Assembly (NCBI GenBank): GCA_937996685.1
Contig: CALKUP010000002.1
Span: 177,066 to 241,065 of the forward strand
Direction: 5' to 3'
DNA length: 64,000 nt
Source: an uncultured bacterium
GTDB lineage: Bacteria > Patescibacteriota > Patescibacteriia > UBA9570 > XYC2-FULL-38-9
Made by a program: the position numbers and the translations under genes
In this document: positions 1 through 64,000 of the stretch, in pieces
Numbering within the stretch: position 1 is the stretch's first letter
Layout: every line of letters begins with the position of its first letter
The notes under the pieces: model-generated
What the model saw: the letters and a program-made list of their open reading frames with translations, nothing else
Databases searched by the model: none
What the model was told of the DNA's origin: nothing

Positions 1-1
1 G

Positions 2-193
2 CACATTGGTGCTCAGTTTGAATGCGAGGTGATGATTCGATATCGACAAACACCACAACCGGCAACAGTTACGGTTGAAGAAGGGGGAAGAATTGCAATT
101 GCGTTTCACACGCCAGAACGCGCCGTCACACCCGGTCAATCAGCAGTGTTGTATGACGGAGATGTTGTGCTTGGTGGTGGGATTATTTCGTAG
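2..193 (+). CDS. mnmA: tRNA-specific 2-thiouridylase MnmA, C-terminal fragment (gene begins upstream of window)
   Basis: Frame-2 translation ...ATVTVEEGGRIAIAFHTPERAVTPGQSAVLYDGDVVLGGGIIS* matches the conserved MnmA C-terminal beta-barrel (QRAVTPGQ...YDGD.CLGGG); stop TAG at 191-193. Confidence 0.6.
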   Translation, partial: HIGAQFECEVMIRYRQTPQPATVTVEEGGRIAIAFHTPERAVTPGQSAVLYDGDVVLGGGIIS

Positions 194-327
194 ATTTTTG
201 ATTGGTATTTTTTTGTGTCTTTCGTCCTTTTGGACTCATCAGAAAAGATGCACATCTTTTGAGGCACCATGCGAAAGAATGTGAATTCTTCCGCATGACC
301 GAAGCAGCGGTCTGCGCTGATTCGGAT

Positions 328-528
328 TTATTTTGCCGCGTGTTGTTTGCTTGCGGCTTCCTCCTCGTGTGGTTGGTCATTGGCCGGCCGGAGCTTTGTT
401 GCCGGCCAGACAGTTTTTTTGACAGGGTAGCCTTCGCAGGCTGCCTCGTTTAGTCCACCGGCAGCGCTCGGGTGCGCCTCCGGTGGAACCGGGCGAGCGT
501 CATATCCGCCTTCGTCAAATCCTGCCAT
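328..528 (-). CDS. hypothetical small protein (66 aa), GC-rich
   Basis: ATG preceded by GGAGG 6 nt upstream (plus-strand 529-540); no recognizable domain; a plus-strand terminator lies inside it, so coding status is uncertain. Confidence 0.25.
   Translation of the reverse strand: MAGFDEGGYDARPVPPEAHPSAAGGLNEAACEGYPVKKTVWPATKLRPANDQPHEEEAASKQHAAK
381..420 (+). terminator. rho-independent terminator (TGGCCGGC/GCCGGCCA stem + T7)
   Basis: 8-bp GC stem at 381-388/401-408 followed by TTTTTTT at 414-420; likely terminates the mnmA transcript. Confidence 0.55.
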
Positions 529-554
529 CTCTACCTCCTACAGGCTAGTTATCA

Positions 555-635
555 ACAGGTATGATATTTAATATATAGCCAATATTAGGTAAAAATCATA
601 CTTTAGCTTGTATAGTATGATAAAGTATGATACTT
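555..635. promoter_or_regulatory. operator-like repeat cluster upstream of the GH13 gene
   Basis: Three direct copies of GTATGATA (559-566, 614-621, 625-632) plus a 10-bp inverted repeat TCATACTTTA(596-605)/TAAAGTATGA(621-630) in the AT-rich divergent intergenic region. Confidence 0.4.
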
Positions 636-794
636 TTTTAGCGCATTTATTGTTCTTTGTCAATTAAAAAGAGATGGAGAAATTGATGTTTGTTCATCGG
701 TTTTTTATTTTAAGATCAATTCTTTCTTAAAAACACCGATCGATGAACAAGCATCGAAATCCGCCAAAATTGAGACAACGCCCTTGGAGGCACC

Positions 795-2555
795 ATGTCC
801 GCCCTTCTTCTTGCTCTCTCTTCTGTTGTGTCTTTTTCCTCCCGCGACATTCTCGCGGTTGGGGTTCCTGGTCAGACGACTCCGTTTGGTTTCGGAGCGG
901 GCACCAAGCTCACTCAAGCCCAGGGCGCTGGGCTGGAAGGCTACGCCTGGACCGAGCAGTTGCTCGCCCGGCGTTACCCTGCCGACAGGCTGGCAGTGGC
1001 GCACGCGGCCATCGCGCCGTACACTGCGCCGTTTGTTCCCGGAATCGAGACTCCTCGGCAGCTCCGCGCGAAAGTGCAGGAGCTGCAGACGCAGATCAAG
1101 GCGCCGTCGGACTGGATTCGCTCCGCGCGGATCTACGAGGTGTTGCCGCGCGCGTTCGACCCGACCAGCTTTGCTGCTCGATTCGGCCCCGGCATACCCT
1201 TGCACGGGCAGCAGGAATTGTTCACCCGCTTCATTGAGGGTGGCAACTCCTGGTTGCGAGCCTTCGCTCGAGTCATTCCGATCATCAAGGGATCGGGCTT
1301 TGACACGGTTTGGCTCCAAGAGTTGTGGCCGATGGACGGCTGGGGAGACGACGACGGGTCTCCGTACTCAGTGCGGGACTACGGGTCTATCAACCCGCGC
1401 CTCGGCACCGAAGAGGAGCTGCGTGAGCTGATCACGCTGGCTCGGTACATCGGTGTCAGCTTCATGGCTGACCTGATTCCGAACCACGTCGCGTACGACT
1501 CGTCGTTGGTTTCGGAGCGGCCGGAGATCTTCCGCCGCACCAGCTCAACGACCGCAACGGGCGAGTGCCCTGCCGACCACTTTGTGGTCAAGGACCGAGA
1601 TGACCGCGAGCGCTGGATTCAGCACGGTGGCTACACCGAAGTTGATGGCTCTCGAGTCGTCTGGGAGAAGACCGCGCAGATTGATCACGCCAGTGATCAC
1701 GGCCGCGGCTTCGTGACGGAAGTTGCGCTGCGGCTGGTCGACCTTGGCTTCGAGGCGATCCGTGTTGACATGGGCTACAGGATGCCGGACGGGCTCCTGG
1801 GCTATGTCATTGACGCGGTTCGGGCTGTGAAGCCGCGCGTCGGCTTCCTCGGCGAGTGCTGCAACGACGCGCACCGCGAGCGGCTGTCGGCAGAGGGCTT
1901 CGATGTTCTCTACTTCAAGCCGTGGTTCGATTCGATGCGGCGGCGCCAGGGCAGCCATGCCCAGGCTGCCAAGGCGATCGATCGCGCGGGCTTCCTCGCT
2001 TGGCAGCGAGGTATCGCCAGCAGCTGTGTCTACGTGACGCACCACGACGAAGCCGCGCTCCGTCGAGACTTCAAAGACATCGAGCGGCAGGTCAGCTACC
2101 TCACGCTCTTGCACCCCGGCGCCATGATTTGGTACGGGGGACAAGAGGTTTTGCATGACGCTGGCGAAAACGCTGGCGACATGCTCGACGATCGTCGCAA
2201 GGCGATTCCGTTCGGAGCACATCGAGACGCTGTCCGCATCAATTGGGGCAAATCTCCGGAGTTCGCCGCGTTCTTCAAGAACGCGTGCAACACGGCGAAC
2301 CACATCCGGGCACTCTACGGCCCCGGCTGTCGCGCTGAGCCGCTTCCGGTTCGTGGCGGACACAAGCCTGACCCGGCAGCCGGGTACTACCTCGTCAATG
2401 CGGCAGGAACCCGCGCGGCTGCGGTTCTTGTCAACTTTGACAACGAGAACGACGTGACCTTGGTCCTGGAAGACAAGACGCTGGGAGTTCTCCAGCAGGT
2501 CTACCTGAAGCCAGGTCAGTGTCGATTCGTCGAATTTGAGCTTTCTCCGAGCTGA
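795..2555 (+). CDS. glycoside hydrolase family 13 (alpha-amylase family) protein, high-GC
   Basis: GH13 regions I-IV: DLIPNHVAYDS, AIRVDMGYR, FLGECC, YVTHHDE; GGAGG SD before ATG 795; ~62% GC vs ~45% background. Confidence 0.7.
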   Translation: MSALLLALSSVVSFSSRDILAVGVPGQTTPFGFGAGTKLTQAQGAGLEGYAWTEQLLARRYPADRLAVAHAAIAPYTAPFVPGIETPRQLRAKVQELQTQIKAPSDWIRSARIYEVLPRAFDPTSFAARFGPGIPLHGQQELFTRFIEGGNSWLRAFARVIPIIKGSGFDTVWLQELWPMDGWGDDDGSPYSVRDYGSINPRLGTEEELRELITLARYIGVSFMADLIPNHVAYDSSLVSERPEIFRRTSSTTATGECPADHFVVKDRDDRERWIQHGGYTEVDGSRVVWEKTAQIDHASDHGRGFVTEVALRLVDLGFEAIRVDMGYRMPDGLLGYVIDAVRAVKPRVGFLGECCNDAHRERLSAEGFDVLYFKPWFDSMRRRQGSHAQAAKAIDRAGFLAWQRGIASSCVYVTHHDEAALRRDFKDIERQVSYLTLLHPGAMIWYGGQEVLHDAGENAGDMLDDRRKAIPFGAHRDAVRINWGKSPEFAAFFKNACNTANHIRALYGPGCRAEPLPVRGGHKPDPAAGYYLVNAAGTRAAAVLVNFDNENDVTLVLEDKTLGVLQQVYLKPGQCRFVEFELSPS

Positions 2556-2581
2556 TCGCGAGAAGCGCATATGCGACGACC

Positions 2582-2615
2582 GGGCGGCATCTGAAAAGAT
2601 CGCCGCCCTTTTTCT
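2582..2615 (+). terminator. rho-independent terminator after GH13 gene
   Basis: GGCGGCatctgaaaagatcGCCGCC hairpin followed by CTTTTTCTT. Confidence 0.6.
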
Positions 2616-2675
2616 TAGTTGAATAGATAGTTCAATTTTAGTACTATAGACTAGATAATAAATAATCTTCCTACT

Positions 2676-4982
2676 ATGTCCCAATTTTACAAATACCCAC
2701 TCCCACGAAACTTTGACTATTTACAATCGTTTACTGATCGAGACTATCAGCTATCAACAGACTTTTTAGAAAATGATATTTTATCTTTGACATTGAACTA
2801 CACAGACAAGCGTTTGCCGAACCATTCGATTTTTAAAAATTCAGTATCTTCTCAAGCGGTGAAACAAGAGGGTGATGTAGTAGTCTATAAAAACGGAAAT
2901 ACAGAATATCGCATTACACAACATCCAGTCATGCTGACAGTTGTGCAAGACGGAAAAGAGGTGCTGCAGTCTCGCGATGTCTTTGTTGGATTGAACGGTG
3001 AGCATACTATTTTTCAATTCAAGAAAGAGAGCAATGAACAACCATTTTGGGGCTTTGGGAGTAAAACTGGAGTACTGAATCAAAAAAATCGGGCGATGAA
3101 AATGTGGAACAACGATGTTCTTGGTGAGCATCCACATTCTTGGACACGTGATGATTATGATCCAACATATGCGTCAGTGAATTTTTTCATTACATATTCC
3201 AATGGAACGTACATTGGTTTATTTCTTGATAACTCAGATGAAACATTTTACAACACCGGGAAGAGTACGCATCTAGTTCCAAACGAAGTGCCTCAAGAAA
3301 CAACAGATGAATGGCAACCGCGATTTTATTGTGGTGCATACGCCGGTGAGTCAACGTTATATGTGATGACTGGTAATACGCTTGGAGAGGTTGTGCAAAA
3401 GTACGCGAAGCTCACGGGCGTTCATGAGTTGCCGCCTGTCTGGGCACTTGGTAAGCATCAGTGTAAGTTTTCGTATCTTGATGAACAAGCAATTCGTGAT
3501 GTGATTGAAGGGTATGAAAAAAATGAGCTACCACTTGATTGTGTTTGGTTCGACATTGATTACATGGAAAAGTTTAAGGTCTTTACATGGAACAACACGA
3601 CCTTTTCAGATCCAGCTCAATTAATTAAATGGATTCATGACAAAGGAGTGAATGCTGTGACAATTATTGATCCGGGTGTACGAGAAGAAGAAGGGTATGA
3701 TGTGTATGAGTCTGGTGTTTCAAAAAATGTGTTTACAAAAACACATAACGGTCAACGCTATATCGCGCAAGTATGGCCGGGAGATACGGTGATGCCAGAT
3801 TTTTCTCTAGAAGAAACAAAGGAATGGTGGAGTGATCACGTTAAACAATTTATTGATACCTACAAAATAGATGGTGCGTGGCTTGATATGAATGACCCAT
3901 CGACTGGTCCGTCAGAGCGGAATGACATGCTATTTCAAAATGGCACAGTGCCGCATCATTCGTACCATAATATCTATGGAGATATGATGAGCATCGCGAC
4001 AAAGCGAGGCTTGGAAAAAGCAGACGCAGAGAAGCGCTCATTTATTTTAACTCGATCAGGTTCTGCTGGAATTCAACAGCACGCAGCCGTCTGGACTGGA
4101 GACAACTTTAGTTCATGGGAGCATTTACAAATGTCAATTCCACAGTCTGTAAACTTGTCATTATCTGGCGTGTCTTTCAATGGCCCAGATGTTGGCGGCT
4201 TTATGGGAGAGACAAATGAACAGTTGTTAACACGTTGGTATCAAGCTGGTTTCCTGTTTCCGTTTTTCCGTAACCACAATACAAAGACTGGCCATGGTGG
4301 CGGCGCGCATCAAGAGCCGTATGCGTTTTCAAAAGATACATTGGATGCGGTTCGTTCAATGATCAATACACGGTATAAATTTTTGCCATACTTGTACACT
4401 GTTTTTCATGAGCATTATACAATCGGCAGTTCTGTCATGCGTCCGTTATTTTATGAATTTAATAACCCGGAGTATTTTAGTGTGAGTGACCAATTTATGA
4501 CTGGTCCAGCGATTATGCAAGCGCCAATTCTCACAGAAGAGAACAAGCGTTCAGTATTGTTGCCAGAAGGAAAGTGGTATGAATGGTTTGGAAAAGAGTG
4601 GCTTGATGGAGGAAAAGCAGTTGATGTTGAATTACCACTCGAGCAAACAACGCTCTATTTGCGTGATGGATACGTTATCCCTGTGTTAGCAGGTGAGGTG
4701 TTTCATGAAAAAGAATCACGAGATTTTGCAAACGTTGAATTCATTGCGCTCTTGAATGATGTCGCAGAGGTGTCATATACATACTACGAAGATGATGGCG
4801 CGACGCAGCAATATAAAAACGGGGCGTACAACACGATTGAAATCACAGTTAAACAAGATGGTGCGCTCTCAGCTCGCGGAACACAGCATGGATATCCAAA
4901 CGGAATTCAAGAAGTGCGCGTGCATGTTATTACTGCAACTGGAGTGCAAGAGGTCTCTTGCCCAGTTTCATACGATATGTGA
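2676..4982 (+). CDS. glycoside hydrolase family 31 alpha-glucosidase
   Basis: GH31 motifs WFDIDYM and catalytic-nucleophile region GAWLDMNDPS; 768 aa. Confidence 0.75.
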   Translation: MSQFYKYPLPRNFDYLQSFTDRDYQLSTDFLENDILSLTLNYTDKRLPNHSIFKNSVSSQAVKQEGDVVVYKNGNTEYRITQHPVMLTVVQDGKEVLQSRDVFVGLNGEHTIFQFKKESNEQPFWGFGSKTGVLNQKNRAMKMWNNDVLGEHPHSWTRDDYDPTYASVNFFITYSNGTYIGLFLDNSDETFYNTGKSTHLVPNEVPQETTDEWQPRFYCGAYAGESTLYVMTGNTLGEVVQKYAKLTGVHELPPVWALGKHQCKFSYLDEQAIRDVIEGYEKNELPLDCVWFDIDYMEKFKVFTWNNTTFSDPAQLIKWIHDKGVNAVTIIDPGVREEEGYDVYESGVSKNVFTKTHNGQRYIAQVWPGDTVMPDFSLEETKEWWSDHVKQFIDTYKIDGAWLDMNDPSTGPSERNDMLFQNGTVPHHSYHNIYGDMMSIATKRGLEKADAEKRSFILTRSGSAGIQQHAAVWTGDNFSSWEHLQMSIPQSVNLSLSGVSFNGPDVGGFMGETNEQLLTRWYQAGFLFPFFRNHNTKTGHGGGAHQEPYAFSKDTLDAVRSMINTRYKFLPYLYTVFHEHYTIGSSVMRPLFYEFNNPEYFSVSDQFMTGPAIMQAPILTEENKRSVLLPEGKWYEWFGKEWLDGGKAVDVELPLEQTTLYLRDGYVIPVLAGEVFHEKESRDFANVEFIALLNDVAEVSYTYYEDDGATQQYKNGAYNTIEITVKQDGALSARGTQHGYPNGIQEVRVHVITATGVQEVSCPVSYDM

Positions 4983-4994
4983 TAATTTGATTCT

Positions 4995-6353
4995 ATGAAT
5001 CAATCACAACCCGGACAACACGAGTTTGTTCTCAATCAAGCAATAAAAGAGCGATTTGATGACATGCGTTTTCGGTGGTTTTCACACCAGGAAATTCGTG
5101 ATATCGCAAATCGATTATCAACAGCAATTCAAATCGGTATTGACCGACAAGGCATCCCGACGCGGGCTGATGGCGGTGTATTGGCAATTCCGTCTCACGT
5201 TACTGCGATTTCACAGTCACAGATTGCGCAGCTTCCGGAAGATGCTGTTGCGATTACTGCAGCATGCGGCGGAACAAATTGGATCTTCACCTTGGCGCGA
5301 AAGCAGGCTGACGGAACAGTGATTCTTGAAGAGGCAAGTTCTGATGAGATGCCAGAAGGCGAGCGGACACACACCTTTGATTCGTTGATGGATTTAATCG
5401 CCGGGAATGTCGCGCGAGTTGCGAAACAATACGGAGTTGAAGCGCATCCACATCTTGCGATTGGTATTTCTTTTGGTTTTCCGCAAACAAATCTCAAGCA
5501 AGAGAATGGCGATATTGATTGTCGTATCACGATGTCTCATTTGCCGAAAAAATGGATTGTGACAGATTGTGATGATTCAGTGCCTGCTGAACAACAACCA
5601 TCATTGTCTGACTTATTGCGCACGAAACTCACCGCACTCGGGATCACATCTCCTGGTGCCATTACCATCATCAACGATACAGTTGCGGTTAGTCTTGATG
5701 TACAACATGTAGACGATCTACCTGTTGGGTTTGTCTTTGGAACAGGAACAAATGCGGCGTTATTTGTTGATAGCACGAAAGGCATTTTAAATTTAGAGTC
5801 TGGACACATGCCGATGGAGCCCGACGCTGTGTGGGAGGAAATGAAACGGCGCGGGTATATCACAGAAGAGCGTCCGGTAATGGAGCATTGGATGGGCGGT
5901 GGAAATTTGCCATACCGCATCGCAGCGGCTCTGTATTTAGTTGAAGATATGGTTCCAAATGCTGCTCGATTTGCTGAGATGTTTATCAATACAGAAAATC
6001 AAGCGTTGATATCTCATTTAGCAAGTAGTGATTTTTCTGATTTGCAATTTGCTGGTGTAACCCCAGAAGAAGAGGATGTGTTGCGCAGTGTGTGTCGTCG
6101 TGTTCTCACTCAAGCTGGCCAAGTGATTGGTATTATGTCTGCCGTAGTTGCGGAGCACGCAGGGTACAAGCAAGGATCCGCGCATTTCCCGTTTGAAGGA
6201 TCGTTGATGAAGAAGGGATATAATGTACAACGAACCGCGCTTGATACAGCAGAGCTTCTTATTCCAGGTCATCAGTTGCAACCATATGTTGCAACTGGCA
6301 TGATTGGTGTCGCGAAACTTGCTATGGTGCAGACCGCGGAGTACTATACGTAA
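4995..6353 (+). CDS. hexokinase-family sugar kinase (eukaryote-type hexokinase fold)
   Basis: Hexokinase signature blocks: AACGGTNW (phosphate-1), IGISFGFP (LGFTFSFP), INDTVAV (NDTVGT), GTGTNAAL (GTGTNACY). Confidence 0.65.
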   Translation: MNQSQPGQHEFVLNQAIKERFDDMRFRWFSHQEIRDIANRLSTAIQIGIDRQGIPTRADGGVLAIPSHVTAISQSQIAQLPEDAVAITAACGGTNWIFTLARKQADGTVILEEASSDEMPEGERTHTFDSLMDLIAGNVARVAKQYGVEAHPHLAIGISFGFPQTNLKQENGDIDCRITMSHLPKKWIVTDCDDSVPAEQQPSLSDLLRTKLTALGITSPGAITIINDTVAVSLDVQHVDDLPVGFVFGTGTNAALFVDSTKGILNLESGHMPMEPDAVWEEMKRRGYITEERPVMEHWMGGGNLPYRIAAALYLVEDMVPNAARFAEMFINTENQALISHLASSDFSDLQFAGVTPEEEDVLRSVCRRVLTQAGQVIGIMSAVVAEHAGYKQGSAHFPFEGSLMKKGYNVQRTALDTAELLIPGHQLQPYVATGMIGVAKLAMVQTAEYYT

Positions 6354-6986
6354 ATGATAGAGAAGATTATTCGTCGAATTGCAGGCCCGCTGACAGTTGT
6401 TGCGACGGTGATTTTTCTTGGGGCCATGCCGTTTTTGTATCAAGAGAATCATGATAATCACATTTTTCGCACGGTGATTTCTTTTTTGTGCGCGTTCTCA
6501 ATCGCCGGTTTGTGGATTGCGCTGACGTGGTCCATTAAAAAAGACCGTGTCGCATTTCAAGATGCTGCGAGCATGCAGTTGATTTGGATTTTCGCGCTCG
6601 CGAGTAATGGCTTTGGTGCAATTGGGTTGTATTATATTTGGTTTTATTATGACTTGGTCATACATTTTATTAATCCGTTGCTTGCGACCGAATTTTTGTT
6701 TTTCTTATTTCATTATTGGTGGAAGCAGGAGCCAGATTTTTGGCAAATGATTCGGTTTATTTTTATTGCGATTGGCTTGGTGTTGTTATGGGAGTGGTAT
6801 GAAGCAATTTTGGATTTTCTTCTTGGAACGTCAATGGTTGGGCAGGCAGGCGAGGCGAATGATACGCTAACAGACATTATGGCAGGGATTCTAGGTGTGT
6901 TGGTTGGGGTTGTGTTATACAACCGCCCAAAATGGTTCTGGTTTTCATATCAGCAGTCTGAGCCAAAAAAAGACCTCTCAGTTTGA
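6354..6986 (+). CDS. hypothetical polytopic membrane protein
   Basis: 210 aa, 5-6 hydrophobic helices, W/F-rich; start adjacent to hexokinase stop. Confidence 0.45.
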   Translation: MIEKIIRRIAGPLTVVATVIFLGAMPFLYQENHDNHIFRTVISFLCAFSIAGLWIALTWSIKKDRVAFQDAASMQLIWIFALASNGFGAIGLYYIWFYYDLVIHFINPLLATEFLFFLFHYWWKQEPDFWQMIRFIFIAIGLVLLWEWYEAILDFLLGTSMVGQAGEANDTLTDIMAGILGVLVGVVLYNRPKWFWFSYQQSEPKKDLSV

Positions 6987-7039
6987 CCAGGTCGGCTATT
7001 TTTGGCATACTAGACGGGTAATTTTATCCTATTTTTATT

Positions 7040-8341
7040 ATGAATATTGTTGTTGTTGGCACCGGCTATGTCGGCCTCGTGTCTGGGGCGTGTCTCGCTG
7101 AAATCAATCATACTGTCACTTGTATTGATATTGATGAACAAAAAATTGAACGGTTGCGGCAAGGGATTATTCCAATCTATGAACCAGGCCTCGACACTGT
7201 TGTGAAAACAAATGTTGCAGCTGGTCGTTTGCAATTTTCAACAGACCTCACAGCCGTGCTTGATGACGCTGATGCTGTGTTCATTGCTGTTGGGACGCCG
7301 CCAAAAGAAGATGGGAGCGCTGACTTGCGATTTGTGTATCAAGTGGCAGAAACGCTTGGTGCGAACCTCAAAAAATATACAGTCATTGTGAACAAATCAA
7401 CTGTTCCAGTTGGAACTGGCCGGGAAGTTGAGGAGATTATTCGCAAAACCTACAGCGGCGAATTTGATGTTGTGTCATGTCCAGAATTTTTACGTGAAGG
7501 TTCAGCGGTGAAGGATTTTATGAATCCAGACAGAATCGTTATTGGTGCTCGAAATGATCGAGCGGCAAAAGTAATCTTAGATGTCTTCGCGCCAACAAAA
7601 GGCGAAAAGGTTGTGACATCTGTTGAAAGTGCTGAGCTGATTAAATATGCATCGAATGCATTTTTGGCAACGAAGATTTCTTTCATTAATGAGATCGCGC
7701 AAATCTGTGAACGCACGGGCGCGGATATTGAAGAAGTGGCGTATGGCGTCGGACTTGATGGTCGCATTGGACCGCGTTTCTTGCACGCTGGTATCGGCTG
7801 GGGCGGTTCGTGCTTTCCGAAAGATGTGCACGCCCTTGATCAAATTGGTGGTGAGCATGGCTACGATTTCAAATTATTGAAAGCGGTGATTGAAGTAAAT
7901 AATTTTCAACGAGAGCACATGGTGCAACGCATGAAAGATCATTTTGGCGGAAACTTGCACGGCAAAAAGATTGGTGTCTTGGGTCTCGCGTTTAAAGCCA
8001 ATACGGATGATGTTCGCGAATCAGCCGCTATTGATATTGTGAAGTTATTAGCAGCTGCTGGAGCTGATGTGACAGCCTTTGATTATCACGCAACAAATAA
8101 TGCAAAAGCGGAATTGAAAGATGTTGCTCTTGCATACGCAGAAGATGTGTATGATGTTGCAACAGGCGCTGACGCTGTGATTATTGCGGCTGAGTGGCCA
8201 GAATTCCGTGAGCTTGATTGGAGTCAGATTAAACAAACTATGAATACACCCGTGGTATTTGATGGTCGTAACTTATTAAAACCGTCTCGAATGCGTGATG
8301 AACTTGGGTTTACGTATATCGCTGTTGGTCGTCCTGAATAA
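7040..8341 (+). CDS. ugd: UDP-glucose 6-dehydrogenase
   Basis: N-terminal Rossmann VVVGTGYVGLVSGACLAE, catalytic GGSCFPKDV; 433 aa. Confidence 0.8.
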   Translation: MNIVVVGTGYVGLVSGACLAEINHTVTCIDIDEQKIERLRQGIIPIYEPGLDTVVKTNVAAGRLQFSTDLTAVLDDADAVFIAVGTPPKEDGSADLRFVYQVAETLGANLKKYTVIVNKSTVPVGTGREVEEIIRKTYSGEFDVVSCPEFLREGSAVKDFMNPDRIVIGARNDRAAKVILDVFAPTKGEKVVTSVESAELIKYASNAFLATKISFINEIAQICERTGADIEEVAYGVGLDGRIGPRFLHAGIGWGGSCFPKDVHALDQIGGEHGYDFKLLKAVIEVNNFQREHMVQRMKDHFGGNLHGKKIGVLGLAFKANTDDVRESAAIDIVKLLAAAGADVTAFDYHATNNAKAELKDVALAYAEDVYDVATGADAVIIAAEWPEFRELDWSQIKQTMNTPVVFDGRNLLKPSRMRDELGFTYIAVGRPE

Positions 8342-8347
8342 ATTCCT

Positions 8348-9292
8348 ATGAAATTAATTGTTACTATCCCGTGTTATAACGAAGAGGAAAACCTCGCTGA
8401 TGTCATTGCGGAAATTCCGCGAACGATTCCAGGCATTGATCAAGTTGAAGTATTGATTTTAGATGACGGGTCAACAGACCGAACAGTCGAAATCGCGCGC
8501 GAGTCAGGCGCTGATTATATTATTCAAAACGAAGGCAATAAAGGTCTTGCGACAACCTTCAAGCGAGCGTTGTGGGAAGCGGTGTCACGCGGGGCAGATA
8601 TTGTTGTGAATACAGATGGTGATAATCATTACAATCAATCAAAAATTCCAGAACTTATTGCGCCACTGCTTGAAAAACGAGCTGAAATTAGTATTGGCTC
8701 TCGCAAAGTAGAAGAGCTCAAAGATATGCCATTTTTGAATAAATACTTGAACCAATTGGGAAGTTTTATTATGACCTCATGGGTTGGGATGCCGCGATAT
8801 GATGTTTCAACTGGTTTTCGTGCCTATTCACGAGAGGCGGCCTTGAAGCTTGGTGTTTATTCATTGCATACATATGTGCATACAACATTGATGTCTGCGC
8901 AAGATTTGCATTTAACAATTACAGAAGTGCCAATTTTAGCGCGAAAAGTGACGCGTAAATCTCGCTTGATTAAAAATATTCCAGACCACATGTGGAAAGC
9001 GGGAACAAATATTTTGCGCAATGTCGTTATTTTCCGTCCAATGCGATTTTTTGGGTGGATTGCGCTGGCTCTTGCGATTGTTGGTGTGATTCCAGTTGTG
9101 CGCTTTTTATATTTCCTTGCAATTGGAGAAGGGGATGGTCATGTGCAGTCATTAATTTTATCTGGAGTGGTGATTATCTTGAGTTTCAATAGCTTGATGC
9201 TTGGGCTTCTTGGAACAACACTTGGCTGGATTCGTAAAATTCAAGAAGATCAATTGTATCTGACAAAAAAACAATTTTTAAACGATAAATAA
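8348..9292 (+). CDS. family 2 glycosyltransferase, DPM1/ArnC/GtrB-like polyprenyl-phosphate sugar synthase with C-terminal TM helices
   Basis: IPCYNEEENL...LDDGSTDRT GT2 motifs, DGD, two C-terminal hydrophobic helices. Confidence 0.7.
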   Translation: MKLIVTIPCYNEEENLADVIAEIPRTIPGIDQVEVLILDDGSTDRTVEIARESGADYIIQNEGNKGLATTFKRALWEAVSRGADIVVNTDGDNHYNQSKIPELIAPLLEKRAEISIGSRKVEELKDMPFLNKYLNQLGSFIMTSWVGMPRYDVSTGFRAYSREAALKLGVYSLHTYVHTTLMSAQDLHLTITEVPILARKVTRKSRLIKNIPDHMWKAGTNILRNVVIFRPMRFFGWIALALAIVGVIPVVRFLYFLAIGEGDGHVQSLILSGVVIILSFNSLMLGLLGTTLGWIRKIQEDQLYLTKKQFLNDK

Positions 9293-9297
9293 AAACC

Positions 9298-11109
9298 ATG
9301 TTCTCCCGCCCATTGGCACAAGTAGCGCTGACTGTTTTCTTTTTAGTGTGTATTATCGTGTCTTCTGTCTGGGCGTTTGGTGATCATTTGGCATTTGGTG
9401 CAACCGGAGACGATTCACCTGGGTATATTTATCTTGGTTCGTTAATTGCGCGTGGACAACCGATCGTGTGGCACGACGCGCTCGGAAAGCAAGCTTTGGA
9501 TTTTTTCGGTGATTATCGAATTGCGAGTTGGGTGTTGCCAACGCATCATGAGTTTATCCACCCTGATGGCATTATTGCATCAAAGTATCCAGTAGGCGCA
9601 TCACTGTTACTCGCACTTGGTGCATTCCTTTCATTACATCTTGGCGATGGTTCAACGCTTGGTATGTATGTTGTCCAGCCGGTGCTTGGTGGTCTCGTTG
9701 TGTTATTGACCTATCTGTTTGCAGTGATTGCATTGCCGCGTTTACCGCTTGCGCGACACGGCGTTGGTTTAGTGGCCGCTGGAATGCTGGCGACAACGGA
9801 TATTTTTTATGACACAGTGATCAGTTACCCGATGCGTGAATTGCCATCGATGGTGTTTTTGTTGTTGTCGGCAATTGTCTACATTCCGACAATTCGAGTA
9901 ATTAGCCGATCACGCGCTCAGGGCACCCCTGTGCTCACGTGGGGATATGCGGGACTTTTGTTGTTTGGTGTGCTGTTTGGTTTTGCCTGCACTGTGCGAG
10001 AAACATCGATTGTTATTTTGCCAGCATATATCGTATATGGGGTTGCGTTGACGTGGAGTGGTTCAGCTTCTGTAAAAGCACTTCTTGCATACGTGAAAAA
10101 ACAATGGGTGATTATCGCGTGTGTGTTGCTTGGTTGTATTATTGGAGTCTTGCCAATTGTGTGGGATTCAGTGCAAATTAGTACACAAAATGAACCGTTT
10201 AAAGAGCGCGACACCGGAAGTGTTGTCTTGTTGTCAAACATGAATCATTTGCAGACGGTGAGCTTAAAAAACATGTTTGAAAGCACTGGGCGATATCGTC
10301 CAGCAAATGGATCACTTGGTCAATATTGGAATGTGTTGTCTGATGTCTCATCAATTCCGTTTTTGCCAGTTTTGGTGTTTGTGATGACTGCCGGGGCTTT
10401 CTGGTTCGGCAATCGAGAAGAGCGCGCGGTCGCTGCATTGTGGGGGTTGTGGTTTGCCGGAACGCTGACAATGTTCGCGTTATGGATCAATCCGTATTCT
10501 CGGTATATCTTGCCGTTGCTGCCACCGTACTTTTTGCTATTTGCGACAGGTTTTGTGTTGTCTGTTCAAGGGCTCTATAAACAGGCGAGTGTGCAATTTC
10601 AATGCGCGCTGCTCATGCTTGGTCTCTTGGTTGTCGTTGGTTCACTCGTTGAGCCATTGCGATTGATGAAAATTGATCACGCCGTTGATGAATATCCGTC
10701 TCGAACAATTACGTATAATGACAGTGTATTGCTACAACAGATTGCTGACACTGTCACGCATGACAATACTGGACAGAAGGAGCCAATTGCGCTCTTTGCA
10801 GGTCCTGTGCGATTCGGTTTGTCAGAGGTTTTTATGGCGCAAACCGGCATTCGCAGTATGCGCTTGCCATTTGAAGAGGAAAAAGATCAACCAAATCCAG
10901 TACAAGTCCGGGATTTCCTTCGTCTATTATTGAATGATTCGCATTCATTATATGTTGTGTTGCCGGTCAATCAAACTACTGAGATTGTTCAGTTCCAAAA
11001 AGATTGGATTGCAGAAGGTGGTCGCTTGGAGGTATTGCAAGTTGGCGAGAAAAATGATATTGATTTTTCATTTGCCGAAGACACGACATTGATCCGTTTG
11101 AGTAATTAA
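9298..11109 (+). CDS. large polytopic membrane protein, putative GT-C-fold (ArnT/PMT-like) glycosyltransferase
   Basis: 603 aa, more than 10 TM helices, acidic first-loop motif TGDDSPGY, large C-terminal soluble domain; sits downstream of a DPM1-like GT2. Confidence 0.4.
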   Translation: MFSRPLAQVALTVFFLVCIIVSSVWAFGDHLAFGATGDDSPGYIYLGSLIARGQPIVWHDALGKQALDFFGDYRIASWVLPTHHEFIHPDGIIASKYPVGASLLLALGAFLSLHLGDGSTLGMYVVQPVLGGLVVLLTYLFAVIALPRLPLARHGVGLVAAGMLATTDIFYDTVISYPMRELPSMVFLLLSAIVYIPTIRVISRSRAQGTPVLTWGYAGLLLFGVLFGFACTVRETSIVILPAYIVYGVALTWSGSASVKALLAYVKKQWVIIACVLLGCIIGVLPIVWDSVQISTQNEPFKERDTGSVVLLSNMNHLQTVSLKNMFESTGRYRPANGSLGQYWNVLSDVSSIPFLPVLVFVMTAGAFWFGNREERAVAALWGLWFAGTLTMFALWINPYSRYILPLLPPYFLLFATGFVLSVQGLYKQASVQFQCALLMLGLLVVVGSLVEPLRLMKIDHAVDEYPSRTITYNDSVLLQQIADTVTHDNTGQKEPIALFAGPVRFGLSEVFMAQTGIRSMRLPFEEEKDQPNPVQVRDFLRLLLNDSHSLYVVLPVNQTTEIVQFQKDWIAEGGRLEVLQVGEKNDIDFSFAEDTTLIRLSN

Positions 11110-11118
11110 CATTTTTTT

Positions 11119-11787
11119 ATGACTCCCATTCATTCCGTTGCTGACATTATTCCATTTCAAAAAGCGCAAGATTCTGTTTTTGCAAAACTGATTAATCGTC
11201 GATTGTCTCGCGTCTTTTCATTTTGGTTATTAAAAGTTCGACCAACAATTTCACCATCAACCGTCAGTACATTGTCATTTATTGTGAGTGTTGCTGGGAT
11301 TGCGTTGTTTCTCTTACCGAATTATTATTGGCGACTTGTTGGGGTTGTGTTATTGCAGTCTGGTTTTGCACTTGATTGTTCAGATGGGGAAATTGCTCGA
11401 ATTCAAAACTCAATGAGTGCTTTTGGGGCGTGGCTCGATTCTGTATTTGATCGTTTCAAGGAAGTACTCATGATCGCAGCGCTCACGGCACAATGGTATT
11501 GGTATCACACGGAAGCAGTGTGGGTGATTGTGTTAGGCGCAGGCGCAATTATTTCATGGCAAGTGATCGGGTATTTGCGAGAGGCGAAAAAAAGCTCTTG
11601 GCCAACCAGTCGAACAGCTGAGTTGTTCATTAGTAAAAATATGTACGTCGGAACTGTTGATACAACGATTTACTTGGTGTGTTTCGCGGTTGTTATTCAA
11701 TATGAAGTGTTCGCTCTCTGGGTCTTTTTGCTCCTCGGTTTTCCATTGATTGCAAAACAATTACGTTCGGCATACCGAATGAAATAA
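11119..11787 (+). CDS. CDP-alcohol phosphatidyltransferase family protein
   Basis: Signature D-x2-DG-x2-AR...G-x3-D-x3-D: LDCSDGEIAR...GAWLDSVFD; membrane protein. Confidence 0.55.
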   Translation: MTPIHSVADIIPFQKAQDSVFAKLINRRLSRVFSFWLLKVRPTISPSTVSTLSFIVSVAGIALFLLPNYYWRLVGVVLLQSGFALDCSDGEIARIQNSMSAFGAWLDSVFDRFKEVLMIAALTAQWYWYHTEAVWVIVLGAGAIISWQVIGYLREAKKSSWPTSRTAELFISKNMYVGTVDTTIYLVCFAVVIQYEVFALWVFLLLGFPLIAKQLRSAYRMK

Positions 11788-11814
11788 TGTGCGACTTCTT
11801 ATAAAGAAGACGTG

Positions 11815-12354
11815 CTATTGAATGATGTATTCGTAAATCGGGACTTGCGTGTCGGTGTCTCGATGTCTGACTGTGTGTTGTAGTCCAGGCATATGAAAGG
11901 TGTATGAAATAATGCGCGTGCCTGGCTTGCATTCCTTTTGTAATTTTGCGACAACCTTTCCATTTTTATTCGGCATGCCGTAAATGTAAATCACTGTCGC
12001 GTCAGATAGGTTTGTTGTATACAAATTCTTTAACCAAAAACGAGCACCGTGTGATTGTTTGATATATTTTTTCAGAACAGAGTAGCAAAACAAGACCGGT
12101 GAAATTTCAATTCCAGTTGCTGTCACGCCGTAAATGAGTCCAGCATTGGTTGTGACGATTCCTGTACCAGAGCCAAGTTCATAGAGAATATCACCTGATT
12201 TCAGATTAAGGATGTCCATGACGCGTTTGTGGTCTGATGGATACAACGGAACCCAGGGCGCGAGCGAAAGTCCGCCGATGCCAAAAAATCCTAATAATAT
12301 TACTAAAAGTGAAAAGCCGACGAGTAAGAGTATTGAAAGAAGTAGTGGATTCAT
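11815..12354 (-). CDS. class I SAM-dependent methyltransferase (membrane-anchored)
   Basis: LELGSGTG SAM-binding motif; N-terminal TM helix; start taken at ATG 12354 (MNPLLL) because the longer track ORF overlaps the neighbouring gene. Confidence 0.5.
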   Translation of the reverse strand: MNPLLLSILLLVGFSLLVILLGFFGIGGLSLAPWVPLYPSDHKRVMDILNLKSGDILYELGSGTGIVTTNAGLIYGVTATGIEISPVLFCYSVLKKYIKQSHGARFWLKNLYTTNLSDATVIYIYGMPNKNGKVVAKLQKECKPGTRIISYTFHMPGLQHTVRHRDTDTQVPIYEYIIQ

Positions 12355-12415
12355 ATATACTTCAGTGTACCATATTTCAGTATTAAATCTATCAGAAGTA
12401 TCTGAATCTATCCTT

Positions 12416-13474
12416 ATGAATCGCGAAATTATTTCAACTCTTGACTCACAAAACATGCTCGGCTCTATTGAGGTGTTTGAAAAACAATGTCTTGAAGCGT
12501 GGGAATCAACAAAAAATACAGAACTACCAGACAGTTACAAGTCCGTAAAAAACATTGTGTTTGTTGGCATGGGAGGTAGTGCGCTTGGTATTGATGTTAT
12601 TCAAAAAGCGTTTGCTGATCAATTGCAGATTCCAATTACAGTGGTGAATGATTACCAGCTTCCAGCGTCAGTGAATGAAGATTCGCTTGTGATATTTTCG
12701 AGTTATTCCGGAACAACAGAAGAGGTGTTGCATGCATTTGATGAGCTTCGTGGTCGAACAAAGAATGTCTTTATTATTACAACCGGTGGTGATTTAGAAA
12801 AAATTGCCGCAGAGCAATCAATTCCGGCGTATATTTTTCACCCAACCTACAATCCAAGTAATCAGCCACGTATGGCGTCTGGATATTCTATCGCAGGCAC
12901 ATTAGGATTATTTGTGTCACTTGGTTTATTAAAAATCACTAATGCTGAAATGAATGATGTCGCGGCTTTTATTACGAGTCTTCACGGTCTGTTTGGCGCA
13001 GATGTTGCTAATGAAGAGAATGTTGCAAAGCAAACTGCAAAAAAACTCGTTGGCTCATTTCCGCTTTTTATTAGTTCTGAGTTTTTAGAAGGGGCTGTCC
13101 ATGTCGCGACAAATCAAATGAATGAAAATAGTAAAACAGCTGCCTTTCGTTTGCCTGTCCCAGAAATGAACCACCATTTTATTGAGGCATTTGTATTTCC
13201 AAAAGAACTATTGTCAAAAGTGCATGTGTTATTTTTTGAAAGTGCGTTGTATCACGACCGTATTCAAAAACGATATGCGGTCACCTCAGCGCTCGCACAA
13301 GACAAGGGTTTGCAGGTGAGTCATATTCAAATGCATGGAAGTACTCGTTTAATGCAGGTGTTTGAAGCCATTGTCTTTGGAAGTTATTTGTCATTTTATC
13401 TTGCAATGGAACTTGGTATCGATCCATCTCCGATTCCAAATGTCGATCATTTGAAAGATGCTTTAGCTGCATAA
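12416..13474 (+). CDS. bifunctional phosphoglucose/phosphomannose isomerase (SIS domain, archaeal type)
   Basis: SIS motif VFVGMGGSALGIDVI, second SIS half; start at ATG 12416 (MNREII) to avoid overlap with the divergent gene. Confidence 0.5.
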   Translation: MNREIISTLDSQNMLGSIEVFEKQCLEAWESTKNTELPDSYKSVKNIVFVGMGGSALGIDVIQKAFADQLQIPITVVNDYQLPASVNEDSLVIFSSYSGTTEEVLHAFDELRGRTKNVFIITTGGDLEKIAAEQSIPAYIFHPTYNPSNQPRMASGYSIAGTLGLFVSLGLLKITNAEMNDVAAFITSLHGLFGADVANEENVAKQTAKKLVGSFPLFISSEFLEGAVHVATNQMNENSKTAAFRLPVPEMNHHFIEAFVFPKELLSKVHVLFFESALYHDRIQKRYAVTSALAQDKGLQVSHIQMHGSTRLMQVFEAIVFGSYLSFYLAMELGIDPSPIPNVDHLKDALAA

Positions 13475-13500
13475 TAGTCGCCTCTACAATAGGCGAATTC

Positions 13501-13540
13501 AGCGCCGTCAAAATTTTTCTCCACAGACGGCGCTTTTTTG
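13501..13540 (+). terminator. rho-independent terminator
   Basis: AGCGCCGTC...GACGGCGCT 9-bp stem followed by TTTTTT. Confidence 0.6.
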
Positions 13541-13747
13541 CCATAGACGGCATCTCTCTTCGTGAGAGATAATTGTTTATAGAAACAACGCGTTTTTGTT
13601 TTATTGAAAATAGGTCATTCATTAGGCGCAGCGCCGTGGTCCACCCTCGACTGTGATTGCCTGATGAATGTCAGGTGTCATGAAGCGTGTAGGCGAATCG
13701 TCGCTTGTATTGCTGAATGGCAACACCGATGCAGAAAGTGGTGCTTC

Positions 13748-14761
13748 ATGCGATTCATGTGGCATGTGCTGGGATTTCTGCTGCTGTTCTCCGGCTGTTA
13801 CCATCCGCCGGATTTGCAGCTCGAAGAGGTTCCTGCTGGAGTTGAAGGAGCGGTCGAAGACGACACGGGTCAGGTCTATGACCAGGTGCCGCCGCCGATC
13901 ACCTACAACCTCCCGTTCATGAGCGGCGAGAGCTTTGTTGCTGGAACGTACGCCGGGCACGTTGCCTGGGACTTCAACAAGGCGGGAACGACTGGGAATC
14001 AGGATTGCGGTGAGCCGGTGATTGCGGTTGCGACTGGACGAGTCGAAGCGGTGAATACCGGTTGTCCGAATATCGCGGCTGGCTCTCCTGGTGCGAATAC
14101 CGGGTGTGGCGGCGGCCTCGGCAACTACGTGCGCGTTGATCACGACAGCGACAACGACGATATGATCTACGCGCATCTTCAGCAACTGAACGTCGTCAAC
14201 GGTCAGTGGATTGAAGAAGGGCAGGTGCTTGGGTTGCTCGGGACGTCCGGCAATTCATCTGCGTGCCACCTTCACTTCGAGATGCGCAACGGCAGCAACC
14301 AGGCGTACTTGCCACTGTTCATCTGGGACGGCGGTTCTGGCGGTTTGACTGACGGCGTGACGCGTCGCAGTATCAACCACCACGAAATTGACCTGGCGAA
14401 GGTGCGGCTTGGCATCGCCAATGTCGCGAACCAGACGACCACGACGGCAACGCGACTCAACAACGGCTTGGGGTACAAGCTCGAGTATCGCGGTGGCGCG
14501 TTTGGTGATTGTGCGATCTACTACGAAGCGTTGGGTTGTGTAGGCGGCAACTTCTGCCCGAGCTACAACAATACTAACTTTGCGTGGTTGACGCGCGGCG
14601 CCATTCGAGCGACGTACAATGCGATGGGTGCGACCGGTAGCTGGCTCGGATTTCCGACTGGAAACGAGTATGCGTGGAGCAATGGGCAGCGCCAGAACTT
14701 CCGCAACGGCTATCTGTACTGGAATCGTGGCACCGGCGTGACCACGGCTTTCAGTTACTGA
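13748..14761 (+). CDS. M23 family metallopeptidase (lipoprotein), high-GC
   Basis: HxxxD (GHVAWDF) and HLHFE (HxH) LytM motifs; lipobox-like LLLFSGC after ATG 13748; ~60% GC. Confidence 0.65.
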   Translation: MRFMWHVLGFLLLFSGCYHPPDLQLEEVPAGVEGAVEDDTGQVYDQVPPPITYNLPFMSGESFVAGTYAGHVAWDFNKAGTTGNQDCGEPVIAVATGRVEAVNTGCPNIAAGSPGANTGCGGGLGNYVRVDHDSDNDDMIYAHLQQLNVVNGQWIEEGQVLGLLGTSGNSSACHLHFEMRNGSNQAYLPLFIWDGGSGGLTDGVTRRSINHHEIDLAKVRLGIANVANQTTTTATRLNNGLGYKLEYRGGAFGDCAIYYEALGCVGGNFCPSYNNTNFAWLTRGAIRATYNAMGATGSWLGFPTGNEYAWSNGQRQNFRNGYLYWNRGTGVTTAFSY

Positions 14762-14869
14762 GCATCGGTGTGCTTGTGGTGGCAGGGAAGAGGATTTCTT
14801 TTCTGTCACCACTCTATTTTCTTTGGTGTATTATTGATATAATCATTCTATTATTTTTTATTTTCTTTT

Positions 14870-15547
14870 ATGAAAAAACAAACAGGAGGAGCGCTATTTA
14901 TTGGTATGATGAGCGCGGTTATTCTGACTGGAGCTACATGCACAGGTCCGGTTCATACAACCGGGTCATCAAGCTCTACGATAAAAAACACAGCTGTTGT
15001 TGAAGATGCTGCAGTAAAAACAGTGAAAACAACTTCAGGGAAGCTCACAATGAAGATTCCGAAAGAATGGACAGAAACAATAACGCAAAATGCTGTATCT
15101 ATTGTTGATTCAGATAACGAGGCCGTGAAACAGGGTAGCAGTGCAATTGATCCAAATGGTGTGACATTCACTGCGTCTATTCTTGATGTGTCTTCATCTG
15201 ATTATGCGCTTGGTGTGCAGAGGGCTCAAGGGGTGTATGCAACAGATCAACAGAAAGCAGATGATGAAAAAGCAGCCACAGATAGCGCAATGCCGCGACC
15301 AGTTGTGAAGAGTCTAGAAATTGCAACTATTGGGGGAAGTAAAGGATATGCATACCGTGTATACATTGAACCGAAAGAAACACCAGTGAATGAACTAAGT
15401 GATTATTTTGATGCAGTGGAGTATTATATTGAGTTGCCAGGAAAAAAGGTTTTGACGGTTTCTCAAAAAATTGGATACGGTACAGAGCATGATGTTTTGC
15501 AAACAAGATTAAAAACAGTAGTAGATTCAATTGCGGTTTCTCAGTAG
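14870..15547 (+). CDS. hypothetical lipoprotein
   Basis: Signal peptide plus lipobox LTGATC; no known domain. Confidence 0.4.
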   Translation: MKKQTGGALFIGMMSAVILTGATCTGPVHTTGSSSSTIKNTAVVEDAAVKTVKTTSGKLTMKIPKEWTETITQNAVSIVDSDNEAVKQGSSAIDPNGVTFTASILDVSSSDYALGVQRAQGVYATDQQKADDEKAATDSAMPRPVVKSLEIATIGGSKGYAYRVYIEPKETPVNELSDYFDAVEYYIELPGKKVLTVSQKIGYGTEHDVLQTRLKTVVDSIAVSQ

Positions 15548-15614
15548 TGTTGTTATTGCGTTGGATTTCGTATGCGGTTATACTAAGTCCATATTTTACA
15601 ATTTCATATTTCGT

Positions 15615-17045
15615 ATGACAAAACGTTCACTTCTTGTCGCGCTGGTATTTGCTGCGTGGCTTATTTTCCCGATGAGTACTTTTGCTGCCACTGATTCGCG
15701 CTTACCTGATTTAAATGTCTTTGATATGCGAGGCCACGGACGCACTACTGTACGACAAGAATCGTTTCGTGTCATGGATGGCAAGACAACGAATGGCGCG
15801 TCTGTTGCAATTGGAAATGTGACCGGTGATTCAAAAGAAGAAATTATCGTTGGAGCCGGTCCTGGTTCTGAGCCGTATGTGCAGGTCTATACCGCAAGCG
15901 GGAAGCGGATCGCGCAGTTTTTGGCATATGACCGTTCAATGAAAAAAGGTGTGCATGTGGCGGTTGGAAATGTGAATGCGAAAGGGTACGACGAAATCGT
16001 CACTGTTCCAGGAGAAGGCGCAGCGAGCTTGGTTCGGGTGTTTACAAGTCGTGGCAAAAAAACCATTACGAATGGATTTTATGCATTTCCGAAGACATTT
16101 ACTGGTGGCGCAACAATTGCTGTTGGAAATGTGACAGGGAGTACAAAAGCGGAAATTGTTGTCGGTAGCGGAATTGGAACAGAAGCGATTGTGCGGATTT
16201 TAAATGAAAAAGGAAAAACAGCGTATCGTACGCTCCATCCATTTGAGTCAACACATAAAGGAGGAGTGAGTGTTGCTGTAGCAAATATTGATGGTGGAGA
16301 GCAGGCAGAAATTGCGGTTGCAAAACGCTCTTTTGGTTCGCCTCAAGTGAAGACATATCGAGTGCATAAAAAAGAAGAAATTGCCGGTGACTTTTTCGCG
16401 TTTCCGCAAAGTTATCGAGGAGGTCTCAATCTTGCTGCTGCGGATGTTGACGATAATGGCTCTGAGGAGTTGATTGTGTTACCACGTCAAGACCGCACAG
16501 TATCCGCCCGTCTGTTTCGTGGAAACGGTAAAGCGGTAGGAAAAGGCTTTCAGGTCTATGAAAAACAATTTATTGGCGGTGGAATGGTTGCGGCTGGTAA
16601 TGTGGACGACGACGAAAAAATGGAAATTGTGACCGTCCCAGAAAAACGATTAGTGACTGGTCGTAGTGATTATTATAAATATATTGATGTTGATTTATCT
16701 GAGCAAAAATTACGCGCGTATCGTAATGGTGTGTTGGAAAAAGAATTCTTGGTTTCTACAGGCATCGATCGATACCCAACGCCAACTGGAACCTACCCAA
16801 TTCGTCGTAAGTTATTAAACAAAGACTATGAGTGGTCGTATGGTGAAAATCATCCAGATAATTATGACATCAAGGATGTTCCGTATAATTTGCAGTTTTT
16901 GCCAACATACTATCTCCATAATGCGTACTGGCATAATAATTTTGGACACAAAATGAGTCACGGATGCGTGAATATCAACCTAGAAAATTCAAAGTGGATT
17001 TATGAATGGGCAAATGTCGGTGATCCGGTCATTATCCATCAATAA
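15615..17045 (+). CDS. L,D-transpeptidase (YkuD domain) with about six N-terminal FG-GAP/beta-propeller-like repeats
   Basis: C-terminal catalytic motif HNAYWHNNFGHKMSHGCVN (His...Ser-x-Gly-Cys); ~50-aa repeats VAVGNV..G...EIVV; signal peptide from ATG 15615. Confidence 0.65.
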   Translation: MTKRSLLVALVFAAWLIFPMSTFAATDSRLPDLNVFDMRGHGRTTVRQESFRVMDGKTTNGASVAIGNVTGDSKEEIIVGAGPGSEPYVQVYTASGKRIAQFLAYDRSMKKGVHVAVGNVNAKGYDEIVTVPGEGAASLVRVFTSRGKKTITNGFYAFPKTFTGGATIAVGNVTGSTKAEIVVGSGIGTEAIVRILNEKGKTAYRTLHPFESTHKGGVSVAVANIDGGEQAEIAVAKRSFGSPQVKTYRVHKKEEIAGDFFAFPQSYRGGLNLAAADVDDNGSEELIVLPRQDRTVSARLFRGNGKAVGKGFQVYEKQFIGGGMVAAGNVDDDEKMEIVTVPEKRLVTGRSDYYKYIDVDLSEQKLRAYRNGVLEKEFLVSTGIDRYPTPTGTYPIRRKLLNKDYEWSYGENHPDNYDIKDVPYNLQFLPTYYLHNAYWHNNFGHKMSHGCVNINLENSKWIYEWANVGDPVIIHQ

Positions 17046-17102
17046 TCCAAATTATTTAGGTATTGTTTCAAAAATAAGCGATTTGCTGTATACTCTTGGG
17101 AT

Positions 17103-18812
17103 ATGACAAAAAAGACGAAATTGCGTATTACCGCACTATCCATTCTGCTGCTCGCTATTGGGGCTGGTTATCTAGCGTATCCAAAGGGACCTGCAATTAG
17201 CCTTGGTTCATTTCAACGCTCCGGAAATGTTCAACTTGGCCTTGATTTACAAGGTGGGGCGCAGTTGCTCTATCAAGCTGACATGTCAAATGTTCCAGAA
17301 GCTGATCGTACTGATTCATTAAATGGTGTGCGTGATGTTATTGAACAGCGCATTAATGCATTTGGTGTCGGCGAACCTGTAATTCAAACAGTTCGCTCGG
17401 GTAATGATTATCGCTTAAATGTTGAGCTGCCGGGTATTACAGATGTGACTGCTGCGGCGAAAAAAATTGGAGAAACCCCATTACTCGAATTTAAAACAGA
17501 AGGACCAGAAGTGGTGTATACAGAAGAGCAAAAAGCTGCAATTCGTAAACAAAACGATGAAAATAAAAAAACAGCCGAAGACGTATTAAAGCGTGTTCGT
17601 TCCGGTGAGTCATTTGATGATTTAGCGAAGCAATATTCACAAGACCCGGGATCAAAGGATGCGGGTGGTGATTTAGGTGAGGCACAAGAAGGAACCTATG
17701 TTGAGCCATTTAATGAAGTTGTTTTTAGTAAAGCAACCCCAGGCGAGGTCTATCCAGAGCTGGTTGAAACAACCTTTGGATATCATATTGTTCGGGTTGA
17801 TGAGCGCACTGAAGCTGCGACAAATGAAGTAGCTCCAGGAACTGACGCAACAAACACAGCGACAACCGAAGGAAAAAAAGCCAAGGTACATCACATTTTA
17901 CTGACAAAACAGTCTGAAGAGCCGGTGAGTACTGGTCCGAATTATGTTGCGACCAACTTGACTGGCAAACAACTTGATCGAGCATCGGTAGTTCTTGATC
18001 AAACAACAGGATTGCCAACAGTCTCATTGAATTTTGATTCAGAAGGTAAAGAGTTGTTTGCAAAAATTACAAAAGAAAACGTGAACAAAACAATTGCTAT
18101 TTACCTCGATGGGCAAATTTTGTCCGCGCCAACAGTGCAGCAAGAAATCTCAACGGGGCAGGCGATTATTTCTGGTAGCTTCTCACTTGATGAAGCCAAG
18201 CAATTAACACAGCGCTTGAATGCTGGTGCGCTACCTGTGCCAGTGTCGCTGATTAGTCAGCAGCAAGTCGGGCCAACACTGGGTCAAGAATCGATTGAAC
18301 GAAGCTTATTTGCTGGGGTTGTTGGTTTAATCGCGCTCGGTATTTTTATGATCGTCTATTATCGATTGCCAGGGCTTATTGCGATGGTTGCGTTAGTGTT
18401 GTATTCCATTCTTGTGCTTGTGGTGTTTAAATTAGTTCCAGTGACTCTCACCCTTGCTGGTATTGCTGGTTTTGTCTTGTCTATCGGAATGGCGGTTGAT
18501 GCCAATGTCTTGATTTTTGAGCGCATGAAAGAAGAGTTGCATCGCGGTAAAACAGTCAAGCAAGCAATTGACGACGGATTTGATCGAGCATGGCTGTCTA
18601 TTCGTGATTCCAATGCATCTTCTTTAATGACCTGCTTGATTTTATACTGGTTCGGTTCATCGATTATTCGCGGCTTTGCGATCACTCTTGCAATTGGTGT
18701 CCTTGTCTCAATGTTTACAGCAGTGAATATTTCTCGAACTCTCTTAAAATTATTGCCAGTGAAAAATTCTTGGTGGTTTGGTGTCGCTCCTTTCAATAAC
18801 GAAAATGACTAA
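17103..18812 (+). CDS. secD: protein translocase subunit SecD with embedded parvulin-type (PpiC) PPIase domain
   Basis: SecD N-terminal TM and LDLQGG, C-terminal 6-TM block (AVDANVLIFERMKEE); internal parvulin signature SFDDLAKQYSQDPGSKDAGGDLGE...TTFGYHIVRV. Confidence 0.75.
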   Translation: MTKKTKLRITALSILLLAIGAGYLAYPKGPAISLGSFQRSGNVQLGLDLQGGAQLLYQADMSNVPEADRTDSLNGVRDVIEQRINAFGVGEPVIQTVRSGNDYRLNVELPGITDVTAAAKKIGETPLLEFKTEGPEVVYTEEQKAAIRKQNDENKKTAEDVLKRVRSGESFDDLAKQYSQDPGSKDAGGDLGEAQEGTYVEPFNEVVFSKATPGEVYPELVETTFGYHIVRVDERTEAATNEVAPGTDATNTATTEGKKAKVHHILLTKQSEEPVSTGPNYVATNLTGKQLDRASVVLDQTTGLPTVSLNFDSEGKELFAKITKENVNKTIAIYLDGQILSAPTVQQEISTGQAIISGSFSLDEAKQLTQRLNAGALPVPVSLISQQQVGPTLGQESIERSLFAGVVGLIALGIFMIVYYRLPGLIAMVALVLYSILVLVVFKLVPVTLTLAGIAGFVLSIGMAVDANVLIFERMKEELHRGKTVKQAIDDGFDRAWLSIRDSNASSLMTCLILYWFGSSIIRGFAITLAIGVLVSMFTAVNISRTLLKLLPVKNSWWFGVAPFNNEND

Positions 18813-19761
18813 TATGAACATGTACCGATTTATCGATAAAGCAAAATATATTACAACTGTTTCGTTAATTTTGGTTGTCGCGTCATTTGGTATTTGGGGA
18901 TACAACTACGCTTCTCAAGTGCGCTCTGGTGTGACAAATCAATACGGATTTTCATTAGGGATTGATTTTACTGGAGGGTCAGTCTTGGAGCTTTCTTTTC
19001 CTGAAGGTAAGCAGCCGTCTTTAGATCAAGCGACAACGGTTCTTGAGTCGCAGGGATTAAAGGGGACAACGCAGTCTGTGAACACAAACGGACTATTGGT
19101 GCGTACATCATACATCTCTCAAGATCAACACAATGCGCTGCTGCAAGGTTTTCAAGCGCAATATGGAGCGACAGAGCAGTCATTTTCAAGCGTTGGGCCA
19201 ACACTTGGTCAAGAATTACAACGAAAAGCCTTTTTAGCAACCGGACTCGTGTTGCTCGCGATTATTTTGTATGTATCATATGCGTTTCGTGGTATTTCAT
19301 ATGGCCCAGTAAAATCATGGGTGTTCGGTTTAGGTGCAATTGTGGCGTTGATACATGATATCGTCCTTGTTCTTGGGGTCTTTGTGGTTCTTGGGATGGT
19401 CTCCGGAGTGCAAATTGATTCCTTGTTTGTGACAGCACTGCTCACTGTTCTCGGCTTTTCTGTCCATGACACCATTGTTGTGTATGATCGTATTCGTGAG
19501 AATTTAAAGCAGAAAAATAAGTATACATTTGCTGAAATTATCGATAAAAGTATCAATAGCACTTTGGCGCGCTCTCTTAACACCTCATTTACAACTTTAT
19601 TTGTCTTAACAGCCTTGTATTTCTTCGGTGGAGAGACAATTCAGCATTTCGTCCTTGCATTAATCATTGGTATTATCATTGGAACCTATTCATCAATTTT
19701 TATCGCAAGCCCTGTATTGATTCTTGGTGAGCGTATTGGAAAACGCCTCCAAAATCGATAA
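18805..19761 (+). CDS. secF: protein translocase subunit SecF
   Basis: Immediately downstream of and overlapping secD; 6 TM helices with SecF motif DTIVVYDRIREN; ATG 18805 chosen (track start is TTG 18778). Confidence 0.75.
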   Translation: MTNMNMYRFIDKAKYITTVSLILVVASFGIWGYNYASQVRSGVTNQYGFSLGIDFTGGSVLELSFPEGKQPSLDQATTVLESQGLKGTTQSVNTNGLLVRTSYISQDQHNALLQGFQAQYGATEQSFSSVGPTLGQELQRKAFLATGLVLLAIILYVSYAFRGISYGPVKSWVFGLGAIVALIHDIVLVLGVFVVLGMVSGVQIDSLFVTALLTVLGFSVHDTIVVYDRIRENLKQKNKYTFAEIIDKSINSTLARSLNTSFTTLFVLTALYFFGGETIQHFVLALIIGIIIGTYSSIFIASPVLILGERIGKRLQNR

Positions 19762-19808
19762 AAATAGCTATTATTAGCTATAAATCCAACTTTTACTACG
19801 CATAAAAG

Positions 19809-19837
19809 TTGACATATTTTCAAATAAATGTCATTAT
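19809..19837 (+). promoter_or_regulatory. sigma70-like promoter TTGACA-N17-CATTAT
   Basis: -35 TTGACA 19809-14, 17-nt spacer, -10 CATTAT 19832-37, ~18 nt before ATG 19856. Confidence 0.45.
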
Positions 19838-19855
19838 GTGTCTATCGTGAATTGA

Positions 19856-20971
19856 ATGACACATATGAGTAACTCTATTTTAGACACAGTCTTATCGCGC
19901 AGAGACGTCGTGGAACGACAGTCTTTTGATGCCTTGCAGCTCACTGAGCAACTTTTGGCCGTATTACCTGAAAAAGAAGCAGGTATTTTGCGGCGTCGTT
20001 ATGGATTAACTGGTGAGCGAAAACAGACTCTTGAAATGATTGGAAAAGAGTACGCTGTAACACGTGAACGGATTCGTCAGATCGAGCGTCAGTCAATTGC
20101 TGCAATTAAAGATAGTAGCGTGTTTCGTGAATCCATTCGTCCGTTTGAACACGTTGTCATGGCTGTTATTCATGAACACGGTGGCATTATGACAATGGAA
20201 ATGATTAGCCGGGAATTACTTGGCGTCCATCATTCAGACGTTAAGCATCATGCAGCGCTTCATTTTCTATTGTCTGAATTATTGAAAGATAAAATTGAAC
20301 ACGTTCGTGCGAATAAGCAGTTTTCACAAAGTTGGAAAACAAAAACAGTTTCTTTGTCACTAGTGGAACGTGCTGTCGCTGAATTACAGCGTATTATTGA
20401 AGGTCTCGAAAAACCTCATAGCTTCGAGCGTATTTTTGGCGAGTTTCAGGAGACAGATTTATATAAAGAAAACACTGATCATTTTACAGAGCAGGTGTTA
20501 ACGTCGTATTTAGACGTTGCTGGCGCTGTCGGCAAAAATCCGTTTGATGAATACGGTCTTGCGCATTGGGGCTTGGTGAATCCGAAGCGTATGCATGATC
20601 GTGTCTATTTGATTTTACAAAAAGAAGGAAAGCCGTTGCATTTTGAAGAAATTAGTCAAAAGATCACAGAGATTTTTGGCAAAAAAGCGTATCCACCAAC
20701 AGTGCATAATGAGTTGATTTTGAACGATGAGTATGTCTTGGTTGGTCGTGGTTTGTATGCCTTGAAAGAATGGGGCTATCAAGAAGGAGTTGTTTCAGAT
20801 GTCATTAGCCAAGTGCTAGAAGATGCAGCAGAGTCAATGCACCGCGATGAAATTGTAGACAAGGTGTTAGAGCAGCGCATGGTAAAAAAGAACACAATTT
20901 ATTTAGCGTTAACCGACAAAGAAGTGTTTCGTAAACACGAGGACGGTCGTTACTCACACCAGGTAGCGTAA
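19856..20971 (+). CDS. sigma-70 region-4 (HTH) domain protein with uncharacterized ~280-aa C-terminal domain
   Basis: N-terminal LPEKEAGILRRRYGL..KQTLEMIGKEYAVTRERIRQIERQSIAAIKD closely matches sigma70 region 4.2; no region 2 or 3. Confidence 0.6.
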   Translation: MTHMSNSILDTVLSRRDVVERQSFDALQLTEQLLAVLPEKEAGILRRRYGLTGERKQTLEMIGKEYAVTRERIRQIERQSIAAIKDSSVFRESIRPFEHVVMAVIHEHGGIMTMEMISRELLGVHHSDVKHHAALHFLLSELLKDKIEHVRANKQFSQSWKTKTVSLSLVERAVAELQRIIEGLEKPHSFERIFGEFQETDLYKENTDHFTEQVLTSYLDVAGAVGKNPFDEYGLAHWGLVNPKRMHDRVYLILQKEGKPLHFEEISQKITEIFGKKAYPPTVHNELILNDEYVLVGRGLYALKEWGYQEGVVSDVISQVLEDAAESMHRDEIVDKVLEQRMVKKNTIYLALTDKEVFRKHEDGRYSHQVA

Positions 20972-21020
20972 ATACTATTCGTTTGTCTGATCATTTGGTA
21001 TACTATAGACAAGTGACTTG

Positions 21021-23198
21021 ATGTCTATTCTTATGTTTGCGCAAATACAAAATTTTTTTATCACGTTTGGAAAGGAGTTGCTTGCTGCTGCGGGGCAAAG
21101 TCCGTTTTCAGCACTTGGATACATCATGACACATGGTGGTCTTGTGGTCTTTTTTCCAATGCTTGTGTGGATGTTGTGGGTGACGTGGATTTTTTATGTT
21201 ATTGGCTGGTATGTAAAAAAACAAAAATACAAGTTATTTGCAGTCGATGTTCCAAGTGTGAATGAGCAGAGCATGGCAGCTGTTGAGCAAGTGATTGTTG
21301 CATTGCACGGGACATTTTTTAATTACAATAAAAAAGATCAGTATTGGCATGGTATGCTCGTTGAGCCGTACTCGTTAGAAATTGTCAGTATTGATGGATA
21401 CATTCAATACTTTGTCTGGTGTAATGCGCGTTTTGAAAATGTTTTGAAGTCGGCAATTTATGCGCAATACCCAGATGCCGAAATTACAGAGGTTGAGGAT
21501 TACACAAAGAATGTGCCGAATGAATTTCCAAGTGATGAGTATAAAATTTGGGGAACGCAATTAGTGTTTGAAAAACCAGATGTCTACCCGATTAAGACGT
21601 ATGAATATTTTGAGCATTCATTGACTGGCACTTTTGCAGACCCACTTGCGTCGATTTTGGAGCAGATGAGCCGACTTCATGAAGGAGAGCAAGTGTGGTT
21701 GCAGTTGGTCATCACCCCAACAGACGGTGGTATCCGCAGTAGTGGTATTTCAGAGGTGGATGCATTAATTGGAAAAGATTCTGGTTATAGTCCAAAAGGA
21801 TTTGAAAAATTTATTTTTTCAACACTTGGGCGTTTGTTTAACGCAGGAAAGCCAGTGCATTTTGAAGCAGTGGAGGATACTGGCTTTGGTCGAGAGGGAA
21901 GTGATGGAAACTTCATGAGTGTTACAACTGGTGAAAAGGTTGTTATTGAAGAAATTCAAAAGAAAATTACCCGCATGCAATTTTCGGTGAAATTTCGTAT
22001 TGTCTATCTTGCAAAAACTGCGTTGTATGATCGGTATCGTGTCCCTGGCGCAATTTTTGGTGCAATTAAACAGTTCAATTCACTTGATTTAAATAGTTTC
22101 AAAGGTGGAAAACTCACGACAACTTCTGGTCCGGCGTATTTGTTTTGGCAACGCCGTCGACATATTCGAGAAACAAAATTAGTACAAGCCTATCAAGGAC
22201 GCTCCAACTGGGCGGGGAGTGACGCAATTACAATGTCGAGTGCTGAAATTGCAACATTGTTTCATTTCCCTTTAGAGTCTGCGCAAGCGCCGCTGCTTTC
22301 TACAACCGAATCGAAAAAAGCCGAACCACCAACGCGGTTGCCGCAGTCTCAGGTGTCCGATTCAATTATCGCAACAGCCAGTATGCCTGGTGATAACGAC
22401 CCTGTTGTTCCAGAAAATTTACCAATGCAAACACCAACCAAAATGCGTATCCCGCAACCCGGCGAACAACTACCACGTGCTGCGAGTATTCCAGTTGGTC
22501 CAATTGAGGAAAACTTTGTTGGTACAACTGGTCAACAGCCAGGCACAATTTCATCGCAGCTCACAAATGCGGCTGGTGAAGTGCCTCTGCATTCAATGCC
22601 AGGCCTCCCGCCGGGTGTTCGTCCGATCACTGATTCAGCGTTGCCAACGCCTGTTGCAAAGCCGGTTTCTATTCCGACTCCCGCAACAGCTCCTGCGCAA
22701 CCGCAATTTCAACCGCAGCAATGGTCTCTGAATAGTCGTGCGCAAATGGAGGTTGGTGTGAATCCAAAATCAATTATGCCGACACCGGAAGAAATTACAG
22801 ATACCGTGACGCAAGTGGCGAACGTTATTCCAGCTGTCGCCAAAAAAGTGACCCCAGAGGCTGTTATGCCGATGATTCATGCGATTACAGATCCAATTCA
22901 GCAGGCAGCGCAAGCGATTCCTGGTATTGCGCGGTCGATGTCGCCACAGCAATGGGGTGCTAGTGAGTCGCAGTCACCGCAACCGCCACAGCCTCAATTG
23001 GTGCAACAACCACAATTTCAAACAGCAATGCAACCTCAGTCAGTGCAGCAGCCACCTGAAAACACAGCAAACCGTCCAATCCCAAAACCAGTGCAACATC
23101 CAGGCATGCAAGCGCCGCCAGCACCAAATAATCCACCATCCGCTCCGCAAGCAAGTAGTAGTTCAGCTGGCGCTCCGCCGCAAAATCTGCCAATATAA
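21021..23198 (+). CDS. membrane-anchored hypothetical protein with long P/Q-rich disordered C-terminal tail
   Basis: Two N-terminal TM helices, ~400-aa globular region, then ~300 aa low-complexity P/Q/A-rich; ATG 21021 (track start TTG 21018). Confidence 0.5.
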   Translation: MSILMFAQIQNFFITFGKELLAAAGQSPFSALGYIMTHGGLVVFFPMLVWMLWVTWIFYVIGWYVKKQKYKLFAVDVPSVNEQSMAAVEQVIVALHGTFFNYNKKDQYWHGMLVEPYSLEIVSIDGYIQYFVWCNARFENVLKSAIYAQYPDAEITEVEDYTKNVPNEFPSDEYKIWGTQLVFEKPDVYPIKTYEYFEHSLTGTFADPLASILEQMSRLHEGEQVWLQLVITPTDGGIRSSGISEVDALIGKDSGYSPKGFEKFIFSTLGRLFNAGKPVHFEAVEDTGFGREGSDGNFMSVTTGEKVVIEEIQKKITRMQFSVKFRIVYLAKTALYDRYRVPGAIFGAIKQFNSLDLNSFKGGKLTTTSGPAYLFWQRRRHIRETKLVQAYQGRSNWAGSDAITMSSAEIATLFHFPLESAQAPLLSTTESKKAEPPTRLPQSQVSDSIIATASMPGDNDPVVPENLPMQTPTKMRIPQPGEQLPRAASIPVGPIEENFVGTTGQQPGTISSQLTNAAGEVPLHSMPGLPPGVRPITDSALPTPVAKPVSIPTPATAPAQPQFQPQQWSLNSRAQMEVGVNPKSIMPTPEEITDTVTQVANVIPAVAKKVTPEAVMPMIHAITDPIQQAAQAIPGIARSMSPQQWGASESQSPQPPQPQLVQQPQFQTAMQPQSVQQPPENTANRPIPKPVQHPGMQAPPAPNNPPSAPQASSSSAGAPPQNLPI

Positions 23199-23218
23199 AG
23201 GAAGTGATACATTGATGT

Positions 23219-25921
23219 ATGCAAGACGAACAACAAACAAACACAAACACCAATCCACCTATTCCAGAAATGCCCTCAACGGTGAACTGGAATGAAATGC
23301 CAAATACGGTTACGTATTTTGCGCAAACAAATTTTCGTGGGGAAGCGCGTAAATTTGGAATCAAGCGTGATGATCGCCGCCGCCACATGTATGTGATCGG
23401 TAAAACTGGTATGGGGAAATCCACCATGCTTGAAAACATGATCATTCAAGATATTGAAAATGGTGAAGGGCTCGCAGTGATTGATCCGCATGGAGATCTT
23501 ATTGAAAAGGTGATTGACTTTGTTCCTGAGCATCGTATTAAAGATGTTATTTATTTTAACCCAGCCGATTTTCATTTTCCGATTGCGTTTAATATTGTCG
23601 AGCAAGTTGATGATGAATATAAAAATTTAATCGCTAATGGTTTGGTTGGTGTCTTTAAAAAGATTTGGGCAGATTCTTGGGGACCACGGTTGGAGTATAT
23701 TTTGATCAATTGTATTTTGTCTTTGTTGGATTATCCGGGCGCAACACTCCTTGATGTGAATCGTATTTTAGTTGATCCAGCGTATCGAAAAAAGGTGATC
23801 AAAAAAATCAAAGACCCGATTGTGCGGCAATTTTGGGTGAATGAATATAATAATTACAGTGAAAAATTTCGCAGTGAAGCGATTGCTCCAATTCAAAATA
23901 AGGTTGGACAATTTTTAAGTTCTTCATTGATTCGTAATATTGTTGGGCAAGAGCGATCAACCATTGATGTGCGTAAAGAAATGGACGCCGGTAAAATCAT
24001 TTTGATGAATTTATCAAAAGGTCGTATTGGTGAAGAAAATGCAGCTTTGCTTGGTGCGATGATGATTACGCGTATTCAACTTGCTGCGATGAGTCGGGTT
24101 GATATTCCAGAATCGCAACGTCGTGATTTCTTTTTGTATGTTGATGAGTTTCAAAACTTTTCAACGGAATCATTTGCGTCGATTTTATCTGAGGCACGTA
24201 AATATCGTTTAAATATCACAATGGCTCACCAATATATTGAGCAGTTGTCAGATGAGGTAAAGGCTGCGGTATTCGGAAACGTTGGAACAATGGTGTCGTT
24301 CCGCGTGGGAAGCGTTGACGCAGAAGAGTTGGAAAAAGAATTTCAACCAACCTTCATGCAAGAAGATATTGTGAAGTTGCCGTCGTTCCATGTTTATATG
24401 CGCTTGATGATTGACGGTGTGGCGAGTGATCCGTTTTCCGCAACAACGCTTGCGCCAATTTCAAACCCATCGCATTTAAAAGATGTGATTATTGAAAATT
24501 CCCGAAACACATATGCATCAGACCGCAAAGAAGTGGAATATGCAATTAATTTGTGGGCCGCGGTTGATGACGAGCAAACCCAAAAAATTAAAGCAGATAA
24601 AGAAAAAGCAGACGCGCGCGCAAGTGAGCCTGAGGTAGAAGAGGTCACGCAAGAATTAGACGAAGATGGTATTGTGCAAAAACCAAAAAATGGCATTCCA
24701 CTTCCAGCGGCAGCTGCTGCGCCAGCAACGACAGATTGGGGATTTGGTGGTTCTGTTCAAGGTGTGTCTCCGATACGGCCACTTGAAGAGGCGCCGGCTC
24801 CAGTCGCAGATGCAGAGCCAGTAATGCGATGGACTGTTGAAGAGTCGAATGAAGATGCTTCGGTTGTTGAAACAGCGCCTGTAAACGTGTTGAATGATGT
24901 CGCGCCCGCTTCTGTTGATGCTGACGATGTGTTTACGGGTGTTGACTTTTTGAGTGCGTTGCAAGGTGCGGAAGAGGTTCTTGATATGCCAACGCCTCCT
25001 CCAGTTGTTGCTCCTCAGTCATTACCTGTTGCTCAAAAACAAGAAGCGATGCCAACAGCATTTGATGATATATTGCGTGATGCATTTTCAGATGTTCCAG
25101 TTGAGCGTGAATCTCTGGCAGCAGAAAAGACTCCTGCCGCTCCTGTGAGTTCACAGCCACGGGCTGCAACCCCAAAACCACGAACAGTGACAGAGGCACC
25201 TCAAAAATCAGACGCAGCGCCAAGAGAACCGCGCTTTGTTCCAAATCATGCGGAAGACAAAGCTGACACCCGAAGACCGGATCAACGACCACAACCAGGA
25301 CAACGAGCGGGGTCTGCTTCAGGTTCGAGTTCAAGAAGTGCGCAAGGAACAGCTACTGCTCCAACGCAAGCAACTTCAGCCGGACCTGCTGGGCAAGTTG
25401 TTTCAAGTGAAGAAAAGCGTAAGCGCAAACGTAAGCGCAAGCGAAAACCAGACGACACTCGAACACCAGATCAACGACCGCCTCAGTCACAAGGTGGTGG
25501 AAGTGGGTCAGGTGCGGGAGGTTCTCGATCAACAATGCCGAGCGAGCCTCGTCAATCAAATAATACAAATACTCCCGCTGCACAAAAACCAGCTGTGCAT
25601 CAACCATTTAAAGATGCGTTTGCGAGCTTGAAAAAAGAGTTGCCTGAAGCAAACTCTGTTGCAAGTCCAGCTACTGCAGCGCCGGCGCGTGCGCAAACAC
25701 CTCGTGCAGATGACGATGGTCCAATTGGATTAGATCCTGTTGTTGTAAAAGCCGCTCCTGTTCAGCGGGTAGTCCAAACCTCTCCTGCGCAGCTACGTCC
25801 GATTCAGCCTGTAGAGCGGCCTGTGTCGCGGCCACAACAGCCGATGCAACCGCAGCCTGTGACACGACAACAGCAAGCACCGCAAACAATGCAGCCAGGT
25901 CAGCCAGTGACATTTGAATAA
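23219..25921 (+). CDS. type IV coupling protein-like P-loop ATPase (TraD/TraG/VirD4 family, TraG-D_C motif) with ~400-aa disordered tail
   Basis: Walker A VIGKTGMGKST, Walker B FFLYVDEFQNF, TraG-D_C-like ITMAHQYIEQL...GNVGTMVSFRVGS; no TM segment; C-terminal P/A/Q-rich region contains KRKRKRKRKRKRKP. Confidence 0.55.
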   Translation: MQDEQQTNTNTNPPIPEMPSTVNWNEMPNTVTYFAQTNFRGEARKFGIKRDDRRRHMYVIGKTGMGKSTMLENMIIQDIENGEGLAVIDPHGDLIEKVIDFVPEHRIKDVIYFNPADFHFPIAFNIVEQVDDEYKNLIANGLVGVFKKIWADSWGPRLEYILINCILSLLDYPGATLLDVNRILVDPAYRKKVIKKIKDPIVRQFWVNEYNNYSEKFRSEAIAPIQNKVGQFLSSSLIRNIVGQERSTIDVRKEMDAGKIILMNLSKGRIGEENAALLGAMMITRIQLAAMSRVDIPESQRRDFFLYVDEFQNFSTESFASILSEARKYRLNITMAHQYIEQLSDEVKAAVFGNVGTMVSFRVGSVDAEELEKEFQPTFMQEDIVKLPSFHVYMRLMIDGVASDPFSATTLAPISNPSHLKDVIIENSRNTYASDRKEVEYAINLWAAVDDEQTQKIKADKEKADARASEPEVEEVTQELDEDGIVQKPKNGIPLPAAAAAPATTDWGFGGSVQGVSPIRPLEEAPAPVADAEPVMRWTVEESNEDASVVETAPVNVLNDVAPASVDADDVFTGVDFLSALQGAEEVLDMPTPPPVVAPQSLPVAQKQEAMPTAFDDILRDAFSDVPVERESLAAEKTPAAPVSSQPRAATPKPRTVTEAPQKSDAAPREPRFVPNHAEDKADTRRPDQRPQPGQRAGSASGSSSRSAQGTATAPTQATSAGPAGQVVSSEEKRKRKRKRKRKPDDTRTPDQRPPQSQGGGSGSGAGGSRSTMPSEPRQSNNTNTPAAQKPAVHQPFKDAFASLKKELPEANSVASPATAAPARAQTPRADDDGPIGLDPVVVKAAPVQRVVQTSPAQLRPIQPVERPVSRPQQPMQPQPVTRQQQAPQTMQPGQPVTFE

Positions 25922-25950
25922 CAGCGAAGATCTTCGCTGTTATTTTTTTG
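25922..25950. terminator. bidirectional rho-independent terminator between convergent genes
   Basis: CAGCGAAGATCTTCGCTG hairpin followed by TTATTTTTTT. Confidence 0.55.
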
Positions 25951-26809
25951 GGGTAATAATTGCAAAGCGGTCCTCGTTTCCAAAATCTTGAATAATAGTA
26001 ACAGCGTGTTCTGGAAGAGTGTCTGCGACAGCAGCTGTGATGCGCGGTGCGTGATGTGATCCAATTTCTAACAAGAGTGAGCCATATGGCAATAACCACT
26101 GTGTGGCGCCTTGGATAATATCTGCGATAATAGCAAAGCCATCATCTTGCGCGACAAGTGCGTGTTCTGGCTCATATCGAAGTCCTACTGATTGGACTGT
26201 TGAGCCTTCTGCTTCAGTTAGTGTGAGGTATGGCGGGTTGCTGATGATTAAATCAAACTGCGCGATGCCTTCAGGAAGTGGTTCGTAGACAGATCCGTGC
26301 AACAGTTCAACGTCAACACCAATGCGTTTCATGTTTTCATACGCAACAGCCAAGCTGTCAGATGAGATGTCAGTCGCGATTACTTGTGCTTGTTTATCAA
26401 GAATTTTTGCGAGCGTGAGACCGATCGCGCCAGAGCCTGTACCAATATCTAAAATGCGGACACGCTCTGATGTGCCGTAGCGTGTGGTGATGAGTTTTTG
26501 GGCTTCATCAATGAGGCGTTCTGTTTCAGGACGGGGAACAAGGACGGCTTCGTCGACTTCAAAATCAATGCCATAAAATTCCTTATGACCGGTTAGATAT
26601 GCCATTGGTTCTCCGGCAGCACGGCGACCAATAAGATTATTGTATTGACGTTCCTGTTCAATTGAAATAATATCGCTGCCATGTGCGATAATATAGGCTC
26701 GGTTTTTTTCAAGTAAATGAGCGAGCAGAACTTCCGCATCCAAGAAGGGAAGCGTCACTGCGTCTTGCAAGGCCTCCCCGCCATGAATAATAAGTTCGTT
26801 GATTGTCAT
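25940..26809 (-). CDS. prmC: release factor glutamine N5-methyltransferase PrmC/HemK
   Basis: NPPY motif (LIISNPPYL), SAM-binding ILDIGTGSGAIG; ATG 26809 is 1 nt after the prfA stop (translationally coupled); track N-extension rejected. Confidence 0.75.
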   Translation of the reverse strand: MTINELIIHGGEALQDAVTLPFLDAEVLLAHLLEKNRAYIIAHGSDIISIEQERQYNNLIGRRAAGEPMAYLTGHKEFYGIDFEVDEAVLVPRPETERLIDEAQKLITTRYGTSERVRILDIGTGSGAIGLTLAKILDKQAQVIATDISSDSLAVAYENMKRIGVDVELLHGSVYEPLPEGIAQFDLIISNPPYLTLTEAEGSTVQSVGLRYEPEHALVAQDDGFAIIADIIQGATQWLLPYGSLLLEIGSHHAPRITAAVADTLPEHAVTIIQDFGNEDRFAIITPKK

Positions 26810-26810
26810 G

Positions 26811-27896
26811 TTAGTGTGTTGTTGGTTGGATATTTTGGAGACGTGCGATTTGGTCAGCTTCTTGGAGGGCTTCGATGATATCAGAGAGTTCGCCTTCCAT
26901 GTGCTTCGGAACGTTTGACCAGTTGTGTTTAATGCGGTGGTCAGTGATGCGGTCTTGTGGGAAATTGTACGTGCGGATTTTTTCACTACGGTCACCGGTG
27001 CCGACTTGTGAGCGACGTTCATCGCCACGTTTTTTTGCTTCCTCGTCTTCCATGTGTTGCAAGAGGCGAGAGCGCAAGACTGTTAAGGCTTTGGCTTTAT
27101 TTTTATGTTGTGATTTTTCATCCTGACAAACCACAACCATACCACTTGGAATATGAGTGATGCGAACTGCAGAGTCGGTTGTATTTACACTTTGTCCGCC
27201 GTTGCCGCCAGAGCGGAACACGTCAATGCGTAAATCATTCGGGCTAATTTCAAGGTCAGTTTCTTCAGCTTCAGGGAGAATTGCAACAGTAATTGTTGAT
27301 GTGTGAACGCGGCCTTGTTTTTCTGTTTCTGGAACGCGTTGCACACGATGCACGCCACTTTCGTATTTAAATGCAGAGTATGCGCCAATTCCTTCAATTT
27401 TAGCAATGACTTCTTTGTAACCATCAACGCCGTTTTGGCTGGTTGCGAGGAGTTCAACATTCCAATTGCGTGACTCTGCGTATTTAATGTATGAACGAAA
27501 TAGCTCAGCAGCAAACAGAGCGGATTCGTCACCGCCAGCGCCGGCTCGGATTTCCATGATGATATTTTTTTGATCGTTCGGATCTTTTGGCAGGAGTTGT
27601 CGTTGCAAGGCTTCTTCAATCTCAGTGCGTTGCGCTGTAAGACTTTTGAGTTCTTCCTTCGCGAGTTCGACAAAGTCAGGGTCAGATCCTTCATCAATTG
27701 TTGCTTGCGCTTCTGTGAGGGCGCTGCCGACAGATTCTAAACGGTGAATCAATTCAACAGTGACTTTGAGTTCGTTGTATTCAATCGACACGCGTTCAAA
27801 AGCTTTGCGATCTTGCACTAATTCACCCGATTGTAATTGGGCTTCAAGGCGAGCAAAATGTTCAAGGATTGGTCCGGTGAGTGCTGAATCGATCAT
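26811..27896 (-). CDS. prfA: peptide chain release factor 1
   Basis: GGQ motif ([24 protein letters not shown]) and RF1-type tripeptide region [15 protein letters not shown]. Confidence 0.85.
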
Positions 27897-27929
27897 AGTG
27901 TTGGTATCATATCATAGAATAGGGCAAAC

Positions 27930-27957
27930 AAAAAAACGGGAGAATATCCCGTTTTTT
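27930..27957. terminator. bidirectional rho-independent terminator (A-run, ACGGGA/TCCCGT hairpin, T-run)
   Basis: AAAAAAACGGGAgaataTCCCGTTTTTT; serves rpmE on the minus strand. Confidence 0.6.
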
Positions 27958-27968
27958 CAAACGTGTCG

Positions 27969-28313
27969 CTATAAATCCGCGAGAGCGTTTTTTGCTGCTT
28001 TCAAGGCTTCTTTGGCAGAATTTTTGACATCGTCTCCACCAGTTGAGCGTTTTGCTTTTCGAGCTGCTTCTTTTTCTTTCTTTGAGCGGAGACCGCCAGA
28101 AGCAACAATGGCTTCTTTTTGCGCTTCTTTCGCTTTGAATTTTTCCAAACGTTGAGCAGTGTCTAAAAACTTTTGCTTACCAGTAAAGAATGGATGGCAT
28201 TGTGAGCACACTTCAGTGGCTACGTCTTTTTTTGTAGACAATGTATCAAAAGAGGCTCCGCAAGCGCAGGCGAGCGTCACACGATGCATTGTTGGGTGGA
28301 TATCGCTTTTCAT
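27969..28313 (-). CDS. rpmE: 50S ribosomal protein L31 (zinc-ribbon type) with lysine-rich C-terminal extension
   Basis: DIHP...CxCG...CSQCHPFFTGKQ L31 signature; ATG at 28313. Confidence 0.8.
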   Translation of the reverse strand: MKSDIHPTMHRVTLACACGASFDTLSTKKDVATEVCSQCHPFFTGKQKFLDTAQRLEKFKAKEAQKEAIVASGGLRSKKEKEAARKAKRSTGGDDVKNSAKEALKAAKNALADL

Positions 28314-28322
28314 AACCAAAAA

Positions 28323-28352
28323 ACTATACTATAGAACGATTTTTCTGTCAAA
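28323..28352 (-). promoter_or_regulatory. putative rpmE promoter TTGACA-N18-TATAGT (minus strand)
   Basis: Reverse complement of 28323-28352 reads TTGACAgaaaaatcgttctatagTATAGT. Confidence 0.4.
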
Positions 28353-28436
28353 TAAGATAAAAAGTGAGGGGTGCAGGCTCGCGAGAGAGATGTTTCACTC
28401 TTCCAAGAGCCCGCGTTTGTCTGAATGTGGTCAGAT

Positions 28437-28769
28437 CTAGCTGCGGATACGCGGCAATCCGCTATCAATCAGCCACTGATCAGGATCTGCCCCCTCCGGG
28501 CAGCTTGCAAGCGCGAGTCGCGCGGTGAGCGCGTGCGGGTCATCTGCTGGGTCGGGTCTCCAATCCGGGCCCGGAAGAACGGCCAACAGGTCTTCCGGAT
28601 GCACCTCGTCGAACGTCGTGTGGTGAGGCAGCGCCTGGCGGTGGGATCCGTCCGGGAGCAGATTCCCAGGGGTTACAACCGAACCCCCGATCCTGCGTAC
28701 TTCACGTTGTCTCTCTGCCAAAGGACACCTCCTGCCGAAAATAGTACTGATTCTTGCCAAAAAAGGCAA
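28437..28769 (-). CDS. hypothetical protein in ~65% GC island (TTG start; coding status uncertain)
   Basis: 110-aa ORF, D/P/A-rich, no ATG start or SD; island sits between divergent rpmE and rpsB promoters. Confidence 0.2.
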   Translation of the reverse strand: MPFLARISTIFGRRCPLAERQREVRRIGGSVVTPGNLLPDGSHRQALPHHTTFDEVHPEDLLAVLPGPDWRPDPADDPHALTARLALASCPEGADPDQWLIDSGLPRIRS

Positions 28770-28782
28770 GGAATGGTATAGT
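28754..28782 (+). promoter_or_regulatory. near-consensus sigma70 promoter TTGCCA-N17-TATAGT for the rpsB-tsf operon
   Basis: -35 28754-59, 17-nt spacer, -10 28777-82; implies ~115-nt 5' leader before rpsB ATG 28906. Confidence 0.5.
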
Positions 28783-28905
28783 CTGTGAGCTGTTTACAGC
28801 ATATTTTAACCCGTACGACAGATACCTGGAGTGAATTCCTGCCGCCCGATGTAAATCGTCGGCCCTCACGCCCACTGTCGGAGATAATCAATAAGGAACA
28901 TATAT

Positions 28906-29631
28906 ATGAATATGCCAACTCTTTCGGAATTGCTCCGAGCTGGTGTCCATTTTGGCCATCAAAAAAGCAAACGTCATCCAGGAATGACATCAAATATTTA
29001 TGCAACACGTGAAGGCGTGAGCATTATTAATTTGGAAGAAACACAAAAACAATTAGAATCTGCCGCAAAAGCTGTTCAATCAATGGCTGCAAAGGGCAAG
29101 ACTATTTTGTTTATCGGTACAAAAAGCCAAGCGTCAGCACTTGTGAAACAATATGCTGAAAGTTGCGGAATGCCATATATGCATAACCGTTGGCTCGGTG
29201 GTTTGCTCACAAACTTTAAGAATGTGATCGAAGTACCAAAAAAACTCGTTGATTTGAAAATGAAACGAGATAACGGTGACTTGAAGAAGTACACAAAGAA
29301 AGAACAATTGGAATTTGATCGTGAAATCGAACGCCTGACACAATCAGTTGAAGGTTTGCAGAATCTAACAAAACTTCCAGATGCAGTATGTATCGTTGAT
29401 TTGAAAGAAGAAAAAACTGCGTTGACAGAAGCGTTGCAATTAAACATCCCGGTTATCGCGCTGTGTGATACAAATGTGAACCCACGTGAAATTACACATC
29501 CAATTCCAGCAAATGATGATGCTGTGAAATCAATCGACTTGGTGTTGTCTGTTCTTGCGACAGCGATCAATGAAGGCAAAAAACAAGTTGTTGCTGATGC
29601 TGCAAAAGCAGAAGTTGCTGCGAAAGCCTAA
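28906..29631 (+). CDS. rpsB: 30S ribosomal protein S2
   Basis: LLRAGVHFGHQKSKRHPGM... S2 signature; AAGGAA SD 8 nt upstream. Confidence 0.9.
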   Translation: MNMPTLSELLRAGVHFGHQKSKRHPGMTSNIYATREGVSIINLEETQKQLESAAKAVQSMAAKGKTILFIGTKSQASALVKQYAESCGMPYMHNRWLGGLLTNFKNVIEVPKKLVDLKMKRDNGDLKKYTKKEQLEFDREIERLTQSVEGLQNLTKLPDAVCIVDLKEEKTALTEALQLNIPVIALCDTNVNPREITHPIPANDDAVKSIDLVLSVLATAINEGKKQVVADAAKAEVAAKA

Positions 29632-29655
29632 ATCAATTCATTAACACAAAAGAAT

Positions 29656-30261
29656 ATGTCAATGGAAACAATTCAACAACTCCGTGCAGAAACAGGTGCT
29701 GGCATCATGGATGTCAAAGGTGCGCTTGATGAAGCGGGCGGAGATGCTACAAAAGCATTAGAAATTTTACGAAAACGTGGCGCTGCTGTTGCGCAAAAGA
29801 AAGCTGGTCGTGATGCTGGCGAAGGTGTTGTGATGAGTTATGTACACATGGGCCGCATTGGTGTTTTGGTTGAAGTGAACTGTGAAACAGACTTTGTTGC
29901 TCGCACAGATGATTTTCAAAATCTTGCAAAAGATATCGCAATGCAAGTTGCGTCAATGAACCCGCAATATTTGACTGCGGATAGTATCCCAGCTGAAGTG
30001 CTCGACAAAGAACGTGAAATCGCTCTCGCACAAATCGAAGGAGATAAGCCAGAAGAGGTGAAGACAAAAATTGTTGAAGGAAAAGTAAATAAATTTGCGT
30101 CAGAAGTGTCTTTGATGGAACAAAAATTCTTCCGTGATGATTCAATGACGATTCGTGAATTGGTTGAACAATCAATTGGAAAAGTCGGAGAAAACATTCA
30201 AGTGCGTCGATTCGTTCGCATGAGTCTTGACGACGCTGGCAAAACAACCAACGCGTGCTAA
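29656..30261 (+). CDS. tsf: elongation factor Ts (short form)
   Basis: ETGAGIMDVKGALDEAGGDATKALEILRKRGAAVAQKKAGR EF-Ts N-terminal UBA-like signature; downstream of rpsB. Confidence 0.85.
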   Translation: MSMETIQQLRAETGAGIMDVKGALDEAGGDATKALEILRKRGAAVAQKKAGRDAGEGVVMSYVHMGRIGVLVEVNCETDFVARTDDFQNLAKDIAMQVASMNPQYLTADSIPAEVLDKEREIALAQIEGDKPEEVKTKIVEGKVNKFASEVSLMEQKFFRDDSMTIRELVEQSIGKVGENIQVRRFVRMSLDDAGKTTNAC

Positions 30262-30270
30262 AATAAAGAT

Positions 30271-31092
30271 ATGCAAATAATCGATTGGGTTATTCTTGGA
30301 ACAATTATCGCAGCAATGGTATTACTTGCGGTTTTGGTGCGACGTAAATGGAAACAGTTGCTGCTGTTAGATCTTGCGGCAATGCCAAAAGCGAAGCTTC
30401 GTTCAAAGAAATACCAATTGATTCAAGGTCGGCTTGAGCGTCGCGCAACATCAATTCTTGGTGTCGCGTCTGGCGCTCTTGCTCCGATTGGGAAACAGAT
30501 TGCTGAGCAAGTGAAACGGTTGTATGAAGCTGTGGTTGCTCTTGAGCGGAAATACAATCTTGATCAACTGATGCCACAAAATCAGAAAGACAAGGAAAAG
30601 ACTCGTCAAAAAATTGTACAAATGCTCGAAGAAGGGGCGAGTTTGTTTCGTGATGAAAAATATACTGATGCCGAACAATTGTTTTTGGATGTGATTCGCG
30701 TGAATGATCGCGAAGTGCAAGCCTATGAATATCTTGGTGAAATTTATATGCAACGTCGTGAGTTTGAACATGCTATTGAAACATTGGAATTTGCAAAAAC
30801 ACTGTCTCCAGAAGATGATCGCATTCCATTTGATTTAGCGTCTATTTATCAAACACGAGGGGAATTAGAGCGCGCAAAGCGTTATTTAACGGAGTCGATT
30901 GAGCTTGCGCCAACGAATCCAAAAAATATTGACGCCTTACTTCGTCTCGCGATTGATATGAAAGATTTGCCAGTAGCTCGTGATGTGTTGAAACGGATGA
31001 AAGAGGTGAATCCGGAAAATCAGAAAATTGAAGAGCTGCAAGCAACTATTAAACAAATTGAAAAAGATTTGTTAGTGAATCCTGGAAAATAA
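30271..31092 (+). CDS. TPR-repeat protein with N-terminal TM anchor
   Basis: N-terminal hydrophobic helix; 3-4 TPR-like repeats (AYEYLGEIYMQRREFEHAIETLEFA...). Confidence 0.5.
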   Translation: MQIIDWVILGTIIAAMVLLAVLVRRKWKQLLLLDLAAMPKAKLRSKKYQLIQGRLERRATSILGVASGALAPIGKQIAEQVKRLYEAVVALERKYNLDQLMPQNQKDKEKTRQKIVQMLEEGASLFRDEKYTDAEQLFLDVIRVNDREVQAYEYLGEIYMQRREFEHAIETLEFAKTLSPEDDRIPFDLASIYQTRGELERAKRYLTESIELAPTNPKNIDALLRLAIDMKDLPVARDVLKRMKEVNPENQKIEELQATIKQIEKDLLVNPGK

Positions 31093-31093
31093 A

Positions 31094-31408
31094 TTAGGCA
31101 AGGTGAAGTCGTTTCGATAGTCGTTGATAATTTGCTGTGTTTGCGGCAATTTCAGCATCATGTCGATCGACTTTTTTTGCGATCCCTTCCATTGTATCGA
31201 GCATTTGCGCTTGTTGACCTTCAACAGCGGTGAGTCGAGTGTCGATATTTTTTGTTGTGTCTTGCAGGTCTAAAATCATCAGTGTGTGTTGTTGTTGCAC
31301 CTCTTTTATTTCCTGAATTTCTTCTCTTACGATTTTTCGTGTCTCCGTTTGTACAATAGTTGTAATAGCGGATAATAGTTCGGTGTCGAGTGATTTTTTC
31401 TTTTGCAT
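31094..31408 (-). CDS. hypothetical coiled-coil protein
   Basis: 104 aa, heptad-rich, convergent with the TPR gene; no known domain. Confidence 0.3.
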   Translation of the reverse strand: MQKKKSLDTELLSAITTIVQTETRKIVREEIQEIKEVQQQHTLMILDLQDTTKNIDTRLTAVEGQQAQMLDTMEGIAKKVDRHDAEIAANTANYQRLSKRLHLA

Positions 31409-31604
31409 AAAACGGTCATAGATTGCTTATGATAGCAAGGGTGGTGACAGAAATCGTATCACATGAGCGGGGGAAAGAATAGAGGGCAAAAAAGCGCCGT
31501 CTGGGGAGAAAAATTTTGACGGCGCATAATGTGCCTTGTTTATCGAATGCTTGAAATATTCGCGGTTATTCGCTACACTATTGAAGCTGTATTTTGCAGC
31601 ATAG

Positions 31605-31680
31605 GCCGTTTTAGCTCAGTCGGTAGAGCGTCACCATGGTAAGGTGGAGGTCTCGGGTTCGATCCCCGAAAACGGCTCCA
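31605..31680 (+). tRNA. tRNA-Thr (anticodon GGU)
   Basis: Cloverleaf: acceptor GCCGTTT/AAACGGC, D-arm GCTCagtcggtaGAGC, anticodon stem TCACC/GGTGG with loop AUGGUAA, T-arm TCGGG-TTCGATC-CCCGA, encoded CCA end. Confidence 0.85.
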
Positions 31681-31718
31681 ATTTTTTGAATAATGATTAA
31701 TTATTTTTCGGTTTTTAG

Positions 31719-31747
31719 TTGACAGAATATTGAAAATATGTTATTTT
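31719..31747 (+). promoter_or_regulatory. putative promoter TTGACA-N17-TATTTT driving the GC-rich unit downstream of tRNA-Thr
   Basis: -35 31719-24, -10 31742-47. Confidence 0.35.
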
Positions 31748-31885
31748 ATCACGTCAATCTGTTTTAGATTGACCGTGCAAAAAAAGGGGTGTCTTCATGC
31801 TGATTTCTTTACTGATCCTTCTTCTGGTTCAAGTCGAGCTGGGCTTGGGGTCCCGAAGGGTCCGGAAGCGATAGTGGGGCTGTGC

Positions 31886-32266
31886 ATGAACGGCGTCGTG
31901 GTGACGGCAAATAACGGAATGATGCCGCACGTGCCGATAGTTGACACTCCTCTGAACATCGACCTCATTGTGCCGGACGCAGTGTGTCCGTACGTGCTTC
32001 CTGTTGGCTATGCTATAGCCAAGTCAGAGGAGGAGGTTCCACGGCCTAGAATGGAAGCGCAAGAAGCGCGTCTCTGGTGGCTGGGGGACATCTTCCCTGT
32101 GAGTCTTTGCATGAGTCGGAAGGAGTCCTACACGCTTACGTGGAGCGCTGGAGACATCGTTGCGTTAAGTGGCCTCCTTGTCATTTGCGGCTACGGTTTC
32201 ATAGAGATTGTACGTCGCGTGAGAAGTGTGTGGCAGGTCATTCGTCACAGGCTCTCGAAAGCCTGA
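31886..32266 (+). CDS. hypothetical GC-rich protein (~126 aa), preceded by a 25-codon hydrophobic mini-ORF (31797-31874)
   Basis: Elevated GC3 in this frame (ccg/gtg/gac codons), GGGG SD-like run before ATG 31886, strong terminator 25 nt downstream; no domain recognised. Confidence 0.3.
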   Translation: MNGVVVTANNGMMPHVPIVDTPLNIDLIVPDAVCPYVLPVGYAIAKSEEEVPRPRMEAQEARLWWLGDIFPVSLCMSRKESYTLTWSAGDIVALSGLLVICGYGFIEIVRRVRSVWQVIRHRLSKA

Positions 32267-32290
32267 CGTATTCGCCGTGCACCCCCTCGT

Positions 32291-32331
32291 CCCCGTTTAG
32301 CGTCTTCATCGATGCGACGGGGCCTTTTTTT
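32291..32331 (+). terminator. rho-independent terminator (CCCCGT...ACGGGG + T7)
   Basis: CCCCGTttagcgtcttcatcgatgcgACGGGGCCTTTTTTT. Confidence 0.65.
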
Positions 32332-32526
32332 AATATTTATATATATGGATATAATTCAGCTCGCGCCAGACGCTGTTGCGAAATAACGCGCTAGTAATTT
32401 GTGCAATCGATATATATTTATTATACTTCTTTTATGAAATTCCTTTCAGCAGCTCAATCTACAACGACTACCGCCATTCATCTCATGGTTGGGTAGTTTT
32501 GTTTTGAACTTCGTTGAAAGTAAACT

Positions 32527-32552
32527 CGCCCCAATCATGGGGCGTTTTTGTT
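32527..32552 (+). terminator. rho-independent terminator (CGCCCC aatcat GGGGCG TTTTT)
   Basis: 6-bp GC stem followed by T-run; closes a ~120-nt unit that starts after the putative promoter TTGTGC-N17-TATACT (32393-32421). Confidence 0.5.
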
Positions 32553-32596
32553 GCCGTGAAAGTGGTAATAAAAAATCACAGGATAAGGAGTAGACA

Positions 32597-33094
32597 ATGT
32601 CTACTATTCCGTTGGCTTGTCTTGATCCGCAACGGTCGGATCGTGACGGTGTGATGGTGTCGATTCAATTTCAGCCGATGGGAGTGACCCTCAACGGCTG
32701 GAATTCACGCGGTTCTTACGTGGCGTACATCTTCGAAGATAATGAGTGGAATCCGATTCTGGCGCCTGTTCCGGATGGGTCTGGGCGTTATGCTGTCATC
32801 GGCGGGATGAGCTGGTTCGACGAAGACATGATCGCACTCGCGAACGGCAAAATGACTCAGGCGATTCCGCGTTCGCGTGCGTGGACCTTCTCTCATCAGT
32901 CGCCGTCGGAGATGTGTGAGTTGATGCGAGTCTACTTCCAGCGTCGCATTCTGCAGGCCGCGTCTGTGCGTCCGGGACTGCTTCCGTCGTACGCCGACAA
33001 CCGGCTGGCGAATCTGGACTACGCCGCCTTCATGAATGAGGCAAGCCGCTACCATGAGGCGGTGTACGCTTTCTGGAAGCAGTTCGAGGCGTGA
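32597..33094 (+). CDS. hypothetical protein (165 aa), GC-rich
   Basis: Strong SD AAGGAG 7 nt upstream of ATG; ~58% GC; no recognised domain. Confidence 0.45.
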   Translation: MSTIPLACLDPQRSDRDGVMVSIQFQPMGVTLNGWNSRGSYVAYIFEDNEWNPILAPVPDGSGRYAVIGGMSWFDEDMIALANGKMTQAIPRSRAWTFSHQSPSEMCELMRVYFQRRILQAASVRPGLLPSYADNRLANLDYAAFMNEASRYHEAVYAFWKQFEA

Positions 33095-33231
33095 TCCGTG
33101 ATTGAGAGGTGAGGAGGGAACGAGTTTGCTTGTGGTGATGAAAGTTGCCTTGAGTAAGCTCGTATTTTTTTATTTGATTTTTGGATAATCAAAACAGCTG
33201 AGAAGGTGAGCGCGAAATAAATATGAAGGGA

Positions 33232-34417
33232 TTATTGCGGCTTTTGAATATATTGATTTCGCATTTTAATAAATGCCGTGAACATTAAAATAAAGAGCGT
33301 GATGGTTGCTATCTGGAATGCGAGTTGTAGACCTCCTTTGTCTGCAATTCGACTAAAGATAAGAATGAGTACAGTTTCTGTAATGCTGACTGCAAAATTT
33401 TGAAGTGATATAACAGTCGTACGCTGTTCTGATGTGATGTGTGCATTCAGTTCATCGTTCAGTGTTACTCTCAACATCCAGTAGCCAATCTATAATAATC
33501 ATACTTATCGGCAGCCATACACCCTTTCCTATGCTCACAGTTATAAATCCAATAAGTATGATACACAGCATGCCGGCAATACTTTGCATGATTGTAAAAT
33601 ACCCATCAAGCCAATGTGCTATCTCTGAGGCGAGTCCAGACAATACACGAAGTACGGTATAAAAAAGACCGAAATATATAATATTTAGACCAGATAATTG
33701 AAGTAGTGGTTGCGCGTAGTCCCCAAAGATATACCAAAAGATTGTCACTACTGTGAATAAGAGAATTATTGAAGATACATACGGGATAGATCTGATCTGT
33801 CGAAAAGCTTCTCCAAGATGTCTGGAGAATTGTAGTTGAGGAGCAATAATAGTTTCTTCGGCTGTTTTTGGTGGCTCGGTGGTGAGGTATGCGGCAACGA
33901 ATGATATAGCAAAAAAAGCAACAGAAATAATAAATGGGAGCTTTTGATTATACTCATAGACAAGCGGAGTTATTGAAAGCACCGCAGCGCTTGTGAGCAG
34001 TGTTAGGAATGAGAGACGTCCACTTACTTTTTTGTATTCTTTTTTTCTATGAAGGTCAGTAAGTGTGTCATATAGCATTGCTTCTGTTGTGCCGGATAAA
34101 AACGCACCCCCAATGCCATAAAAGATTGCTGCAACCAAAAAGGGGACAAAGCCGTTGCCTATTGTTAATAATATGCCATAAATAATAGCAAAGGTTGATG
34201 CAAGGATGAGTGATAGGCGTTTCCCATATTTATCCGCAAAGATGCCTCCGGGAATTTCTGTGAGAATTGATGCTATGGTAGCTGCGGCTGCTATACATCC
34301 CAATTGAGTAAAGGAAATACTGTACGAAAGGATATACAGTGTGATAACCGGAAAAGCAAACCGCTTAATAAAAAAGCCGTGTAAAAAAAGGAGGGTGATG
34401 TTGCGTTGTAGTTTCAT
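33232..34417 (-). pseudogene. MFS transporter interrupted by a frameshift near 33452-33477
   Basis: 339-aa N-terminal part (10 TM, MFS-like) ends at 33452; an overlapping 81-aa ORF in another frame (33232-33477) encodes the last two TM helices. Confidence 0.5.
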
Positions 34418-34421
34418 TGGT

Positions 34422-35357
34422 TTATTGCAGTCCCGCTGTTGTATTTGTAATAATATCAAGCGAATCCGCAACGCCTCCCAATAACGGCTCTTTCATGTGT
34501 AGAGCAAGAATCGTTTTTGAATCGTGATCATCTCTCGTGATATCTGCAGTGAAGTCTTTTGTCCTCGCTTGGCCGTTCTGCGGCACAACGACAATTGCCG
34601 CTTCTTTCATTGAACCGTGATCACCTGGAGAGTCGCCAAAGTAAATCATTGCAGCATCTGTGCCAATTGCATCATGCAGCGCCGCTTCCTTTCCGCCGCC
34701 TTTTGGAAATATGTCAATTGAAGATGGTGCTTTTATCACAACAAAATCACCAGCCATGCCGCGGTCTTGTAGATATGACTCGACTTGTTCAAGGGCCGTA
34801 TCCGGATTGTGTCCTTCCGGCCACACCAATCCAATGCAGTGATGCAGTTTATATGCGCGCCAACCGTTTTCTATAAAACGCGTTTCAATGTCAGGCTTAA
34901 TCTGTAATAACGCTTCAGCATCTGTTGGTGTAATAGTGGAGGGAAATGTCTCGGCGTCTCCACGGACAATACTAAAACCACTTTCTGCAATAATGACCTC
35001 TGGTTCAATAGAAGGAAATAGGGTTTTTACTAAAGCGCGGACAAATTCGACGCTGCGTCCAGTGCTGAGCCCGAAATGAAAGCCTTGTGCGAGTGCTTTT
35101 TGAATGGCTGCTTGAATGCGGAGTACTGCTTCTTTGTTTTCTTCAAAATGCGCAGCGATGTTTTCCGGGGTGTGTTTGTGTTCAATAAAAATCCCATCAA
35201 CATCAAACAGCAGCCATGCGGGCTTTCCGTCTCTATTTTCCGGAGAAAGGCTTGTTTCGTGAAATAGCGCTTGCAGTGCTGCGGGAATTTGCCCAAGTTC
35301 ATCTTCAGGGATCGAGGGTTCAATACGTTTGCCTCGAAAATAGCTGTTTTCTATCAT
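34422..35357 (-). CDS. HAD-IIB (Cof/sucrose-phosphatase-like) hydrolase
   Basis: Motif I LLFDVDGIF, motif IV GDSPGDHGSMKEA; 311 aa. Confidence 0.55.
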   Translation of the reverse strand: MIENSYFRGKRIEPSIPEDELGQIPAALQALFHETSLSPENRDGKPAWLLFDVDGIFIEHKHTPENIAAHFEENKEAVLRIQAAIQKALAQGFHFGLSTGRSVEFVRALVKTLFPSIEPEVIIAESGFSIVRGDAETFPSTITPTDAEALLQIKPDIETRFIENGWRAYKLHHCIGLVWPEGHNPDTALEQVESYLQDRGMAGDFVVIKAPSSIDIFPKGGGKEAALHDAIGTDAAMIYFGDSPGDHGSMKEAAIVVVPQNGQARTKDFTADITRDDHDSKTILALHMKEPLLGGVADSLDIITNTTAGLQ

Positions 35358-35410
35358 GGTGTCAGTGTAGCATAATATCTAAATCATGATAAAATACTAA
35401 GATAAGAAAA

Positions 35411-35443
35411 GGGTTCCAGGTTCGAATCCCGACAACGGCTCCA
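35411..35443 (+). other. tRNA 3'-end fragment (T-loop plus acceptor 3' strand plus CCA), partial duplicate of the tRNA-Thr 3' end
   Basis: GGTTCGAATCCCGACAACGGCTCCA vs tRNA-Thr 3' end GGTTCGATCCCCGAAAACGGCTCCA (22/25 identical); no 5' half present. Confidence 0.6.
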
Positions 35444-35444
35444 T

Positions 35445-35870
35445 ATGAACACACGAGAAGAGATTAAGCGTTATATTGATAGTCAGCCCGACGCAAAGCG
35501 CGACGACATGCAAGCCCTGGATCGGATGATTCGAAAGCTGCTCCCAAAATGCAAGCTCTGGTTTTTGGACGGCAAAAACAGCGAAGGGAAAATCGTTTCT
35601 AATCCGAATATTGGATATGGATTGCAGACCATGAAGTTAGCCGGTGGGAAAACGAGGGAGTTTTATCAAATTGGTTTGAGTGCAAACACTACTGGTATTT
35701 CCGTGTATATTCTTGGTATTGAAGACAAGAAATATTTGGCGAACACATACGGCAAAACAATCGGCAAGGCGAGTGTGAGCGGGTATTGCATTAAGTTTAA
35801 AACACTGAAAGATATTGACGTTGACGTGCTTGGAAAGGCGATTTTGGATGGGGTTAACGCGGTGCTATAA
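35445..35870 (+). CDS. DUF1801 (YdhG-like) domain protein
   Basis: 141 aa with YdhG-like pattern; ATG immediately after the tRNA fragment. Confidence 0.4.
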   Translation: MNTREEIKRYIDSQPDAKRDDMQALDRMIRKLLPKCKLWFLDGKNSEGKIVSNPNIGYGLQTMKLAGGKTREFYQIGLSANTTGISVYILGIEDKKYLANTYGKTIGKASVSGYCIKFKTLKDIDVDVLGKAILDGVNAVL

Positions 35871-35956
35871 GTTTTTGGACAGAGGCATGTGAGCTTTAAT
35901 AATGCTTTTTTGTTATACTCAATTATATGTTATAGCATCGTTAAATATGTAGTTAT

Positions 35957-36700
35957 ATGACCAAGCCAGATTACGCAGAATTTGATAACCCACGCCTTGC
36001 AAGAGTATATGATAGTTTTAATTCTTTGACTGATGACCGGGTATTTTGGTTGGATAAGCTCAAAGAGCTGGGAGTGCAACGCATAATAGACGTAGGATGT
36101 GGAACAGGCTTGCTAACATGCGAATTAGCACAACTTGGCTATACAGTAGTTGGTGTAGAGCCCGCGCAGGCGATGCTTAAGCTTGCTCAAGAAAAAGAAG
36201 GAGCGAAGAAGGTTATGTGGTTACTAGGCAGTACCGAGCAGCTTCAAGGTCAAAAAGCAGATATGGTTATTATGACAAGTCATGTCGCACAGTTTTTTGT
36301 TAGCACTGAAGAATGGCATAAGGCATTGGCAAATATCTATGAAGCGTTGGAAAAAAGAGGGGTGATTCTTTTTGACAGCAAAAATCCATTGAGTGCGCCA
36401 TGGAAAAATTGGAGCAAAGAGAATACACAACGAACAAAAACTACACCAGAAGGAGAAGTTGTATTTTGGATTGACGCGCCTGTTGTTAGTGGGAATCAAG
36501 TGGAATATGAATTGCATTATCTGTTCTCAAAAGATTCAGAAGAGCTTGTTTCAAAAAATGCACTAGCATATCGCCCCAAGGATCAAATAATGGAAGACTT
36601 GAAAACAGCGGGCTTTCAGGTTGAAAATGTATACGGGAATTGGAACGGGGATGAGTACAGCGAAGACAGTGAGGAAATAATTTTTTTAGCGAAGAAATAG
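35957..36700 (+). CDS. class I SAM-dependent methyltransferase
   Basis: VIDVGCGTGLLTCELAQLGYTVVGVEP SAM-binding motif. Confidence 0.6.
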   Translation: MTKPDYAEFDNPRLARVYDSFNSLTDDRVFWLDKLKELGVQRIIDVGCGTGLLTCELAQLGYTVVGVEPAQAMLKLAQEKEGAKKVMWLLGSTEQLQGQKADMVIMTSHVAQFFVSTEEWHKALANIYEALEKRGVILFDSKNPLSAPWKNWSKENTQRTKTTPEGEVVFWIDAPVVSGNQVEYELHYLFSKDSEELVSKNALAYRPKDQIMEDLKTAGFQVENVYGNWNGDEYSEDSEEIIFLAKK

Positions 36701-36777
36701 GAGAAAGTGGCTTGAGTTTATATTTAACTCATGACAATCAAAAATATTATAAAAAATAATTCTTTAAATCGTTTATT

Positions 36778-37155
36778 TTATTTAACGTACATGAAAGATT
36801 GCGGTGGGTGTTGAATTTGAAAGTCTTGCTTTAAGCACAGGGGTTTATTATACCGTTCCACAAATTTTATTTTAATTGCATGTCCCTGGGACTTGCCTAA
36901 AAAATAACTATCAAAAAAACTTTTTGTAATACCAGAGTCTTCTTTGGTTTGTCTCCAAAGTTTCGTAGGCGATTCTGATATGACATTTTCAATTTCAAAT
37001 TCACCTATAACTTTTTGTACTGGATAAGATGCATACACTATCACCCTAGTTATTTCAGGATTTTTAAATAAAATTTTTCTAAACTCATATTTTTTTGACC
37101 CCTCAAAAATCTTTTCCGCGTATTCGGGTTTAATCGACAATAATACTTTCATCAC
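36778..37155 (-). CDS. ASCH (PUA-like) domain protein
   Basis: MMKVLLSIKPEYAEKIFEGSKKYEFRK start typical of the ASCH beta-barrel; ~30% GC; 5' end overlaps the 3' end of the upstream PIN-fusion gene by 26 nt. Confidence 0.55.
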   Translation of the reverse strand: MMKVLLSIKPEYAEKIFEGSKKYEFRKILFKNPEITRVIVYASYPVQKVIGEFEIENVISESPTKLWRQTKEDSGITKSFFDSYFLGKSQGHAIKIKFVERYNKPLCLKQDFQIQHPPQSFMYVK

Positions 37156-38653
37156 TTTTGGATTCTTTTATTATTTTCATGAAATGATCCCAAGGAATTT
37201 TTTGAAAACCCCTTGGCATATTTGTGACACTTTGTATTATACCTAAATCAATTAATTTAGCTAGATTGATTCGTCTAGGTAAAGAGTACGCGTATAGAAA
37301 ATTTAATACAAATGGTCTATATTTTGGATTTTTATTCCACATTTTTACTAGTCCTGCTTGATCAAAAACTGAGCGTTTTCTGCAGGCACGTATAAATTCA
37401 ACAGGGTCTTTAATGTTGTCGATGACAGAGTCTACGATTCCAATCGTGGTTACGACACCGTCTCTAAAGCCACCATTTCTATAGAAGACAATAATATCAC
37501 CGGGCTTCATAGTTCGCGTTGGAGCGTGTGATATATAAGGCTTACTAATGGCGTTTCTATGTGGTTGTTGTTCAATAAAACCAAGGGGGGACTCGGTCTT
37601 TAAAATTGAATCGGGAAAAAATTCTGTATGATAGACCTGATTTATGCAGGTAAAGTATACATCGGCATTCTTTTTAACGAAGGGGTAGCTAGATTTTGGT
37701 TCGTCTAGAGATGGTTGAGTATTTATGAATTTTCTAACATATACTCGTTCATCACCATTGGTGGTTTTTTTTATTCCCCAGAACTTAAAGCCGTACTGTT
37801 CTAGTAAGAAGATAAGACTCCCGTGGGCATGTGTTTTTTCAAATATAGTCACATAAATCTCATCCACTTTATATTGTAACGCATTATCAAAAATAATTTT
37901 AATGAATCGTTCTCCAATTTTTAAACCGGTAACTTGTACTTTTAAAGTGCCGATCTTTAGTCTTTTTTTTGGTAAAAATACAGGTGTTATATTGTGATAA
38001 CTTTCGGATTGAGATTCTAGTTTTATATAAAGAAAGGCCTCAAGGTTCCCGTCATCTTCATATACATACGCTGTTTCTTCAGACTTCGAGTTAAACCATT
38101 CGTCAAACTCCTCGTAATCTGCTCTAAAACTATCAAAAAAAGTATCTTGTAGATTGATCTCTCCAAATAATTTCTTTTGTACAGATTTTACTCTGTAATC
38201 AACTAGACTAGGATTTTCCGTTATTATTTTTTCAAGTAGTTTTTCGACAGTGTAAATTTTATCATCGATATTCAAGAGTGCGGCTTTTTTGTGTATCTTT
38301 AGGTCATCCGTAATCAAGCAATCAACGCGATTGCTGTAGACCTCATTTAGAAGGGTTGAGTCATTGATGTCATTTTGATTTTTGTCATGTTCAGCAGAGA
38401 TTTTTTGCACTTCTGGGCTAATCTGCGCTGGCGACTGAATCGTATAATAATTATCAGACTTGACTTGCATTGCCTGCACGACCTTGGGGTCAGCATGGTT
38501 TGATAATTCAGACCTAGTTATTGGATGGATGCACTTTTTATAGCCAAGTTGGTCGAGCCAATAAAAAAGACGGCCAATATCTTCATGTCTCACATATCTA
38601 CCCTCGCGACTCACAATAACATTTGTATCAAGTAATATCTTTATATTTGTCAT
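37130..38653 (-). CDS. PIN-domain protein fused to a GNAT-like central region and a C-terminal EVE/PUA-like domain
   Basis: N-terminal PIN (ILLDTNVIV...DCLITDDLKIHKKA acidic residues); central LKIGERFIKIIFDNA...LLEQYGFKFWG resembles a GNAT fold; C-terminal KPGDIIVFYRNGG...GVVTTIGIVDSV resembles EVE/PUA; ~30% GC. Confidence 0.45.
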   Translation of the reverse strand: MTNIKILLDTNVIVSREGRYVRHEDIGRLFYWLDQLGYKKCIHPITRSELSNHADPKVVQAMQVKSDNYYTIQSPAQISPEVQKISAEHDKNQNDINDSTLLNEVYSNRVDCLITDDLKIHKKAALLNIDDKIYTVEKLLEKIITENPSLVDYRVKSVQKKLFGEINLQDTFFDSFRADYEEFDEWFNSKSEETAYVYEDDGNLEAFLYIKLESQSESYHNITPVFLPKKRLKIGTLKVQVTGLKIGERFIKIIFDNALQYKVDEIYVTIFEKTHAHGSLIFLLEQYGFKFWGIKKTTNGDERVYVRKFINTQPSLDEPKSSYPFVKKNADVYFTCINQVYHTEFFPDSILKTESPLGFIEQQPHRNAISKPYISHAPTRTMKPGDIIVFYRNGGFRDGVVTTIGIVDSVIDNIKDPVEFIRACRKRSVFDQAGLVKMWNKNPKYRPFVLNFLYAYSLPRRINLAKLIDLGIIQSVTNMPRGFQKIPWDHFMKIIKESKSDESIIVD

Positions 38654-38827
38654 ATATCAAACACTAGCAAAAAAAGAATATAATTCCTAGTTATGGCATG
38701 GAATATCCCATATAATTGGGTCAGTAGTATATCATTTTAACTATTATAAAAGTATCGGAACTTTTTCTATTATATATATTCAAATACGCCTCTTATAATT
38801 CCCAAGAGAATAGTGTAGTCTATAGAC

Positions 38828-39460
38828 ATGCAAATACTCCTCATAGCACTCATCATTCTCATTGCCGCGATCAGCATTTGGACAGCGTTCGGCTATTTCA
38901 GCGTCAAAAACCTTGAAGAGCCGGCATATACCGTTATCGATACAAAAAAGGGATATGAAATTCGGAAATACGAATCTTATCTCGTTGCGGAAACAACCGT
39001 CTCCGGAGATTACGACGCCGCGCTGAACACCGGCTTTTCGCGCATCGCAAATTACATCTTTGGAAACAATACAAGTCAGACGAAACTAGAAGGTGAAGGC
39101 GCGCGTGGTGAAACAACATCGGAAAAAATTGCAATGACAATCCCTGTCGCGCAAACACGCACTGGAGACAATGAGCGCGTTGTCTATTTTGTGTTACCGA
39201 GTAAATATTCAATCGACACAATTCCACAACCAAACACACACAATGTTCGTGTGCGAGAAGTGAGTTCGTTTACAGCGGCAGTGTTACGATTTTCATGGTA
39301 TGCAACAGAGCGTCGCATTGAACACAAACAACAAGAGTTGTTCGACGCATTGAAACGCGATGGTGTGCAGGTTTCTGGCAAGCCAACAACTGCGCTTTAC
39401 AACCCGCCAATCTCTCCACCATATCTGTTGCGGAATGAAATTATTATTCCGATAAAATAA
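38828..39460 (+). CDS. SOUL/HBP heme-binding family protein with N-terminal TM anchor
   Basis: EEPAYTVIDTKKGYEIRKYESYLVAET... SOUL signature. Confidence 0.6.
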   Translation: MQILLIALIILIAAISIWTAFGYFSVKNLEEPAYTVIDTKKGYEIRKYESYLVAETTVSGDYDAALNTGFSRIANYIFGNNTSQTKLEGEGARGETTSEKIAMTIPVAQTRTGDNERVVYFVLPSKYSIDTIPQPNTHNVRVREVSSFTAAVLRFSWYATERRIEHKQQELFDALKRDGVQVSGKPTTALYNPPISPPYLLRNEIIIPIK

Positions 39461-39502
39461 TAGATCTTGCTAAATCAAAGAAATGCACTATTATAAAAAC
39501 CT

Positions 39503-39946
39503 ATGACAGATCTATACCATCAACTAGGCAAAAATTTTAAGGGTGAAGATATTTTTGTTACAATCGCTTCTGGTCCAGTAATTGTAAATGAGGACAAGAA
39601 ATTCCTGCTACATATTTCTGAAAGCACTGAAAAGTACCAATTTACTGGCGGTCGCTTGAATGATTCGCAGTCACCACAACAAAACGCAATCAATCGACCA
39701 TTTGAAGATCTGGGATTACAAGTCATGCTAACAGAAGGAGTTGATCCGCTTATTGTTACTGATGAAATTGAGCGCGATGGGAAAGTAGAGCGTCTCGTTT
39801 TAATGCATTATGTTGCTATCATTCCAGTTGATGCTGAGATTGGTGAGTGCCAGTGGTTTTCTATTGATGAAATCCGTGAGCTTGAAAAACAAGGCCAGTT
39901 ATCATCTCTAAACGTTCGAATTGCTTGTGAGCATTTTTTAAAATAA
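39503..39946 (+). CDS. hypothetical protein (degenerate Nudix-like)
   Basis: GGRLNDSQSPQQNAINRPFEDLGL weakly resembles a Nudix box; low confidence. Confidence 0.25.
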   Translation: MTDLYHQLGKNFKGEDIFVTIASGPVIVNEDKKFLLHISESTEKYQFTGGRLNDSQSPQQNAINRPFEDLGLQVMLTEGVDPLIVTDEIERDGKVERLVLMHYVAIIPVDAEIGECQWFSIDEIRELEKQGQLSSLNVRIACEHFLK

Positions 39947-39986
39947 TACAGTCTAAATAAGTTTGTGTTCAATAATGTAAACGAGT

Positions 39987-40355
39987 ATGAGTAAAGATCA
40001 TGTCAGTAGTGATAAAATTAGCGGGGATCATACAACGTTTATTGAGCCCGCAGCTGCTCTTGTTGAATATGTTGTAAGGTTAGATTCTGTGCGGAGAGTC
40101 ACCCCAGGTTTTATTGAGGCTGGTTTAAAGGGTGGGCAATCTGGACCGCCAAGAATAAAAATCACAATGGGGGATGGATGTGTAAAATTAGCAGTTCGTC
40201 AAAACAAGTCCCTGCAAACAGTTTTTATTTACACCAGCGATGTTCAGGCGACAACAGAATTTACCGCGCGTTCCGCACGTGATTTAGGGTATGATATTCA
40301 TTTTGATACTCGTGAAGAAAATGATCTGACGCTCCGAACTCGTCGACCAAAATAA
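39987..40355 (+). CDS. hypothetical protein
   Basis: 122-aa ORF with no recognised domain. Confidence 0.25.
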   Translation: MSKDHVSSDKISGDHTTFIEPAAALVEYVVRLDSVRRVTPGFIEAGLKGGQSGPPRIKITMGDGCVKLAVRQNKSLQTVFIYTSDVQATTEFTARSARDLGYDIHFDTREENDLTLRTRRPK

Positions 40356-40428
40356 TCAATACAAAAAAGCTAGTCGGCAGTAAGACTAGCGTGTTTTGTT
40401 TGTTATACGACCACTAAAAAGATATGTA

Positions 40429-40824
40429 TTATATCTTCTTCAACTTGCCTTTATTCTTCACAATATTTTTGTAATCCCATTGAACAGTTTTGGATTCTTT
40501 GAGCCATTTGCGCAGGTCGCTGAGTTTTATGTCAGTGAGTGATTCATATCGTTTCTCCGCGGCTTTAAATGAGCCTTCTTTTGTGAGACCTGGATGGGTG
40601 AATGATTGACCGCTCCAAAACAGGAGAGACACGCCAGTTTTTTGCACGCTGTAGCCAGCAACTGGATTTTCATCAATAAACCAAACAGGTGCGCCGTGCC
40701 AGACTTTACTCGTCGCTTTCGGAAGAGCTTTCTCGATTTCCGCGCGCAGAAGGACGCAGATTTTTTTCGTTTCACCTTTTTGCAAGGTGTTGTATTTTGG
40801 GATTGTTGATGCGATTGTTTTCAT
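40429..40824 (-). CDS. DUF1801 (YdhG/YdeI-like) domain protein
   Basis: Second DUF1801-like ORF in the region (...VWHGAPVWFIDENPVAGYSVQKTGVSLLFWSG). Confidence 0.4.
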   Translation of the reverse strand: MKTIASTIPKYNTLQKGETKKICVLLRAEIEKALPKATSKVWHGAPVWFIDENPVAGYSVQKTGVSLLFWSGQSFTHPGLTKEGSFKAAEKRYESLTDIKLSDLRKWLKESKTVQWDYKNIVKNKGKLKKI

Positions 40825-40899
40825 ATACGTACAGTATAGCAGGGTATTGTAAAAATTGCCTACTGCTGTTAAGATGCTCCCGCTTTAAAGGAAAGGCTC

Positions 40900-41169
40900 A
40901 TGACCAACCGAGATTGCCCGCCGCATCTTGGCACTGGAGTCACTCCAAAAGACTCGACGTGTCATGATCATGCGAGCGCTGCTCAACAGGGCTTTCATAA
41001 CCTGCATTGCCGGCTCATCGGCTGTCCGTACGCAAAACCAGGTCTTGAGCGTCACGGAGACACCCTGATTATCAAGCCGCGGAATTGGTTAGAGGACTTG
41101 CTGTTGAAGCTTGATCCTTTGATCAATGCCGCCCGTCGTTTCCACGTGTTCATTCGGAGGAAGTCATGA
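40900..41169 (+). CDS. hypothetical Cys/His-rich small protein, GC-rich
   Basis: GGAAAGG SD before ATG; stop overlaps next gene start (ATGA); ~58% GC. Confidence 0.35.
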   Translation: MTNRDCPPHLGTGVTPKDSTCHDHASAAQQGFHNLHCRLIGCPYAKPGLERHGDTLIIKPRNWLEDLLLKLDPLINAARRFHVFIRRKS

Positions 41170-41462
41170 AGATAGCGGAGATTGCGGCGCTTCTGAGCGA
41201 TCCTGCCACCCGCCGGTTGCTGGCAGAGGGCATTGGGATCATCAAGATCTTGAAGGACAACAAACGCCTCACACCAGAGGCTGTGCAAGCCGTGGTTGAC
41301 GGCATTGAGCCGCTCAAGAGGCTTGCGGCGTCTCAGGTGCATGCACGAGAGATCATGGAGAGCATCGACCTCCTTGTGAAGCTCTTGATGAAGCCTGGAG
41401 GACTTGCAGCCTTGCGGCACTTCGCGAGGTCTTTCGTCGATCTCATCGAAAACCCTCTGTGA
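41166..41462 (+). CDS. hypothetical small helical protein, GC-rich
   Basis: Translationally coupled (ATGA overlap) to the 40900 ORF. Confidence 0.35.
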   Translation: MKIAEIAALLSDPATRRLLAEGIGIIKILKDNKRLTPEAVQAVVDGIEPLKRLAASQVHAREIMESIDLLVKLLMKPGGLAALRHFARSFVDLIENPL

Positions 41463-41515
41463 TGAACACGTTCGTCTGAGGGTTCGTTTTTTTATCAGAA
41501 AGAAATGAGGCAAAT

Positions 41516-41545
41516 AAAAAACCCGCATTGCTGCGGATTTTTTAT
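41516..41545. terminator. bidirectional rho-independent terminator
   Basis: AAAAAACCCGCattgcTGCGGATTTTTTAT; lies between cspA (minus) and the GC-rich pair (plus). Confidence 0.6.
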
Positions 41546-41569
41546 AATCAAGTGTTGAATGAACGTTGC

Positions 41570-41770
41570 TTATGCAGCAAGTTGTACGTCAACGGCGCGT
41601 GGTCCTTTGTCTGATTGTTCTACTTCGAATGAAACAGTGTCTCCGATGTTGAGTTCATTATATGATACGCCAACGAGTGCAGAAGAATGGAAAAAGATTT
41701 CTTTTTCTTGACCTTCAGCTGCGATAAAGCCGAAGCCCTTATCTGTCATGTTTTTGATAGTTCCTACCAT
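41570..41770 (-). CDS. cspA: cold-shock protein (CspA family)
   Basis: GTIKNMTDKGFGFIAAEGQEKEIFFHSSAL RNP1/RNP2 motifs; 66 aa. Confidence 0.9.
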   Translation of the reverse strand: MVGTIKNMTDKGFGFIAAEGQEKEIFFHSSALVGVSYNELNIGDTVSFEVEQSDKGPRAVDVQLAA

Positions 41771-41952
41771 AGTGTTTACGTTATATTCTGACTAAATTAT
41801 ACAAAAAGTTGAGTTTGAAGTTTGATTACGCTTCGCAGATCTCCTTATTGACCCGACCATTATTACATATTTTTTTAAAATTGTCAAATGCATTGCACTG
41901 TCGCCCTGTGTAAAATCCCGTATATACGAAAAGTCTGCTATACTCACTGTCT

Positions 41953-43206
41953 ATGACACAAGACAGAGCTCTAGAATTATTACGGGAAGGACACAATGTA
42001 TTGTTGACAGGGCCGGCCGGTTCAGGGAAGACATATGTGTTAAATGAGTTTATTGCGTGGGCAAAAAAGGAAGGAAAGAAGGTTGCGGTGACTGCGTCGA
42101 CGGGAATTGCCGCAACTCATTTGAATGGAGTGACGATCCATTCATGGGCAGGTATTGGGATTAAAGATGCGTTGTCCGAACAAGATATTGGCGGAATGAT
42201 GCAAAAAGAGTTTTTGAAGAAGCGGTTTCTCGGGACTGATATTTTGATTATTGATGAAATTTCGATGTTGCACTCCTATCGCTTAGATATGGTTGATCAA
42301 ATTTTGCGGTTAATTCGGGATCGTCGCGATGTGCCGTTTGGTGGAATCCAGATTGTATTGTCTGGTGATTTCTTTCAGTTGCCGCCGATTGAAAAAAATA
42401 GCAGCAAGACACATTTTGCGTTTGAAGCAGCAGTGTGGGAGGAAGCGCGTCTCGCAGTGTGCTATTTAGACACGGTGTATCGTCAGGCGAATGATCCGTT
42501 GTTGCAAATTTTACAAGAGATTCGCAATGGAGAGGTAAGCGAGGCGCTTGGGGAATCGCTCATGGAGCGGGCTGATGTCACGCCGCCGGACACGATCACG
42601 CCGACACGTTTGTATACGCATAACATTGATGTTGATAAACAAAACGCGCAAGAGCTCGCGGCAATTGTTGAACCAGTCAGACAATTTCAAATGACGAGTT
42701 TTGGAAAAAAGCAAGATGTTGCAACATTGAAAAAATATTGTTTGGCTCCAGAAATGCTGGAATTGAAAATTGGCGCGCAAGTGATGTTCGTGAAGAATAA
42801 TTTTTCCGCTGGGTACGCGAATGGAACACTCGGCACAGTTGTGGATTTTGTGAGTGATGCGCCAGTGGTGCAAACAGCTGACGGTGAAGAGATTGTGGTT
42901 CCGGTTGAAAGTTGGGTCATGGAAATCGCTGGGGCAATCATTGCGCAGGTCTCGCAGTTTCCGTTGCGGCTCGCGTGGGCAATCACAGTCCACAAAAGCC
43001 AAGGGATGACGCTCGATGCCGTGTCTGTTGATTTGAGTAAATCGTTTGTAGCTGGAATGGGGTATGTCGCGCTCTCGCGTGTCCGTTCGCTTGATGGGTT
43101 GTATATTGTTGGTTTGAATCGGATGGCGCTCAGTGTTGACCCGCTGGTTCAGCATTTTGATGGGCAATTTCAAAAACAGTCTGAATTGATCGCTGAAAAA
43201 AATTGA
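41953..43206 (+). CDS. PIF1/RecD-family ATP-dependent DNA helicase
   Basis: Walker A LLTGPAGSGKTYVL, Walker B ILIIDEISML, motif IV VLSGDFFQLPPI, motif V ITVHKSQGMTLD. Confidence 0.7.
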   Translation: MTQDRALELLREGHNVLLTGPAGSGKTYVLNEFIAWAKKEGKKVAVTASTGIAATHLNGVTIHSWAGIGIKDALSEQDIGGMMQKEFLKKRFLGTDILIIDEISMLHSYRLDMVDQILRLIRDRRDVPFGGIQIVLSGDFFQLPPIEKNSSKTHFAFEAAVWEEARLAVCYLDTVYRQANDPLLQILQEIRNGEVSEALGESLMERADVTPPDTITPTRLYTHNIDVDKQNAQELAAIVEPVRQFQMTSFGKKQDVATLKKYCLAPEMLELKIGAQVMFVKNNFSAGYANGTLGTVVDFVSDAPVVQTADGEEIVVPVESWVMEIAGAIIAQVSQFPLRLAWAITVHKSQGMTLDAVSVDLSKSFVAGMGYVALSRVRSLDGLYIVGLNRMALSVDPLVQHFDGQFQKQSELIAEKN

Positions 43207-43367
43207 CAAGCAGGGGAGTAATACAAAAGTTGTTCACACGGATATTTGACGAGGTTTCTGTCTGTATGCATCGAAAGATATGAGGCTGTCATATCTTTAT
43301 TTGCGTGATTTTTTACTGTCTGTATACTGCTGCTACCTTACAACACAAGACAACATGAGGCATACAA

Positions 43368-44045
43368 ATGGCACTGAATCATCTCGCGATCATTGCGGAT
43401 GGCAATAGGCGCTTTGGAAGGGCTCGGGGAGGCACCGGTTCTGACGGACATCAAAAAGGCGCAGACAATACGGATGTCATTTTGCGCTGGTGTCGAAACA
43501 ACGAGGTGTCGTATCTGACGCTGTACTTGTTCTCGCTCTATAATTGGGAGCGACCGCCTGACGAAGTGGCGTTTCTCATGCGGCTCATCAAGCACTTTTG
43601 CGAAAGCAAAAAAGCGGAGTTGCTACAAGACAACGTGCGGGTGTGCGTCATCGGGAATCTCGCTGACCCACGGTTTCCGGACGAAACCCGCGCAGCAGTC
43701 GAGTGTCTGGTCGCGGCGACAGCAGGTTGCACAGGCTTGACCCTCATTCTCGCGCTGTCATACGACGGTGTTGACGAAGTGCGACGCGCCGGGAAGCGCT
43801 GGCAGGCGAGCGACTGCTCTGGGGAAGTGACGGATTTTCTCGACACAGCATTGCTCGGCATTCCAGATCCCGACCTCGTTCTCCGGACAAGCGGTGAGCA
43901 GCGCCTGAGTGGCTTCTTGTCACTCCAGGCGAGTTACGCAGAGCTCATGTTCGTGGATGCGGCATATCCCGAGCTGAGTGTCGAAGTGCTCGACAGTGTC
44001 ATGGCGGCTTTTCAGCAGCGCGATCGACGCTTCGGAAAACGGTAA
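43368..44045 (+). CDS. uppS: undecaprenyl diphosphate synthase (cis-prenyltransferase), high-GC
   Basis: HLAIIADGNRRFGR, LTLYLFSLYNWERP, RTSGEQRLSGFL, FQQRDRRFG; ~60% GC. Confidence 0.8.
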   Translation: MALNHLAIIADGNRRFGRARGGTGSDGHQKGADNTDVILRWCRNNEVSYLTLYLFSLYNWERPPDEVAFLMRLIKHFCESKKAELLQDNVRVCVIGNLADPRFPDETRAAVECLVAATAGCTGLTLILALSYDGVDEVRRAGKRWQASDCSGEVTDFLDTALLGIPDPDLVLRTSGEQRLSGFLSLQASYAELMFVDAAYPELSVEVLDSVMAAFQQRDRRFGKR

Positions 44046-44121
44046 GGACTCGACTCGTTTCGCCTGGTTGTAACAGCCACGCAAGCGAGTCATTTTTTCT
44101 ATTTTATGGTATAATCATTTT

Positions 44122-45927
44122 ATGAAATATACGACATTATACCCATTATTGTGGCGCCCAATTTTCGTGCTTGTGAGCATTATTGTTGCGGTTGTCTTTC
44201 AATTTTCTTTTGATCAAGCGCTCATTGCGAATATCATCTGGATTGCCGCTGTCTTTATTGGTGCATGGCGCTTTCTGTCTGATACCATTACAGATATTCT
44301 GCATGGTCAATTTGGTCTTGATTATATCGCGCTGACTGCTATTGTCGTGGCATTCGTCACTGGCGATTATTTAGTTGGTGCAGTGATTGTTTTCATGTTA
44401 ACAACCGGCGAGGCGCTTGAGGAATATGCATCATTGCGCGCAAAGCAGTCTCTCACATCCTTGATTGATCGTATTCCAAAAAATGTGACAGTACTCGCGC
44501 AGGCAAATCCGGAAGCGGACCGTTCAGAAAAACAGATTGAGCAAGTGCAGATTGGGGAGTATATTCTTGTGCGTCGCGGTGAAGTCATCCCGCTTGACGG
44601 TGTCTTGGAAACAGCAACAGCCCAGACTGACGAATCATCGCTGACTGGCGAACCGTTTTATATTGACAAAGAACAAGGTGACGCGATTCGCAGTGGAACG
44701 ATTAATGTTGGTGATGTGATGGTTGTGCGTGTTACTACAGCGGACAGTGAATCGACCTATCGAAAAATCATCCGCCTTGTTGAAGGTGCGCAAGAATCGA
44801 AAGCGCCGCTGGTGCGACTCGCTGATCGTTATAGTTTGATTTTTACCGTTGTGACTGCAGTGATTTCTATCGGAGCCTATGCAATGACACAAGATATGAA
44901 TATTGTGCTCGCAGTTTTGGTTGTTGCAACACCGTGCCCGTTGTTGATTGCAACTCCAATTGCACTGATTGGTGGAATGTCTGCCTCTGCGAAACAAAAA
45001 ATCATTTTGAAGAATCTTGCCAGCATCGAAGTATTGTCACGCGTGAATCACATTGTGTTTGATAAAACCGGAACAATCACGCTTGGTGAGCCGGCTGTGA
45101 CACGTGTTGAATTGCGTGATACACCGCTCACGGAAATGGAAATTCTTGGGATTGCATCAAGTATTGAACATAACTCACTGCATCCGATTGCAAAAGCGAT
45201 TGTGATGCACGCAAAACAGGTCAATGCACCGGCGGTTCATGCGAGTGATATTCAAGAGGTGATTGGGCAAGGTATTTCTGGTGTGGTTGATGGTGTGCGA
45301 TATACGCTTGCGAAATATGATGATTCAAATCATTTTGTGATCGCTGTGAAAAAAGACGATGCTGTTATTGCACTTCTTGAAATGGAAGATCAAGTCAAGC
45401 AAGGTTCAAAAAAACAAATGCAGCAGTTGGTTGATAGTGGATTTACGATTGAAATGTTAACAGGGGACAAGAAAACCGTTGCTGAACAAATTGCCGCGAC
45501 TATTGGTGTGCCGATGACCGTTCATGCTGAATGTAGCCCCGCGCAGAAGCTGGAGCGGATTAGCGCTTTGCAAGCTGAAGGAAAAATTGTCGCAATGATT
45601 GGCGACGGGATTAATGATGCGCCGGCGCTGGCTGCGGCAAATGTCGGCATTGTGTTTTCGAATGAAGAAAATACCGCGGCTTCTGAAGCGGCGGATATTG
45701 TCTTGCTTGGCGGCGAATTAACGCAAGTTTTGGCAGTCTTCCACATTGCAAAACGTTCTATTCGCATTGCCTTGCAAAGTATTTGGGTTGGTATCGGATT
45801 GAGTGTTCTGTGCATGCTCGCAGCGGCAGGTGGGTTTATTCCGCCGGTGATTGGGGCAATGTTGCAAGAAGGAATTGATATTATTGTGATTATTAATGCA
45901 TTACGCGCAACGCGGGCCGTTGTGTAA
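44122..45927 (+). CDS. P1B-type heavy-metal-translocating P-type ATPase (CPC motif, no N-terminal HMA domain)
   Basis: TM6 CPC (ATPCPLLIATP), phosphorylation site DKTGTIT, hinge GDGINDAPAL. Confidence 0.75.
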   Translation: MKYTTLYPLLWRPIFVLVSIIVAVVFQFSFDQALIANIIWIAAVFIGAWRFLSDTITDILHGQFGLDYIALTAIVVAFVTGDYLVGAVIVFMLTTGEALEEYASLRAKQSLTSLIDRIPKNVTVLAQANPEADRSEKQIEQVQIGEYILVRRGEVIPLDGVLETATAQTDESSLTGEPFYIDKEQGDAIRSGTINVGDVMVVRVTTADSESTYRKIIRLVEGAQESKAPLVRLADRYSLIFTVVTAVISIGAYAMTQDMNIVLAVLVVATPCPLLIATPIALIGGMSASAKQKIILKNLASIEVLSRVNHIVFDKTGTITLGEPAVTRVELRDTPLTEMEILGIASSIEHNSLHPIAKAIVMHAKQVNAPAVHASDIQEVIGQGISGVVDGVRYTLAKYDDSNHFVIAVKKDDAVIALLEMEDQVKQGSKKQMQQLVDSGFTIEMLTGDKKTVAEQIAATIGVPMTVHAECSPAQKLERISALQAEGKIVAMIGDGINDAPALAAANVGIVFSNEENTAASEAADIVLLGGELTQVLAVFHIAKRSIRIALQSIWVGIGLSVLCMLAAAGGFIPPVIGAMLQEGIDIIVIINALRATRAVV

Positions 45928-45937
45928 GAAATAGTGT

Positions 45938-47617
45938 ATGCAAACAGGAAATAACCAATCAGCAACACTCTTCGGTTTCGACGTTCGGGAATCGTTATTT
46001 GCGTTTGCGTTGTTTTTTGTGCTCGGGTTGATTGCGTACGTGCTGCGAGACACGATTACGGTGATACAAGCCGGAACGCTTGTGTTGCTTGCTGGTCTCT
46101 GGTGGCTTGGGATGCGTCATATGCATGTTGCGGTTGTCGCGCTGCTTGTCTGGCTCGTGTTCGAATCTGTGTTATTGCGATTTATTCCGGATCAAAGTTT
46201 TTTGTATATCCGATTTTTCCCTGAAGTGATGACCTATTCAATATTTGTTCGGGTGATATTTGATCGCTTCTTTTTGCCGTTGATTCAACAAGATGCGCAG
46301 CATTTGAGCTCTGCGTTGCTTGGGGTTGGCGCCTTTGAGCGGTTTGATCGTTTGCGTGGCCGATTGCTGTTATCATTAGCGGCGTTATTTTTTATCGCGG
46401 TTTTTTCAATGATCGCAAATGGCGTTGATCCACTCATTGGACTGCTTGGGATTCGCCAAGTTGTTCGTTTTTTGTTCCTGGCGATTATCTTGTTGTATAT
46501 CGATATCCCTACACCATTTTTTGCAAAAGCAGTGCGCGTCTTGTGTATTCTATTCGGAGTGCAAATTGCAATTGGTTTGATTCAATATGCAACTGCTGGA
46601 GCTCTTGACCCGTATTTGATCCCTGCGAAAACGGTTGAATATGGCGGACGTTTTTCTTATGGAGGCGTTGATCAATTTTGGCAACTTGGAACTCGCGTCT
46701 TCGCAACTCTCGGTCGATATGATCGCTTCGGGGCTTTCGCGGGTATTTTTACAACTATTGTTGCTGCAGTTGGTTTGTCTGGCATGTTTTCATTGCGGTA
46801 TGACTTTCCGCTTGCAAAAGAGCGCTATCGTTTCTATCTCGCGCTGACAATTCTCGGTGGTATCGCTGTCTTTTTGTCATCAAGTCGCGCTGCGCTGCTG
46901 GCGTTAATCATTGCGTTGATTTGGCTTGTTGGGGTTGTCTGGCGTCGCAGAGCAGTGCTCTTGTTGAGTGTGATTGGGTTTTTCTCGGTTGTGATCGGAG
47001 CATTTGTCTATGCGCAAATTATCGGAATTGATATTCGCTACGTTGTCGACTCTCCAGATGCGACTGTGTTTGAACGTCTTGTTGAGCCGCTCTCGCAATC
47101 AAGTTTGCAAGGAAATTATGATCACTATGGTCGCACATTTTGGCTTGTTGAAGTGCCGCGAGTGGTGGTTGCGAGTAGTCCAATCTATGGCGTGGGTCCT
47201 GGCATGTTTGGGTCAGGAACGGTTGCGCAGTTTGTGAACAAGGAGGTGTATAATCGATTAGGTTTGCCATACGGCGCGAGCGGCGACATTGGGATTATCG
47301 ATAACAGTTGGTTCGCGTTGTGGGGCGAGCTTGGAACACTTGGCTTGCTTGCGATGATTGCGTTCCTGTGGACTCTGTATCAGCTTTTCGGGCTTGTTCC
47401 GCGCAATACACATGGAACAGGGGAGCAAGGGCGTTTTCTCTATAATGAATATGTATTACTGAGCTCAGGGGCGCAGGCAGCAGTTGTGTATGTCGCGGTT
47501 GTGGCGCTGTTTGCGAATCACTTTGAGTTTCGAACAACTATGCCAGCCTTGTTGGTATTTGGAACGTTATTGTTGCGTGCAAAAATTCAACACGCCTCAG
47601 GTCGGTCAGTGTCGTAA
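45938..47617 (+). CDS. polytopic membrane protein, O-antigen ligase/Wzy_C-like
   Basis: More than 10 TM helices; FLSSSRAALLALIIALIWL resembles the Wzy_C core. Confidence 0.35.
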   Translation: MQTGNNQSATLFGFDVRESLFAFALFFVLGLIAYVLRDTITVIQAGTLVLLAGLWWLGMRHMHVAVVALLVWLVFESVLLRFIPDQSFLYIRFFPEVMTYSIFVRVIFDRFFLPLIQQDAQHLSSALLGVGAFERFDRLRGRLLLSLAALFFIAVFSMIANGVDPLIGLLGIRQVVRFLFLAIILLYIDIPTPFFAKAVRVLCILFGVQIAIGLIQYATAGALDPYLIPAKTVEYGGRFSYGGVDQFWQLGTRVFATLGRYDRFGAFAGIFTTIVAAVGLSGMFSLRYDFPLAKERYRFYLALTILGGIAVFLSSSRAALLALIIALIWLVGVVWRRRAVLLLSVIGFFSVVIGAFVYAQIIGIDIRYVVDSPDATVFERLVEPLSQSSLQGNYDHYGRTFWLVEVPRVVVASSPIYGVGPGMFGSGTVAQFVNKEVYNRLGLPYGASGDIGIIDNSWFALWGELGTLGLLAMIAFLWTLYQLFGLVPRNTHGTGEQGRFLYNEYVLLSSGAQAAVVYVAVVALFANHFEFRTTMPALLVFGTLLLRAKIQHASGRSVS

Positions 47618-47635
47618 GTCTTTTTATTTCTTCTC

Positions 47636-48436
47636 TTATTGATATTCCTTAAACTCTACGCAACCTTTTGATACAAGGTTTTTTGCAACGTCGTATTTAT
47701 ATTTTTTGCCCCAATCAGCAAAGCGATCATTCAAGAGTTTGTCGCGTAGATCAGCGTTATAGGCAGCGCCAATTTCCGCAGCAAACACTGTGCCGCGCTC
47801 ACTGTCTGACAAGGTTTGTTTACTGAAACGATGAGCGACGTAGTCAATGGATGTCACAGATCGGTTTTTCACAATATCTTTATTGAATACTGTCCCGGTA
47901 TATCCAATCAGTTTTTCTTTGCGACTCTCATCACCAAAAATAGTGACAGCGTCATAGTCAATGCCTTTGTCTTTCACAATCGCATAACTGTTATCGATAT
48001 TTTGCCACGTGGTAATCGCGCATTCTTCTTTGTAGAATTTCACACCCTTTTTTTGGAGAGATGCAATATCTGCATATTCATCATAGCCACGATAGAGACT
48101 TTCGGCTTCTGAGAGGTCTTTGTTGTTTGTGTATGAGCCGGTGAAGATAACCGCGACTACATGGTTATTTGTATCGTTGACATACGCGACAGCTTTTTTG
48201 ATATAGTCTTCGTATGATTCGTTTCCAAGAACAGGTGTGCCATAGCCAGGGATAATAACAATGCGTTGTCCGTTTTTATTGAACCGTTTATCAATCTTAT
48301 GCAGTGTGGCTTTTGCTGTATTTTTAATGTCTGCTTTGGAATTCAGACTTTCCGGCAAAATGTCTTTTGCTGTGCAGCCTGAAAGAGTCGCAACAGCGGA
48401 GCAGAAAAAGAGGGCCGTAAGAATGCGGGTTTTCAT
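47636..48436 (-). CDS. DUF218 (YdcF/ElyC-like) lipoprotein
   Basis: Lipobox LSGC; RIVIIPGYGTP...VIFTGSYTN typical of DUF218. Confidence 0.4.
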   Translation of the reverse strand: MKTRILTALFFCSAVATLSGCTAKDILPESLNSKADIKNTAKATLHKIDKRFNKNGQRIVIIPGYGTPVLGNESYEDYIKKAVAYVNDTNNHVVAVIFTGSYTNNKDLSEAESLYRGYDEYADIASLQKKGVKFYKEECAITTWQNIDNSYAIVKDKGIDYDAVTIFGDESRKEKLIGYTGTVFNKDIVKNRSVTSIDYVAHRFSKQTLSDSERGTVFAAEIGAAYNADLRDKLLNDRFADWGKKYKYDVAKNLVSKGCVEFKEYQ

Positions 48437-48445
48437 ACAAGAAGA

Positions 48446-50809
48446 TTAGAGGCCGATTTGGAAAACGTTACCGTTGTCTGTGAGAACAAAGAGTTTTTTG
48501 CCAGCTTCGTCTGCAACGATATCAACAATATTTTCGAATGATTCAGATGTATATTGATTGACGAGTGTGCCTTTTTTATCGAAGACAACGACGCGTTTTT
48601 GTGATGCATCAGCGATGTAGATGTTGCTACTGTTTTCATCTGTTGCGATGCTGACGCCAGAGGTGAGAGCAGGATCAACGGTTCCAAGTGTAAAGTCGGC
48701 TTTTTTACCACCTTCTAATTTTGTGACACTACCATTTTTATTCAAGACATAGACTGCGCCATCAATCGCCATTGCAACGCCATCACGCACAGAAACAGAA
48801 GAGTCAGTGAGCCAGTTTTCGCCACCTTGGAAAACATCGCCGTTTTTACGGTTACGGATAATTTGATTTGCCGCAGCGTCGAGAGTGTAGACACGTGTGC
48901 CACTGAAGACAGTCACGTCAACAATTGATTGTGGAGGAGTTGCGAATGACAGGTTTGCATTTGCGACGGTTGCAGAAACTGGATTGAATGTGCTGACCGT
49001 GTTGTTTGAAACAACGAGTCCAGTTCCAGGAGATGCTTTACTCGCAGCGGTAATAGGCGCGCCGTTATCTGAAATAGTGACACTCACTTCATTGTTTTCT
49101 AGATTGCCACGATAGACAGAGCTGTTGTTTGCATCAAACGCGTAGATAGAAGCGCCGAGCAGCATCATTTGTTTGACGGCAATAGCGCTGCTGATATCAG
49201 AAAATTTGATAGCTGGAGATAACGCACCGAGATCGTTTACTTTATTGCTTTTTTTCAATTCGTCATTCAAGACCTTTTCAATTTCTGCGCCACGTTCTTT
49301 ATATGCTTTTGAGTCTTTTGGAATAGTTGCAAGGAGTGATTTTGCCTCACTGTATTTTGTTTGACTGTCGCCGTTCACTAATTCAGCAGCTTTGCCTTCA
49401 TTGATTTTGACATCAATTTTATTTAAAACTTCAGCGTATTGATCTTGGGTTGAGTCACTTTCATTTGAAAGACTTTTTTTCAAAACAGATTGAGAGAAGA
49501 TGACCAAGACAATCACGGCCATGACAACAAATATTTTTTGCAAGAGAGTGAGTTTTGAGAACCAACGCATTACTGCACTGAAAAAACGAGTAGCAGTTGA
49601 TCGAATTGCCGCACCGTTGATATTTTTCAACGCAGATGCGCCTCCAGTACGATATGAAGAGTTCGGTGTTTTGCCACGTAATCGTTGAATCAGTTTGACG
49701 ATGACTTGCCACGCGCCTTTTCCGAATTGGACAAGGAGGTTCAAGGCACTTGCGCCGATGACGCCAGCTTGTTTTGCAATATTTGCAACAGGAGACTGCG
49801 CAGGACCTTGAGGTTGCAATCGAGTGTTGCTTGCTGCAACGCGATTCATTGGAGCTGCTGATTCTTCTGAAGGTCGCAGAGTTTGCGCAGGCTGAGTGCG
49901 TGGTTTTTCAGGAATGGTATTTTTCCCACCCATCATTGATTGTGCGTATTCAAGAGCTGATTTACGCAGTGTTGGCCAGACAGAAGAGGTCAGAAGCTCA
50001 GCAGTTTCTTGTTCTTTGTTCATTAATGAAGCCATGGAGTCAGTGTCGTGGAGTGTGGGTGAATGAACGGCGCGCTCTGTGTCAGTCGCAATAGAATCTG
50101 GTGTGACAAAGGCTGGTCGTTTTGATTCTGTGCGTTTTAATAAGATCCCGATGAAATTCCGATCGTTTGTATCAATCGAGAGCATGGTTTCAAACTCTGT
50201 TAATGCAGCGATTGAATTGTCTTCACTTAAAATACGACGCACTGTTTCACGACTGAGGTAATCCATCATTCCGTCAGTTGCGAAAAAAATCGAACCCGTT
50301 TCAGGAAGTTGACCTGCGACAACGTTTGTAAAAAATTTCAATGGGTTGAGTTCTGAGACGCGCGCATCTGGTTCAATGATGTCGATCAATTGATCTTTCA
50401 TTGTGAGAAGGCCGAGGACGCTGCCAGAATGTGCAAAGACGAGTTCTGTTCCATGGACAACACCAAAGACCGCGTGACAGTGAGTGAGCCATTCGCTGCC
50501 AACCTCAGAGACGATGGTTGCGATTTGTTCATTCATGCGATGGAGCGCATGTTCGAAAGCGGCTTCTGTTTCAAATTGCTCTGATGCGTAATAGGCGTCA
50601 GAGAGTGCGGCGATTAACAAATCGATAATATGATCATTGTTTTGGCCGGGGAGACCGAGCTCAATAATCGCAAACAGTTTCCCGAGATTTTTTTCTTCCA
50701 GCGGAGTCGGTGTCGCTGTATATAAACGAACACAATTGCGCGAGTCTGCTTTGACAACGCGGAGAAAAAGGGTTTCTGTACTGTTGTTATTCATACCCCC
50801 TTTATACAA
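48446..50809 (-). CDS. PP2C-family Ser/Thr phosphatase - TM - extracytoplasmic NHL/beta-propeller repeat protein
   Basis: N-terminal PPM-like region (..HCHAVFGVVHGTELVFAHSGSVLG...FATDGMMDY); central TM helix (IFVVMAVIVLVIF); C-terminal repeated VY.LD..N / IYIADASQKRVVVFDKKG NHL-like blades. Confidence 0.5.
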   Translation of the reverse strand: MYKGGMNNNSTETLFLRVVKADSRNCVRLYTATPTPLEEKNLGKLFAIIELGLPGQNNDHIIDLLIAALSDAYYASEQFETEAAFEHALHRMNEQIATIVSEVGSEWLTHCHAVFGVVHGTELVFAHSGSVLGLLTMKDQLIDIIEPDARVSELNPLKFFTNVVAGQLPETGSIFFATDGMMDYLSRETVRRILSEDNSIAALTEFETMLSIDTNDRNFIGILLKRTESKRPAFVTPDSIATDTERAVHSPTLHDTDSMASLMNKEQETAELLTSSVWPTLRKSALEYAQSMMGGKNTIPEKPRTQPAQTLRPSEESAAPMNRVAASNTRLQPQGPAQSPVANIAKQAGVIGASALNLLVQFGKGAWQVIVKLIQRLRGKTPNSSYRTGGASALKNINGAAIRSTATRFFSAVMRWFSKLTLLQKIFVVMAVIVLVIFSQSVLKKSLSNESDSTQDQYAEVLNKIDVKINEGKAAELVNGDSQTKYSEAKSLLATIPKDSKAYKERGAEIEKVLNDELKKSNKVNDLGALSPAIKFSDISSAIAVKQMMLLGASIYAFDANNSSVYRGNLENNEVSVTISDNGAPITAASKASPGTGLVVSNNTVSTFNPVSATVANANLSFATPPQSIVDVTVFSGTRVYTLDAAANQIIRNRKNGDVFQGGENWLTDSSVSVRDGVAMAIDGAVYVLNKNGSVTKLEGGKKADFTLGTVDPALTSGVSIATDENSSNIYIADASQKRVVVFDKKGTLVNQYTSESFENIVDIVADEAGKKLFVLTDNGNVFQIGL

Positions 50810-50849
50810 TATTTGAAGGAAAACGACAAGCCGTGTATACTGCTTTTAT

Positions 50850-51485
50850 ATGTTAGAACAACTCTTTGGGTCACGGACCCGCGTGAAACTCCTCCGCTTG
50901 TTTTTTACTCAGCCAGAAGAACGTTATTTTGTGCGTGAACTGACACGGGTGATTGATGAGCAAATTAATTCCGTTCGTCGAGAGCTCCAAAATTTAGAAA
51001 CCATCGGTTTGGTTGTTTCTGATATTGTTGAAAAGAAGAAATATTACACATTAAATCCGGAGTTCCCATTGTTGCATGAATTGCAAGCAGTGATTATGAA
51101 AACTCGCCTTGTCACAGAACAGGCATTCGTGCAGTCTATTCGTGGGCTTGGACCAATTGAATATTTTTCATTGCTTGGGCATTTTGTGCAAGATGATGAC
51201 GCGCCAATTGATTTGTTTATCATCGGGACTGTGAGCAAGACGCGTTTGCAAAAACTGCTCCAACAATTTGAAGAGTTGTTTGGGAAGCAATTGCGCTACA
51301 CCGCACTCTCAAAAGAGGAGTATGAATATCGTGAAGATGTGGCAGATCGTTTCTTGGCTGACATCTTTAATCGTCGCAAAATGGTTGTTGTTGATAAAAT
51401 TAATAGTGGGATGCCAGATAAAGCCGTTGCGACAATGAGTCGTCAATTTGAAGAAGAACAAAATCAACAAAACGAACAATTATAA
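50850..51485 (+). CDS. winged-helix transcriptional regulator-like protein
   Basis: N-terminal wHTH (SRTRVKLLRLFFTQPEERYFVRELTRVIDEQINSVRRELQNLETIGLV). Confidence 0.4.
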   Translation: MLEQLFGSRTRVKLLRLFFTQPEERYFVRELTRVIDEQINSVRRELQNLETIGLVVSDIVEKKKYYTLNPEFPLLHELQAVIMKTRLVTEQAFVQSIRGLGPIEYFSLLGHFVQDDDAPIDLFIIGTVSKTRLQKLLQQFEELFGKQLRYTALSKEEYEYREDVADRFLADIFNRRKMVVVDKINSGMPDKAVATMSRQFEEEQNQQNEQL

Positions 51486-51497
51486 ATCTTACGTACT

Positions 51498-51971
51498 ATG
51501 AAAGAGGAATCAAATACAGAAATAAAAAGTGTTCATCATCATTTAGCGATGGTTTCCCGCGTGAATATGATTTTGAGTATCATTTCATTTGTATTAGTGC
51601 TGTTGTTTGGGGTGTGGTATCTCATGACAAGTGATGATGTGTCTGTGTCACGTTTGTTTGATCGAGCGCGCGGTGCAAGTGAAGCGGTGAGTGATCGCCC
51701 GGCAGTCACAAATACAGCGCCGAGTGCGGACGAGCTGCAAGCAACCTATCGCGCGGATTTGAAAAAAGCCCTCAGTGGATACGGTTTTGATGACAGCGCT
51801 GAGGCTGAAAAACGCTTATATACGGTATTAGAATTGCGTGCACCAGCAGAATTGAAAAATGTGCAACTCGACGTTGTTGTGGCGTTAAATAGTGCAAAAT
51901 CTGGAAATTACGACGACGCGAAAAAACGTATTGCAGACCTGCGCAATAGTTACGCGTGGCTTGCTGAGTAA
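51498..51971 (+). CDS. hypothetical membrane-anchored protein
   Basis: One TM helix; no known domain. Confidence 0.3.
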   Translation: MKEESNTEIKSVHHHLAMVSRVNMILSIISFVLVLLFGVWYLMTSDDVSVSRLFDRARGASEAVSDRPAVTNTAPSADELQATYRADLKKALSGYGFDDSAEAEKRLYTVLELRAPAELKNVQLDVVVALNSAKSGNYDDAKKRIADLRNSYAWLAE

Positions 51972-51977
51972 TTTGCT

Positions 51978-53111
51978 ATGAAAAATGTTACGTTCGTTGC
52001 CCTTGTTATTATTTGTATTGCGACATTTGGTGGCATATTTTTCTTAAATCAACGTCAACCTGCTGTTGTGATTCCAAAAACAACAACAGAGACAGGAGCG
52101 GTTGCGGTCAACACCCCGTCTGGTCAGATTTCGGCGCCACTCAGTGGTCGTGAAATTGCAGCAGTCACTACAACCGGAATAACGCTTCTCGCACCGAATA
52201 CAGAGAAAGTGTCATCTGCAGACGCGCCGTTGTCATATCAAACAATTGGCCATATCGATATCAGTCACACTGTTTCAGCAATTGCATGGAGCGGGGACAC
52301 GTTGTATTGGACAGAGGAGCGGGCAGTGAGCGATAGCGCGAGTGCACAGGGTTCAACGGCATTTGTGTTGGTTGCATGTCGCTTTGAACAACTGAATTGT
52401 TCACCGGTTGATCAAACAATCGTGAAGCATGCGATCGTTCGGATTATTCCTGACACAACAAATACCTTTCTCGGATTACTCGATGACGCGAATGACTTTT
52501 TTGTCTATACAATTGCCCAAGGTGAGATCAAGCGGATTTCACAAGATGTTGTTGGCGCAACATTTTTGCCTGGAAAATTATCAGTCGTTGTCGCGGCAGA
52601 GCAAGAGCCGCAGCCAGTGACAACCTATTATGAGTTATCAAAAACTGCGGAAGTAAAATCAACAACGGTTGTTCCTGGAACATTCGGAGGCTTTGGTGTG
52701 ACTGCGCTCAATGAAGCTGAGGTGCTTGGAGTGTCTTGGGGCAAGGGAGCCGAAGGAGTGGTGCAGCGCTTGCGATTAAGCACGAACACCGTGACTGATA
52801 TTGGATCAGTGACATTCTTGAAAGATGGCGCGACACTGCCGTCTGGTGTGTCTCCATTGCCACAGTTGATTGTGAATCCAAAAAAGACCGATGTACTCGT
52901 TCGGTTACCACGACTCGCGCAAGTGATTTTCACTCTTGAAAGCGCAACAGCGCGTGGCATGACCGAGACAGAGGATTTTGTCGATTTTATTGATGATTCG
53001 TCATACGCAACAATTATTGATAGCACCCTCTTTTCAGTTGGTGTACAATCTGGTATACAAACCCGACTCGCTGGCGATGTTGTCCTCTCAGCCGTGCGAG
53101 CAACCAAATAA
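51978..53111 (+). CDS. hypothetical secreted protein
   Basis: Signal-anchor then Thr/Val-rich beta-rich sequence. Confidence 0.3.
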   Translation: MKNVTFVALVIICIATFGGIFFLNQRQPAVVIPKTTTETGAVAVNTPSGQISAPLSGREIAAVTTTGITLLAPNTEKVSSADAPLSYQTIGHIDISHTVSAIAWSGDTLYWTEERAVSDSASAQGSTAFVLVACRFEQLNCSPVDQTIVKHAIVRIIPDTTNTFLGLLDDANDFFVYTIAQGEIKRISQDVVGATFLPGKLSVVVAAEQEPQPVTTYYELSKTAEVKSTTVVPGTFGGFGVTALNEAEVLGVSWGKGAEGVVQRLRLSTNTVTDIGSVTFLKDGATLPSGVSPLPQLIVNPKKTDVLVRLPRLAQVIFTLESATARGMTETEDFVDFIDDSSYATIIDSTLFSVGVQSGIQTRLAGDVVLSAVRATK

Positions 53112-53113
53112 CT

Positions 53114-53878
53114 ATGATTTTATTCAAACGTCTCATTCCATTTTTTGTCCCAGTTATCTTGATTTATTGCGGGGCACAGCTCACTGCATCTGTTGAACAA
53201 TGGCAAAAATTCCTCTTTATTGGCGCTATTGTCAGTATTTTCGCTGTTTGGCACTTATTGCAATGGCAATTATTGTCACTCGATCGCTGGTGGCAAGCCA
53301 TTCCAGCCTTTTTATGGCTGATTAGTGGCTATGCATTCTTCATTTTTATGGATCAAGGACTATATCAATGGATTTTGATTATTGGACTGCCGATTGTGTT
53401 TGGTCTGTATTTGGAGACATTATTCACATATCTGTATCAACCACATAAATATACCAATTTATTATTGCCAAAATTCTCACAATATTTGATTATTTTGAGT
53501 AGTTTTTTCTCATTTTCTTCAGTATTTGCACTGGTATTGATTAACAAATTCCGCTTGTGGGAGATGTTTTTAGCGGCATTTTTGTATGGTTTACTGACAT
53601 TTGCCCATGTCTTGCGTGGTTTTCACTTATTAGAGCGTAAATATGTGATGCTGATTCTGTGGTTTGGGTTGGTTGTGCTGCAATTAACTGCGGTGATGTA
53701 CTTACTGCCGACCAATTATATCGTTGCCGGCGGGGTATTTGGAGTCTTTTTCTATTCGGTTCCAAGTATCATTGTCATGCAACTCCGTGACGCGGTGGAC
53801 AAAAAGCAGATTTTTCAGTATACTCTTGTAGCTTTTGGAGCGCTTATTGTCACGCTTGTCACAGCTCAATGGCTTTAA
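53114..53878 (+). CDS. hypothetical polytopic membrane protein
   Basis: 7-8 hydrophobic helices. Confidence 0.35.
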   Translation: MILFKRLIPFFVPVILIYCGAQLTASVEQWQKFLFIGAIVSIFAVWHLLQWQLLSLDRWWQAIPAFLWLISGYAFFIFMDQGLYQWILIIGLPIVFGLYLETLFTYLYQPHKYTNLLLPKFSQYLIILSSFFSFSSVFALVLINKFRLWEMFLAAFLYGLLTFAHVLRGFHLLERKYVMLILWFGLVVLQLTAVMYLLPTNYIVAGGVFGVFFYSVPSIIVMQLRDAVDKKQIFQYTLVAFGALIVTLVTAQWL

Positions 53879-53901
53879 AAAACATTTAGATTCCTGATTT
53901 T

Positions 53902-55047
53902 ATGAAACAAGAAGTTGTCCCTACATCACCAAAATCGCAGCATCGTATGAATGCTGATAGTGAACGTCGCACGCGTTCAAGTTCGCCATTATTTCTCACA
54001 ATCCTCTTGAGCGTGGTTGTCAGTTTTGGTGCTGGTATGACTGGTTTTTTTGTGACAACGCTGATTCCGTCAGATACTCCAGTGATTGGTGGGTTGAACT
54101 TGATTGCTACATTGCAAAAAGAGCGGACTGATATCATTCTCTCAACACGAGGCAACGAGCAGTCATTGTTGCAGGAATCTCCAAGTGTGTTGTCTGAAAT
54201 TGCTGGTGTGTATTCCGCGTCTCCAGATATTGAAAAGGCTTCAAACTTTGTTGGGAATAGTGTCGTCGCAACAACAGACGGTTGGTTGGTGATCGCGACA
54301 AGTCTCTTGCCGCAAGATCCTTCCGTCGATGTTCTGAAAGAGTATCGCGTTATTGTAGGTTCCGGTGAAAGTTACACTATCGATAAGCGTATTGACGATG
54401 CATTTTCTGGCGTGTCATTTATTCATATCCCAGCGCAAAATTTGGATGTTGCGACATTCTCAAGTAGTACAACAATTTCCGTTGGTCAGCTCTTGAGTGT
54501 TATTGAAAAACAACTTGGTTCATATGTTGTCTATGAGCGTCGAGCAGCAGGCGAGCTCACACGAGCAAACACAATTCGTTCAACACAAAAATTAGACCAA
54601 TACACAGTGATTGATCCGCAAGATGTTGCGACCACTCGTTCAAGTAGCCCGGTTTATGGCAGTAACGCAGATTTGCTTGGCATCACATTGCAACAAGGCG
54701 TTGTTGTTCCAGCGTCAATTATCTACGGTGGTTTACAATCTGTTGTGTTAAACGGTGAATTAAAACGCCCACAAGCCTCATTCTCATACATCAATAGTAG
54801 TCGGCTGACAGATGCGCAACGTTTGGCGTATACAATCGCACAGCAAGGCATTTACATGTATGACGTGAAACAAGATGGTGGTTCTGGTTTGCAAAAACAA
54901 GATTTTATCACAGCAATCAACGGTGTGAATGTCACAGAAACAACCGATCTCACAACAATGATTCATAGTAAACCAATTGGTACAGAGTTTATCTTTACAG
55001 TATTGCGCGGTGGGCAAACAGTCACTGTCACTTGGAAATCACAATAA
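53902..55047 (+). CDS. membrane-anchored protein with C-terminal PDZ domain
   Basis: TM anchor; C-terminal FITAINGVNVTETTDLTTMIHSKPIGTEFIFTVLRGGQTVTV PDZ-like; no Ser-protease GDSGGP motif found. Confidence 0.35.
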   Translation: MKQEVVPTSPKSQHRMNADSERRTRSSSPLFLTILLSVVVSFGAGMTGFFVTTLIPSDTPVIGGLNLIATLQKERTDIILSTRGNEQSLLQESPSVLSEIAGVYSASPDIEKASNFVGNSVVATTDGWLVIATSLLPQDPSVDVLKEYRVIVGSGESYTIDKRIDDAFSGVSFIHIPAQNLDVATFSSSTTISVGQLLSVIEKQLGSYVVYERRAAGELTRANTIRSTQKLDQYTVIDPQDVATTRSSSPVYGSNADLLGITLQQGVVVPASIIYGGLQSVVLNGELKRPQASFSYINSSRLTDAQRLAYTIAQQGIYMYDVKQDGGSGLQKQDFITAINGVNVTETTDLTTMIHSKPIGTEFIFTVLRGGQTVTVTWKSQ

Positions 55048-55053
55048 GAACGT

Positions 55054-56367
55054 ATGCAGTATTGGTTGATTCCACTTGGCTGCGCGACGAATAAAGCGGA
55101 TGCCGAGCGCATTGCCGCGATGTTAGAGCGTGCTGGTTGCACACCAGCTGCTTCTGAAGACGACGCTGATGTTGTTGGTGTCATTGCGTGTTCGATTCGT
55201 CAAAGCGCGATTGATCGCATTTACAGCAAGATTCATAAGTGGAATAAACGGAAGGCTGAGAAGTCCTTGATTACAATCGTGTCTGGTTGTGTGTTAGATG
55301 CAGACAAAAAAAAGTTTTTGAAATTATTTGATATTGTCTTGCCACTTGAGGAAGTGCCGAAGCTTCCGGAATTGTTGCAAGAATATGGAGCGATGCCAGC
55401 CAGTAGTTTTTGGGATATTACACCAAAGCGTGGTTCACAATTTAAAGCGTTGGTTCCGATTCAAAATGGGTGCGATAAGTTTTGTACGTATTGCGCAGTG
55501 CCGTATACGCGTGGGCGAGAAGTGTCGCGGGCATCTGCAGAAATTTTAGCTGAAGTGCAAGAGTTGGTAGATAGCGGGTATCAGCAGATCACGCTGCTCG
55601 GGCAGAACGTGAATTCATATGGTTTAGATAAGCCGGGGAAAGATGAGCCCGGAAAAGAAGCAGAAGAGCGTGAATTGTCGTTCGCAGAGCTCTTAGATGC
55701 TGTTGGTGAGATTTGCGATGGAGCTGGCCGGCGTGTCTGGGTGCATTATACCTCGCCACATCCGAGAGATATGACCGAAGAGGTGTATCAAGTGCAAGCG
55801 AAACACCCATCACTCGCGAAATATTTGAATTTGCCGATGCAGTCTGGAGATTCAGAAGTATTGAAGCGGATGAATCGTCGGTATTCGATTGAGACGTATA
55901 TGGAAAAGCTCGACATGGCGCGGCGGATTATGCCGGAGATTACCGTGTCGACGGATATTATTGTTGGCTTTTGTGGTGAAACAGAAGAAGAGTTTGAGCA
56001 TACGCGGCAGGCCGTTGCGCGTGGGAAGTTTGATTTGGCGTTTATCGCGCAATATTCACCGCGTCCAGGAGCGGTTGCGGAAAAGCGGTTTGAAGACACT
56101 GTTCCGAAAGCGACAAAGAAAGAGCGACATTTGATTTTGACAGATGATTTAGCGGTTGTTGCGCTGGAGAACAATCAGAAACTGGTTGGAAAGGTGATTC
56201 CCGTGTTGGTTGATAGCAGCTCGCGCAAGAGCGGGAAGATGCTCGGGCGAACGGAAGGGTTGAAGTCTGTGGAATTTGAAAGTTCAGATGAGTCGCTGAT
56301 CGGGCAATTTATTGATATTGAAATTACAGAGTGTGACGCTTGGCGGTTTAAAGGTGTGTTGCGATAA
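55054..56367 (+). CDS. radical-SAM methylthiotransferase (MiaB/RimO/MtaB family)
   Basis: N-terminal MTTase Cys triad, radical-SAM CDKFCTYCAVP, C-terminal TRAM. Confidence 0.7.
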   Translation: MQYWLIPLGCATNKADAERIAAMLERAGCTPAASEDDADVVGVIACSIRQSAIDRIYSKIHKWNKRKAEKSLITIVSGCVLDADKKKFLKLFDIVLPLEEVPKLPELLQEYGAMPASSFWDITPKRGSQFKALVPIQNGCDKFCTYCAVPYTRGREVSRASAEILAEVQELVDSGYQQITLLGQNVNSYGLDKPGKDEPGKEAEERELSFAELLDAVGEICDGAGRRVWVHYTSPHPRDMTEEVYQVQAKHPSLAKYLNLPMQSGDSEVLKRMNRRYSIETYMEKLDMARRIMPEITVSTDIIVGFCGETEEEFEHTRQAVARGKFDLAFIAQYSPRPGAVAEKRFEDTVPKATKKERHLILTDDLAVVALENNQKLVGKVIPVLVDSSSRKSGKMLGRTEGLKSVEFESSDESLIGQFIDIEITECDAWRFKGVLR

Positions 56368-56809
56368 AGCGCAGATATTGACTATCAGGTGATTTTCCAG
56401 TTAGATGTGTACGCGACGTATACCGCAGGAGGTTGTCGTGGACCAATGGGTTGAAATTGAGTGCGTGGTCGGCAATCGCAGGCACCCTATTCGAGGAATC
56501 CTCGAGGAGCAGGATTTGTACATGGTGCGGATCAGGAGTCCTATGATTCTGATCCATTCCAGCTCCTCGGGGTCCAGGTGGTGTTCAATTCCAGGAGTCA
56601 GAAGAAAAACCCTGAATATGAGGTTTGTTGCGTCGGTAGATGAACTCTTGGAAGGTCCGTCTCCGGCAGTGCACGCCCAAGAAGAGGGCTGAAGCTCAGC
56701 TTCGTTCTCGGCAAGGGTTGGCGGTTATTCGAAAGAGTAACTCCCGGCCCGATTTTTGTATTAGACATGTTTCTTTTTGTGCTCTAAAATAGGAGTGAAG
56801 ATACATCTT

Positions 56810-57568
56810 ATGAATTTACGATATAGTCCATTAAAGCGTTTTGCAAAGAAAATCTATCGGCAGTTTTTTCCGATTCCGAAATCGCCGTACACCGTTGGTG
56901 CGGTTGAAGATATTTGTGCAGTCAATTTAGTTCCGCCGGCGGCGCTCGATGAATTTTTTGAACATGCAATTACGTTGCTGCAAAAAGAAAAGGGGAATGA
57001 TATTGGTGATTATTTAGAGTTCGGTGTGTTTAATGGAACATCGCTGATGAGCATGCAGCGTTCATGCACGAAACACGGTGTTGAATCGACCCGGTTTATT
57101 GGCTTTGATTCATTTGAAGGTTTGCCAGCGGGAGCGACGGCTGAAGATGACGGTGTGTGGAGTAAAGGAATGTACAGTTGTTCATTTGATGACTTACAAG
57201 GTTGTTTGCAGCGCGGTGGAGTTGCACTAGAGGACGTGACGTTTGTGAAAGGTTGGTATAACGAAACTCTGAATCAGGAGACGCGCGAAAAATTGCATCT
57301 TCAGAATATCAGCATTATTTTTATTGATTGCGATACGTATTCATCATCGAAAGCAGTGCTCGATTTTATTGAACCGTTGTTGAATCAGCCGTTGATTTTA
57401 TGTTTTGATGATTGGGAGCTGAATGATTTAGATGTGAAGGGAATGGGTGAGTACAAGTCATTTAATGAGTTTTTGGATCGGCATCCCGAGTTACAGCTTG
57501 AGGAAATTAAATCGTATAATCGTAAATCACGATCGTTTCTTGTGAAAGGGGAAAAACATGTCACTTAA
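56810..57568 (+). CDS. TylF/MycF-family class I SAM-dependent O-methyltransferase
   Basis: GDYLEFGVFNGTS, IFIDCDTYSS, LILCFDDWE motifs; ATG 56810 chosen (track start is TTG 56777). Confidence 0.55.
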   Translation: MNLRYSPLKRFAKKIYRQFFPIPKSPYTVGAVEDICAVNLVPPAALDEFFEHAITLLQKEKGNDIGDYLEFGVFNGTSLMSMQRSCTKHGVESTRFIGFDSFEGLPAGATAEDDGVWSKGMYSCSFDDLQGCLQRGGVALEDVTFVKGWYNETLNQETREKLHLQNISIIFIDCDTYSSSKAVLDFIEPLLNQPLILCFDDWELNDLDVKGMGEYKSFNEFLDRHPELQLEEIKSYNRKSRSFLVKGEKHVT

Positions 57569-57998
57569 CTATATTCTCCGAAAAGCAACAGAAAGCGATT
57601 TTCAGTTTTTATTTGATTTACTCAAGCAGACAATGTTTAATCATGTTGTTGCGACATGGGGTGAGTGGGATGAAGATTTTCAAGTGGAGTATTTTCGCAA
57701 AAAGTTTGACCCAGAAAAAAATTGGGTGATTGTGATTGATGGAAAAGATGCAGGCGGATATATGGTCACAGAAGATGCAGGGACAGTGAAGCTCGATCGA
57801 ATGTTTTTATTACCGGAATATCAAGGAAAGGGAATTGGCTCGCACATTGTGCAAAATATACTGGAAGAGGTGGCTGCGAAAGGCAAAAAGCTGACATTAA
57901 CTGTGATTAAGCATAATGCTCGAGTATTGCCATTTTATGAGCGATTAGGCTTGCGTGTTGTTGGGGAGAATGAAGAGCGGTTTGTGTTGTCTAGTTGA
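57558..57998 (+). CDS. GNAT family N-acetyltransferase
   Basis: 146 aa; motif A QGKGIGSHIV; overlaps upstream gene by 11 nt. Confidence 0.6.
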   Translation: MSLNYILRKATESDFQFLFDLLKQTMFNHVVATWGEWDEDFQVEYFRKKFDPEKNWVIVIDGKDAGGYMVTEDAGTVKLDRMFLLPEYQGKGIGSHIVQNILEEVAAKGKKLTLTVIKHNARVLPFYERLGLRVVGENEERFVLSS

Positions 57999-58068
57999 GG
58001 AGCTAAAATAGCCACACATTAAAGGCGTTGACCCGGATTGACATTCGGTTTTTATTCGGTTATGATAA

Positions 58069-58917
58069 TTGTATATGAAAAAAGAAATTATAGAATCTCT
58101 TACAAATAACTTTGAATCGTACGCTAATAAAACTGATGAAGGCGTTGAATTTTGGTTGGCTCGAGATTTACAACAGTTATTAGGATATGGTAAATGGGAT
58201 AACTTTTTGAAAGTCATCGCTAAGGCAAAGATAGCCTGCGAAACAACAGGTCATGTAGTTGCCGATCATTTTGCCGACGCCGGGAAAACGATCGGCATGC
58301 CTAAAGGTGCTCAAAAAGAGATATTAGATATAATGCTTACTCGATATGCGTGCTATTTGATCGCTCAAAATGGTGATCCGCGTAAAGAAGAGGTTTCGTT
58401 CGCACAAAACTATTTTGCACTCCAAACAAGGAAGTTAGAAATCATTGAAAAAAGAATTCAGGATTCCGAGAGATTGTTAGCGCGCCATAAGTTAGTTGAA
58501 ACCGAGAAAATGCTTTCCAGTGTTATTTTTCAACAAACAGGAAGTAATAAAAATTTTGGTTTAATACGAAGTAAGGGTGATAAGGCATTATTTGGTTACA
58601 GTACAGTACAAATGAAAAATAAGCTTGGTGTTCCAAAAACAAGACCGTTGTCAGATTTTCAGCCAACAATTATTTTAAAAGCTAAAGATTTTGCGACTGA
58701 AATTACAATTTTTAATACAAAAGAAAAGGGCTTGGCCACCGAGGAAGGAATTTCTGAAGAGCATGTCACGAACAACAGAAGTGTCAGAAAAACCCTCATA
58801 TCACGTGGTATTTACCCTGAAAATCTGCCCCCAGAAGAGGACATTAAAAAGCTTGAGCGCAAAATGAAGTCTGAGGAGAAAAAGGGATTAAAGAAACCAG
58901 AGACGCTTGATGTGTAA
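58069..58917 (+). CDS. DNA-damage-inducible protein D-like (Bro-N domain) protein
   Basis: GVEFWLARDLQQLLGYGKWDNFLKVIAKAKIACE matches the DinD/Bro-N N-terminal signature. Confidence 0.5.
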   Translation: MYMKKEIIESLTNNFESYANKTDEGVEFWLARDLQQLLGYGKWDNFLKVIAKAKIACETTGHVVADHFADAGKTIGMPKGAQKEILDIMLTRYACYLIAQNGDPRKEEVSFAQNYFALQTRKLEIIEKRIQDSERLLARHKLVETEKMLSSVIFQQTGSNKNFGLIRSKGDKALFGYSTVQMKNKLGVPKTRPLSDFQPTIILKAKDFATEITIFNTKEKGLATEEGISEEHVTNNRSVRKTLISRGIYPENLPPEEDIKKLERKMKSEEKKGLKKPETLDV

Positions 58918-58950
58918 GTGTTAATTTTGAATAAGTAAAAAGATTAGATT

Positions 58951-60350
58951 ATGACAGCCCAAGAAACACAAATAATTACCTTTGATTGTAAAAACTTATT
59001 CCCAGTTTTTGAAGAGCATTTAAAAATTGAAAATAATTCACGGGTATTTTTTTTCCGCAAAATATGGGACAGGGAAAACATATTTTTTAAACCAGTTTTT
59101 TCAAGACAGTGAAGACTATGAGGTTTTTCATCTATATCCGGTAGATTACCAGATCGCATCAAATGAAAATATTATTGATTTTTTAAAAGCTGATATTTTA
59201 GTTGAGCTTCAGAAAAAACACAACGGGATTATTGAGCCTAATGATTATAGTAACTTTCTCGATCTTCAAAGGCTTTTATATGTCTGGAGCAAAGACCATG
59301 TTGTTGATATTTCCAAATTTATTGGGAGTCATGTGTCACGATTAGCATTATTAGGCAAGCCATTTAAAGATGTTGTAGATTTAACAGAGAGTTTTTTGAG
59401 CTTTAAAAAACAAATTGAATCTGGAGACAAAGGCCGTGTTGAGAATTTTTTAAAGGATTTAAAAAACAAAAAGATTTCTGAAGCTGATCCAATGAGTGAT
59501 TTGTTAAAAAGCAAAATTGAATTGGTTAAAGAAAATAAAAAAAGTGTTTTAGTACTAGATGATTTAGACAGAATAGACCCACAACATGTTTTTCGTATGC
59601 TCAACTGTTTTTCTGCTCATTTTGACTCAAGCAATAATGAGCTCCCAAATAAGTTTGGTTTTGATGTTATTGTTTTGGTTGGCGATTTTGCAAACTTAAA
59701 ATCTATTTTTCACCATATGTATGGTAGTGAAACTGATTTTAATGGTTATTTTAATAAATTCTTCTCACGTGAAATTTTTCAGTTTAATAATAATCAGATA
59801 ATTTTCGATAGCTTAAGTCAAGTTATTTCAGCTTTTCCACACCACTCAACTTACAATGATGGCTTTATTAAAAAATGGATTTATTTTTATTTTAGCAGAA
59901 CTTTTATTAAAAAATGGCTTAGATTTAAATATTATTAGCACTAGACAAATTTTAAAAGGGGTCGGCTTTAAAATTCCCAGACTTTTAAGAACGTATAATT
60001 ATCCTCAAAGTGAACGACGAGTGTTAGATATTGACATGGTTCTTGATATTTTGGAAATAATATGCGGAGGTCTAAAGATAGACCTAATTGACTTTTTAGG
60101 TAAAATAAAAAATGCACATTTCAATAATGATGATATTCGTCGATTGCGTGAGTATTATATTAAGCCACTATTAAAAAAAGCAATAAAAAATTTAACAACT
60201 CATTCAAATGTCCCAACTCGTTGGCAAGGGTATGTTATTTATTTTAATGATCAAGGTGATTTACAAAGCGTCACGCAATCTAATTCGGGATCAAAATACG
60301 AGCATTTATTCCTTGACTTGCTCATCGATCATATTAAACAAAATCGTTAA
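58951..60350 (+). pseudogene. KAP-family P-loop NTPase disrupted by two homopolymer frameshifts
   Basis: Walker A SAKYGTGKTYFL and KAP-type Walker B VLVLDDLDRIDP; reading frame shifts at T8 run (59046-59053) and at an A/T run near 59870-59900, splitting the gene into three ORFs; ~28% GC. Confidence 0.55.
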
Positions 60351-60373
60351 ATAAATATAGTAAATACTGCTTT

Positions 60374-60637
60374 TTAATTAACCATTTTAACAACTTGCTT
60401 TAGTTTTCGATATAAAAACCAGGAAATACAAAGCCAAATAAAGGATAGATTTAAAATTGTAGACGCAATAGCTGTTGTTATTGCTCCTGTGCTTGTTCCA
60501 AAAAATAAACCAAAGGCAAGGCCGACGATTGTTGACAAAATCCCTTTTGAAGCAATTTCTACGACTCCTGACATCCCGATAAAAAGAAATATACGAGCAT
60601 ATAGCAATAACTTGTTTTTTGTATTTTCTTTTTCCAT
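60374..60637 (-). CDS. hypothetical small membrane protein
   Basis: 87 aa, 2-3 TM helices, AT-rich. Confidence 0.3.
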   Translation of the reverse strand: MEKENTKNKLLLYARIFLFIGMSGVVEIASKGILSTIVGLAFGLFFGTSTGAITTAIASTILNLSFIWLCISWFLYRKLKQVVKMVN

Positions 60638-60648
60638 TTTAATCTTAC

Positions 60649-62409
60649 TTACAACCCAATCTCTCGTTTCGCTATCTTTTCTTTCAGTTCCGCAATAAAC
60701 TGCTCTTTTGGAATTGAAACAGCATCTTGTTCGCCGCGCTTGCGAACCATCAAATCATCAGATTCCATTTCTTTATCACCAATAACCAACATATACGGCA
60801 CTTTTTTCATAACAGCTGTTCGAATCTTCTTGCCAACACCTTGATCGGAATGATCAGCTGCTGCGCGGATGCCAGAGGCTTGGAGTTCTGCAACGAGCTT
60901 GTCGACATGATCTCGATGTGTTTCACCAACAGAAATCAGCTGCACTTGAACAGGGGAGAGCCACACAGGGAAGCTGCCCGCAAAATGCTCAATAATAAAC
61001 GCCATGAACCGTTCATGTGTCGACAGTGGCGCACGATGAATAACATACACCTCATTATTCGCAGTGCCTGTTGAATCTGTGTAATGCAAATTGAATCGAG
61101 TCTTCGCAATGAAATCCAGTTGAATCGTTGACATCGTTTCTTCGCGACCAATCACAGAACGAAACTGTACATCAATCTTCGGGCCATAGAACGCAGCTTC
61201 ATCTGCTACTTCAACAAATTTCACGCCAGACAATTCCAACTCTTCACGCAACACACCTTCTGCAAATTCCCAATTTTCTGGTTCTTGTAAATATTTTTCT
61301 GTTTTCTCTGGATCCCATTTACTGAGACGGAACCAATAATCGTTTAAGCCAAATAATGTGAAGTAATATTGAGTCAGTTCAATCACTTTGCGAATTTCTT
61401 CTCGAATTTGATCTCGAGTCGCATAAATATGCGCATCGTTTTGTTCAAGCGCGCGCACACGAAGCAGTCCCGCAAGCGTTCCAGATAATTCATTGCGATA
61501 CACCATGCCATATTCCGCAAAGCGCAACGGCAATTCACGGAAACTGCGTGGACGATGGTTATACATCACATGATGCAATGGGCAGTTCATCGCTTTTAAA
61601 TAATACGTCCCGTCATCGATTTCCATTCCAGGATACATTGAATCAGCGTAGTAGGGCAGATGGCCAGATTGTTCAAAGAGTTCCTTCTTTGCCATATGTG
61701 GTGTTGAAACGCGGACGTAGCCATAAGCCTCTTCGGTTTCAACCGCAAGTCGTTCAATTTCATTGCGCATGATTGTGCCGTTTGGCAACCACAATGGAAG
61801 ACCTTTGCCGATTGTTTCATCAATAAAAAACAGCTCTTGTTCGCGGCCAATCTTTCGATGATCTCGCAATTTCGCTTGTTCAAGCATTTCTAAATGCGCT
61901 GCCAGCTCTTCAGCTGTTGCAAACAGGAAGCCATAAATGCGAGTCAGCATCGGATTTTTTTCATCACCTTTCCAATATGCTCCAGCAACACGATCGAGTT
62001 TTAATCCAAGAGCGGGTACTTCTTTTGAAGACTGCGAGTGACCACCACGACACAAGTCAGTGAATGCACCGATTGTGTAGAGAGACAACTCTTCGCCGCC
62101 GGCTTCTAATTCATCAATGAGTTGCAGCTTGAGTGGTTGTCCGGCCATTGCTGCGCGAGCTTCAGCAGCAGATACAACTGCGCCAGTCATTTCTAAATTC
62201 TGGGCAATCAATTTCTTCATCTGCTTTTCAAGCTTTGGCAGCATTGAATCAGAAAAAGCGACATCTTCTGGAAACAGAAAGTCATAATAAAAACCGTGTT
62301 CAATCGTTGGACCAATGCCAAGTTGCACTCCAGGAAATTGTGTGACAACAGCGCTAGCGAGAAGGTGAGCGGCAGTGTGTCGGGCGTTTGTGAGTTGTTC
62401 AGGTGTCAT
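60649..62409 (-). CDS. thrS: threonine--tRNA ligase (lacks N-terminal TGS domain)
   Basis: tRNA_SAD HTAAHLLA motif, class II core and anticodon-binding domain; ATG 62409 is 1 nt after the upstream gene stop. Confidence 0.85.
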   Translation of the reverse strand: MTPEQLTNARHTAAHLLASAVVTQFPGVQLGIGPTIEHGFYYDFLFPEDVAFSDSMLPKLEKQMKKLIAQNLEMTGAVVSAAEARAAMAGQPLKLQLIDELEAGGEELSLYTIGAFTDLCRGGHSQSSKEVPALGLKLDRVAGAYWKGDEKNPMLTRIYGFLFATAEELAAHLEMLEQAKLRDHRKIGREQELFFIDETIGKGLPLWLPNGTIMRNEIERLAVETEEAYGYVRVSTPHMAKKELFEQSGHLPYYADSMYPGMEIDDGTYYLKAMNCPLHHVMYNHRPRSFRELPLRFAEYGMVYRNELSGTLAGLLRVRALEQNDAHIYATRDQIREEIRKVIELTQYYFTLFGLNDYWFRLSKWDPEKTEKYLQEPENWEFAEGVLREELELSGVKFVEVADEAAFYGPKIDVQFRSVIGREETMSTIQLDFIAKTRFNLHYTDSTGTANNEVYVIHRAPLSTHERFMAFIIEHFAGSFPVWLSPVQVQLISVGETHRDHVDKLVAELQASGIRAAADHSDQGVGKKIRTAVMKKVPYMLVIGDKEMESDDLMVRKRGEQDAVSIPKEQFIAELKEKIAKREIGL

Positions 62410-62410
62410 G

Positions 62411-63727
62411 TTATTCGTTGGTTGTTTGATCAGTTGTTGCGTCTGCATTGGTGTTCGTTGTTGGAGATGGAGCGGCTGTGACAGTGACGGTAATATTTGA
62501 CGTTAAGCCAGGAGTACGCGCTGCCCAGAATGGTGATAGTTTTACATCAACCGTTTTCACTTCGTCAAATGAGAGGAGGTAGTCTTGGACTTCTTCTGGG
62601 GTTTTGTTTGTCAGCTTTTCCGGAGCGAGTTTGCTGTCTTTTGCGTCGAGTGTGTGTTTGAGAGTGATTGCAATTTCCAGTGAGCCGTCTGTTCCGGTTT
62701 CATTCAAGTTGCTCAATGTGATGGTTGTTGCGGAGAGAAGCTCATCATCACTCAAGACATTGCTCGCACCGTTTTGTTCTAATTGTTTTTTAATGAAGGT
62801 TTTCAATTTTTCTTGGTCGAGCGCAGCGGAGCCGACGGTCATTTTTTGTGTGACAGTGATTGTTGACGCAGAATCACCAGCCTCTGCTGTGCGTTCGTCT
62901 TTACTTGTTTTGACAAGAATTGGTTCTGCAACAAGATAGCCAAGTGATTTCAATTCATCTTTTTCTGTCATTTCTTTTGTGAAACGTTCTGCTGCAGTTG
63001 GGAATAATTCTGCTTGTAATTTCTTTTTTGCGTTTGCGATATCATTTTGTGTGACAGTCGCAGTTGCAGTTGCAGTAGTTGTTGTGTCGGTGCTTGTTTC
63101 CTCTGAAGCAGTCGTGGTTGTTTGGCCTGCGTCCGCGCCGCCAGTTGTTGCAGCGCTTGATGTCGCGTAAATCTTATCTTTCAATCCAGACCAGAGCGCG
63201 ACGACTTCGAAGGTTGTTGCATCGAGGTTTCCTTTGTTGCCAGCTTCATCCGCGAGAATGTCGACAGTGACTTCGCCGCCCGCTGGAACAGTAACCGTTT
63301 TTTGGGTGCGGAATAATACGCCGCTTTTTGAAAGCAGGCGAGTATTTGTGATCAATGGTTGATCTTTTGTGTATTTATTTGTGATGACAACTGTGCCTTT
63401 GGCTTTTGTCGCTTCAGTTGCAGTTGTGGTTTCTTTTTTCGGAGCAGGAGCAGCTGGCTTTGCTGTTTCGGTTGTGGCAGCGTCCGTTGCGATTGGATAA
63501 TCCGTGCTGCCTTCGACATCCGTTAATAATACAACGCCGGATAATTCAGCGACGGTGGTGTCGGCAGTGATTGTTTTGTCGACTGTTTCAGCCGTGACAG
63601 TGATCACTGTTTTTGTGAACGACACATAAATAATAACACCAACGAGCACGACTGCGATCAAGACAAAAATTTTTACCAGAACGCCGTACCATGATTCAAC
63701 TCGTGATTGTGAAAGAGTATTTTTCAT
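62411..63727 (-). CDS. membrane-anchored Thr/Ala-rich surface protein
   Basis: N-terminal TM anchor; long T/A-rich low-complexity linkers between beta-rich segments. Confidence 0.4.
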   Translation of the reverse strand: MKNTLSQSRVESWYGVLVKIFVLIAVVLVGVIIYVSFTKTVITVTAETVDKTITADTTVAELSGVVLLTDVEGSTDYPIATDAATTETAKPAAPAPKKETTTATEATKAKGTVVITNKYTKDQPLITNTRLLSKSGVLFRTQKTVTVPAGGEVTVDILADEAGNKGNLDATTFEVVALWSGLKDKIYATSSAATTGGADAGQTTTTASEETSTDTTTTATATATVTQNDIANAKKKLQAELFPTAAERFTKEMTEKDELKSLGYLVAEPILVKTSKDERTAEAGDSASTITVTQKMTVGSAALDQEKLKTFIKKQLEQNGASNVLSDDELLSATTITLSNLNETGTDGSLEIAITLKHTLDAKDSKLAPEKLTNKTPEEVQDYLLSFDEVKTVDVKLSPFWAARTPGLTSNITVTVTAAPSPTTNTNADATTDQTTNE

Positions 63728-63778
63728 ATCATTTTTTGACGCAAAAAAGAAGCCTTATTTGCCAAATTATTATATATA

Positions 63779-63982
63779 CTAGGCTGATTTTATCACATTG
63801 ACAGAGCCTTGTCCAAATAATGCTTCGATTTTTGGGACAGCCTCTTCGCTGATCATTTTTTGAGTGAAGAGTTCGCGGCCATCAGCGTATAAATAGGCGC
63901 CAAATTGCCCTGGAGTTGTGTCGAAAATGTCTTTTAGCGCCAAAAAGGTTTGTTTTTGGATTTTTGGTGGGGTCGTGATCAT
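63779..63982 (-). CDS. hypothetical protein (small)
   Basis: 67-aa ORF, no domain recognised. Confidence 0.2.
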   Translation of the reverse strand: MITTPPKIQKQTFLALKDIFDTTPGQFGAYLYADGRELFTQKMISEEAVPKIEALFGQGSVNVIKSA

Positions 63983-64000
63983 GATTCGGCCCTTTTCAAT

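What the first reader, a model, noticed from the sequence alone, without database searches (positions are those of the whole stretch)
17103..18812. SecD carrying an inserted parvulin-type peptidyl-prolyl isomerase domain
Between the first TM/periplasmic segment and the C-terminal 6-TM SecD core lies a complete PpiC/parvulin signature (SFDDLAKQYSQDPGSKDAGGDLGE...FNEVVFSKATPGEVYPELVETTFGYHIVRV). Canonical SecD has no PPIase. Parvulin-domain chaperones (PpiD, SurA) act at the translocon exit, so a covalent SecD-parvulin fusion would place a foldase directly on the SecDF motor.
Basis: partly seen in the sequence, partly recalled or inferred. Interest (0 to 1): 0.6.

Follow-up and report, generated by a model that had tools for sequence, protein, structure and literature searches.

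The report
SecD with built-in, circularly permuted parvulin
This candidate-phyla-radiation bacterium (and hundreds of relatives) has a prolyl-isomerase folding domain, with its first strand moved to the end, built into the outward-facing part of the SecD protein-export motor, so secreted proteins probably meet a folding helper as they leave the membrane channel.

Summary
ORF 17103-18812 (569 aa) is a bona fide SecD (TIGR01129 404 bits, cutoff 244) followed by secF. It carries a parvulin/PpiC domain (Pfam E 2e-24) between the P1-base N-part (76-132) and the P1 head (284-379). The head is kept, not replaced. It is not an artefact: at least 120 protein clusters and 18 species-level genomes of Patescibacteria (Kerfeld-, Buchanan-, Komeili-, Moranbacteria, Parcubacteria) share the same insertion site. 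A second family of about 690 aa carries two parvulin units. New here: the parvulin is circularly permuted. Its first strand with the first catalytic His (A-x-H264-I-L) lies after the last strand (GYH228II) and a variable low-complexity linker. Evidence: AF2 of the isolated insert (strand pLDDT ~96), a Pfam de-permutation test, covariation, and His co-loss. The D181-H228-H264 triad is kept in 85% of members. The same permuted parvulin occurs in free-standing PrsA-like foldases of Patescibacteria and some Acidobacteria, the likely donors. Most likely function (inferred): a foldase/holdase tethered to the proton-driven SecDF motor. This would be a covalent version of the PpiD-SecD, SurA-SecDF and Mpn444-SecD contacts. 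I found no paper describing the fusion or the permutation. Verdict: new variant of known kinds, moderately interesting.

The parts
17103..18812 (+). secD gene encoding the SecD-parvulin fusion (569 aa)
   Evidence: ORF; TIGR01129 404 bits vs cutoff 244.4; an identical protein P0001 is in public data on a 241 kb contig.
17109..17177 (+). TM1 / signal-anchor helix (residues 3-25)
   Evidence: AF2 helix H3-25, pLDDT ~90.
17328..17498 (+). P1 base, N-terminal part (SecD_1st, residues 76-132), ending in the conserved IGETPLLEFK
   Evidence: Pfam PF21760, E 4.9e-14; aligns to Thermus SecDF residues 32-~113.
17523..17810 (+). Parvulin core from alpha1 to beta4 (residues 141-236). Includes D181 (the Cys/Asp catalytic position), the GGDLG strand, F203, T223 and GYH228IV
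   Evidence: Pfam Rotamase_3 E 1.9e-24. AF2 pLDDT 94-98. Foldseek matches PrsA, SurA-P2 and CsPin with rmsd 1.0-1.7 A over 72-75 columns. Residue statistics.
17811..17876 (+). Low-complexity linker (residues 237-258, ERTEAATNEVAPGTDATNTATTEG...) joining the parvulin's native C- and N-termini
   Evidence: pLDDT 51-69. The distance between H228 and H264 ranges 15-69 aa across the family, median 24.
17877..17906 (+). Relocated parvulin strand beta1 (residues 259-268, KAKVHHILLT) carrying the first catalytic His (H264)
   Evidence: H264, I265 and L266 are at least 90% conserved. AF2 gives strand E259-268 at pLDDT ~97, and it stays a strand at ~96 when the insert is folded without any SecD residues. 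The Pfam profile reaches position 1 only when this segment is moved in front. Covariation links 233-236 with 258-263.
17952..18239 (+). P1 head subdomain (residues 284-379), retained
   Evidence: Pfam PF22599, E 2.4e-30, profile positions 19-114; aligns to the Thermus SecDF head; AF2 pLDDT 84-95.
18246..18752 (+). SecD TM2-TM6 bundle (residues 382-550) with invariant D466 in GMAVDANVLIFER
   Evidence: Pfam PF02355; five AF2 helices between 394 and 550; D466 invariant in 105 sequences; aligned with AVDGNVL of Thermus SecDF.
18805..19761 (+). secF. The ATG at 18805 overlaps the secD stop codon (18810-18812). The mechanical ORF list starts it at TTG 18778
   Evidence: TIGR00966 277.6 bits vs cutoff 160. 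Sequence read. secF follows the fused secD in every one of the 18 related loci that extend past the end of secD.

Best explanation
The gene encodes a functional SecD subunit of the proton-driven SecDF export motor. A complete but circularly permuted parvulin-type peptidyl-prolyl isomerase domain is inserted into its periplasmic P1 domain, at the connection between base and head. The chain leaves the base after IGETPLLEFK and runs through parvulin helix alpha1 to strand beta4 (141-236). It crosses a disordered linker (237-258), adds the strand that is normally first (259-268, with His264) next to beta4, and then continues into an intact P1 head and the TM bundle. Shown: the architecture, the permutation, its conservation, and retention of the active-site set (D181, T223, H228, H264, with the pocket positions L191, Y199 (Met in most relatives) and F203). 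Inferred: the domain sits at the extracytoplasmic exit of the Sec channel, on or beside the swinging P1 head that grips emerging chains. There it binds those chains and catalyses prolyl isomerisation or holds them, replacing or supplementing a free PrsA/PpiD-type foldase in these small-genome, outer-membrane-less bacteria. The donor was most likely the lineage's own PrsA-like foldase, which has the same permuted parvulin.
For: SecD identity and insertion site. Intact motor: D466 is invariant, and secF is adjacent and overlaps the secD stop codon. Conservation of the fusion: all 120 best homologues down to 52% identity share the domain set. 18 species-level genome representatives of Buchanan-, Kerfeld-, Moran- and Komeilibacteria and Parcubacteria have a colinear fusion, and 17 of 18 keep D-H-H. 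Permutation: Pfam and all PDB parvulins match only from their position ~8-29 (Pfam) or residue ~13 (PDB) onward. The conserved A-x-H-I-L follows a variable linker. AF2 of the isolated insert gives pLDDT 91.5 and pTM 0.83, and strand 126-135 (protein 259-268) stays at pLDDT ~96 with no SecD residues present. The de-permuted construct extends the Rotamase match to profile position 1 and raises Rotamase_3 from 88.6-88.7 to 96.0 bits, while shuffled-strand and native-upstream controls do not. Among 7,521 column pairs, ranks 2, 4, 5 and 18 link 233-236 with 258-263 in antiparallel order with charge swaps. All 3 sequences that lost H228 also lost H264. Active site: D181 in 93/105, H228 in 102/105, H264 in 99/105, full triad in 89/105. 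Parvulin fold. Donor candidates with the same permuted order: Saccharibacteria L019 (55% identical core), Magasanikbacteria L077 and its family (106/120 permuted by motif, D-H-H in 110/120), and Acidobacteria L020, L025, L032, L058, L067. Functional context from papers: PpiD contacts the SecD periplasmic domain (PMC9643414). SurA parvulin domains are predicted to bind the SecDF P1 head, and SurA binds the holo-translocon (PMC9987972). The Mycoplasma parvulin lipoprotein Mpn444 crosslinks to SecD and has PPIase activity (bioRxiv 10.1101/2024.09.05.611430). The P1-head cavity contacts precursor proteins (PMC5974789).
Against: No activity data exist, and the function is inferred from domain identity and location. 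A subclade has Gly at the Asp/Cys position (12/105) and a few have Gln at His264, so catalysis is not universally required. PpiD and SurA-P1 show that parvulin domains at the translocon can be catalytically inert. The full-length AF2 model has pTM 0.52, so the position of the parvulin relative to head, base and SecY is not defined. I could not read model coordinates, so the beta4-beta1 pairing is inferred from DSSP and pLDDT, the Pfam test and covariation, not from measured contacts. Covariation and co-loss counts are not corrected for phylogeny. I could not test whether fusion-bearing genomes lack a separate PrsA-like gene; none is in this 64 kb window.
Confidence: 0.7

Rival explanations
1. 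The inserted parvulin is a non-catalytic module, like the parvulin domain of PpiD or the P1 domain of SurA. It would only bind unfolded chains (holdase), or it would act as a structural or regulatory element that changes the swing of the P1 head. Prolyl isomerisation would play no role.
For: 12/105 members have Gly instead of Asp181 and 6/105 lack His264. In the two-parvulin family the first unit never has the beta4 His. The functional importance of PpiD's parvulin domain has been questioned (PMC9643414). The insertion is at the base-to-head connection, where it could affect head movement.
Against: The full D-H-H triad with T223, L191 and F203 is kept in 85% of single-insert members, in 17/18 species representatives, and in this window's protein. 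In the double family one unit keeps both His in 120/120. Such purifying selection on active-site positions is not seen in PpiD-type inert domains.
Confidence: 0.22
2. The parvulin serves something other than general secretion. It might dock a specific partner or substrate class (for example pilins, S-layer or cell-wall enzymes encoded nearby), or isomerise a proline in SecD/SecF itself as a conformational switch.
For: Cell-wall enzymes lie directly upstream (M23 peptidase, YkuD L,D-transpeptidase). There is no direct evidence for this reading.
Against: The upstream neighbours were not checked in the related loci, whereas the secD-secF pair is conserved in them. The domain's closest relatives are general PrsA-like foldases.
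Confidence: 0.06
3. Artefact: a chimeric assembly, a frameshift joining two genes, or chance similarity of ordinary P1 sequence to parvulins.
For: None found.
Against: Pfam E-values of 1e-20 to 1e-24. The same colinear architecture appears in at least 240 protein clusters from NCBI, JGI, ENA and Logan assemblies and in 20 genome loci. The insert folds confidently as a parvulin.
Confidence: 0.01

Closest known systems
SecDF of Thermus thermophilus / Deinococcus / E. coli (PDB 3AQP, 5YHF, 5XAN, 5MG3)
   Same: Same family and fold: TM1, P1 base, P1 head, five more TM helices, conserved TM4 Asp, adjacent SecF. Foldseek E 8e-24, 26-30% identity.
   Different: The canonical proteins have only about 45 residues between the LEFR strand and the head. 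Here about 150 residues, forming a whole parvulin domain, occupy that connection.
PrsA foldase of Bacillus/Listeria (PDB 4WO7, 6VJ4, 5HTF), the membrane-anchored parvulin of monoderm bacteria
   Same: Closest solved parvulin domains (E 1e-14; rmsd 1.0 A over 74 columns, 38% identity). Asp at the Cys/Asp position. Non-phospho-specific type. Extracytoplasmic location at the membrane.
   Different: PrsA is a lipoprotein whose parvulin sits inside a dimeric NC chaperone domain and has the canonical strand order. Here there is no NC/SurA_N domain, the host is SecD, and the strand order is permuted.
PpiD-YfgM at the E. coli SecYEG translocon
   Same: A membrane-tethered parvulin protein positioned over the Sec exit. 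[quoted passage not shown]
   Different: PpiD is a separate polypeptide with its own TM anchor, and its parvulin is catalytically inactive. Here the link to SecD is covalent and the active-site residues are kept.
SurA binding to the holo-translocon
   Same: SurA's parvulin domains are predicted to dock on the SecDF P1 head (PMC9987972). That is the same pair of domains that are neighbours in this fusion.
   Different: SurA is soluble, serves outer-membrane protein delivery in diderms, and binds transiently.
Mycoplasma pneumoniae Mpn444/Mpn436 parvulin lipoproteins
   Same: A minimal-genome, wall-less or monoderm setting. A parvulin foldase crosslinks to SecD and is modelled over the translocon (bioRxiv 10.1101/2024.09.05.611430).
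   Different: These are separate, very large lipoproteins forming trimers, not an insertion in SecD.
Free-standing PrsA-like foldases of Patescibacteria and some Acidobacteria (L019, L077, L020 and others; annotated only as 'peptidylprolyl isomerase')
   Same: The same circularly permuted parvulin (alpha1..GYHII - linker - xRHIL), up to 55% identical in the core.
   Different: Their parvulin is embedded in a SurA_N-type or long helical chaperone region behind an N-terminal TM anchor, not in SecD.

Membership tests
SecD (protein translocase subunit SecD, TIGR01129 / RND superfamily) | Family HMM score above the curated cutoff | tested here: met
   TIGR01129 scores 404 bits vs cutoff 244.4, covering model positions 1-397.
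SecD (protein translocase subunit SecD, TIGR01129 / RND superfamily) | Topology: TM1, large periplasmic P1 domain with base and head, then five TM helices | tested here: met
   Pfam SecD_1st, SecDF_P1_head and SecD_SecF_C; AF2 helices and strands; Foldseek hit to 3AQP, 5XAN and 5YHF.
SecD (protein translocase subunit SecD, TIGR01129 / RND superfamily) | Conserved TM4 aspartate of the proton path (Thermus ..AVDGNVL..) | tested here: met
   D466 in GMAVDANVLIFER is invariant in 105 sequences and aligns to the Thermus motif.
SecD (protein translocase subunit SecD, TIGR01129 / RND superfamily) | Partner SecF encoded next to it (or fused) | tested here: met
   secF at 18805-19761, TIGR00966 277.6 bits; the same gene order in 18 related loci.
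SecD (protein translocase subunit SecD, TIGR01129 / RND superfamily) | Proton-motive-force-dependent stimulation of protein export | not testable with these tools
   Needs biochemistry or genetics.
Parvulin-type PPIase (Pfam Rotamase PF00639 / PF13616) | Family HMM score above the gathering cutoff | tested here: met
   86.9 bits vs 22.5 and 72.3 bits vs 21.7.
Parvulin-type PPIase (Pfam Rotamase PF00639 / PF13616) | Parvulin fold (four-stranded antiparallel sheet packed by helices) | tested here: met
   AF2 of the insert gives pLDDT 91.5. Foldseek probability 1.0 to PrsA, SurA-P2 and CsPin, rmsd 1.0-1.7 A.
Parvulin-type PPIase (Pfam Rotamase PF00639 / PF13616) | Canonical order of elements beta1-alpha1-alpha2-alpha3-beta2-alpha4-beta3-beta4 | tested here: not met
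   beta1 lies after beta4. The domain is therefore a circularly permuted variant of the family, not a canonical member.
Parvulin-type PPIase (Pfam Rotamase PF00639 / PF13616) | Active-site set: two His, Cys/Asp, Thr/Ser, and hydrophobic proline pocket (Pin1 H59, H157, C113, T152, L122, M130, F134) | tested here: met
   H264, H228, D181, T223, L191, Y199 (Met in most relatives) and F203. Triad present in 89/105 members. The mapping to Pin1/Par10 numbering is from my own knowledge of those sequences.
Parvulin-type PPIase (Pfam Rotamase PF00639 / PF13616) | Measured cis-trans isomerase activity | not testable with these tools
   Needs an enzyme assay.
PrsA / SurA / PpiD chaperone family | Parvulin embedded in a SurA_N-type (NC) chaperone domain | tested here: not met
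   No SurA_N or NC-domain hit in the window protein, whereas L077 and L041 have one. So this protein may work like PrsA/PpiD, but it is not a member.

The most novel reading that the evidence does not exclude
Proton-driven translocation and catalysed folding are mechanically coupled in one polypeptide. Each swing of the SecD P1 head would hand the emerging chain to a prolyl isomerase mounted on the head's own hinge. That isomerase belongs to a previously undescribed, circularly permuted topological class of parvulins, which would be the standard extracytoplasmic foldase of Patescibacteria (free-standing, single-inserted or double-inserted in SecD) and of some Acidobacteria. If so, the fusion is natural 'Rosetta stone' evidence that parvulin chaperones (PpiD, SurA, PrsA, Mpn444) work through SecDF in bacteria generally.
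Probability: 0.35. Interest if true: 0.75.

Novelty: new variant of a known kind. Interest (0 to 1): 0.58.

Why it matters
How proteins leaving SecYEG are passed to extracytoplasmic folding helpers is still debated. Contacts between SecDF and the parvulin chaperones PpiD, SurA and Mpn444 have so far been shown only by crosslinking, low-resolution EM or AlphaFold models. A conserved covalent fusion of the two partners, in a large bacterial radiation with minimal genomes, is independent evolutionary evidence that they act together. It also provides a compact natural construct (P1 base + parvulin + head) for structural and single-molecule work on the hand-over. The circular permutation adds a new topology to a well-studied enzyme fold. 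It also explains why profile searches report these domains as N-terminally truncated, and public records name these proteins only 'SecD' or 'peptidylprolyl isomerase'.

Tried and rejected
(1) Chance similarity, frameshift or chimera: rejected.

(2) 'Parvulin replaces the P1 head': rejected, because the head is present.

(3) Foldseek of the full-length model against the PDB returned only SecDF and RND pumps in the top 50, which says nothing about the insert. I therefore folded the insert alone.

(5) I searched the 50%-identity representative library with the insert. Multi-parvulin proteins dominated the top 150 and only 2 were SecD (P0342, P0382), so it gave no useful count of fusions.

(6) An NJ tree of the 82-column parvulin core did not resolve the SecD inserts as a clade. 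Single versus multiple origin cannot be decided from the domain alone. The identical insertion site is what argues for one origin.

(7) I first read the two-parvulin SecDs as showing joint loss of both His in unit 1 and the last strand. With 120 sequences and the correct register, the last strand keeps His in 55/120, so that argument is weak and nested versus serial arrangement stays open.

(8) Organism name: the identical protein P0001 carries no name, and the exact-match contig look-up found nothing. The nearest named relatives are Kerfeldbacteria / 'Patescibacteria group'.

(9) Literature searches for SecD + parvulin/PPIase fusion and for parvulin + circular permutation found nothing relevant. 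The library lacks most subscription-journal papers, so absence is not proof.

(10) Rfam and tRNA scans of the window found only one tRNA-Thr.
Full report
**1. The observation**

The ORF listing gives one uninterrupted ORF at exactly 17103..18812 (+), 569 aa. A SecF-like ORF follows it.

- Pfam places the domains in this order: Sec_GG 44-62, SecD_1st 76-132, Rotamase_3/Rotamase 143-240 (E 1.9e-24 and 6.9e-20), SecDF_P1_head 284-379 (E 2.4e-30), SecD_SecF_C 382-550.
- NCBIfam TIGR01129 (secD) scores 404 bits against a cutoff of 244.4. The 397-position model is spread over 504 residues, so about 107 residues are extra. PrsA/PpiC models hit 139-261.
- Against PDB sequences, Thermus SecDF (3AQP) aligns to residues 42-156 and 267-551. 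PrsA, PpiC, Par14, SurA and Pin1 align to 141-241.
- The next gene is SecF (TIGR00966 277.6 bits). Its ATG at 18805 overlaps the secD stop codon at 18810-18812.

The parvulin lies between the P1 base and the P1 head, and the head is kept.

**2. Not an artefact, and how widespread**

- All 120 best database homologues (52-100% identity) carry the same Pfam set: SecD_1st + Rotamase + P1_head + SecD_SecF_C. They come from NCBI, JGI, ENA and Logan assemblies. Where named, they are called only 'protein translocase subunit SecD' of Kerfeldbacteria or 'Patescibacteria group'.
- I scanned one genome per GTDB species with an alignment of the junction and insert. This returned 20 loci with colinear SecD-parvulin genes, from Buchananbacteria, Kerfeldbacteria, Moranbacteria, Komeilibacteria and Parcubacteria. 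A few bins are labelled Gammaproteobacteria or Bdellovibrionales, which I suspect are mislabels.
- secF follows in all 18 loci that extend past the end of secD.
- A second family of about 661-740 aa carries two parvulin units at the same site: L059, L073 and at least 120 further clusters, named Parcubacteria or Falkowbacteria.
Its closest named relatives are Kerfeldbacteria.

**3. The parvulin is circularly permuted**

Pfam and every PDB parvulin match the insert only from profile position ~8-29 (Pfam) or chain residue ~13 (PDB). The first strand, which carries the first active-site His, is missing on the N-terminal side. In family alignments, the last strand (G226-Y-H228-I-I) is followed by a low-complexity linker. 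That linker puts 15-69 residues between the two His. After it comes a conserved A-x-H264-I265-L266, which is the parvulin beta1 consensus.

Five lines of evidence support a real permutation:

- **(a) Full-length AF2** (105-sequence alignment, pLDDT 85.8). The parvulin core 140-236 has pLDDT 94-98, the linker 51-69, and there is a strand at 259-268 with pLDDT ~97.
- **(b) AF2 of residues 134-276 alone**, with no SecD strands. The model has pLDDT 91.5 and pTM 0.83, and the same segment is still a 10-residue strand at pLDDT ~96. Its pairing partner must therefore lie inside the parvulin. Foldseek matches this model to PrsA, SurA-P2 and CsPin at rmsd 1.0-1.7 A. Only 72-75 columns align, as expected if beta1 is out of order.
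- **(c) A synthetic re-ordering** that places 253-274 in front of 138-240. The Pfam Rotamase match then starts at profile position 1, and Rotamase_3 rises from 88.6-88.7 to 96.0 bits. A shuffled strand and the native upstream SecD strand do not have this effect.
- **(d) Covariation** (MI-APC) over 264 permuted parvulins (Neff ~180). Of 7,521 column pairs, ranks 2, 4, 5 and 18 link 233-236 with 258-263 in antiparallel order. The patterns are charge swaps (for example K/R-E versus E-K at 235/258), with almost no gap cells.
- **(e) Co-loss of the two His.** The three sequences that lost H228 are all among the few that lost H264.

Caveats: I could not read atomic coordinates, and (d) and (e) are not corrected for phylogeny.

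**4. Active site**

Mapping onto Pin1/Par10 rests on my own knowledge of those sequences. The mapping is H264 = Pin1 H59, D181 = C113 (Asp as in PrsA/Par14), T223 = T152, H228 = H157, and L191/Y199/F203 = the proline pocket.

- Over 105 single-insert members: D181 in 93 (Gly in 12), H228 in 102, H264 in 99, all three together in 89.
- In 18 species representatives, 17 keep the triad.
- One subclade (P0071, P0077, P0093, P0101, P0102, P0118) has Gly at 181, and two of its members (P0102, P0118) also have Gln at 264.

Catalysis is therefore probably the norm, but it is not universal.

**5. Where the domain came from**

Several non-SecD proteins found in the same scan show the identical permuted order:

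- TM-anchored PrsA-like foldases of Saccharibacteria (L019, 55% identical core, the nearest non-SecD relative).
- Magasanikbacteria (L077, SurA_N + Rotamase).
- A set of Acidobacteria proteins (L020, L025, L032, L058, L067).

The L077 family has at least 120 clusters. Of these, 106 show 'no beta1 before, beta1 after' by motif, and 110 keep D-H-H. Canonical-order relatives also exist (L041, L034). The likely donor of the SecD insert is thus the radiation's own PrsA-like foldase. An NJ tree of the short core could not resolve this further.

**6. Mechanism (inferred)**

SecDF is a proton-driven motor whose P1 head swings between membrane-facing and upright positions. The head's cavity contacts precursor proteins leaving SecYEG (PMC5974789). 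Three published findings link parvulin chaperones to SecD:

- PpiD contacts the SecD periplasmic domain and cooperates with SecDF (PMC9643414).
- SurA binds the holo-translocon, and its parvulin domains are predicted to dock on the P1 head (PMC9987972).
- In Mycoplasma, the active parvulin lipoprotein Mpn444 crosslinks to SecD (bioRxiv 10.1101/2024.09.05.611430).

In the fusion, the motor residues are intact (D466 invariant), the head is intact, and the parvulin hangs on the base-to-head connection by two short segments. The most economical reading is a foldase/holdase tethered where chains emerge. It would replace or supplement a free PrsA/PpiD in small-genome bacteria thought to lack an outer membrane.

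Main rival: the domain is a non-catalytic binding or regulatory module. Support for this comes from the D181G subclade and the always-degenerate first unit of the double family. The relative orientation of the domains is not defined (pTM 0.52).

**7. The two-parvulin variant**

Over 120 members, unit 1 never has the beta4 His (Glu in 88). The following A[SA]H[LI]L strand and the unit-2 GYH are His in 120/120. The final strand before the head reads [SR][HR]I[FL]I, with His in 55 and Arg in 37.

Two arrangements are possible. Either a canonical unit is nested in the beta4-beta1 linker of a permuted, degenerate unit, or two permuted units lie in series. The window's insert aligns to either half.

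**8. Comparison and novelty**

The protein is a member of SecD (all testable features met). It carries a parvulin that meets the family's HMM, fold and active-site criteria but fails the canonical element order. It is not a PrsA/SurA/PpiD family member, because it has no NC/SurA_N domain, although it probably works like them.

Full-text searches found no paper on a SecD-PPIase fusion or on a permuted parvulin. The library is incomplete, and the domain architecture is visible in precomputed Pfam annotations.

I rate it a new variant of known kinds, with interest about 0.58. It is not a new system. It is a clean natural fusion that bears on an open question in protein export, and it adds an apparently undescribed fold permutation.

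Noticed in passing
L059:5578-7656 (Parcubacteria MAG JAGLYP010000026.1), L073:5459-7030 (cut); proteins P0391-P0510: A large sister family of SecD proteins (661-740 aa) carries two parvulin units at the same insertion site. Unit 1 is always degenerate (Glu/Asp instead of the beta4 His). Unit 2 keeps both His in 120/120. Nested versus serial arrangement is not resolved.
   Followed up: partly
L019:5296-6399, L077:5449-6513, L020:5191-6591, L025:4984-6564, L032:5224-6639, L058:5176-6630, L067:4967-6496; proteins P0121-P0240: Free-standing, TM-anchored PrsA/PpiD-like foldases of Saccharibacteria, Magasanikbacteria and Pyrinomonadaceae/Blastocatellia have the same circularly permuted parvulin (GYHII - low-complexity linker - xRHIL, with no HIL strand before alpha1). 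Databases call them only 'peptidylprolyl isomerase' or hypothetical.
   Followed up: partly
window 17103-18812; homologues P0071, P0077, P0093, P0101, P0102, P0118: A subclade of the single-insert fusion has Gly at the catalytic Asp/Cys position (SEGPS/SEGSS), and two of its members (P0102, P0118) also have Gln instead of His264. This suggests loss of isomerase activity with the domain retained.
   Followed up: partly
window 13604-14761 and 15531-17045 (+): Directly upstream of secD lie two cell-wall enzymes: an M23 peptidase with an LGFP repeat, and a 504-aa protein with FG-GAP-like repeats plus a YkuD L,D-transpeptidase domain. ORF 14870-15547 between them has no Pfam hit.
   Followed up: no
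window 19856-20971 (+): Downstream of secF is a 371-aa protein with a sigma-70 region 4 domain at its N-terminus and a weak HARE-HTH match. This is an unusual architecture for a sigma-like factor.
   Followed up: no
window 21018-23198 (+): A 726-aa ORF with no Pfam family. It has hydrophobic N-terminal segments and a long Pro/Gln-rich low-complexity C-terminal half.
   Followed up: no
L001, L005, L007, L012, L015, L073: These loci come from third-party (TPA) bins labelled 'uncultured Gammaproteobacteria' or 'Bdellovibrionales', yet encode Patescibacteria-type SecD-parvulin fusions (L001-L015: 47-56% identical to the window protein over nearly its full length; L073: ~40%, two-parvulin type). 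The taxonomic labels are probably wrong.
   Followed up: no
PDB 8HM4/8HM3 (Bacteroides fragilis PPIase) vs model m3470bdb2046d: This solved PPIase aligned with the isolated insert over 122 columns (rmsd 2.5 A for chain A). That is much longer than the 72-75 columns of other parvulins. It may include the long alpha1 helix or a following strand, and is worth checking for a related topology.
   Followed up: no
window 1-2000 and 58001-60000: Base composition departs from the window's ~0.40-0.48 GC: 0.563 in the first 2 kb and 0.327 at 58-60 kb.
   Followed up: no

Follow-up and report, generated by a model that had tools for sequence, protein, structure and literature searches.

The window analysed here, a 64-kb stretch of DNA in its entirety, carries two neighbouring genes on the forward (+) strand, to which the window coordinates below refer: a membrane partner of the DUF8128 family (hereafter M, 21018-23198) and an ATPase of 900 aa (hereafter A, 23219-25921), both being the ORFs delineated in a preliminary description of this DNA. 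The genome that carries them is that of an ultra-small (CPR/Patescibacteria) bacterium, and its closest named relatives are Kerfeldbacteria. The pair is present in a single copy in the window, with a GC content similar to that of its flanks. Its upstream context, which is conserved, comprises secD, into whose product a parvulin PPIase is inserted, and secF (17103..19761; Pfam), followed by a gene coding for a 371-aa protein that combines a sigma-70 region 4 with a HARE-HTH domain (19856..20971; Pfam Sigma70_r4 3e-12, HARE-HTH 2e-7). Of the promoter-like sequences in this region, the best (TTGACA-17-CATTAT, 19809-19837) is located 5' of this last gene.

The arrangement of the two genes is widely conserved. 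A lies directly downstream of M in 70 of the 78 testable loci, and in about 90% of related genomes the two genes are neighbours with the same orientation, which answers the question raised in the preliminary description of whether the pair is syntenic in relatives. At 40 of 70 testable loci, the gene directly 5' of the DUF8128 gene is the sigma-r4/HARE-HTH one, which may be co-transcribed with the M-A pair. Of the 70 testable loci, 45 carry secF within the 3 kb preceding M, and in 26 of those 45 it is the immediate neighbour of M; a further configuration, with the sigma-HARE gene directly upstream of M and no secF within 3 kb, occurs at 21 loci, seven of which extend less than about 3 kb upstream. 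According to the gene tables, the order of the five genes is identical in L001, L002 and L004. As had been reported from the first inspection, no relaxase, VirB4 or pilin family was detected among the approximately 50 ORFs of the window, and a search for T4SS genes within these 64 kb found none; nor was any integrase, nuclease or other defence partner found near M-A. Rescanning with NCBIfam the ten window ORFs that lack a Pfam family gave no match for eight and weak ones, unrelated to T4SS, for two, and an Rfam search of the gap at 28.3-28.9 kb returned no match.

A (23219..25921) can be assigned to the TM-less coupling-protein ATPases of the TrwB/VirD4 type by Pfam, PDB sequence search, hhalign and Foldseek. 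In its AlphaFold model (pLDDT 83 and pTM 0.81 for the core), the motor core (residues ~30-450, 23306..24568) consists of a P-loop domain and an inserted all-alpha domain (inserted helices at residues ~132-256, 23612-23986). The previously noted Walker motifs could both be located, Walker A as GKTGMGKS (residues 61-68, 23399-23422) and Walker B as YVDEFQNF (residues 307-314, 24137-24160), and are invariant across 49 relatives. Pfam TrwB_AAD_bind matches A over profile positions 11-310 (45.9 bits, cut-off 20.5), T4SS-DNA_transf follows (24.2 bits, cut-off 20.1), and DUF87 is barely above its cut-off (24.8 vs 23.2). The TraG-D_C-like segment initially recognised by eye remains below the Pfam cut-off in this protein (19.1 vs 22), but exceeds it in relatives. 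The best solved relatives in a PDB sequence search were TrwB (1.8e-8) and DotL (0.005); hhalign aligned A to TrwB over 263 columns (probability 95.9, E 5.5e-9), and Foldseek with the model again ranked TrwB first (E 9e-12, TM 0.62, ~410 columns), followed by HerA, Cag-beta and DotL. The original placement of the ATPase in the TrwB/VirD4 coupling-protein group, rather than with HerA or FtsK, is thus upheld by Pfam, the PDB search, Foldseek and hhalign alike. The model shows A as a soluble P-loop motor carrying the all-alpha insertion that is typical of TrwB and that characterises type IV coupling proteins (T4CPs). A hydrophobicity scan found no hydrophobic stretch in A, in agreement with the earlier observation that it has no transmembrane segment; the N-terminal TM domain that VirD4-type proteins carry in the same polypeptide is accordingly missing, the anchor being encoded by the upstream gene. 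The core is 61-84% identical to those of 48 aligned relatives from Patescibacteria, and the motor is 61-85% identical to its best 120 database matches, all of which are Patescibacteria where named.

Other families of motor fitted less well. FtsK_SpoIIIE scored 15.6 bits against a Pfam cut-off of 24 (E 0.011) and matched only around Walker A. For HerA, the NCBIfam score was 13.5 against 970, HerA structures ranked under TrwB in Foldseek (TM 0.46-0.49), and a check for a nuclease partner gene near A was negative. A TrsK-type motor was ruled out by profile comparison, and TrsE gave only a partial match (probability 80 over 98 columns). Finally, since the similarity of the A profile to VirB4-type motors is negligible (probability 2.8 to TrwK and 1.1 to a Bacillus AAA_10 VirB4) and neither M nor A has a Pfam match to AAA_10 or CagE, the pair is not a VirB4.

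M (21018..23198) has 726 aa when read from the TTG at 21018 and 725 aa when read from the ATG at 21021, and the shorter version is 100% identical to database protein P0121. A precomputed match to PF26449, named DUF8128 in the annotation of L001, is attached to P0121 and to most of the 120 homologues listed, placing M in a family of 3,475 cluster representatives at 50% identity; none of the papers searched mentions DUF8128 or PF26449. A Kyte-Doolittle scan delimits a hydrophobic membrane anchor at residues ~32-66 (21111..21215), followed by a basic patch, KKQKYK (21216-21233). M was first described as having two TM helices, and the predicted model does contain two N-terminal helices (2-27 and 29-68); however, helix 2-27 is not hydrophobic in relatives, and M, like each of 15 DUF8128-family N-termini inspected, shows a single strongly hydrophobic stretch, so that the claim is only partly supported. 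What stands is that the upstream gene supplies a membrane anchor for the TM-less A. The domain of roughly 400 aa that had been left as uncharacterised can now be described more sharply: it is a presumably cytoplasmic alpha/beta domain (residues ~70-425, 21225..22292) whose predicted fold resembles that of the VirB4 N-terminal domain. The top six Foldseek matches of the M model are all TrwK, and EccE of the mycobacterial ESX (type VII) system, a different secretion system, scored much more weakly and shares no sequence similarity with M. Profile comparisons of M with TrwK (R388), TrsD and TrsE (pGO1) and the Bacillus AAA_10 VirB4 gave no signal, and the likeness is hence one of predicted fold only.

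Both proteins end in long P/Q/A-rich tails, as originally noted. That of M (residues ~443-726, 22344..23195) spans ~284-300 aa (P 19%, Q 12%, A 11%), where tails in the DUF8128 family have a median length of 65-92 aa and a minimum of 19 aa. Its alignment with P0122-P0124 reveals conserved islands (among them TESKKAEPPTRLP, PTKMRIP, LHSMPGLPPGV and IHAITDPIQQ), and it terminates in PPQNLPI (23175..23195). This corresponds to a family motif, PPxNLP[ILF], which lies within the final eight residues of 111 of 120 homologues and whose P and L are almost invariant in alignment A1. The tail of A (residues 451-900, 24569..25918) is ~450 aa long (A 14%, P 14%, Q 8%), and its alignment with P0001-P0006 displays islands that are kept (KNGIPLP, 24686-24706; VDFLSAL, 24941-24961; VHQPFKDAFA, 25595-25624; GPIGLD, 25718-25735) and variable spacers with indels. 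It terminates in PGQPVTFE (25895..25918), and the corresponding family motif, PG[QE]x[VI]x[FL], is found within the final 25 residues of 79 of 121 homologues. The basic tract of A, initially given as (KR)6, is in fact KRKRKRKRKRK, i.e. (KR)5K (residues 733-743, 25415..25447); among the six closest relatives, five have KRKRKRKRKKR at this place and one has QRKRKRKRKKR, and in relatives with shorter tails the tract is replaced by a treble-clef zinc finger (PF23477). These six relatives, whose cores are 83-85% identical, share the islands as well as the KR tract, which shows that the tails are genuine and not assembly artefacts. The share of order-promoting residues is 16-18% in the tails and 35% in the cores; on a charge-hydropathy proxy the M tail falls on the 'folded' side of the boundary. 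A search for DNA tandem repeats in the tails with TRF found none except the KR tract. Since the domain of M follows KKQKYK with no later TM segment, and A has neither signal peptide nor TM segment, both tails should be cytoplasmic by the positive-inside rule, contrary to the suggestion that they might extend from the cell surface. Co-expansion of the two tails, considered as a sign of interaction, was not observed (Spearman -0.03 over 67 genomes).

Counterparts of both modules were also found within single proteins. On a Bacillus plasmid (NZ_CP086062.1, L088), a protein encoded at 429-3143 and annotated as 'DUF87 domain-containing protein' matches, at the profile level, residues 113-427 of M (probability 97.8, E 8.7e-13) and residues 26-413 of A (probability 99.9, E 4e-35), and a fused paralogue from Kerfeldbacteria likewise aligns with both profiles. 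These profile alignments show the M and A modules as one polypeptide in the Kerfeldbacteria paralogue and on Bacillus plasmids. The genes around the Bacillus fusion encode Replic_Relax, TcpC, an AAA_10 VirB4 and a cell-wall hydrolase, that is, a relaxase-like protein together with VirB4-, VirB8- and VirB1-like ones. The linkage to a relaxase and a VirB4-containing T4SS, which is not seen for M-A within the 64-kb window, is thus present for the fused homologue, whose two modules reside in a bona fide Gram-positive conjugation module. The Bacillus protein has both modules in the same order as M-A and ends, too, in a long low-complexity C-terminal tail with a basic patch at its end; it differs in being plasmid-borne, a single polypeptide and devoid of TM segments, and in the acidic character of its tail, those of M and A being P/Q-rich.

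From these data, we consider it probable, if by no means certain, that M and A represent the two halves of one T4CP-type (TrwB/VirD4-like) translocation ATPase, the likely place of work of which is a membrane translocon. M would tether a presumably hexameric ring of A to the cytoplasmic face of the membrane, an arrangement comparable to the TM domain that TrwB has in cis, or to TraI/TraJ of pIP501. The PPxNLP peptide at the C-terminus of nearly all M proteins may be a former inter-domain linker, and probably holds the two proteins together. The long tails could be lineage-specific expansions of flexible cytoplasmic linkers that present conserved short motifs, to which A adds a (KR)n tract or a treble-clef zinc finger; by analogy with the tails of TraD and DotL, they would dock a substrate, most likely nucleic acid, or adaptors. 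The most likely job of the pair would then be to recruit DNA or protein to a membrane translocon and to energise its passage. The conservation of the motor across lineages (61-85% identity) and the housekeeping neighbours (secDF and sigma-r4/HARE-HTH) suggest a domesticated coupling protein rather than a remnant of a mobile element.

Comparison with characterised systems brings out what is shared and what is particular. Like TrwB (R388) and VirD4, A has a P-loop domain into which an all-alpha domain is inserted; TrwB is its best profile and fold match. It also has a variable C-terminal extension, as do TraD and DotL. Unlike TrwB and VirD4, it has no N-terminal TM domain, its anchor being encoded by a separate gene; it is chromosomal, conserved at the level of housekeeping genes, and not adjacent to a relaxase or T4SS; and its ~450-aa tail contains a (KR)n tract. 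T4CPs of class (iii) of Llosa and Alkorta, 'without TMD', are described as able to pair with a separate membrane protein (PMC7431656), and the TM-less A fits this recognised class. TraJ of pIP501 is such a soluble coupling ATPase, proposed to form a VirD4-type complex with the separate membrane protein TraI (PMC7431656). The likeness of M-A to this pair is one of description; TraJ/TraI belong to a conjugation operon, and a ~350-aa domain like the VirB4 N-terminal domain, as predicted for M, sets our pair apart. The modelled fold of M is shared with the N-terminal domain of VirB4 (TrwK), and the gene order recalls that of pGO1, where trsD, a small gene resembling the N-terminal part of VirB4, stands immediately before trsE, the ATPase gene, i.e. 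an N-domain gene followed by a motor gene. In contrast to these systems, the motor of M-A is TrwB-like, and M has no sequence similarity to TrwK, TrsD or TrsE.

Homologues of T4CPs have been reported in 2,918 of 3,035 Patescibacteria genomes (96%), yet only 148 of 5,713 such homologues are near virB4; VirB4-type T4SS genes were reported in 80% of the genomes, usually far from T4CP genes; the T4CP-like genes of the phylum are near-universal but unlinked (PMC12102498). In the one species examined by Tn-seq, the Patescibacterial T4SS proved essential for epibiotic growth, yet no coupling protein can be recognised in its cluster (PMC10633639). Such an unlinked T4SS, devoid of a coupling protein in its own cluster, would be the prime candidate for the translocon served by M-A. 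As no T4SS, relaxase or pilin gene lies in the 64 kb, this link is one that we purely infer.

The same survey can be read differently. T4CP homologues are more common than VirB4 (96% vs 80%) and seldom linked to virB4, and in Southlakia the T4CP homologue was reported as non-essential and the T4SS as essential; both argue for a job apart from the T4SS, although the homologues concerned may not belong to the family of A. M-A might then be an autonomous housekeeping motor that pumps or organises DNA or RNA at the membrane without serving a T4SS, for instance in segregation or clearance at division, as FtsK and SftA do, or in DNA uptake. FtsK has a long P/Q-rich linker, which the long P/Q-rich linker here resembles, and the basic tract or zinc finger of the A tail, the 61-85% identity of the motor to its best 120 database matches (Patescibacteria where named), the single copy in the window and the housekeeping neighbourhood would fit such a role. 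We nevertheless regard it as unlikely: FtsK_SpoIIIE stays below its Pfam cut-off, no module resembling the DNA-recognition gamma domain was seen in M-A, and each M subunit offers one TM anchor, with no evident channel. Moreover, transcriptome papers mention ftsK for Saccharibacterium TM7x, so that a replacement for FtsK is not obviously needed. A more specific, historical form of this proposal, which we hold to be conceivable though doubtful, is that a T4CP was captured early in Patescibacteria, split into a VirB4-N-like anchor and a motor, and became an autonomous, near-universal machine acting on nucleic acid at the membrane, to move or to organise it, without a T4SS and with the tails as multivalent scaffolds. 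If true, it could serve these minimal cells in exchanges with their host or in handling the nucleoid.

The proximity of secD-secF to M, no more than 3 kb upstream at 45 of 70 testable loci and with secF adjacent at 26, raises the question of whether M-A acts with SecDF as an accessory of Sec-linked export, delivering or energising particular secreted or membrane proteins. Some T4CPs, such as VirD4 and DotL, do recruit protein substrates. This appears quite improbable to us, however, as gene order is the sole evidence for it, secF is absent within 3 kb from the 21 loci where sigma-HARE directly precedes M (seven with less than about 3 kb of sequence upstream), the fused homologue adjoins a relaxase in a DNA-transfer module, and elements of the tails resemble nucleic-acid binders. 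Least probable by far is a remnant of an integrated conjugative element or a HerA/DUF87-type anti-phage defence ATPase, for which PADLOC matches (mad8 2.5e-11, HerA 7e-9) and relatives of A on 327 plasmids could be invoked, since those matches are weak and at the level of the ATPase only, the plasmid ones are all below 60% identity (61-85% for Patescibacterial relatives), housekeeping synteny is kept across many lineages, GC content is like that of the flanks, and no integrase, relaxase, nuclease or other defence partner is nearby.

A large part of bacterial diversity belongs to the Patescibacteria. Under the favoured interpretation, in which M and A are the halves of one coupling protein, one of their T4CP-like ATPases is now paired with a dedicated and conserved membrane subunit predicted to have a VirB4-N-domain-like fold, and the candidate interaction of M with A, the motif peptides and the Walker residues offer handles on what the motor binds and on whether it serves a T4SS. 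With the N-domain of the Bacillus fused protein as query, a search retrieved only six proteins, and among close relatives of this N-terminal part DUF8128 is present, in one case together with DUF87. Our analysis also suggests that a subgroup of coupling proteins from monoderms has a DUF8128 module at the N-terminus, a feature not remarked on before.

The membrane-partner gene, M (21018-23198, +), encodes 726 aa from a TTG start or, from the ATG at 21021, a 725-aa form identical to the database protein P0121. The ATPase gene, A (23219-25921, +), encodes 900 aa and follows in the same direction, 20 bp away. In A, the Walker A motif is GKTGMGKS (residues 61-68) and the Walker B motif YVDEFQNF (residues 307-314); in agreement with the preliminary description, A has no transmembrane (TM) segment, as no hydrophobic segment was detected in it. 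The two TM helices previously assigned to M were only partly supported, since the N-termini of relatives share one consistently hydrophobic stretch; in M, a single strongly hydrophobic stretch (residues ~32-66) is followed by KKQKYK.

A is a motor of the coupling-protein (TrwB-like) type. The Pfam model TrwB_AAD_bind matched it with 45.9 bits (cut-off 20.5), and T4SS-DNA_transf and DUF87 were both above their cut-offs; the proposed TraG-D_C segment fell slightly under its Pfam cut-off in A and was above it in relatives. Assignment to FtsK/SpoIIIE or HerA was rejected, the FtsK_SpoIIIE and HerA models failing their cut-offs. Against solved structures, the A family profile ranked TrwB first and DotL next; it aligned with R388 TrwB over 263 columns (probability 95.9) and gave no alignment with R388 VirB4 or Bacillus VirB4. 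The AlphaFold model of A (pLDDT 83, pTM 0.81), in which residues ~132-256 form a helical insert, retrieved TrwB chains as best Foldseek matches (E 9e-12, TM 0.62), above HerA, Cag-beta, DndH-C and DotL. Relatives of the A core number at least 8,000 in the database, and the identity of this core to the best 120 of them (sources including Kerfeldbacteria, Veblenbacteria and Parcubacteria) is 61-85%, unusually high for a type IV coupling protein (T4CP).

P0121 carries a precomputed match to PF26449 (DUF8128); a scan of M with a local Pfam copy, which lacked a suitable model, gave no match. Clustering at 50% identity leaves 3,475 representatives of DUF8128, and no mention of this family was found in the literature searched. 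The model of M residues 1-441 was confident (pLDDT 87, pTM 0.81), and its first six Foldseek ranks were all TrwK/VirB4 chains, TrwK being the VirB4 of R388. The sequence profile of M detected nothing in TrwK, TrsD, TrsE or Bacillus VirB4. M is predicted to adopt a fold resembling the VirB4 N-terminal domain, a structure-based link not seen by sequence profiles.

In tblastn searches of plasmids, the M and A queries converged on a single gene of Bacillus plasmids of ~25-30 kb. On NZ_CP086062.1, its 904-aa product, annotated 'DUF87 domain-containing protein', aligns at residues 52-298 with M residues 113-427 (probability 97.8, E 8.7e-13) and at residues 318-719 with A residues 26-413 (probability 99.9, E 4e-35). 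Near relatives of its N-terminal part have DUF8128 in precomputed Pfam matches, one of them with DUF87 too. The Bacillus protein differs in having no TM segment and an acidic tail of ~185 aa with a basic patch at its end. The following genes encode Replic_Relax (relaxase-like), TcpC (VirB8-like), an AAA_10 VirB4, a large 'conjugal transfer protein' and a cell-wall hydrolase; given the relaxase-like, VirB8-like and VirB4 neighbours, the fused protein occupies the coupling-protein slot of a Gram-positive conjugation module. The junction between its two parts, ...TPLPKEMKNAEFDPNLTIPLG..., suggests that a PPxNLP peptide of M may be a former inter-domain linker. In Kerfeldbacteria GCA_016182555.1, a fused paralogue of 750 aa (locus L002, 10184-12436) directly follows the split pair; its N-terminal part resembles DUF8128 and its ATPase part is 46% identical to A. 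Neither a second copy of M/A nor a fused paralogue was found in the window. The conjugation-type module of NZ_CP086062.1 spans 429-13096, and MOB-suite types these Bacillus plasmids carrying the fused gene and conjugation genes as 'non-mobilizable', so current typing seems to miss the module. The annotation of CP025942.1 divides the fused gene into two ORFs (4825-5340 and 2705-4795), for which a frameshift may be responsible.

T4CP classification recognises proteins that lack a TM domain and act with a separately encoded membrane protein, as exemplified by TraJ/TraI of pIP501 (PMC7431656), and in pGO1 a VirB4-N-terminal-like gene, trsD, lies upstream of the ATPase gene trsE. The likeness of M and A to these arrangements points to a split-coupling-protein variant, in which the anchor subunit would carry a VirB4-N-domain-like module and the pair would have been domesticated on the chromosome. 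We found no earlier description of M, its fold, the M-A fusion or the tail-motif architecture. In Patescibacteria, 5,713 VirD4-type T4CP homologues occur in 2,918 of 3,035 genomes, only 148 of them near virB4, and VirB4 is present in 2,417 genomes (Quinonero-Coronel et al., 2025, PMC12102498), these counts covering VirD4-type T4CP homologues at large, which may not equal the family of A; the same authors state that T4CP exaptation 'cannot be ruled out'. Neither a coupling protein nor a relaxase could be recognised in the essential type IV secretion system (T4SS) of Southlakia (Wang et al., 2023, PMC10633639). The main rival explanation, that M and A form an autonomous housekeeping nucleic-acid motor, is favoured by the very high conservation of A and by T4CP homologues being more prevalent than VirB4; we consider it rather unlikely.

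The long P/Q/A-rich tails reported for both proteins were confirmed, order-promoting residues making up 16-18% of the tails versus 35% of the cores. The tails of M (~284-300 aa, P/Q/A-rich) and A (~450 aa, A/P/Q-rich) stand at the long end of the range (medians ~65-92 aa for M and ~190-207 aa for A; in two Uhrbacteria-like loci the A tail reaches ~530 aa), and their lengths are not correlated (Spearman -0.03). Relatives with cores 83-85% identical have likewise long tails, with variable, indel-rich spacers and sharply conserved islands: TESKKxEPPxxLP, PTKMRIP, LHSMPGLPPGV, IHAITDPIQQ and terminal PPxNLP in M; KNGIPLP, DFLSAL, a KR tract, VHQPFKxAFA, PVGL and terminal PGQxVxF in A. PPxNLP ends 111 of 120 M homologues, the shortest tails (19 aa) being hardly more than this peptide, and PG[QE]x[VI]x[FL] ends 79/121 A homologues. 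The KR tract, the sole DNA-level tandem repeat of the region, reads KRKRKRKRKRK, or (KR)5K, where one repeat more, an uninterrupted (KR)6, was first described; among the six closest relatives it is KRKRKRKRKKR in five and QRKRKRKRKKR in one. Runs of at least six K/R residues occur in the tails of 42/121 A homologues, and a treble-clef zinc finger (PF23477) in those of 55 of the 120 best listed A relatives; among the 24 A homologues with tails of at least 300 aa, 22 have a run without a finger, one a finger without a run and one neither. The M anchor and the positive-inside rule, with no later TM segment, indicate that both tails should be cytoplasmic, against the surface extension suggested previously. 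In a split coupling protein of this kind, M would tether a hexameric A ring to the membrane on its cytoplasmic side. The flexible tails, with a nucleic-acid-binding element, would be scaffolds to which substrate or adaptors attach, and the motor would feed a translocon, most plausibly the unlinked T4SS.

The pair is conserved and linked: among 80 species-representative loci collected with the M profile (titles including Kerfeld-, Uhr-, Magasanik-, Falkow- and Buchananbacteria and Paceibacter), an A homologue lies directly 3' of M on the same strand in 70 of 78 testable ones, and in ~10% of loci other genes, for example glycosyltransferases, come after M. A gene for a 371-aa sigma-70 region 4 and HARE-HTH protein (19856-20971) adjoins the DUF8128 gene upstream in 40/70 testable loci, preceded by secD-secF in 19 of these 40; secF is directly upstream of M in 26 further loci. 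The order secD-secF-sigma/HARE-DUF8128-ATPase is common to the gene tables of three relatives' loci (L001, L002, L004). A Sec-linked role for M and A seems to us improbable. The best-scoring promoter candidate in this region, a sigma-70-like match (19809-19837), is immediately 5' of the sigma/HARE gene, and no convincing terminator was found between this gene, M and A, which is weak evidence. The sigma/HARE protein might act as a transcription factor, as an accessory protein of RNAP or as the motor's DNA adaptor. Within its periplasmic P1 region, SecD (17103-18812) contains an inserted parvulin-type PPIase domain (Rotamase/Rotamase_3, residues ~145-235), an architecture also present in L001, L002 and L004.

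A scan of about 50 ORFs of the window revealed sugar metabolism, cell-wall enzymes, SecDF, PrfA/PrmC, ribosomal proteins, a Pif1 helicase, a P-type ATPase, ThrRS and a few phage-like genes. VirB4, relaxase and pilin genes were absent from them, as stated in the preliminary description, and there was no integrase or FtsK; PADLOC returned weak ATPase-level matches only. That the pair is a mobile-element or defence remnant is very improbable.

Elsewhere in the window, a segment of low GC (58000-63727; 0.33 within 58-60 kb) includes genes for a Bro-N domain protein (58069-58917) and a KAP-family NTPase (59027-59938) as well as a Baseplate_J-like ORF (62411-63727) adjoining thrS, and may be a phage remnant or defence islet. 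Positions 1-2000 have a GC of 0.56 versus about 0.44 elsewhere, with an alpha-amylase-like ORF (795-2555) and several overlapping ORFs on both strands. Six consecutive ORFs at 47636-53878 (266, 787, 211, 157, 377 and 254 aa) matched no Pfam family; NCBIfam gave a weak NHL-repeat-like match (787 aa) and a weak ArsR-type HTH (211 aa, E 0.004). The 585-bp gap between rpmE (-) and rpsB (+) (28320-28905) contains long overlapping ORF-like stretches on both strands, matched no Rfam family even at E <= 1, and could represent a structured RNA or leader not yet described. Finally, the prmC ORF (26811-27896, GTG start) shares ~218 nt with prfA (25940-27028), and PrmC_N starts only at residue 78 of its product; the real prmC start is probably further downstream than listed.

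Follow-up and report, generated by a model that had tools for sequence, protein, structure and literature searches.

The ends of genomic islands are marked by a regenerated tDNA and a displaced fragment, and targeting of tDNAs is known for tyrosine integrases only (PMC4383910). Three sublocations of tDNA integration, the asymmetric 3' end among them, are distinguished in a published summary of Williams 2002 (10.1101/2020.11.02.365908), and phage mv4 is presented in one account as an example of integration at the 3' end of a tRNA-Ser (10.1101/2023.11.06.565760). The CIMEs (cis-mobilizable elements) are ICEs or IMEs in decay, with attL and attR still in place and the genes for integration and transfer lost (PMC5704250). 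Here, we describe a 3.8-kb block of four genes that lies between an intact tRNA-Thr(GGU) gene and a tRNA-Thr-like piece in a 64-kb stretch of DNA (hereinafter, the window). This segment is probably a tRNA-targeted mobile island, ordinary save for carrying no integrase.

The target gene, an intact tRNA-Thr(GGU) with an encoded CCA on the attL side (31605..31680, plus strand), has a TPR gene upstream. ARAGORN and Rfam (RF00005, 65.8 bits) agree on an intact tRNA ending at 31680, as had been predicted. The attR side is formed by the tRNA-Thr-like piece (35403..35443, plus strand), identified by its match to tRNA-Thr genes. The last 25 nt of the tRNA-Thr match positions 35419-35443, on the same strand, at 22 of 25 positions, which reproduces the distal 3'-end piece of the original prediction; the next best match in the whole window, on both strands, is 16/25, and the number of matches of at least 22/25 expected by chance in 128,000 sites is ~8e-5 (binomial). 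A repeat search likewise returned a direct repeat (31649-31680 and 35412-35443, 26/32 identical), the copies of which are 3,763 nt apart, and exact matches to a generic T-loop...CCA pattern occur at these two places only in the window. The 10-bp repeat AACGGCTCCA is the longest exact block that the tRNA-Thr end has in common with the distal piece; it is located at 31671..31680 (tRNA positions 67-76; the putative crossover region) and, inside the distal piece, at 35434..35443, both on the plus strand; all three differences (tRNA positions 59, 60 and 66) are 5' of this repeat. Such a 10-bp repeat could also support recombinase-independent deletion. When tRNA-Thr genes from other organisms are taken for comparison, the similarity to a tRNA reaches 41 nt (35403-35443, 36/41), with a T-stem 5' strand that, as read from the sequence, is not conserved.

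The island is missing from contig L084 of a conspecific assembly (GCA_054403235.1), a contig that is 99.35% identical to the window over the 2,004 nt left of the island. In this sister strain, the CCA end of the tRNA-Thr is directly followed by TATGAAC..., the start of the DUF1801 gene. In a blastn search, positions 1-2004 of L084 align with 29677-31680 of the window (99.35%) and positions 1980-2115 with 35419-35554, and together with a three-way junction alignment, this places the missing segment, exactly 3,763 bp, at 31681..35443 or, because of the 10-bp repeat, equally at 31671-35433. The check proposed with the original prediction, namely, a related genome with the tRNA-Thr adjoining DUF1801, is thereby borne out, and this empty site backs the claim that the interval was inserted at a tRNA 3' end and has attL and attR as its limits. 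The DUF1801 gene of the right flank (35445..35870, plus strand) is assigned through a Pfam match (PF08818, E 1.4e-4, under the gathering score), the L084 sequence and tblastn (97% over 36 aa); in both sequences, its ATG is located 1 nt past a CCA, which is that of the tRNA in the empty site and that of the fragment in the window. The strains with and without the island differ by 0.65%, and the island is polymorphic within the species. Two genomes, those of the window and L084, cover the site, the latter with a contig of 2,115 nt that stops 111 nt beyond the junction. Among ~15 billion sequences, most proteins encoded by the island are the sole members of their 90% clusters, so that they are not represented in the L084 assembly.

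The distal piece had been taken for a duplicate of the resident tRNA end, a reading that the comparison with other genomes contradicts: its 25-mer (35419-35443) agrees in every position with the tRNA-Thr(GGU) 3' end that is present in other bacteria of this broad lineage, and the empty site has the resident variant. The distal piece, with its variant of the tRNA 3' end, GAATCCCGACAAC, yields 25/25 and 36/41 identities with the L086 tRNA vs 22/25 and 30/41 with the resident tRNA. Its 25-mer is the exact tRNA-Thr(GGU) 3' end in 6 metagenome loci, with a homolog of the window's upstream TPR gene in 5 of the 6 fetched sequences. The acceptor variant of the fragment, GCCGTTG/CAACGGC, is present in all 19 full tRNA-Thr(GGU) genes recovered from metagenome loci, and the variant of the window's own tRNA-Thr was not found in any metagenome contig. 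The 3' end of the resident tRNA is identical to the empty-site allele of L084 and is predicted to pair fully with the 5' acceptor strand GCCGTTT, and the fragment variant in the resident tRNA would give a U7-C66 mismatch; acceptor-stem pairing and the one sister strain thus point to the resident variant as the native one. Given that the empty site carries this variant, the true duplication comprises the last 10 bp only. The distal piece is most readily interpreted as a mimic of a related tRNA that belonged to the element; this reading, together with the three sequence differences, puts the crossover, most likely, inside these last 10 bp; the remainder of the piece most likely came with the element, as its own tRNA-like arm.

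Probably, this locus arose when site-specific recombination inserted a 3,763-bp integrase-less islet, with a tRNA-like arm of its own, at the very tip of the tRNA-Thr(GGU) 3' end. The element would have brought a tRNA-Thr-like arm, with 25 nt identical to the canonical tRNA-Thr(GGU) 3' end of related bacteria and weaker similarity extending to ~41 nt. Strand exchange would have taken place within the final 10 bp of this gene, that is, the acceptor 3' strand and CCA, which would correspond to the 'asymmetric 3' end' sublocation of tDNA-targeting tyrosine integrases. The resident tRNA would have been kept unchanged as attL, whereas the tRNA-like arm of the element, joined to the host 10-mer, would have become attR, which now immediately precedes the DUF1801 gene, the initial neighbor of the tRNA-Thr in this reading. 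The direction of the event would be gain here rather than loss in the sister strain. The islet does not encode the recombinase, presumably of the tyrosine type, which would have been either lost after integration or supplied in trans; in either case, the islet would be equivalent to a CIME.

The cargo is heterogeneous in composition. The left arm of the island is AT-rich and non-coding (31681..31796, plus strand, delineated from the sequence) and includes a promoter-like site, TTGACA-17-TATTTT (31719-31747), which faces the first cargo gene and was found by a promoter scan as a consensus match only (10/12). This first gene, GC-rich and DUF5317-like (31775..32266, plus strand; Pfam PF17248, E 8.8e-6), is probably degraded at the 5' end; the best-scoring PF17248 match spans only profile positions 108-149 of 151, a hydrophobic mini-ORF of 25 codons (31797-31874) lies in another frame, and a homology search with the protein returned no homolog but itself. 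Two further genes are on the minus strand. An MFS transporter gene (33232..34471; Pfam MFS_1, E 3.4e-19) is split into ORFs 33452-34471 and 33232-33477, such that any single-base deletion within 33454-33492 yields one 412-aa ORF; the match to the phrog_2034 profile extends only to position 318 of 406. The intact gene of a HAD-IIB (Cof/sucrose-phosphatase-like) hydrolase (34422..35357; Pfam Hydrolase_3 and S6PP, NCBIfam TIGR00099 and TIGR01484) overlaps the MFS start, so that the two likely form an operon; a homology search with the HAD protein recovered essentially the query itself and no close homolog. Both the frameshift in the transporter gene and the phosphatase had been anticipated.

The remaining gene, orf165 (32597..33094, plus strand), is a GC-rich ORF for a 165-aa protein of unassigned function that has no Pfam, PHROG or NCBIfam match and the AlphaFold model of which (pLDDT 70.7) has no PDB fold match at E <= 0.001. 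The orf165 family is very rare: a 5.8-billion word-index search yielded 1 other homolog and an exhaustive 1.84-billion search yielded 4, these four relatives being distant and all located on short contigs without informative context. A conserved non-coding leader (32458..32552, plus strand) is kept upstream of all 4 of these homologs. It contains a terminator hairpin (32527-32544, terminator scan) and a competing upstream helix and has no Rfam match; RNAalifold predicts a long-range helix with both-sided changes in 2 of 12 pairs (5 of 15 over the whole predicted structure).

The description of the island as compositionally foreign holds for ~1.4 kb, with the GC-rich genes at 31775-32266 and 32597-33094, but not for the host-like MFS and HAD genes. 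Compared to the window median GC3 of 0.38, the DUF5317-like gene has 0.57 (z = 3.0) and orf165 0.68 (z = 4.5), whereas MFS (z = -0.6) and HAD (z = -0.1) are unremarkable; elsewhere in the window, there are 4 GC-rich outlier genes, outside any tRNA-bounded island. The cargo is a mosaic of a host-like, likely HAD/MFS operon and two GC-rich genes of foreign composition, namely, the DUF5317 remnant and orf165 with its predicted terminator/antiterminator leader. The characterization as an old, decayed element is not borne out: the island is polymorphic between near-identical strains, neither the HAD gene nor orf165 is damaged, and a single 1-nt frameshift, in the MFS gene, is the sole clear lesion.

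The predicted absence of an integrase was confirmed. A six-frame Pfam scan of the island (31681-35443) detected MFS and HAD only and no integrase, recombinase or transposase, and in the whole window, ORFs of at least 60 aa included no homolog of the integrase of the L094 element discussed below (phmmer) and no HxLRH motif, so that the enzyme is hypothetical. Neither were relaxase, transfer or recombination genes found in the island with Pfam, six-frame Pfam, PHROG or NCBIfam, and the 64 kb yielded no ICE or IME that carries a matching integrase. The island DNA has no match among plasmids or 50,697 phage records, and viral contigs contain no match for either 25-mer, the predicted attP junction or the HAD protein; no related complete element, attP junction or island copy came to light in any of these collections. 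Two other classes of elements were considered and rejected. A prophage remnant does not fit because there are no phage genes, the PHROG matches being only generic MFS (E 4e-11) and hydrolase (4e-5), and an insertion sequence or transposon does not fit because there is no transposase in six frames and there are no convincing terminal inverted repeats; the best inverted match between the island ends (12/15) is AT-rich promoter-like DNA and is not terminal.

A different history, which we consider unlikely, would start with an ancient island. Under this scenario, the host tRNA ancestrally ended in what is now the distal piece, and this end was displaced by the present 3' end, which the island supplied, with the crossover in the T-loop or anticodon loop, followed by a compensating G7-to-U change in the 5' acceptor strand and by deletion of the island between the 10-bp repeats in the sister strain. 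Such a history agrees with the textbook view that the gene is regenerated by the island and that the fragment it displaces stems from the host (PMC4383910), and GCCGTTG/CAACGGC, being universal among the recovered metagenome genes, could be ancestral. The missing integrase, the host-like HAD and MFS, and the pseudogenes are compatible with long residence, and divergence within ~100 nt of the junctions is somewhat above that farther off (5/211 vs 11/1904; post hoc Fisher p = 0.016). However, three extra events are required, namely, a mismatched tRNA copy in attP, the compensation at position 7 and a deletion at exactly the last 10 bp; furthermore, site-specific excision would restore the variant of the fragment, but L084 has the resident variant, and the strains are separated by 0.65% only.

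Very improbable, in our assessment, is the derivation of the distal piece from a decayed second tandem tRNA-Thr, with the genes in between being ordinary chromosome and no mobile element involved. Such a derivation would account for the resemblance to tRNA-Thr over ~41 nt and for the host-like composition of HAD and MFS, but the sister strain lacks exactly the CCA-to-CCA interval and has no trace of a second tRNA, the piece lacks the 5' half along with a conserved T-stem 5' strand, the interval includes two compositionally foreign genes, and bare tRNA-Thr 3' fragments exist in other genomes, one of them beside an integrase. We give still less credence to an assembly artefact, whether a 3.8-kb block spliced in at conserved tRNA sequence or a collapsed repeat that mimics the empty site in L084. 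Judging by the record names, both assemblies appear to be metagenome-derived or highly fragmented, and the L084 contig is short past the junction; nevertheless, the junctions have only 10 exact bases in common (22/25 overall), presumably below any usual assembly k-mer and thus too short for collapse or chimera, both flanks of the block come from one organism and adjoin each other in L084, and the distal piece is a fragment rather than a whole foreign tRNA gene. A bolder extension of the favored site-specific integration is that the islet is still active but non-autonomous, being excised and integrated by a tyrosine recombinase that is encoded elsewhere in the genome or on a visiting element and that recognizes tRNA-Thr(GGU) at its asymmetric 3' end. 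The islet would also act as a landing pad that receives GC-rich genes of high-GC donors, among them one with a previously undescribed terminator/antiterminator leader RNA. We regard this extension as quite doubtful; if true, it would explain the exact presence and absence between near-identical strains.

The host belongs to a lineage with almost no sequenced relatives, in which the locus presents a clean, base-precise gain or loss of genes at a tRNA gene. A search of genome contigs with Tsf gave best matches of 50-59% identity from many phyla and no close relative, the best RpsB match is from a Patescibacteria MAG (52%), and Tsf, RpsB and PrfA, each being alone in its cluster, lead to no outgroup tRNA-Thr locus. 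The islet would be missed by island finders that require an integrase, and it suggests that the 'displaced tRNA fragment' found where an island ends is not necessarily a copy of the host gene. Apart from these points, this is a well-known mechanism and a well-known class.

Among known elements, the islands of Islander (Hudson, Lau and Williams; PMC4383910) share with the islet the intact tRNA end, the cognate direct 3' fragment, single-nucleotide boundaries, an empty site with a tDNA boundary and partly foreign composition. However, Islander requires a tyrosine integrase gene inside the island, and the islet contains none; it is also very small, 3.8 kb, and its distal piece would be element-derived, except for the last 10 bp, and not a displaced host fragment. 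With the asymmetric-3'-end integrases, as described in the summary cited above, the islet shares the putative crossover in the last 10 bp and the tRNA left intact, but it lacks the enzyme, and the crossover is deduced from three differences rather than mapped. The element on metagenome contig L094 (OCTA010003876.1) has a tRNA-Thr(GGU) 3' fragment of ~50 nt, which starts at the anticodon stem; a tyrosine integrase gene (PF00589, E 2.9e-29) comes immediately after this fragment, along with a resolvase-like gene. The target tRNA type is the same, and the arm GGTTCGATTCCCGACAACGGCTCCA is 1 nt off the window fragment in the last 25; unlike the islet, L094 has its own integrase and the ~50-nt fragment, and the tRNA-like match is its only one to the window, with no similar cargo or flanks. 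A further contig, L090, is GC-rich and contains a bare 25-nt tRNA-Thr fragment. The host of the islet is apparently of an unrelated, sparsely sampled lineage and not a streptococcus, and the likeness to CIMEs consists in att-like sites and missing genes, ICE or IME descent not being part of it. With these limits, the islet resembles a known kind of element, the CIMEs: at the sequence level only, attL and attR are retained as a 10-bp exact match within a 25-nt repeat of 88% identity, integration and transfer genes are absent from the island, and a small, cargo-only content sits at a tRNA 3' end between the two att-like sites.

The islet at tRNA-Thr is real, precisely bounded, and strain-variable, and belongs to a type of element that is already well known. 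The only tRNA gene in the window is tRNA-Thr(GGT) at 31605–31680 (ARAGORN; Rfam concurs, 65.8 bits), and a repeat search of the window identifies a direct repeat between 31649–31680 and 35412–35443 (26 of 32 positions identical, spacing 3,763 nt). As claimed in the original prediction, a fragment downstream matches the end of the tRNA at 22 of 25 positions (35419–35443 against the last 25 nt of tRNA-Thr), the runner-up on either strand of the whole window being 16 of 25. Matches as good as 22 of 25 have a chance expectation of about 8e-5 in the window, and a generic T-loop...CCA pattern is matched exactly by the tRNA-Thr gene and the fragment only. The mismatches correspond to tRNA positions 59, 60, and 66, and the longest exact block in the alignment is the final 10 nt, AACGGCTCCA. 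Read from the sequence, the T-stem 5′ strand is unconserved in the fragment upstream of G52, so that the fragment is unable to fold as a T arm. Upstream of the tRNA gene, a 52-nt sequence (~31485–31536) that includes the hairpin GCGCCGTC...GACGGCGC recurs on the opposite strand at 13491–13542 with 90% identity, there upstream of a GC-rich M23 peptidase gene.

A cluster look-up yields a single near-identical relative for the TPR protein encoded directly upstream of the tRNA; it lies on the conspecific contig L084 (GCA_054403235.1; 2,115 nt), which contains tsf′, the TPR gene, a 104-aa gene, and tRNA-Thr. On this contig, the tRNA end, ...GGTTCGATCCCCGAAAACGGCTCCA, is immediately followed by TATGAACATACGAGAAG..., the start of the DUF1801 gene, that is, the empty site that had been proposed as a check is present. 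Positions 1–2004 of L084 align with 29677–31680 of the window at 99.35% identity (13 mismatches), and the following 111 nt align with 35444–35554 with 3 mismatches. In a three-way alignment, the empty site follows attL on its left side and attR on its right side, changing over precisely at the CCA end. The junctions of the filled allele read ...GAAAACGGCTCCA/ATTTTTTGAATAATG (attL) and ...CCCGACAACGGCTCCA/TATGAACAC (attR), that of the empty site ...GAAAACGGCTCCA/TATGAACA (attB), and the predicted attP would read ...GGTTCGAATCCCGACAACGGCTCCA/ATTTTTTGAATAATG. The 90% clusters of the island proteins are all single-member in the look-up, hence these proteins are not found in the assembly of L084. 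In the empty site, the ATG of the DUF1801 gene lies 1 nt past the tRNA CCA (CCA-T-ATG; window 35441–35447, L084 2002–2008), and there the gene is probably co-transcribed with the tRNA and nearly leaderless once 3′ processing is done; in the window, the island stands between this gene and the tRNA promoter.

Within the island, the DUF5317-like ORF (31775–32266) has a top-scoring Pfam match that covers only profile positions 108–149 of 151, and a hydrophobic mini-ORF of 25 codons (31797–31874) lies in another frame; together, these features hint that the gene is probably degraded at its 5′ end. It is followed by orf165 (32597–33094; 165 aa), which has no family match. The frameshifted MFS transporter and the HAD phosphatase of the original prediction are both present on the minus strand: the transporter is split into two ORFs (33232–34471), and a single 412-aa ORF is regained by removing any one base within 33454–33492, whereas the HAD-IIB hydrolase (34422–35357) is intact and overlaps the MFS start. 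Judging from the family names, the two probably comprise an operon for a sugar-phosphate phosphatase and a transporter.

The island had been described as compositionally foreign. Compared with the GC3 of 54 window ORFs (median 0.38), this description applies to the DUF5317-like gene (0.57, z = 3.0) and orf165 (0.68, z = 4.5), the only outliers within the island, but not to the MFS (z = −0.6) and HAD (z = −0.1) genes, which are host-like. Four GC-rich genes outside the island, with GC3 of 0.60–0.75 versus the median of 0.38, indicate that such genes are a general trait of this genome rather than particular to the island. These are an alpha-amylase-like gene (795–2555), an M23 peptidase gene with an LGFP repeat (13604–14761), a gene for an unknown 158-aa protein (41052–41528), and an undecaprenyl-diphosphate synthase gene (43368–44045), and as single genes they suggest repeated gene-sized gains from high-GC donors. 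The block 40843–41933, with the 158-aa gene, is missing from a relative (L082).

The orf165 family is very rare: one relative, at 52% identity, was found by word-index search, and four by exhaustive search of 1.84 billion representatives, on contigs of 44–57% GC. The AlphaFold model of orf165 (pLDDT 70.7) has no fold match in PDB. A non-coding leader of ~95 nt (32458–32552) is kept upstream of all four known homologs, with unalignable flanks (elsewhere, L081 1400–1500, L107 ~478–592, and L108 1–98). In the leader, a terminator hairpin plus T-run (32527–32544) is preceded by CATGGTTGGG (32485–32494), which could base-pair with the hairpin's left arm. This pairing is a long-range helix in the RNAalifold prediction, with CUAC-rich repeats upstream of it; both partners are changed in 2 of its 12 pairs (and in 5 of the 15 pairs of the whole predicted structure). 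The leader has no match in Rfam and is a candidate attenuator or riboswitch-like element.

An AT-rich two-gene module (36700–38808) consists of an ASCH-domain gene (36778–37155) and a 507-aa gene (37130–38653), each with a strong match to a phage protein family (phrog_3136, E 2.4e-46; phrog_6345, E 8.7e-84); no flanking repeat was seen, and the module is missing from two relatives (L082 and L083), where the SOUL gene directly follows the methyltransferase gene. Between rpmE and rpsB, a patch of ~360 nt (28360–28720; up to 63% GC) with ORFs of ~110 aa on both strands and no Rfam match may be a foreign gene fragment or an unknown RNA. An AT-rich block (58069–60350; 29–37% GC), with a Bro-N domain gene and a KAP-family P-loop NTPase gene divided between two overlapping ORFs, looks like another mobile or defense-type insertion.

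Scanning metagenomes with a degenerate 25-mer as the query gave 21 loci, 19 of which are complete tRNA-Thr(GGU) genes; most of these have a homolog of the window TPR gene just upstream (23–33% identity) and thus represent the broad lineage of the window. The fragment sequence GGTTCGAATCCCGACAACGGCTCCA is the exact 3′ end of six of the 19 complete genes (L086, L088, L099, L101, L103, and L104), and the acceptor pair GCCGTTG/CAACGGC is common to all 19, compared with GCCGTTT/AAACGGC in the resident tRNA; the variant in the fragment is GAAUCCCGACAAC. The fragment matches the L086 tRNA at 36 of 41 positions (25/25 in the last 25 nt and 11/16 further upstream, P ~0.0016) versus 30 of 41 for the resident tRNA, in which C66 of the fragment would create a U7-C66 mismatch. 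The allele at the empty site is the resident version, not that of the fragment. The simplest reading is that the distal piece is an element-derived arm, with the crossover within the last 10 bp: the element would have brought a tRNA-Thr-like arm with the lineage's canonical tRNA as its model, the strands would have been exchanged 3′ of position 66, inside AACGGCTCCA, and the duplicated host sequence would be limited to those 10 bp or fewer.

Alternatively, the island could be ancient: the fragment would be the host's ancestral tRNA end, now displaced, and a 10-bp microhomology deletion would have removed the island from the sister strain. This scenario would take an attP with a mismatch, a compensating change at position 7, and a deletion restricted to the last 10 bp, and appears unlikely. 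A decayed second tRNA gene as the source of the fragment is highly improbable, being at odds with the exact empty site and with the short repeat. The same observations contradict an assembly artefact, which we consider the least credible explanation, given that only 10 exact bases are common to both junctions, making collapse and chimera implausible. The description of the element as old and decayed was not borne out: strains 0.65% apart differ by its presence or absence, two of the four genes are intact, and the MFS lesion is a single base. No outgroup locus is available from the Tsf, RpsB, and PrfA clusters, each of which has a single member in the look-up. Divergence in the ~100 nt around the junctions is 5/211 versus 11/1904 further off (post hoc Fisher p = 0.016), small numbers that hint that one allele came by homologous exchange between strains.

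What is instructive in this islet is the absence of an integrase and, on the reading of the distal piece as an element-derived arm, the tRNA mimic at attR. A six-frame Pfam scan of the island detected the MFS and HAD families only, with no integrase, recombinase, or transposase, which agrees with the original prediction; among the window ORFs of at least 60 aa, phmmer with the integrase of the metagenome locus L094 as query had no hit, and a search for the HxLRH motif had none either. In L094 (OCTA010003876.1), a tyrosine integrase gene (PF00589, E 2.9e-29) lies immediately after a 50-nt tRNA-Thr(GGU) 3′ fragment that lacks a 5′ half, and the next ORF, judged by eye from the translation, is resolvase-like. 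The contig with this element (258–1271) is 13.2 kb long, with ends that do not overlap, and L094 is a candidate complete element aimed at the same tRNA. Another locus, L090, has a bare 25-nt fragment on a contig of 62% GC. Together, these two loci imply that integrase-bearing elements using the tRNA-Thr end exist. The window island has no cargo in common with either. Targeting of tDNA is known only for tyrosine integrases, and the island carries the signature that defines tDNA islands, in which the tDNA is intact, a cognate fragment is present, and the ends are exact (PMC4383910). The inferred crossover falls in the ‘asymmetric 3′ end’ sublocation known for tDNA-targeting integrases (10.1101/2020.11.02.365908).
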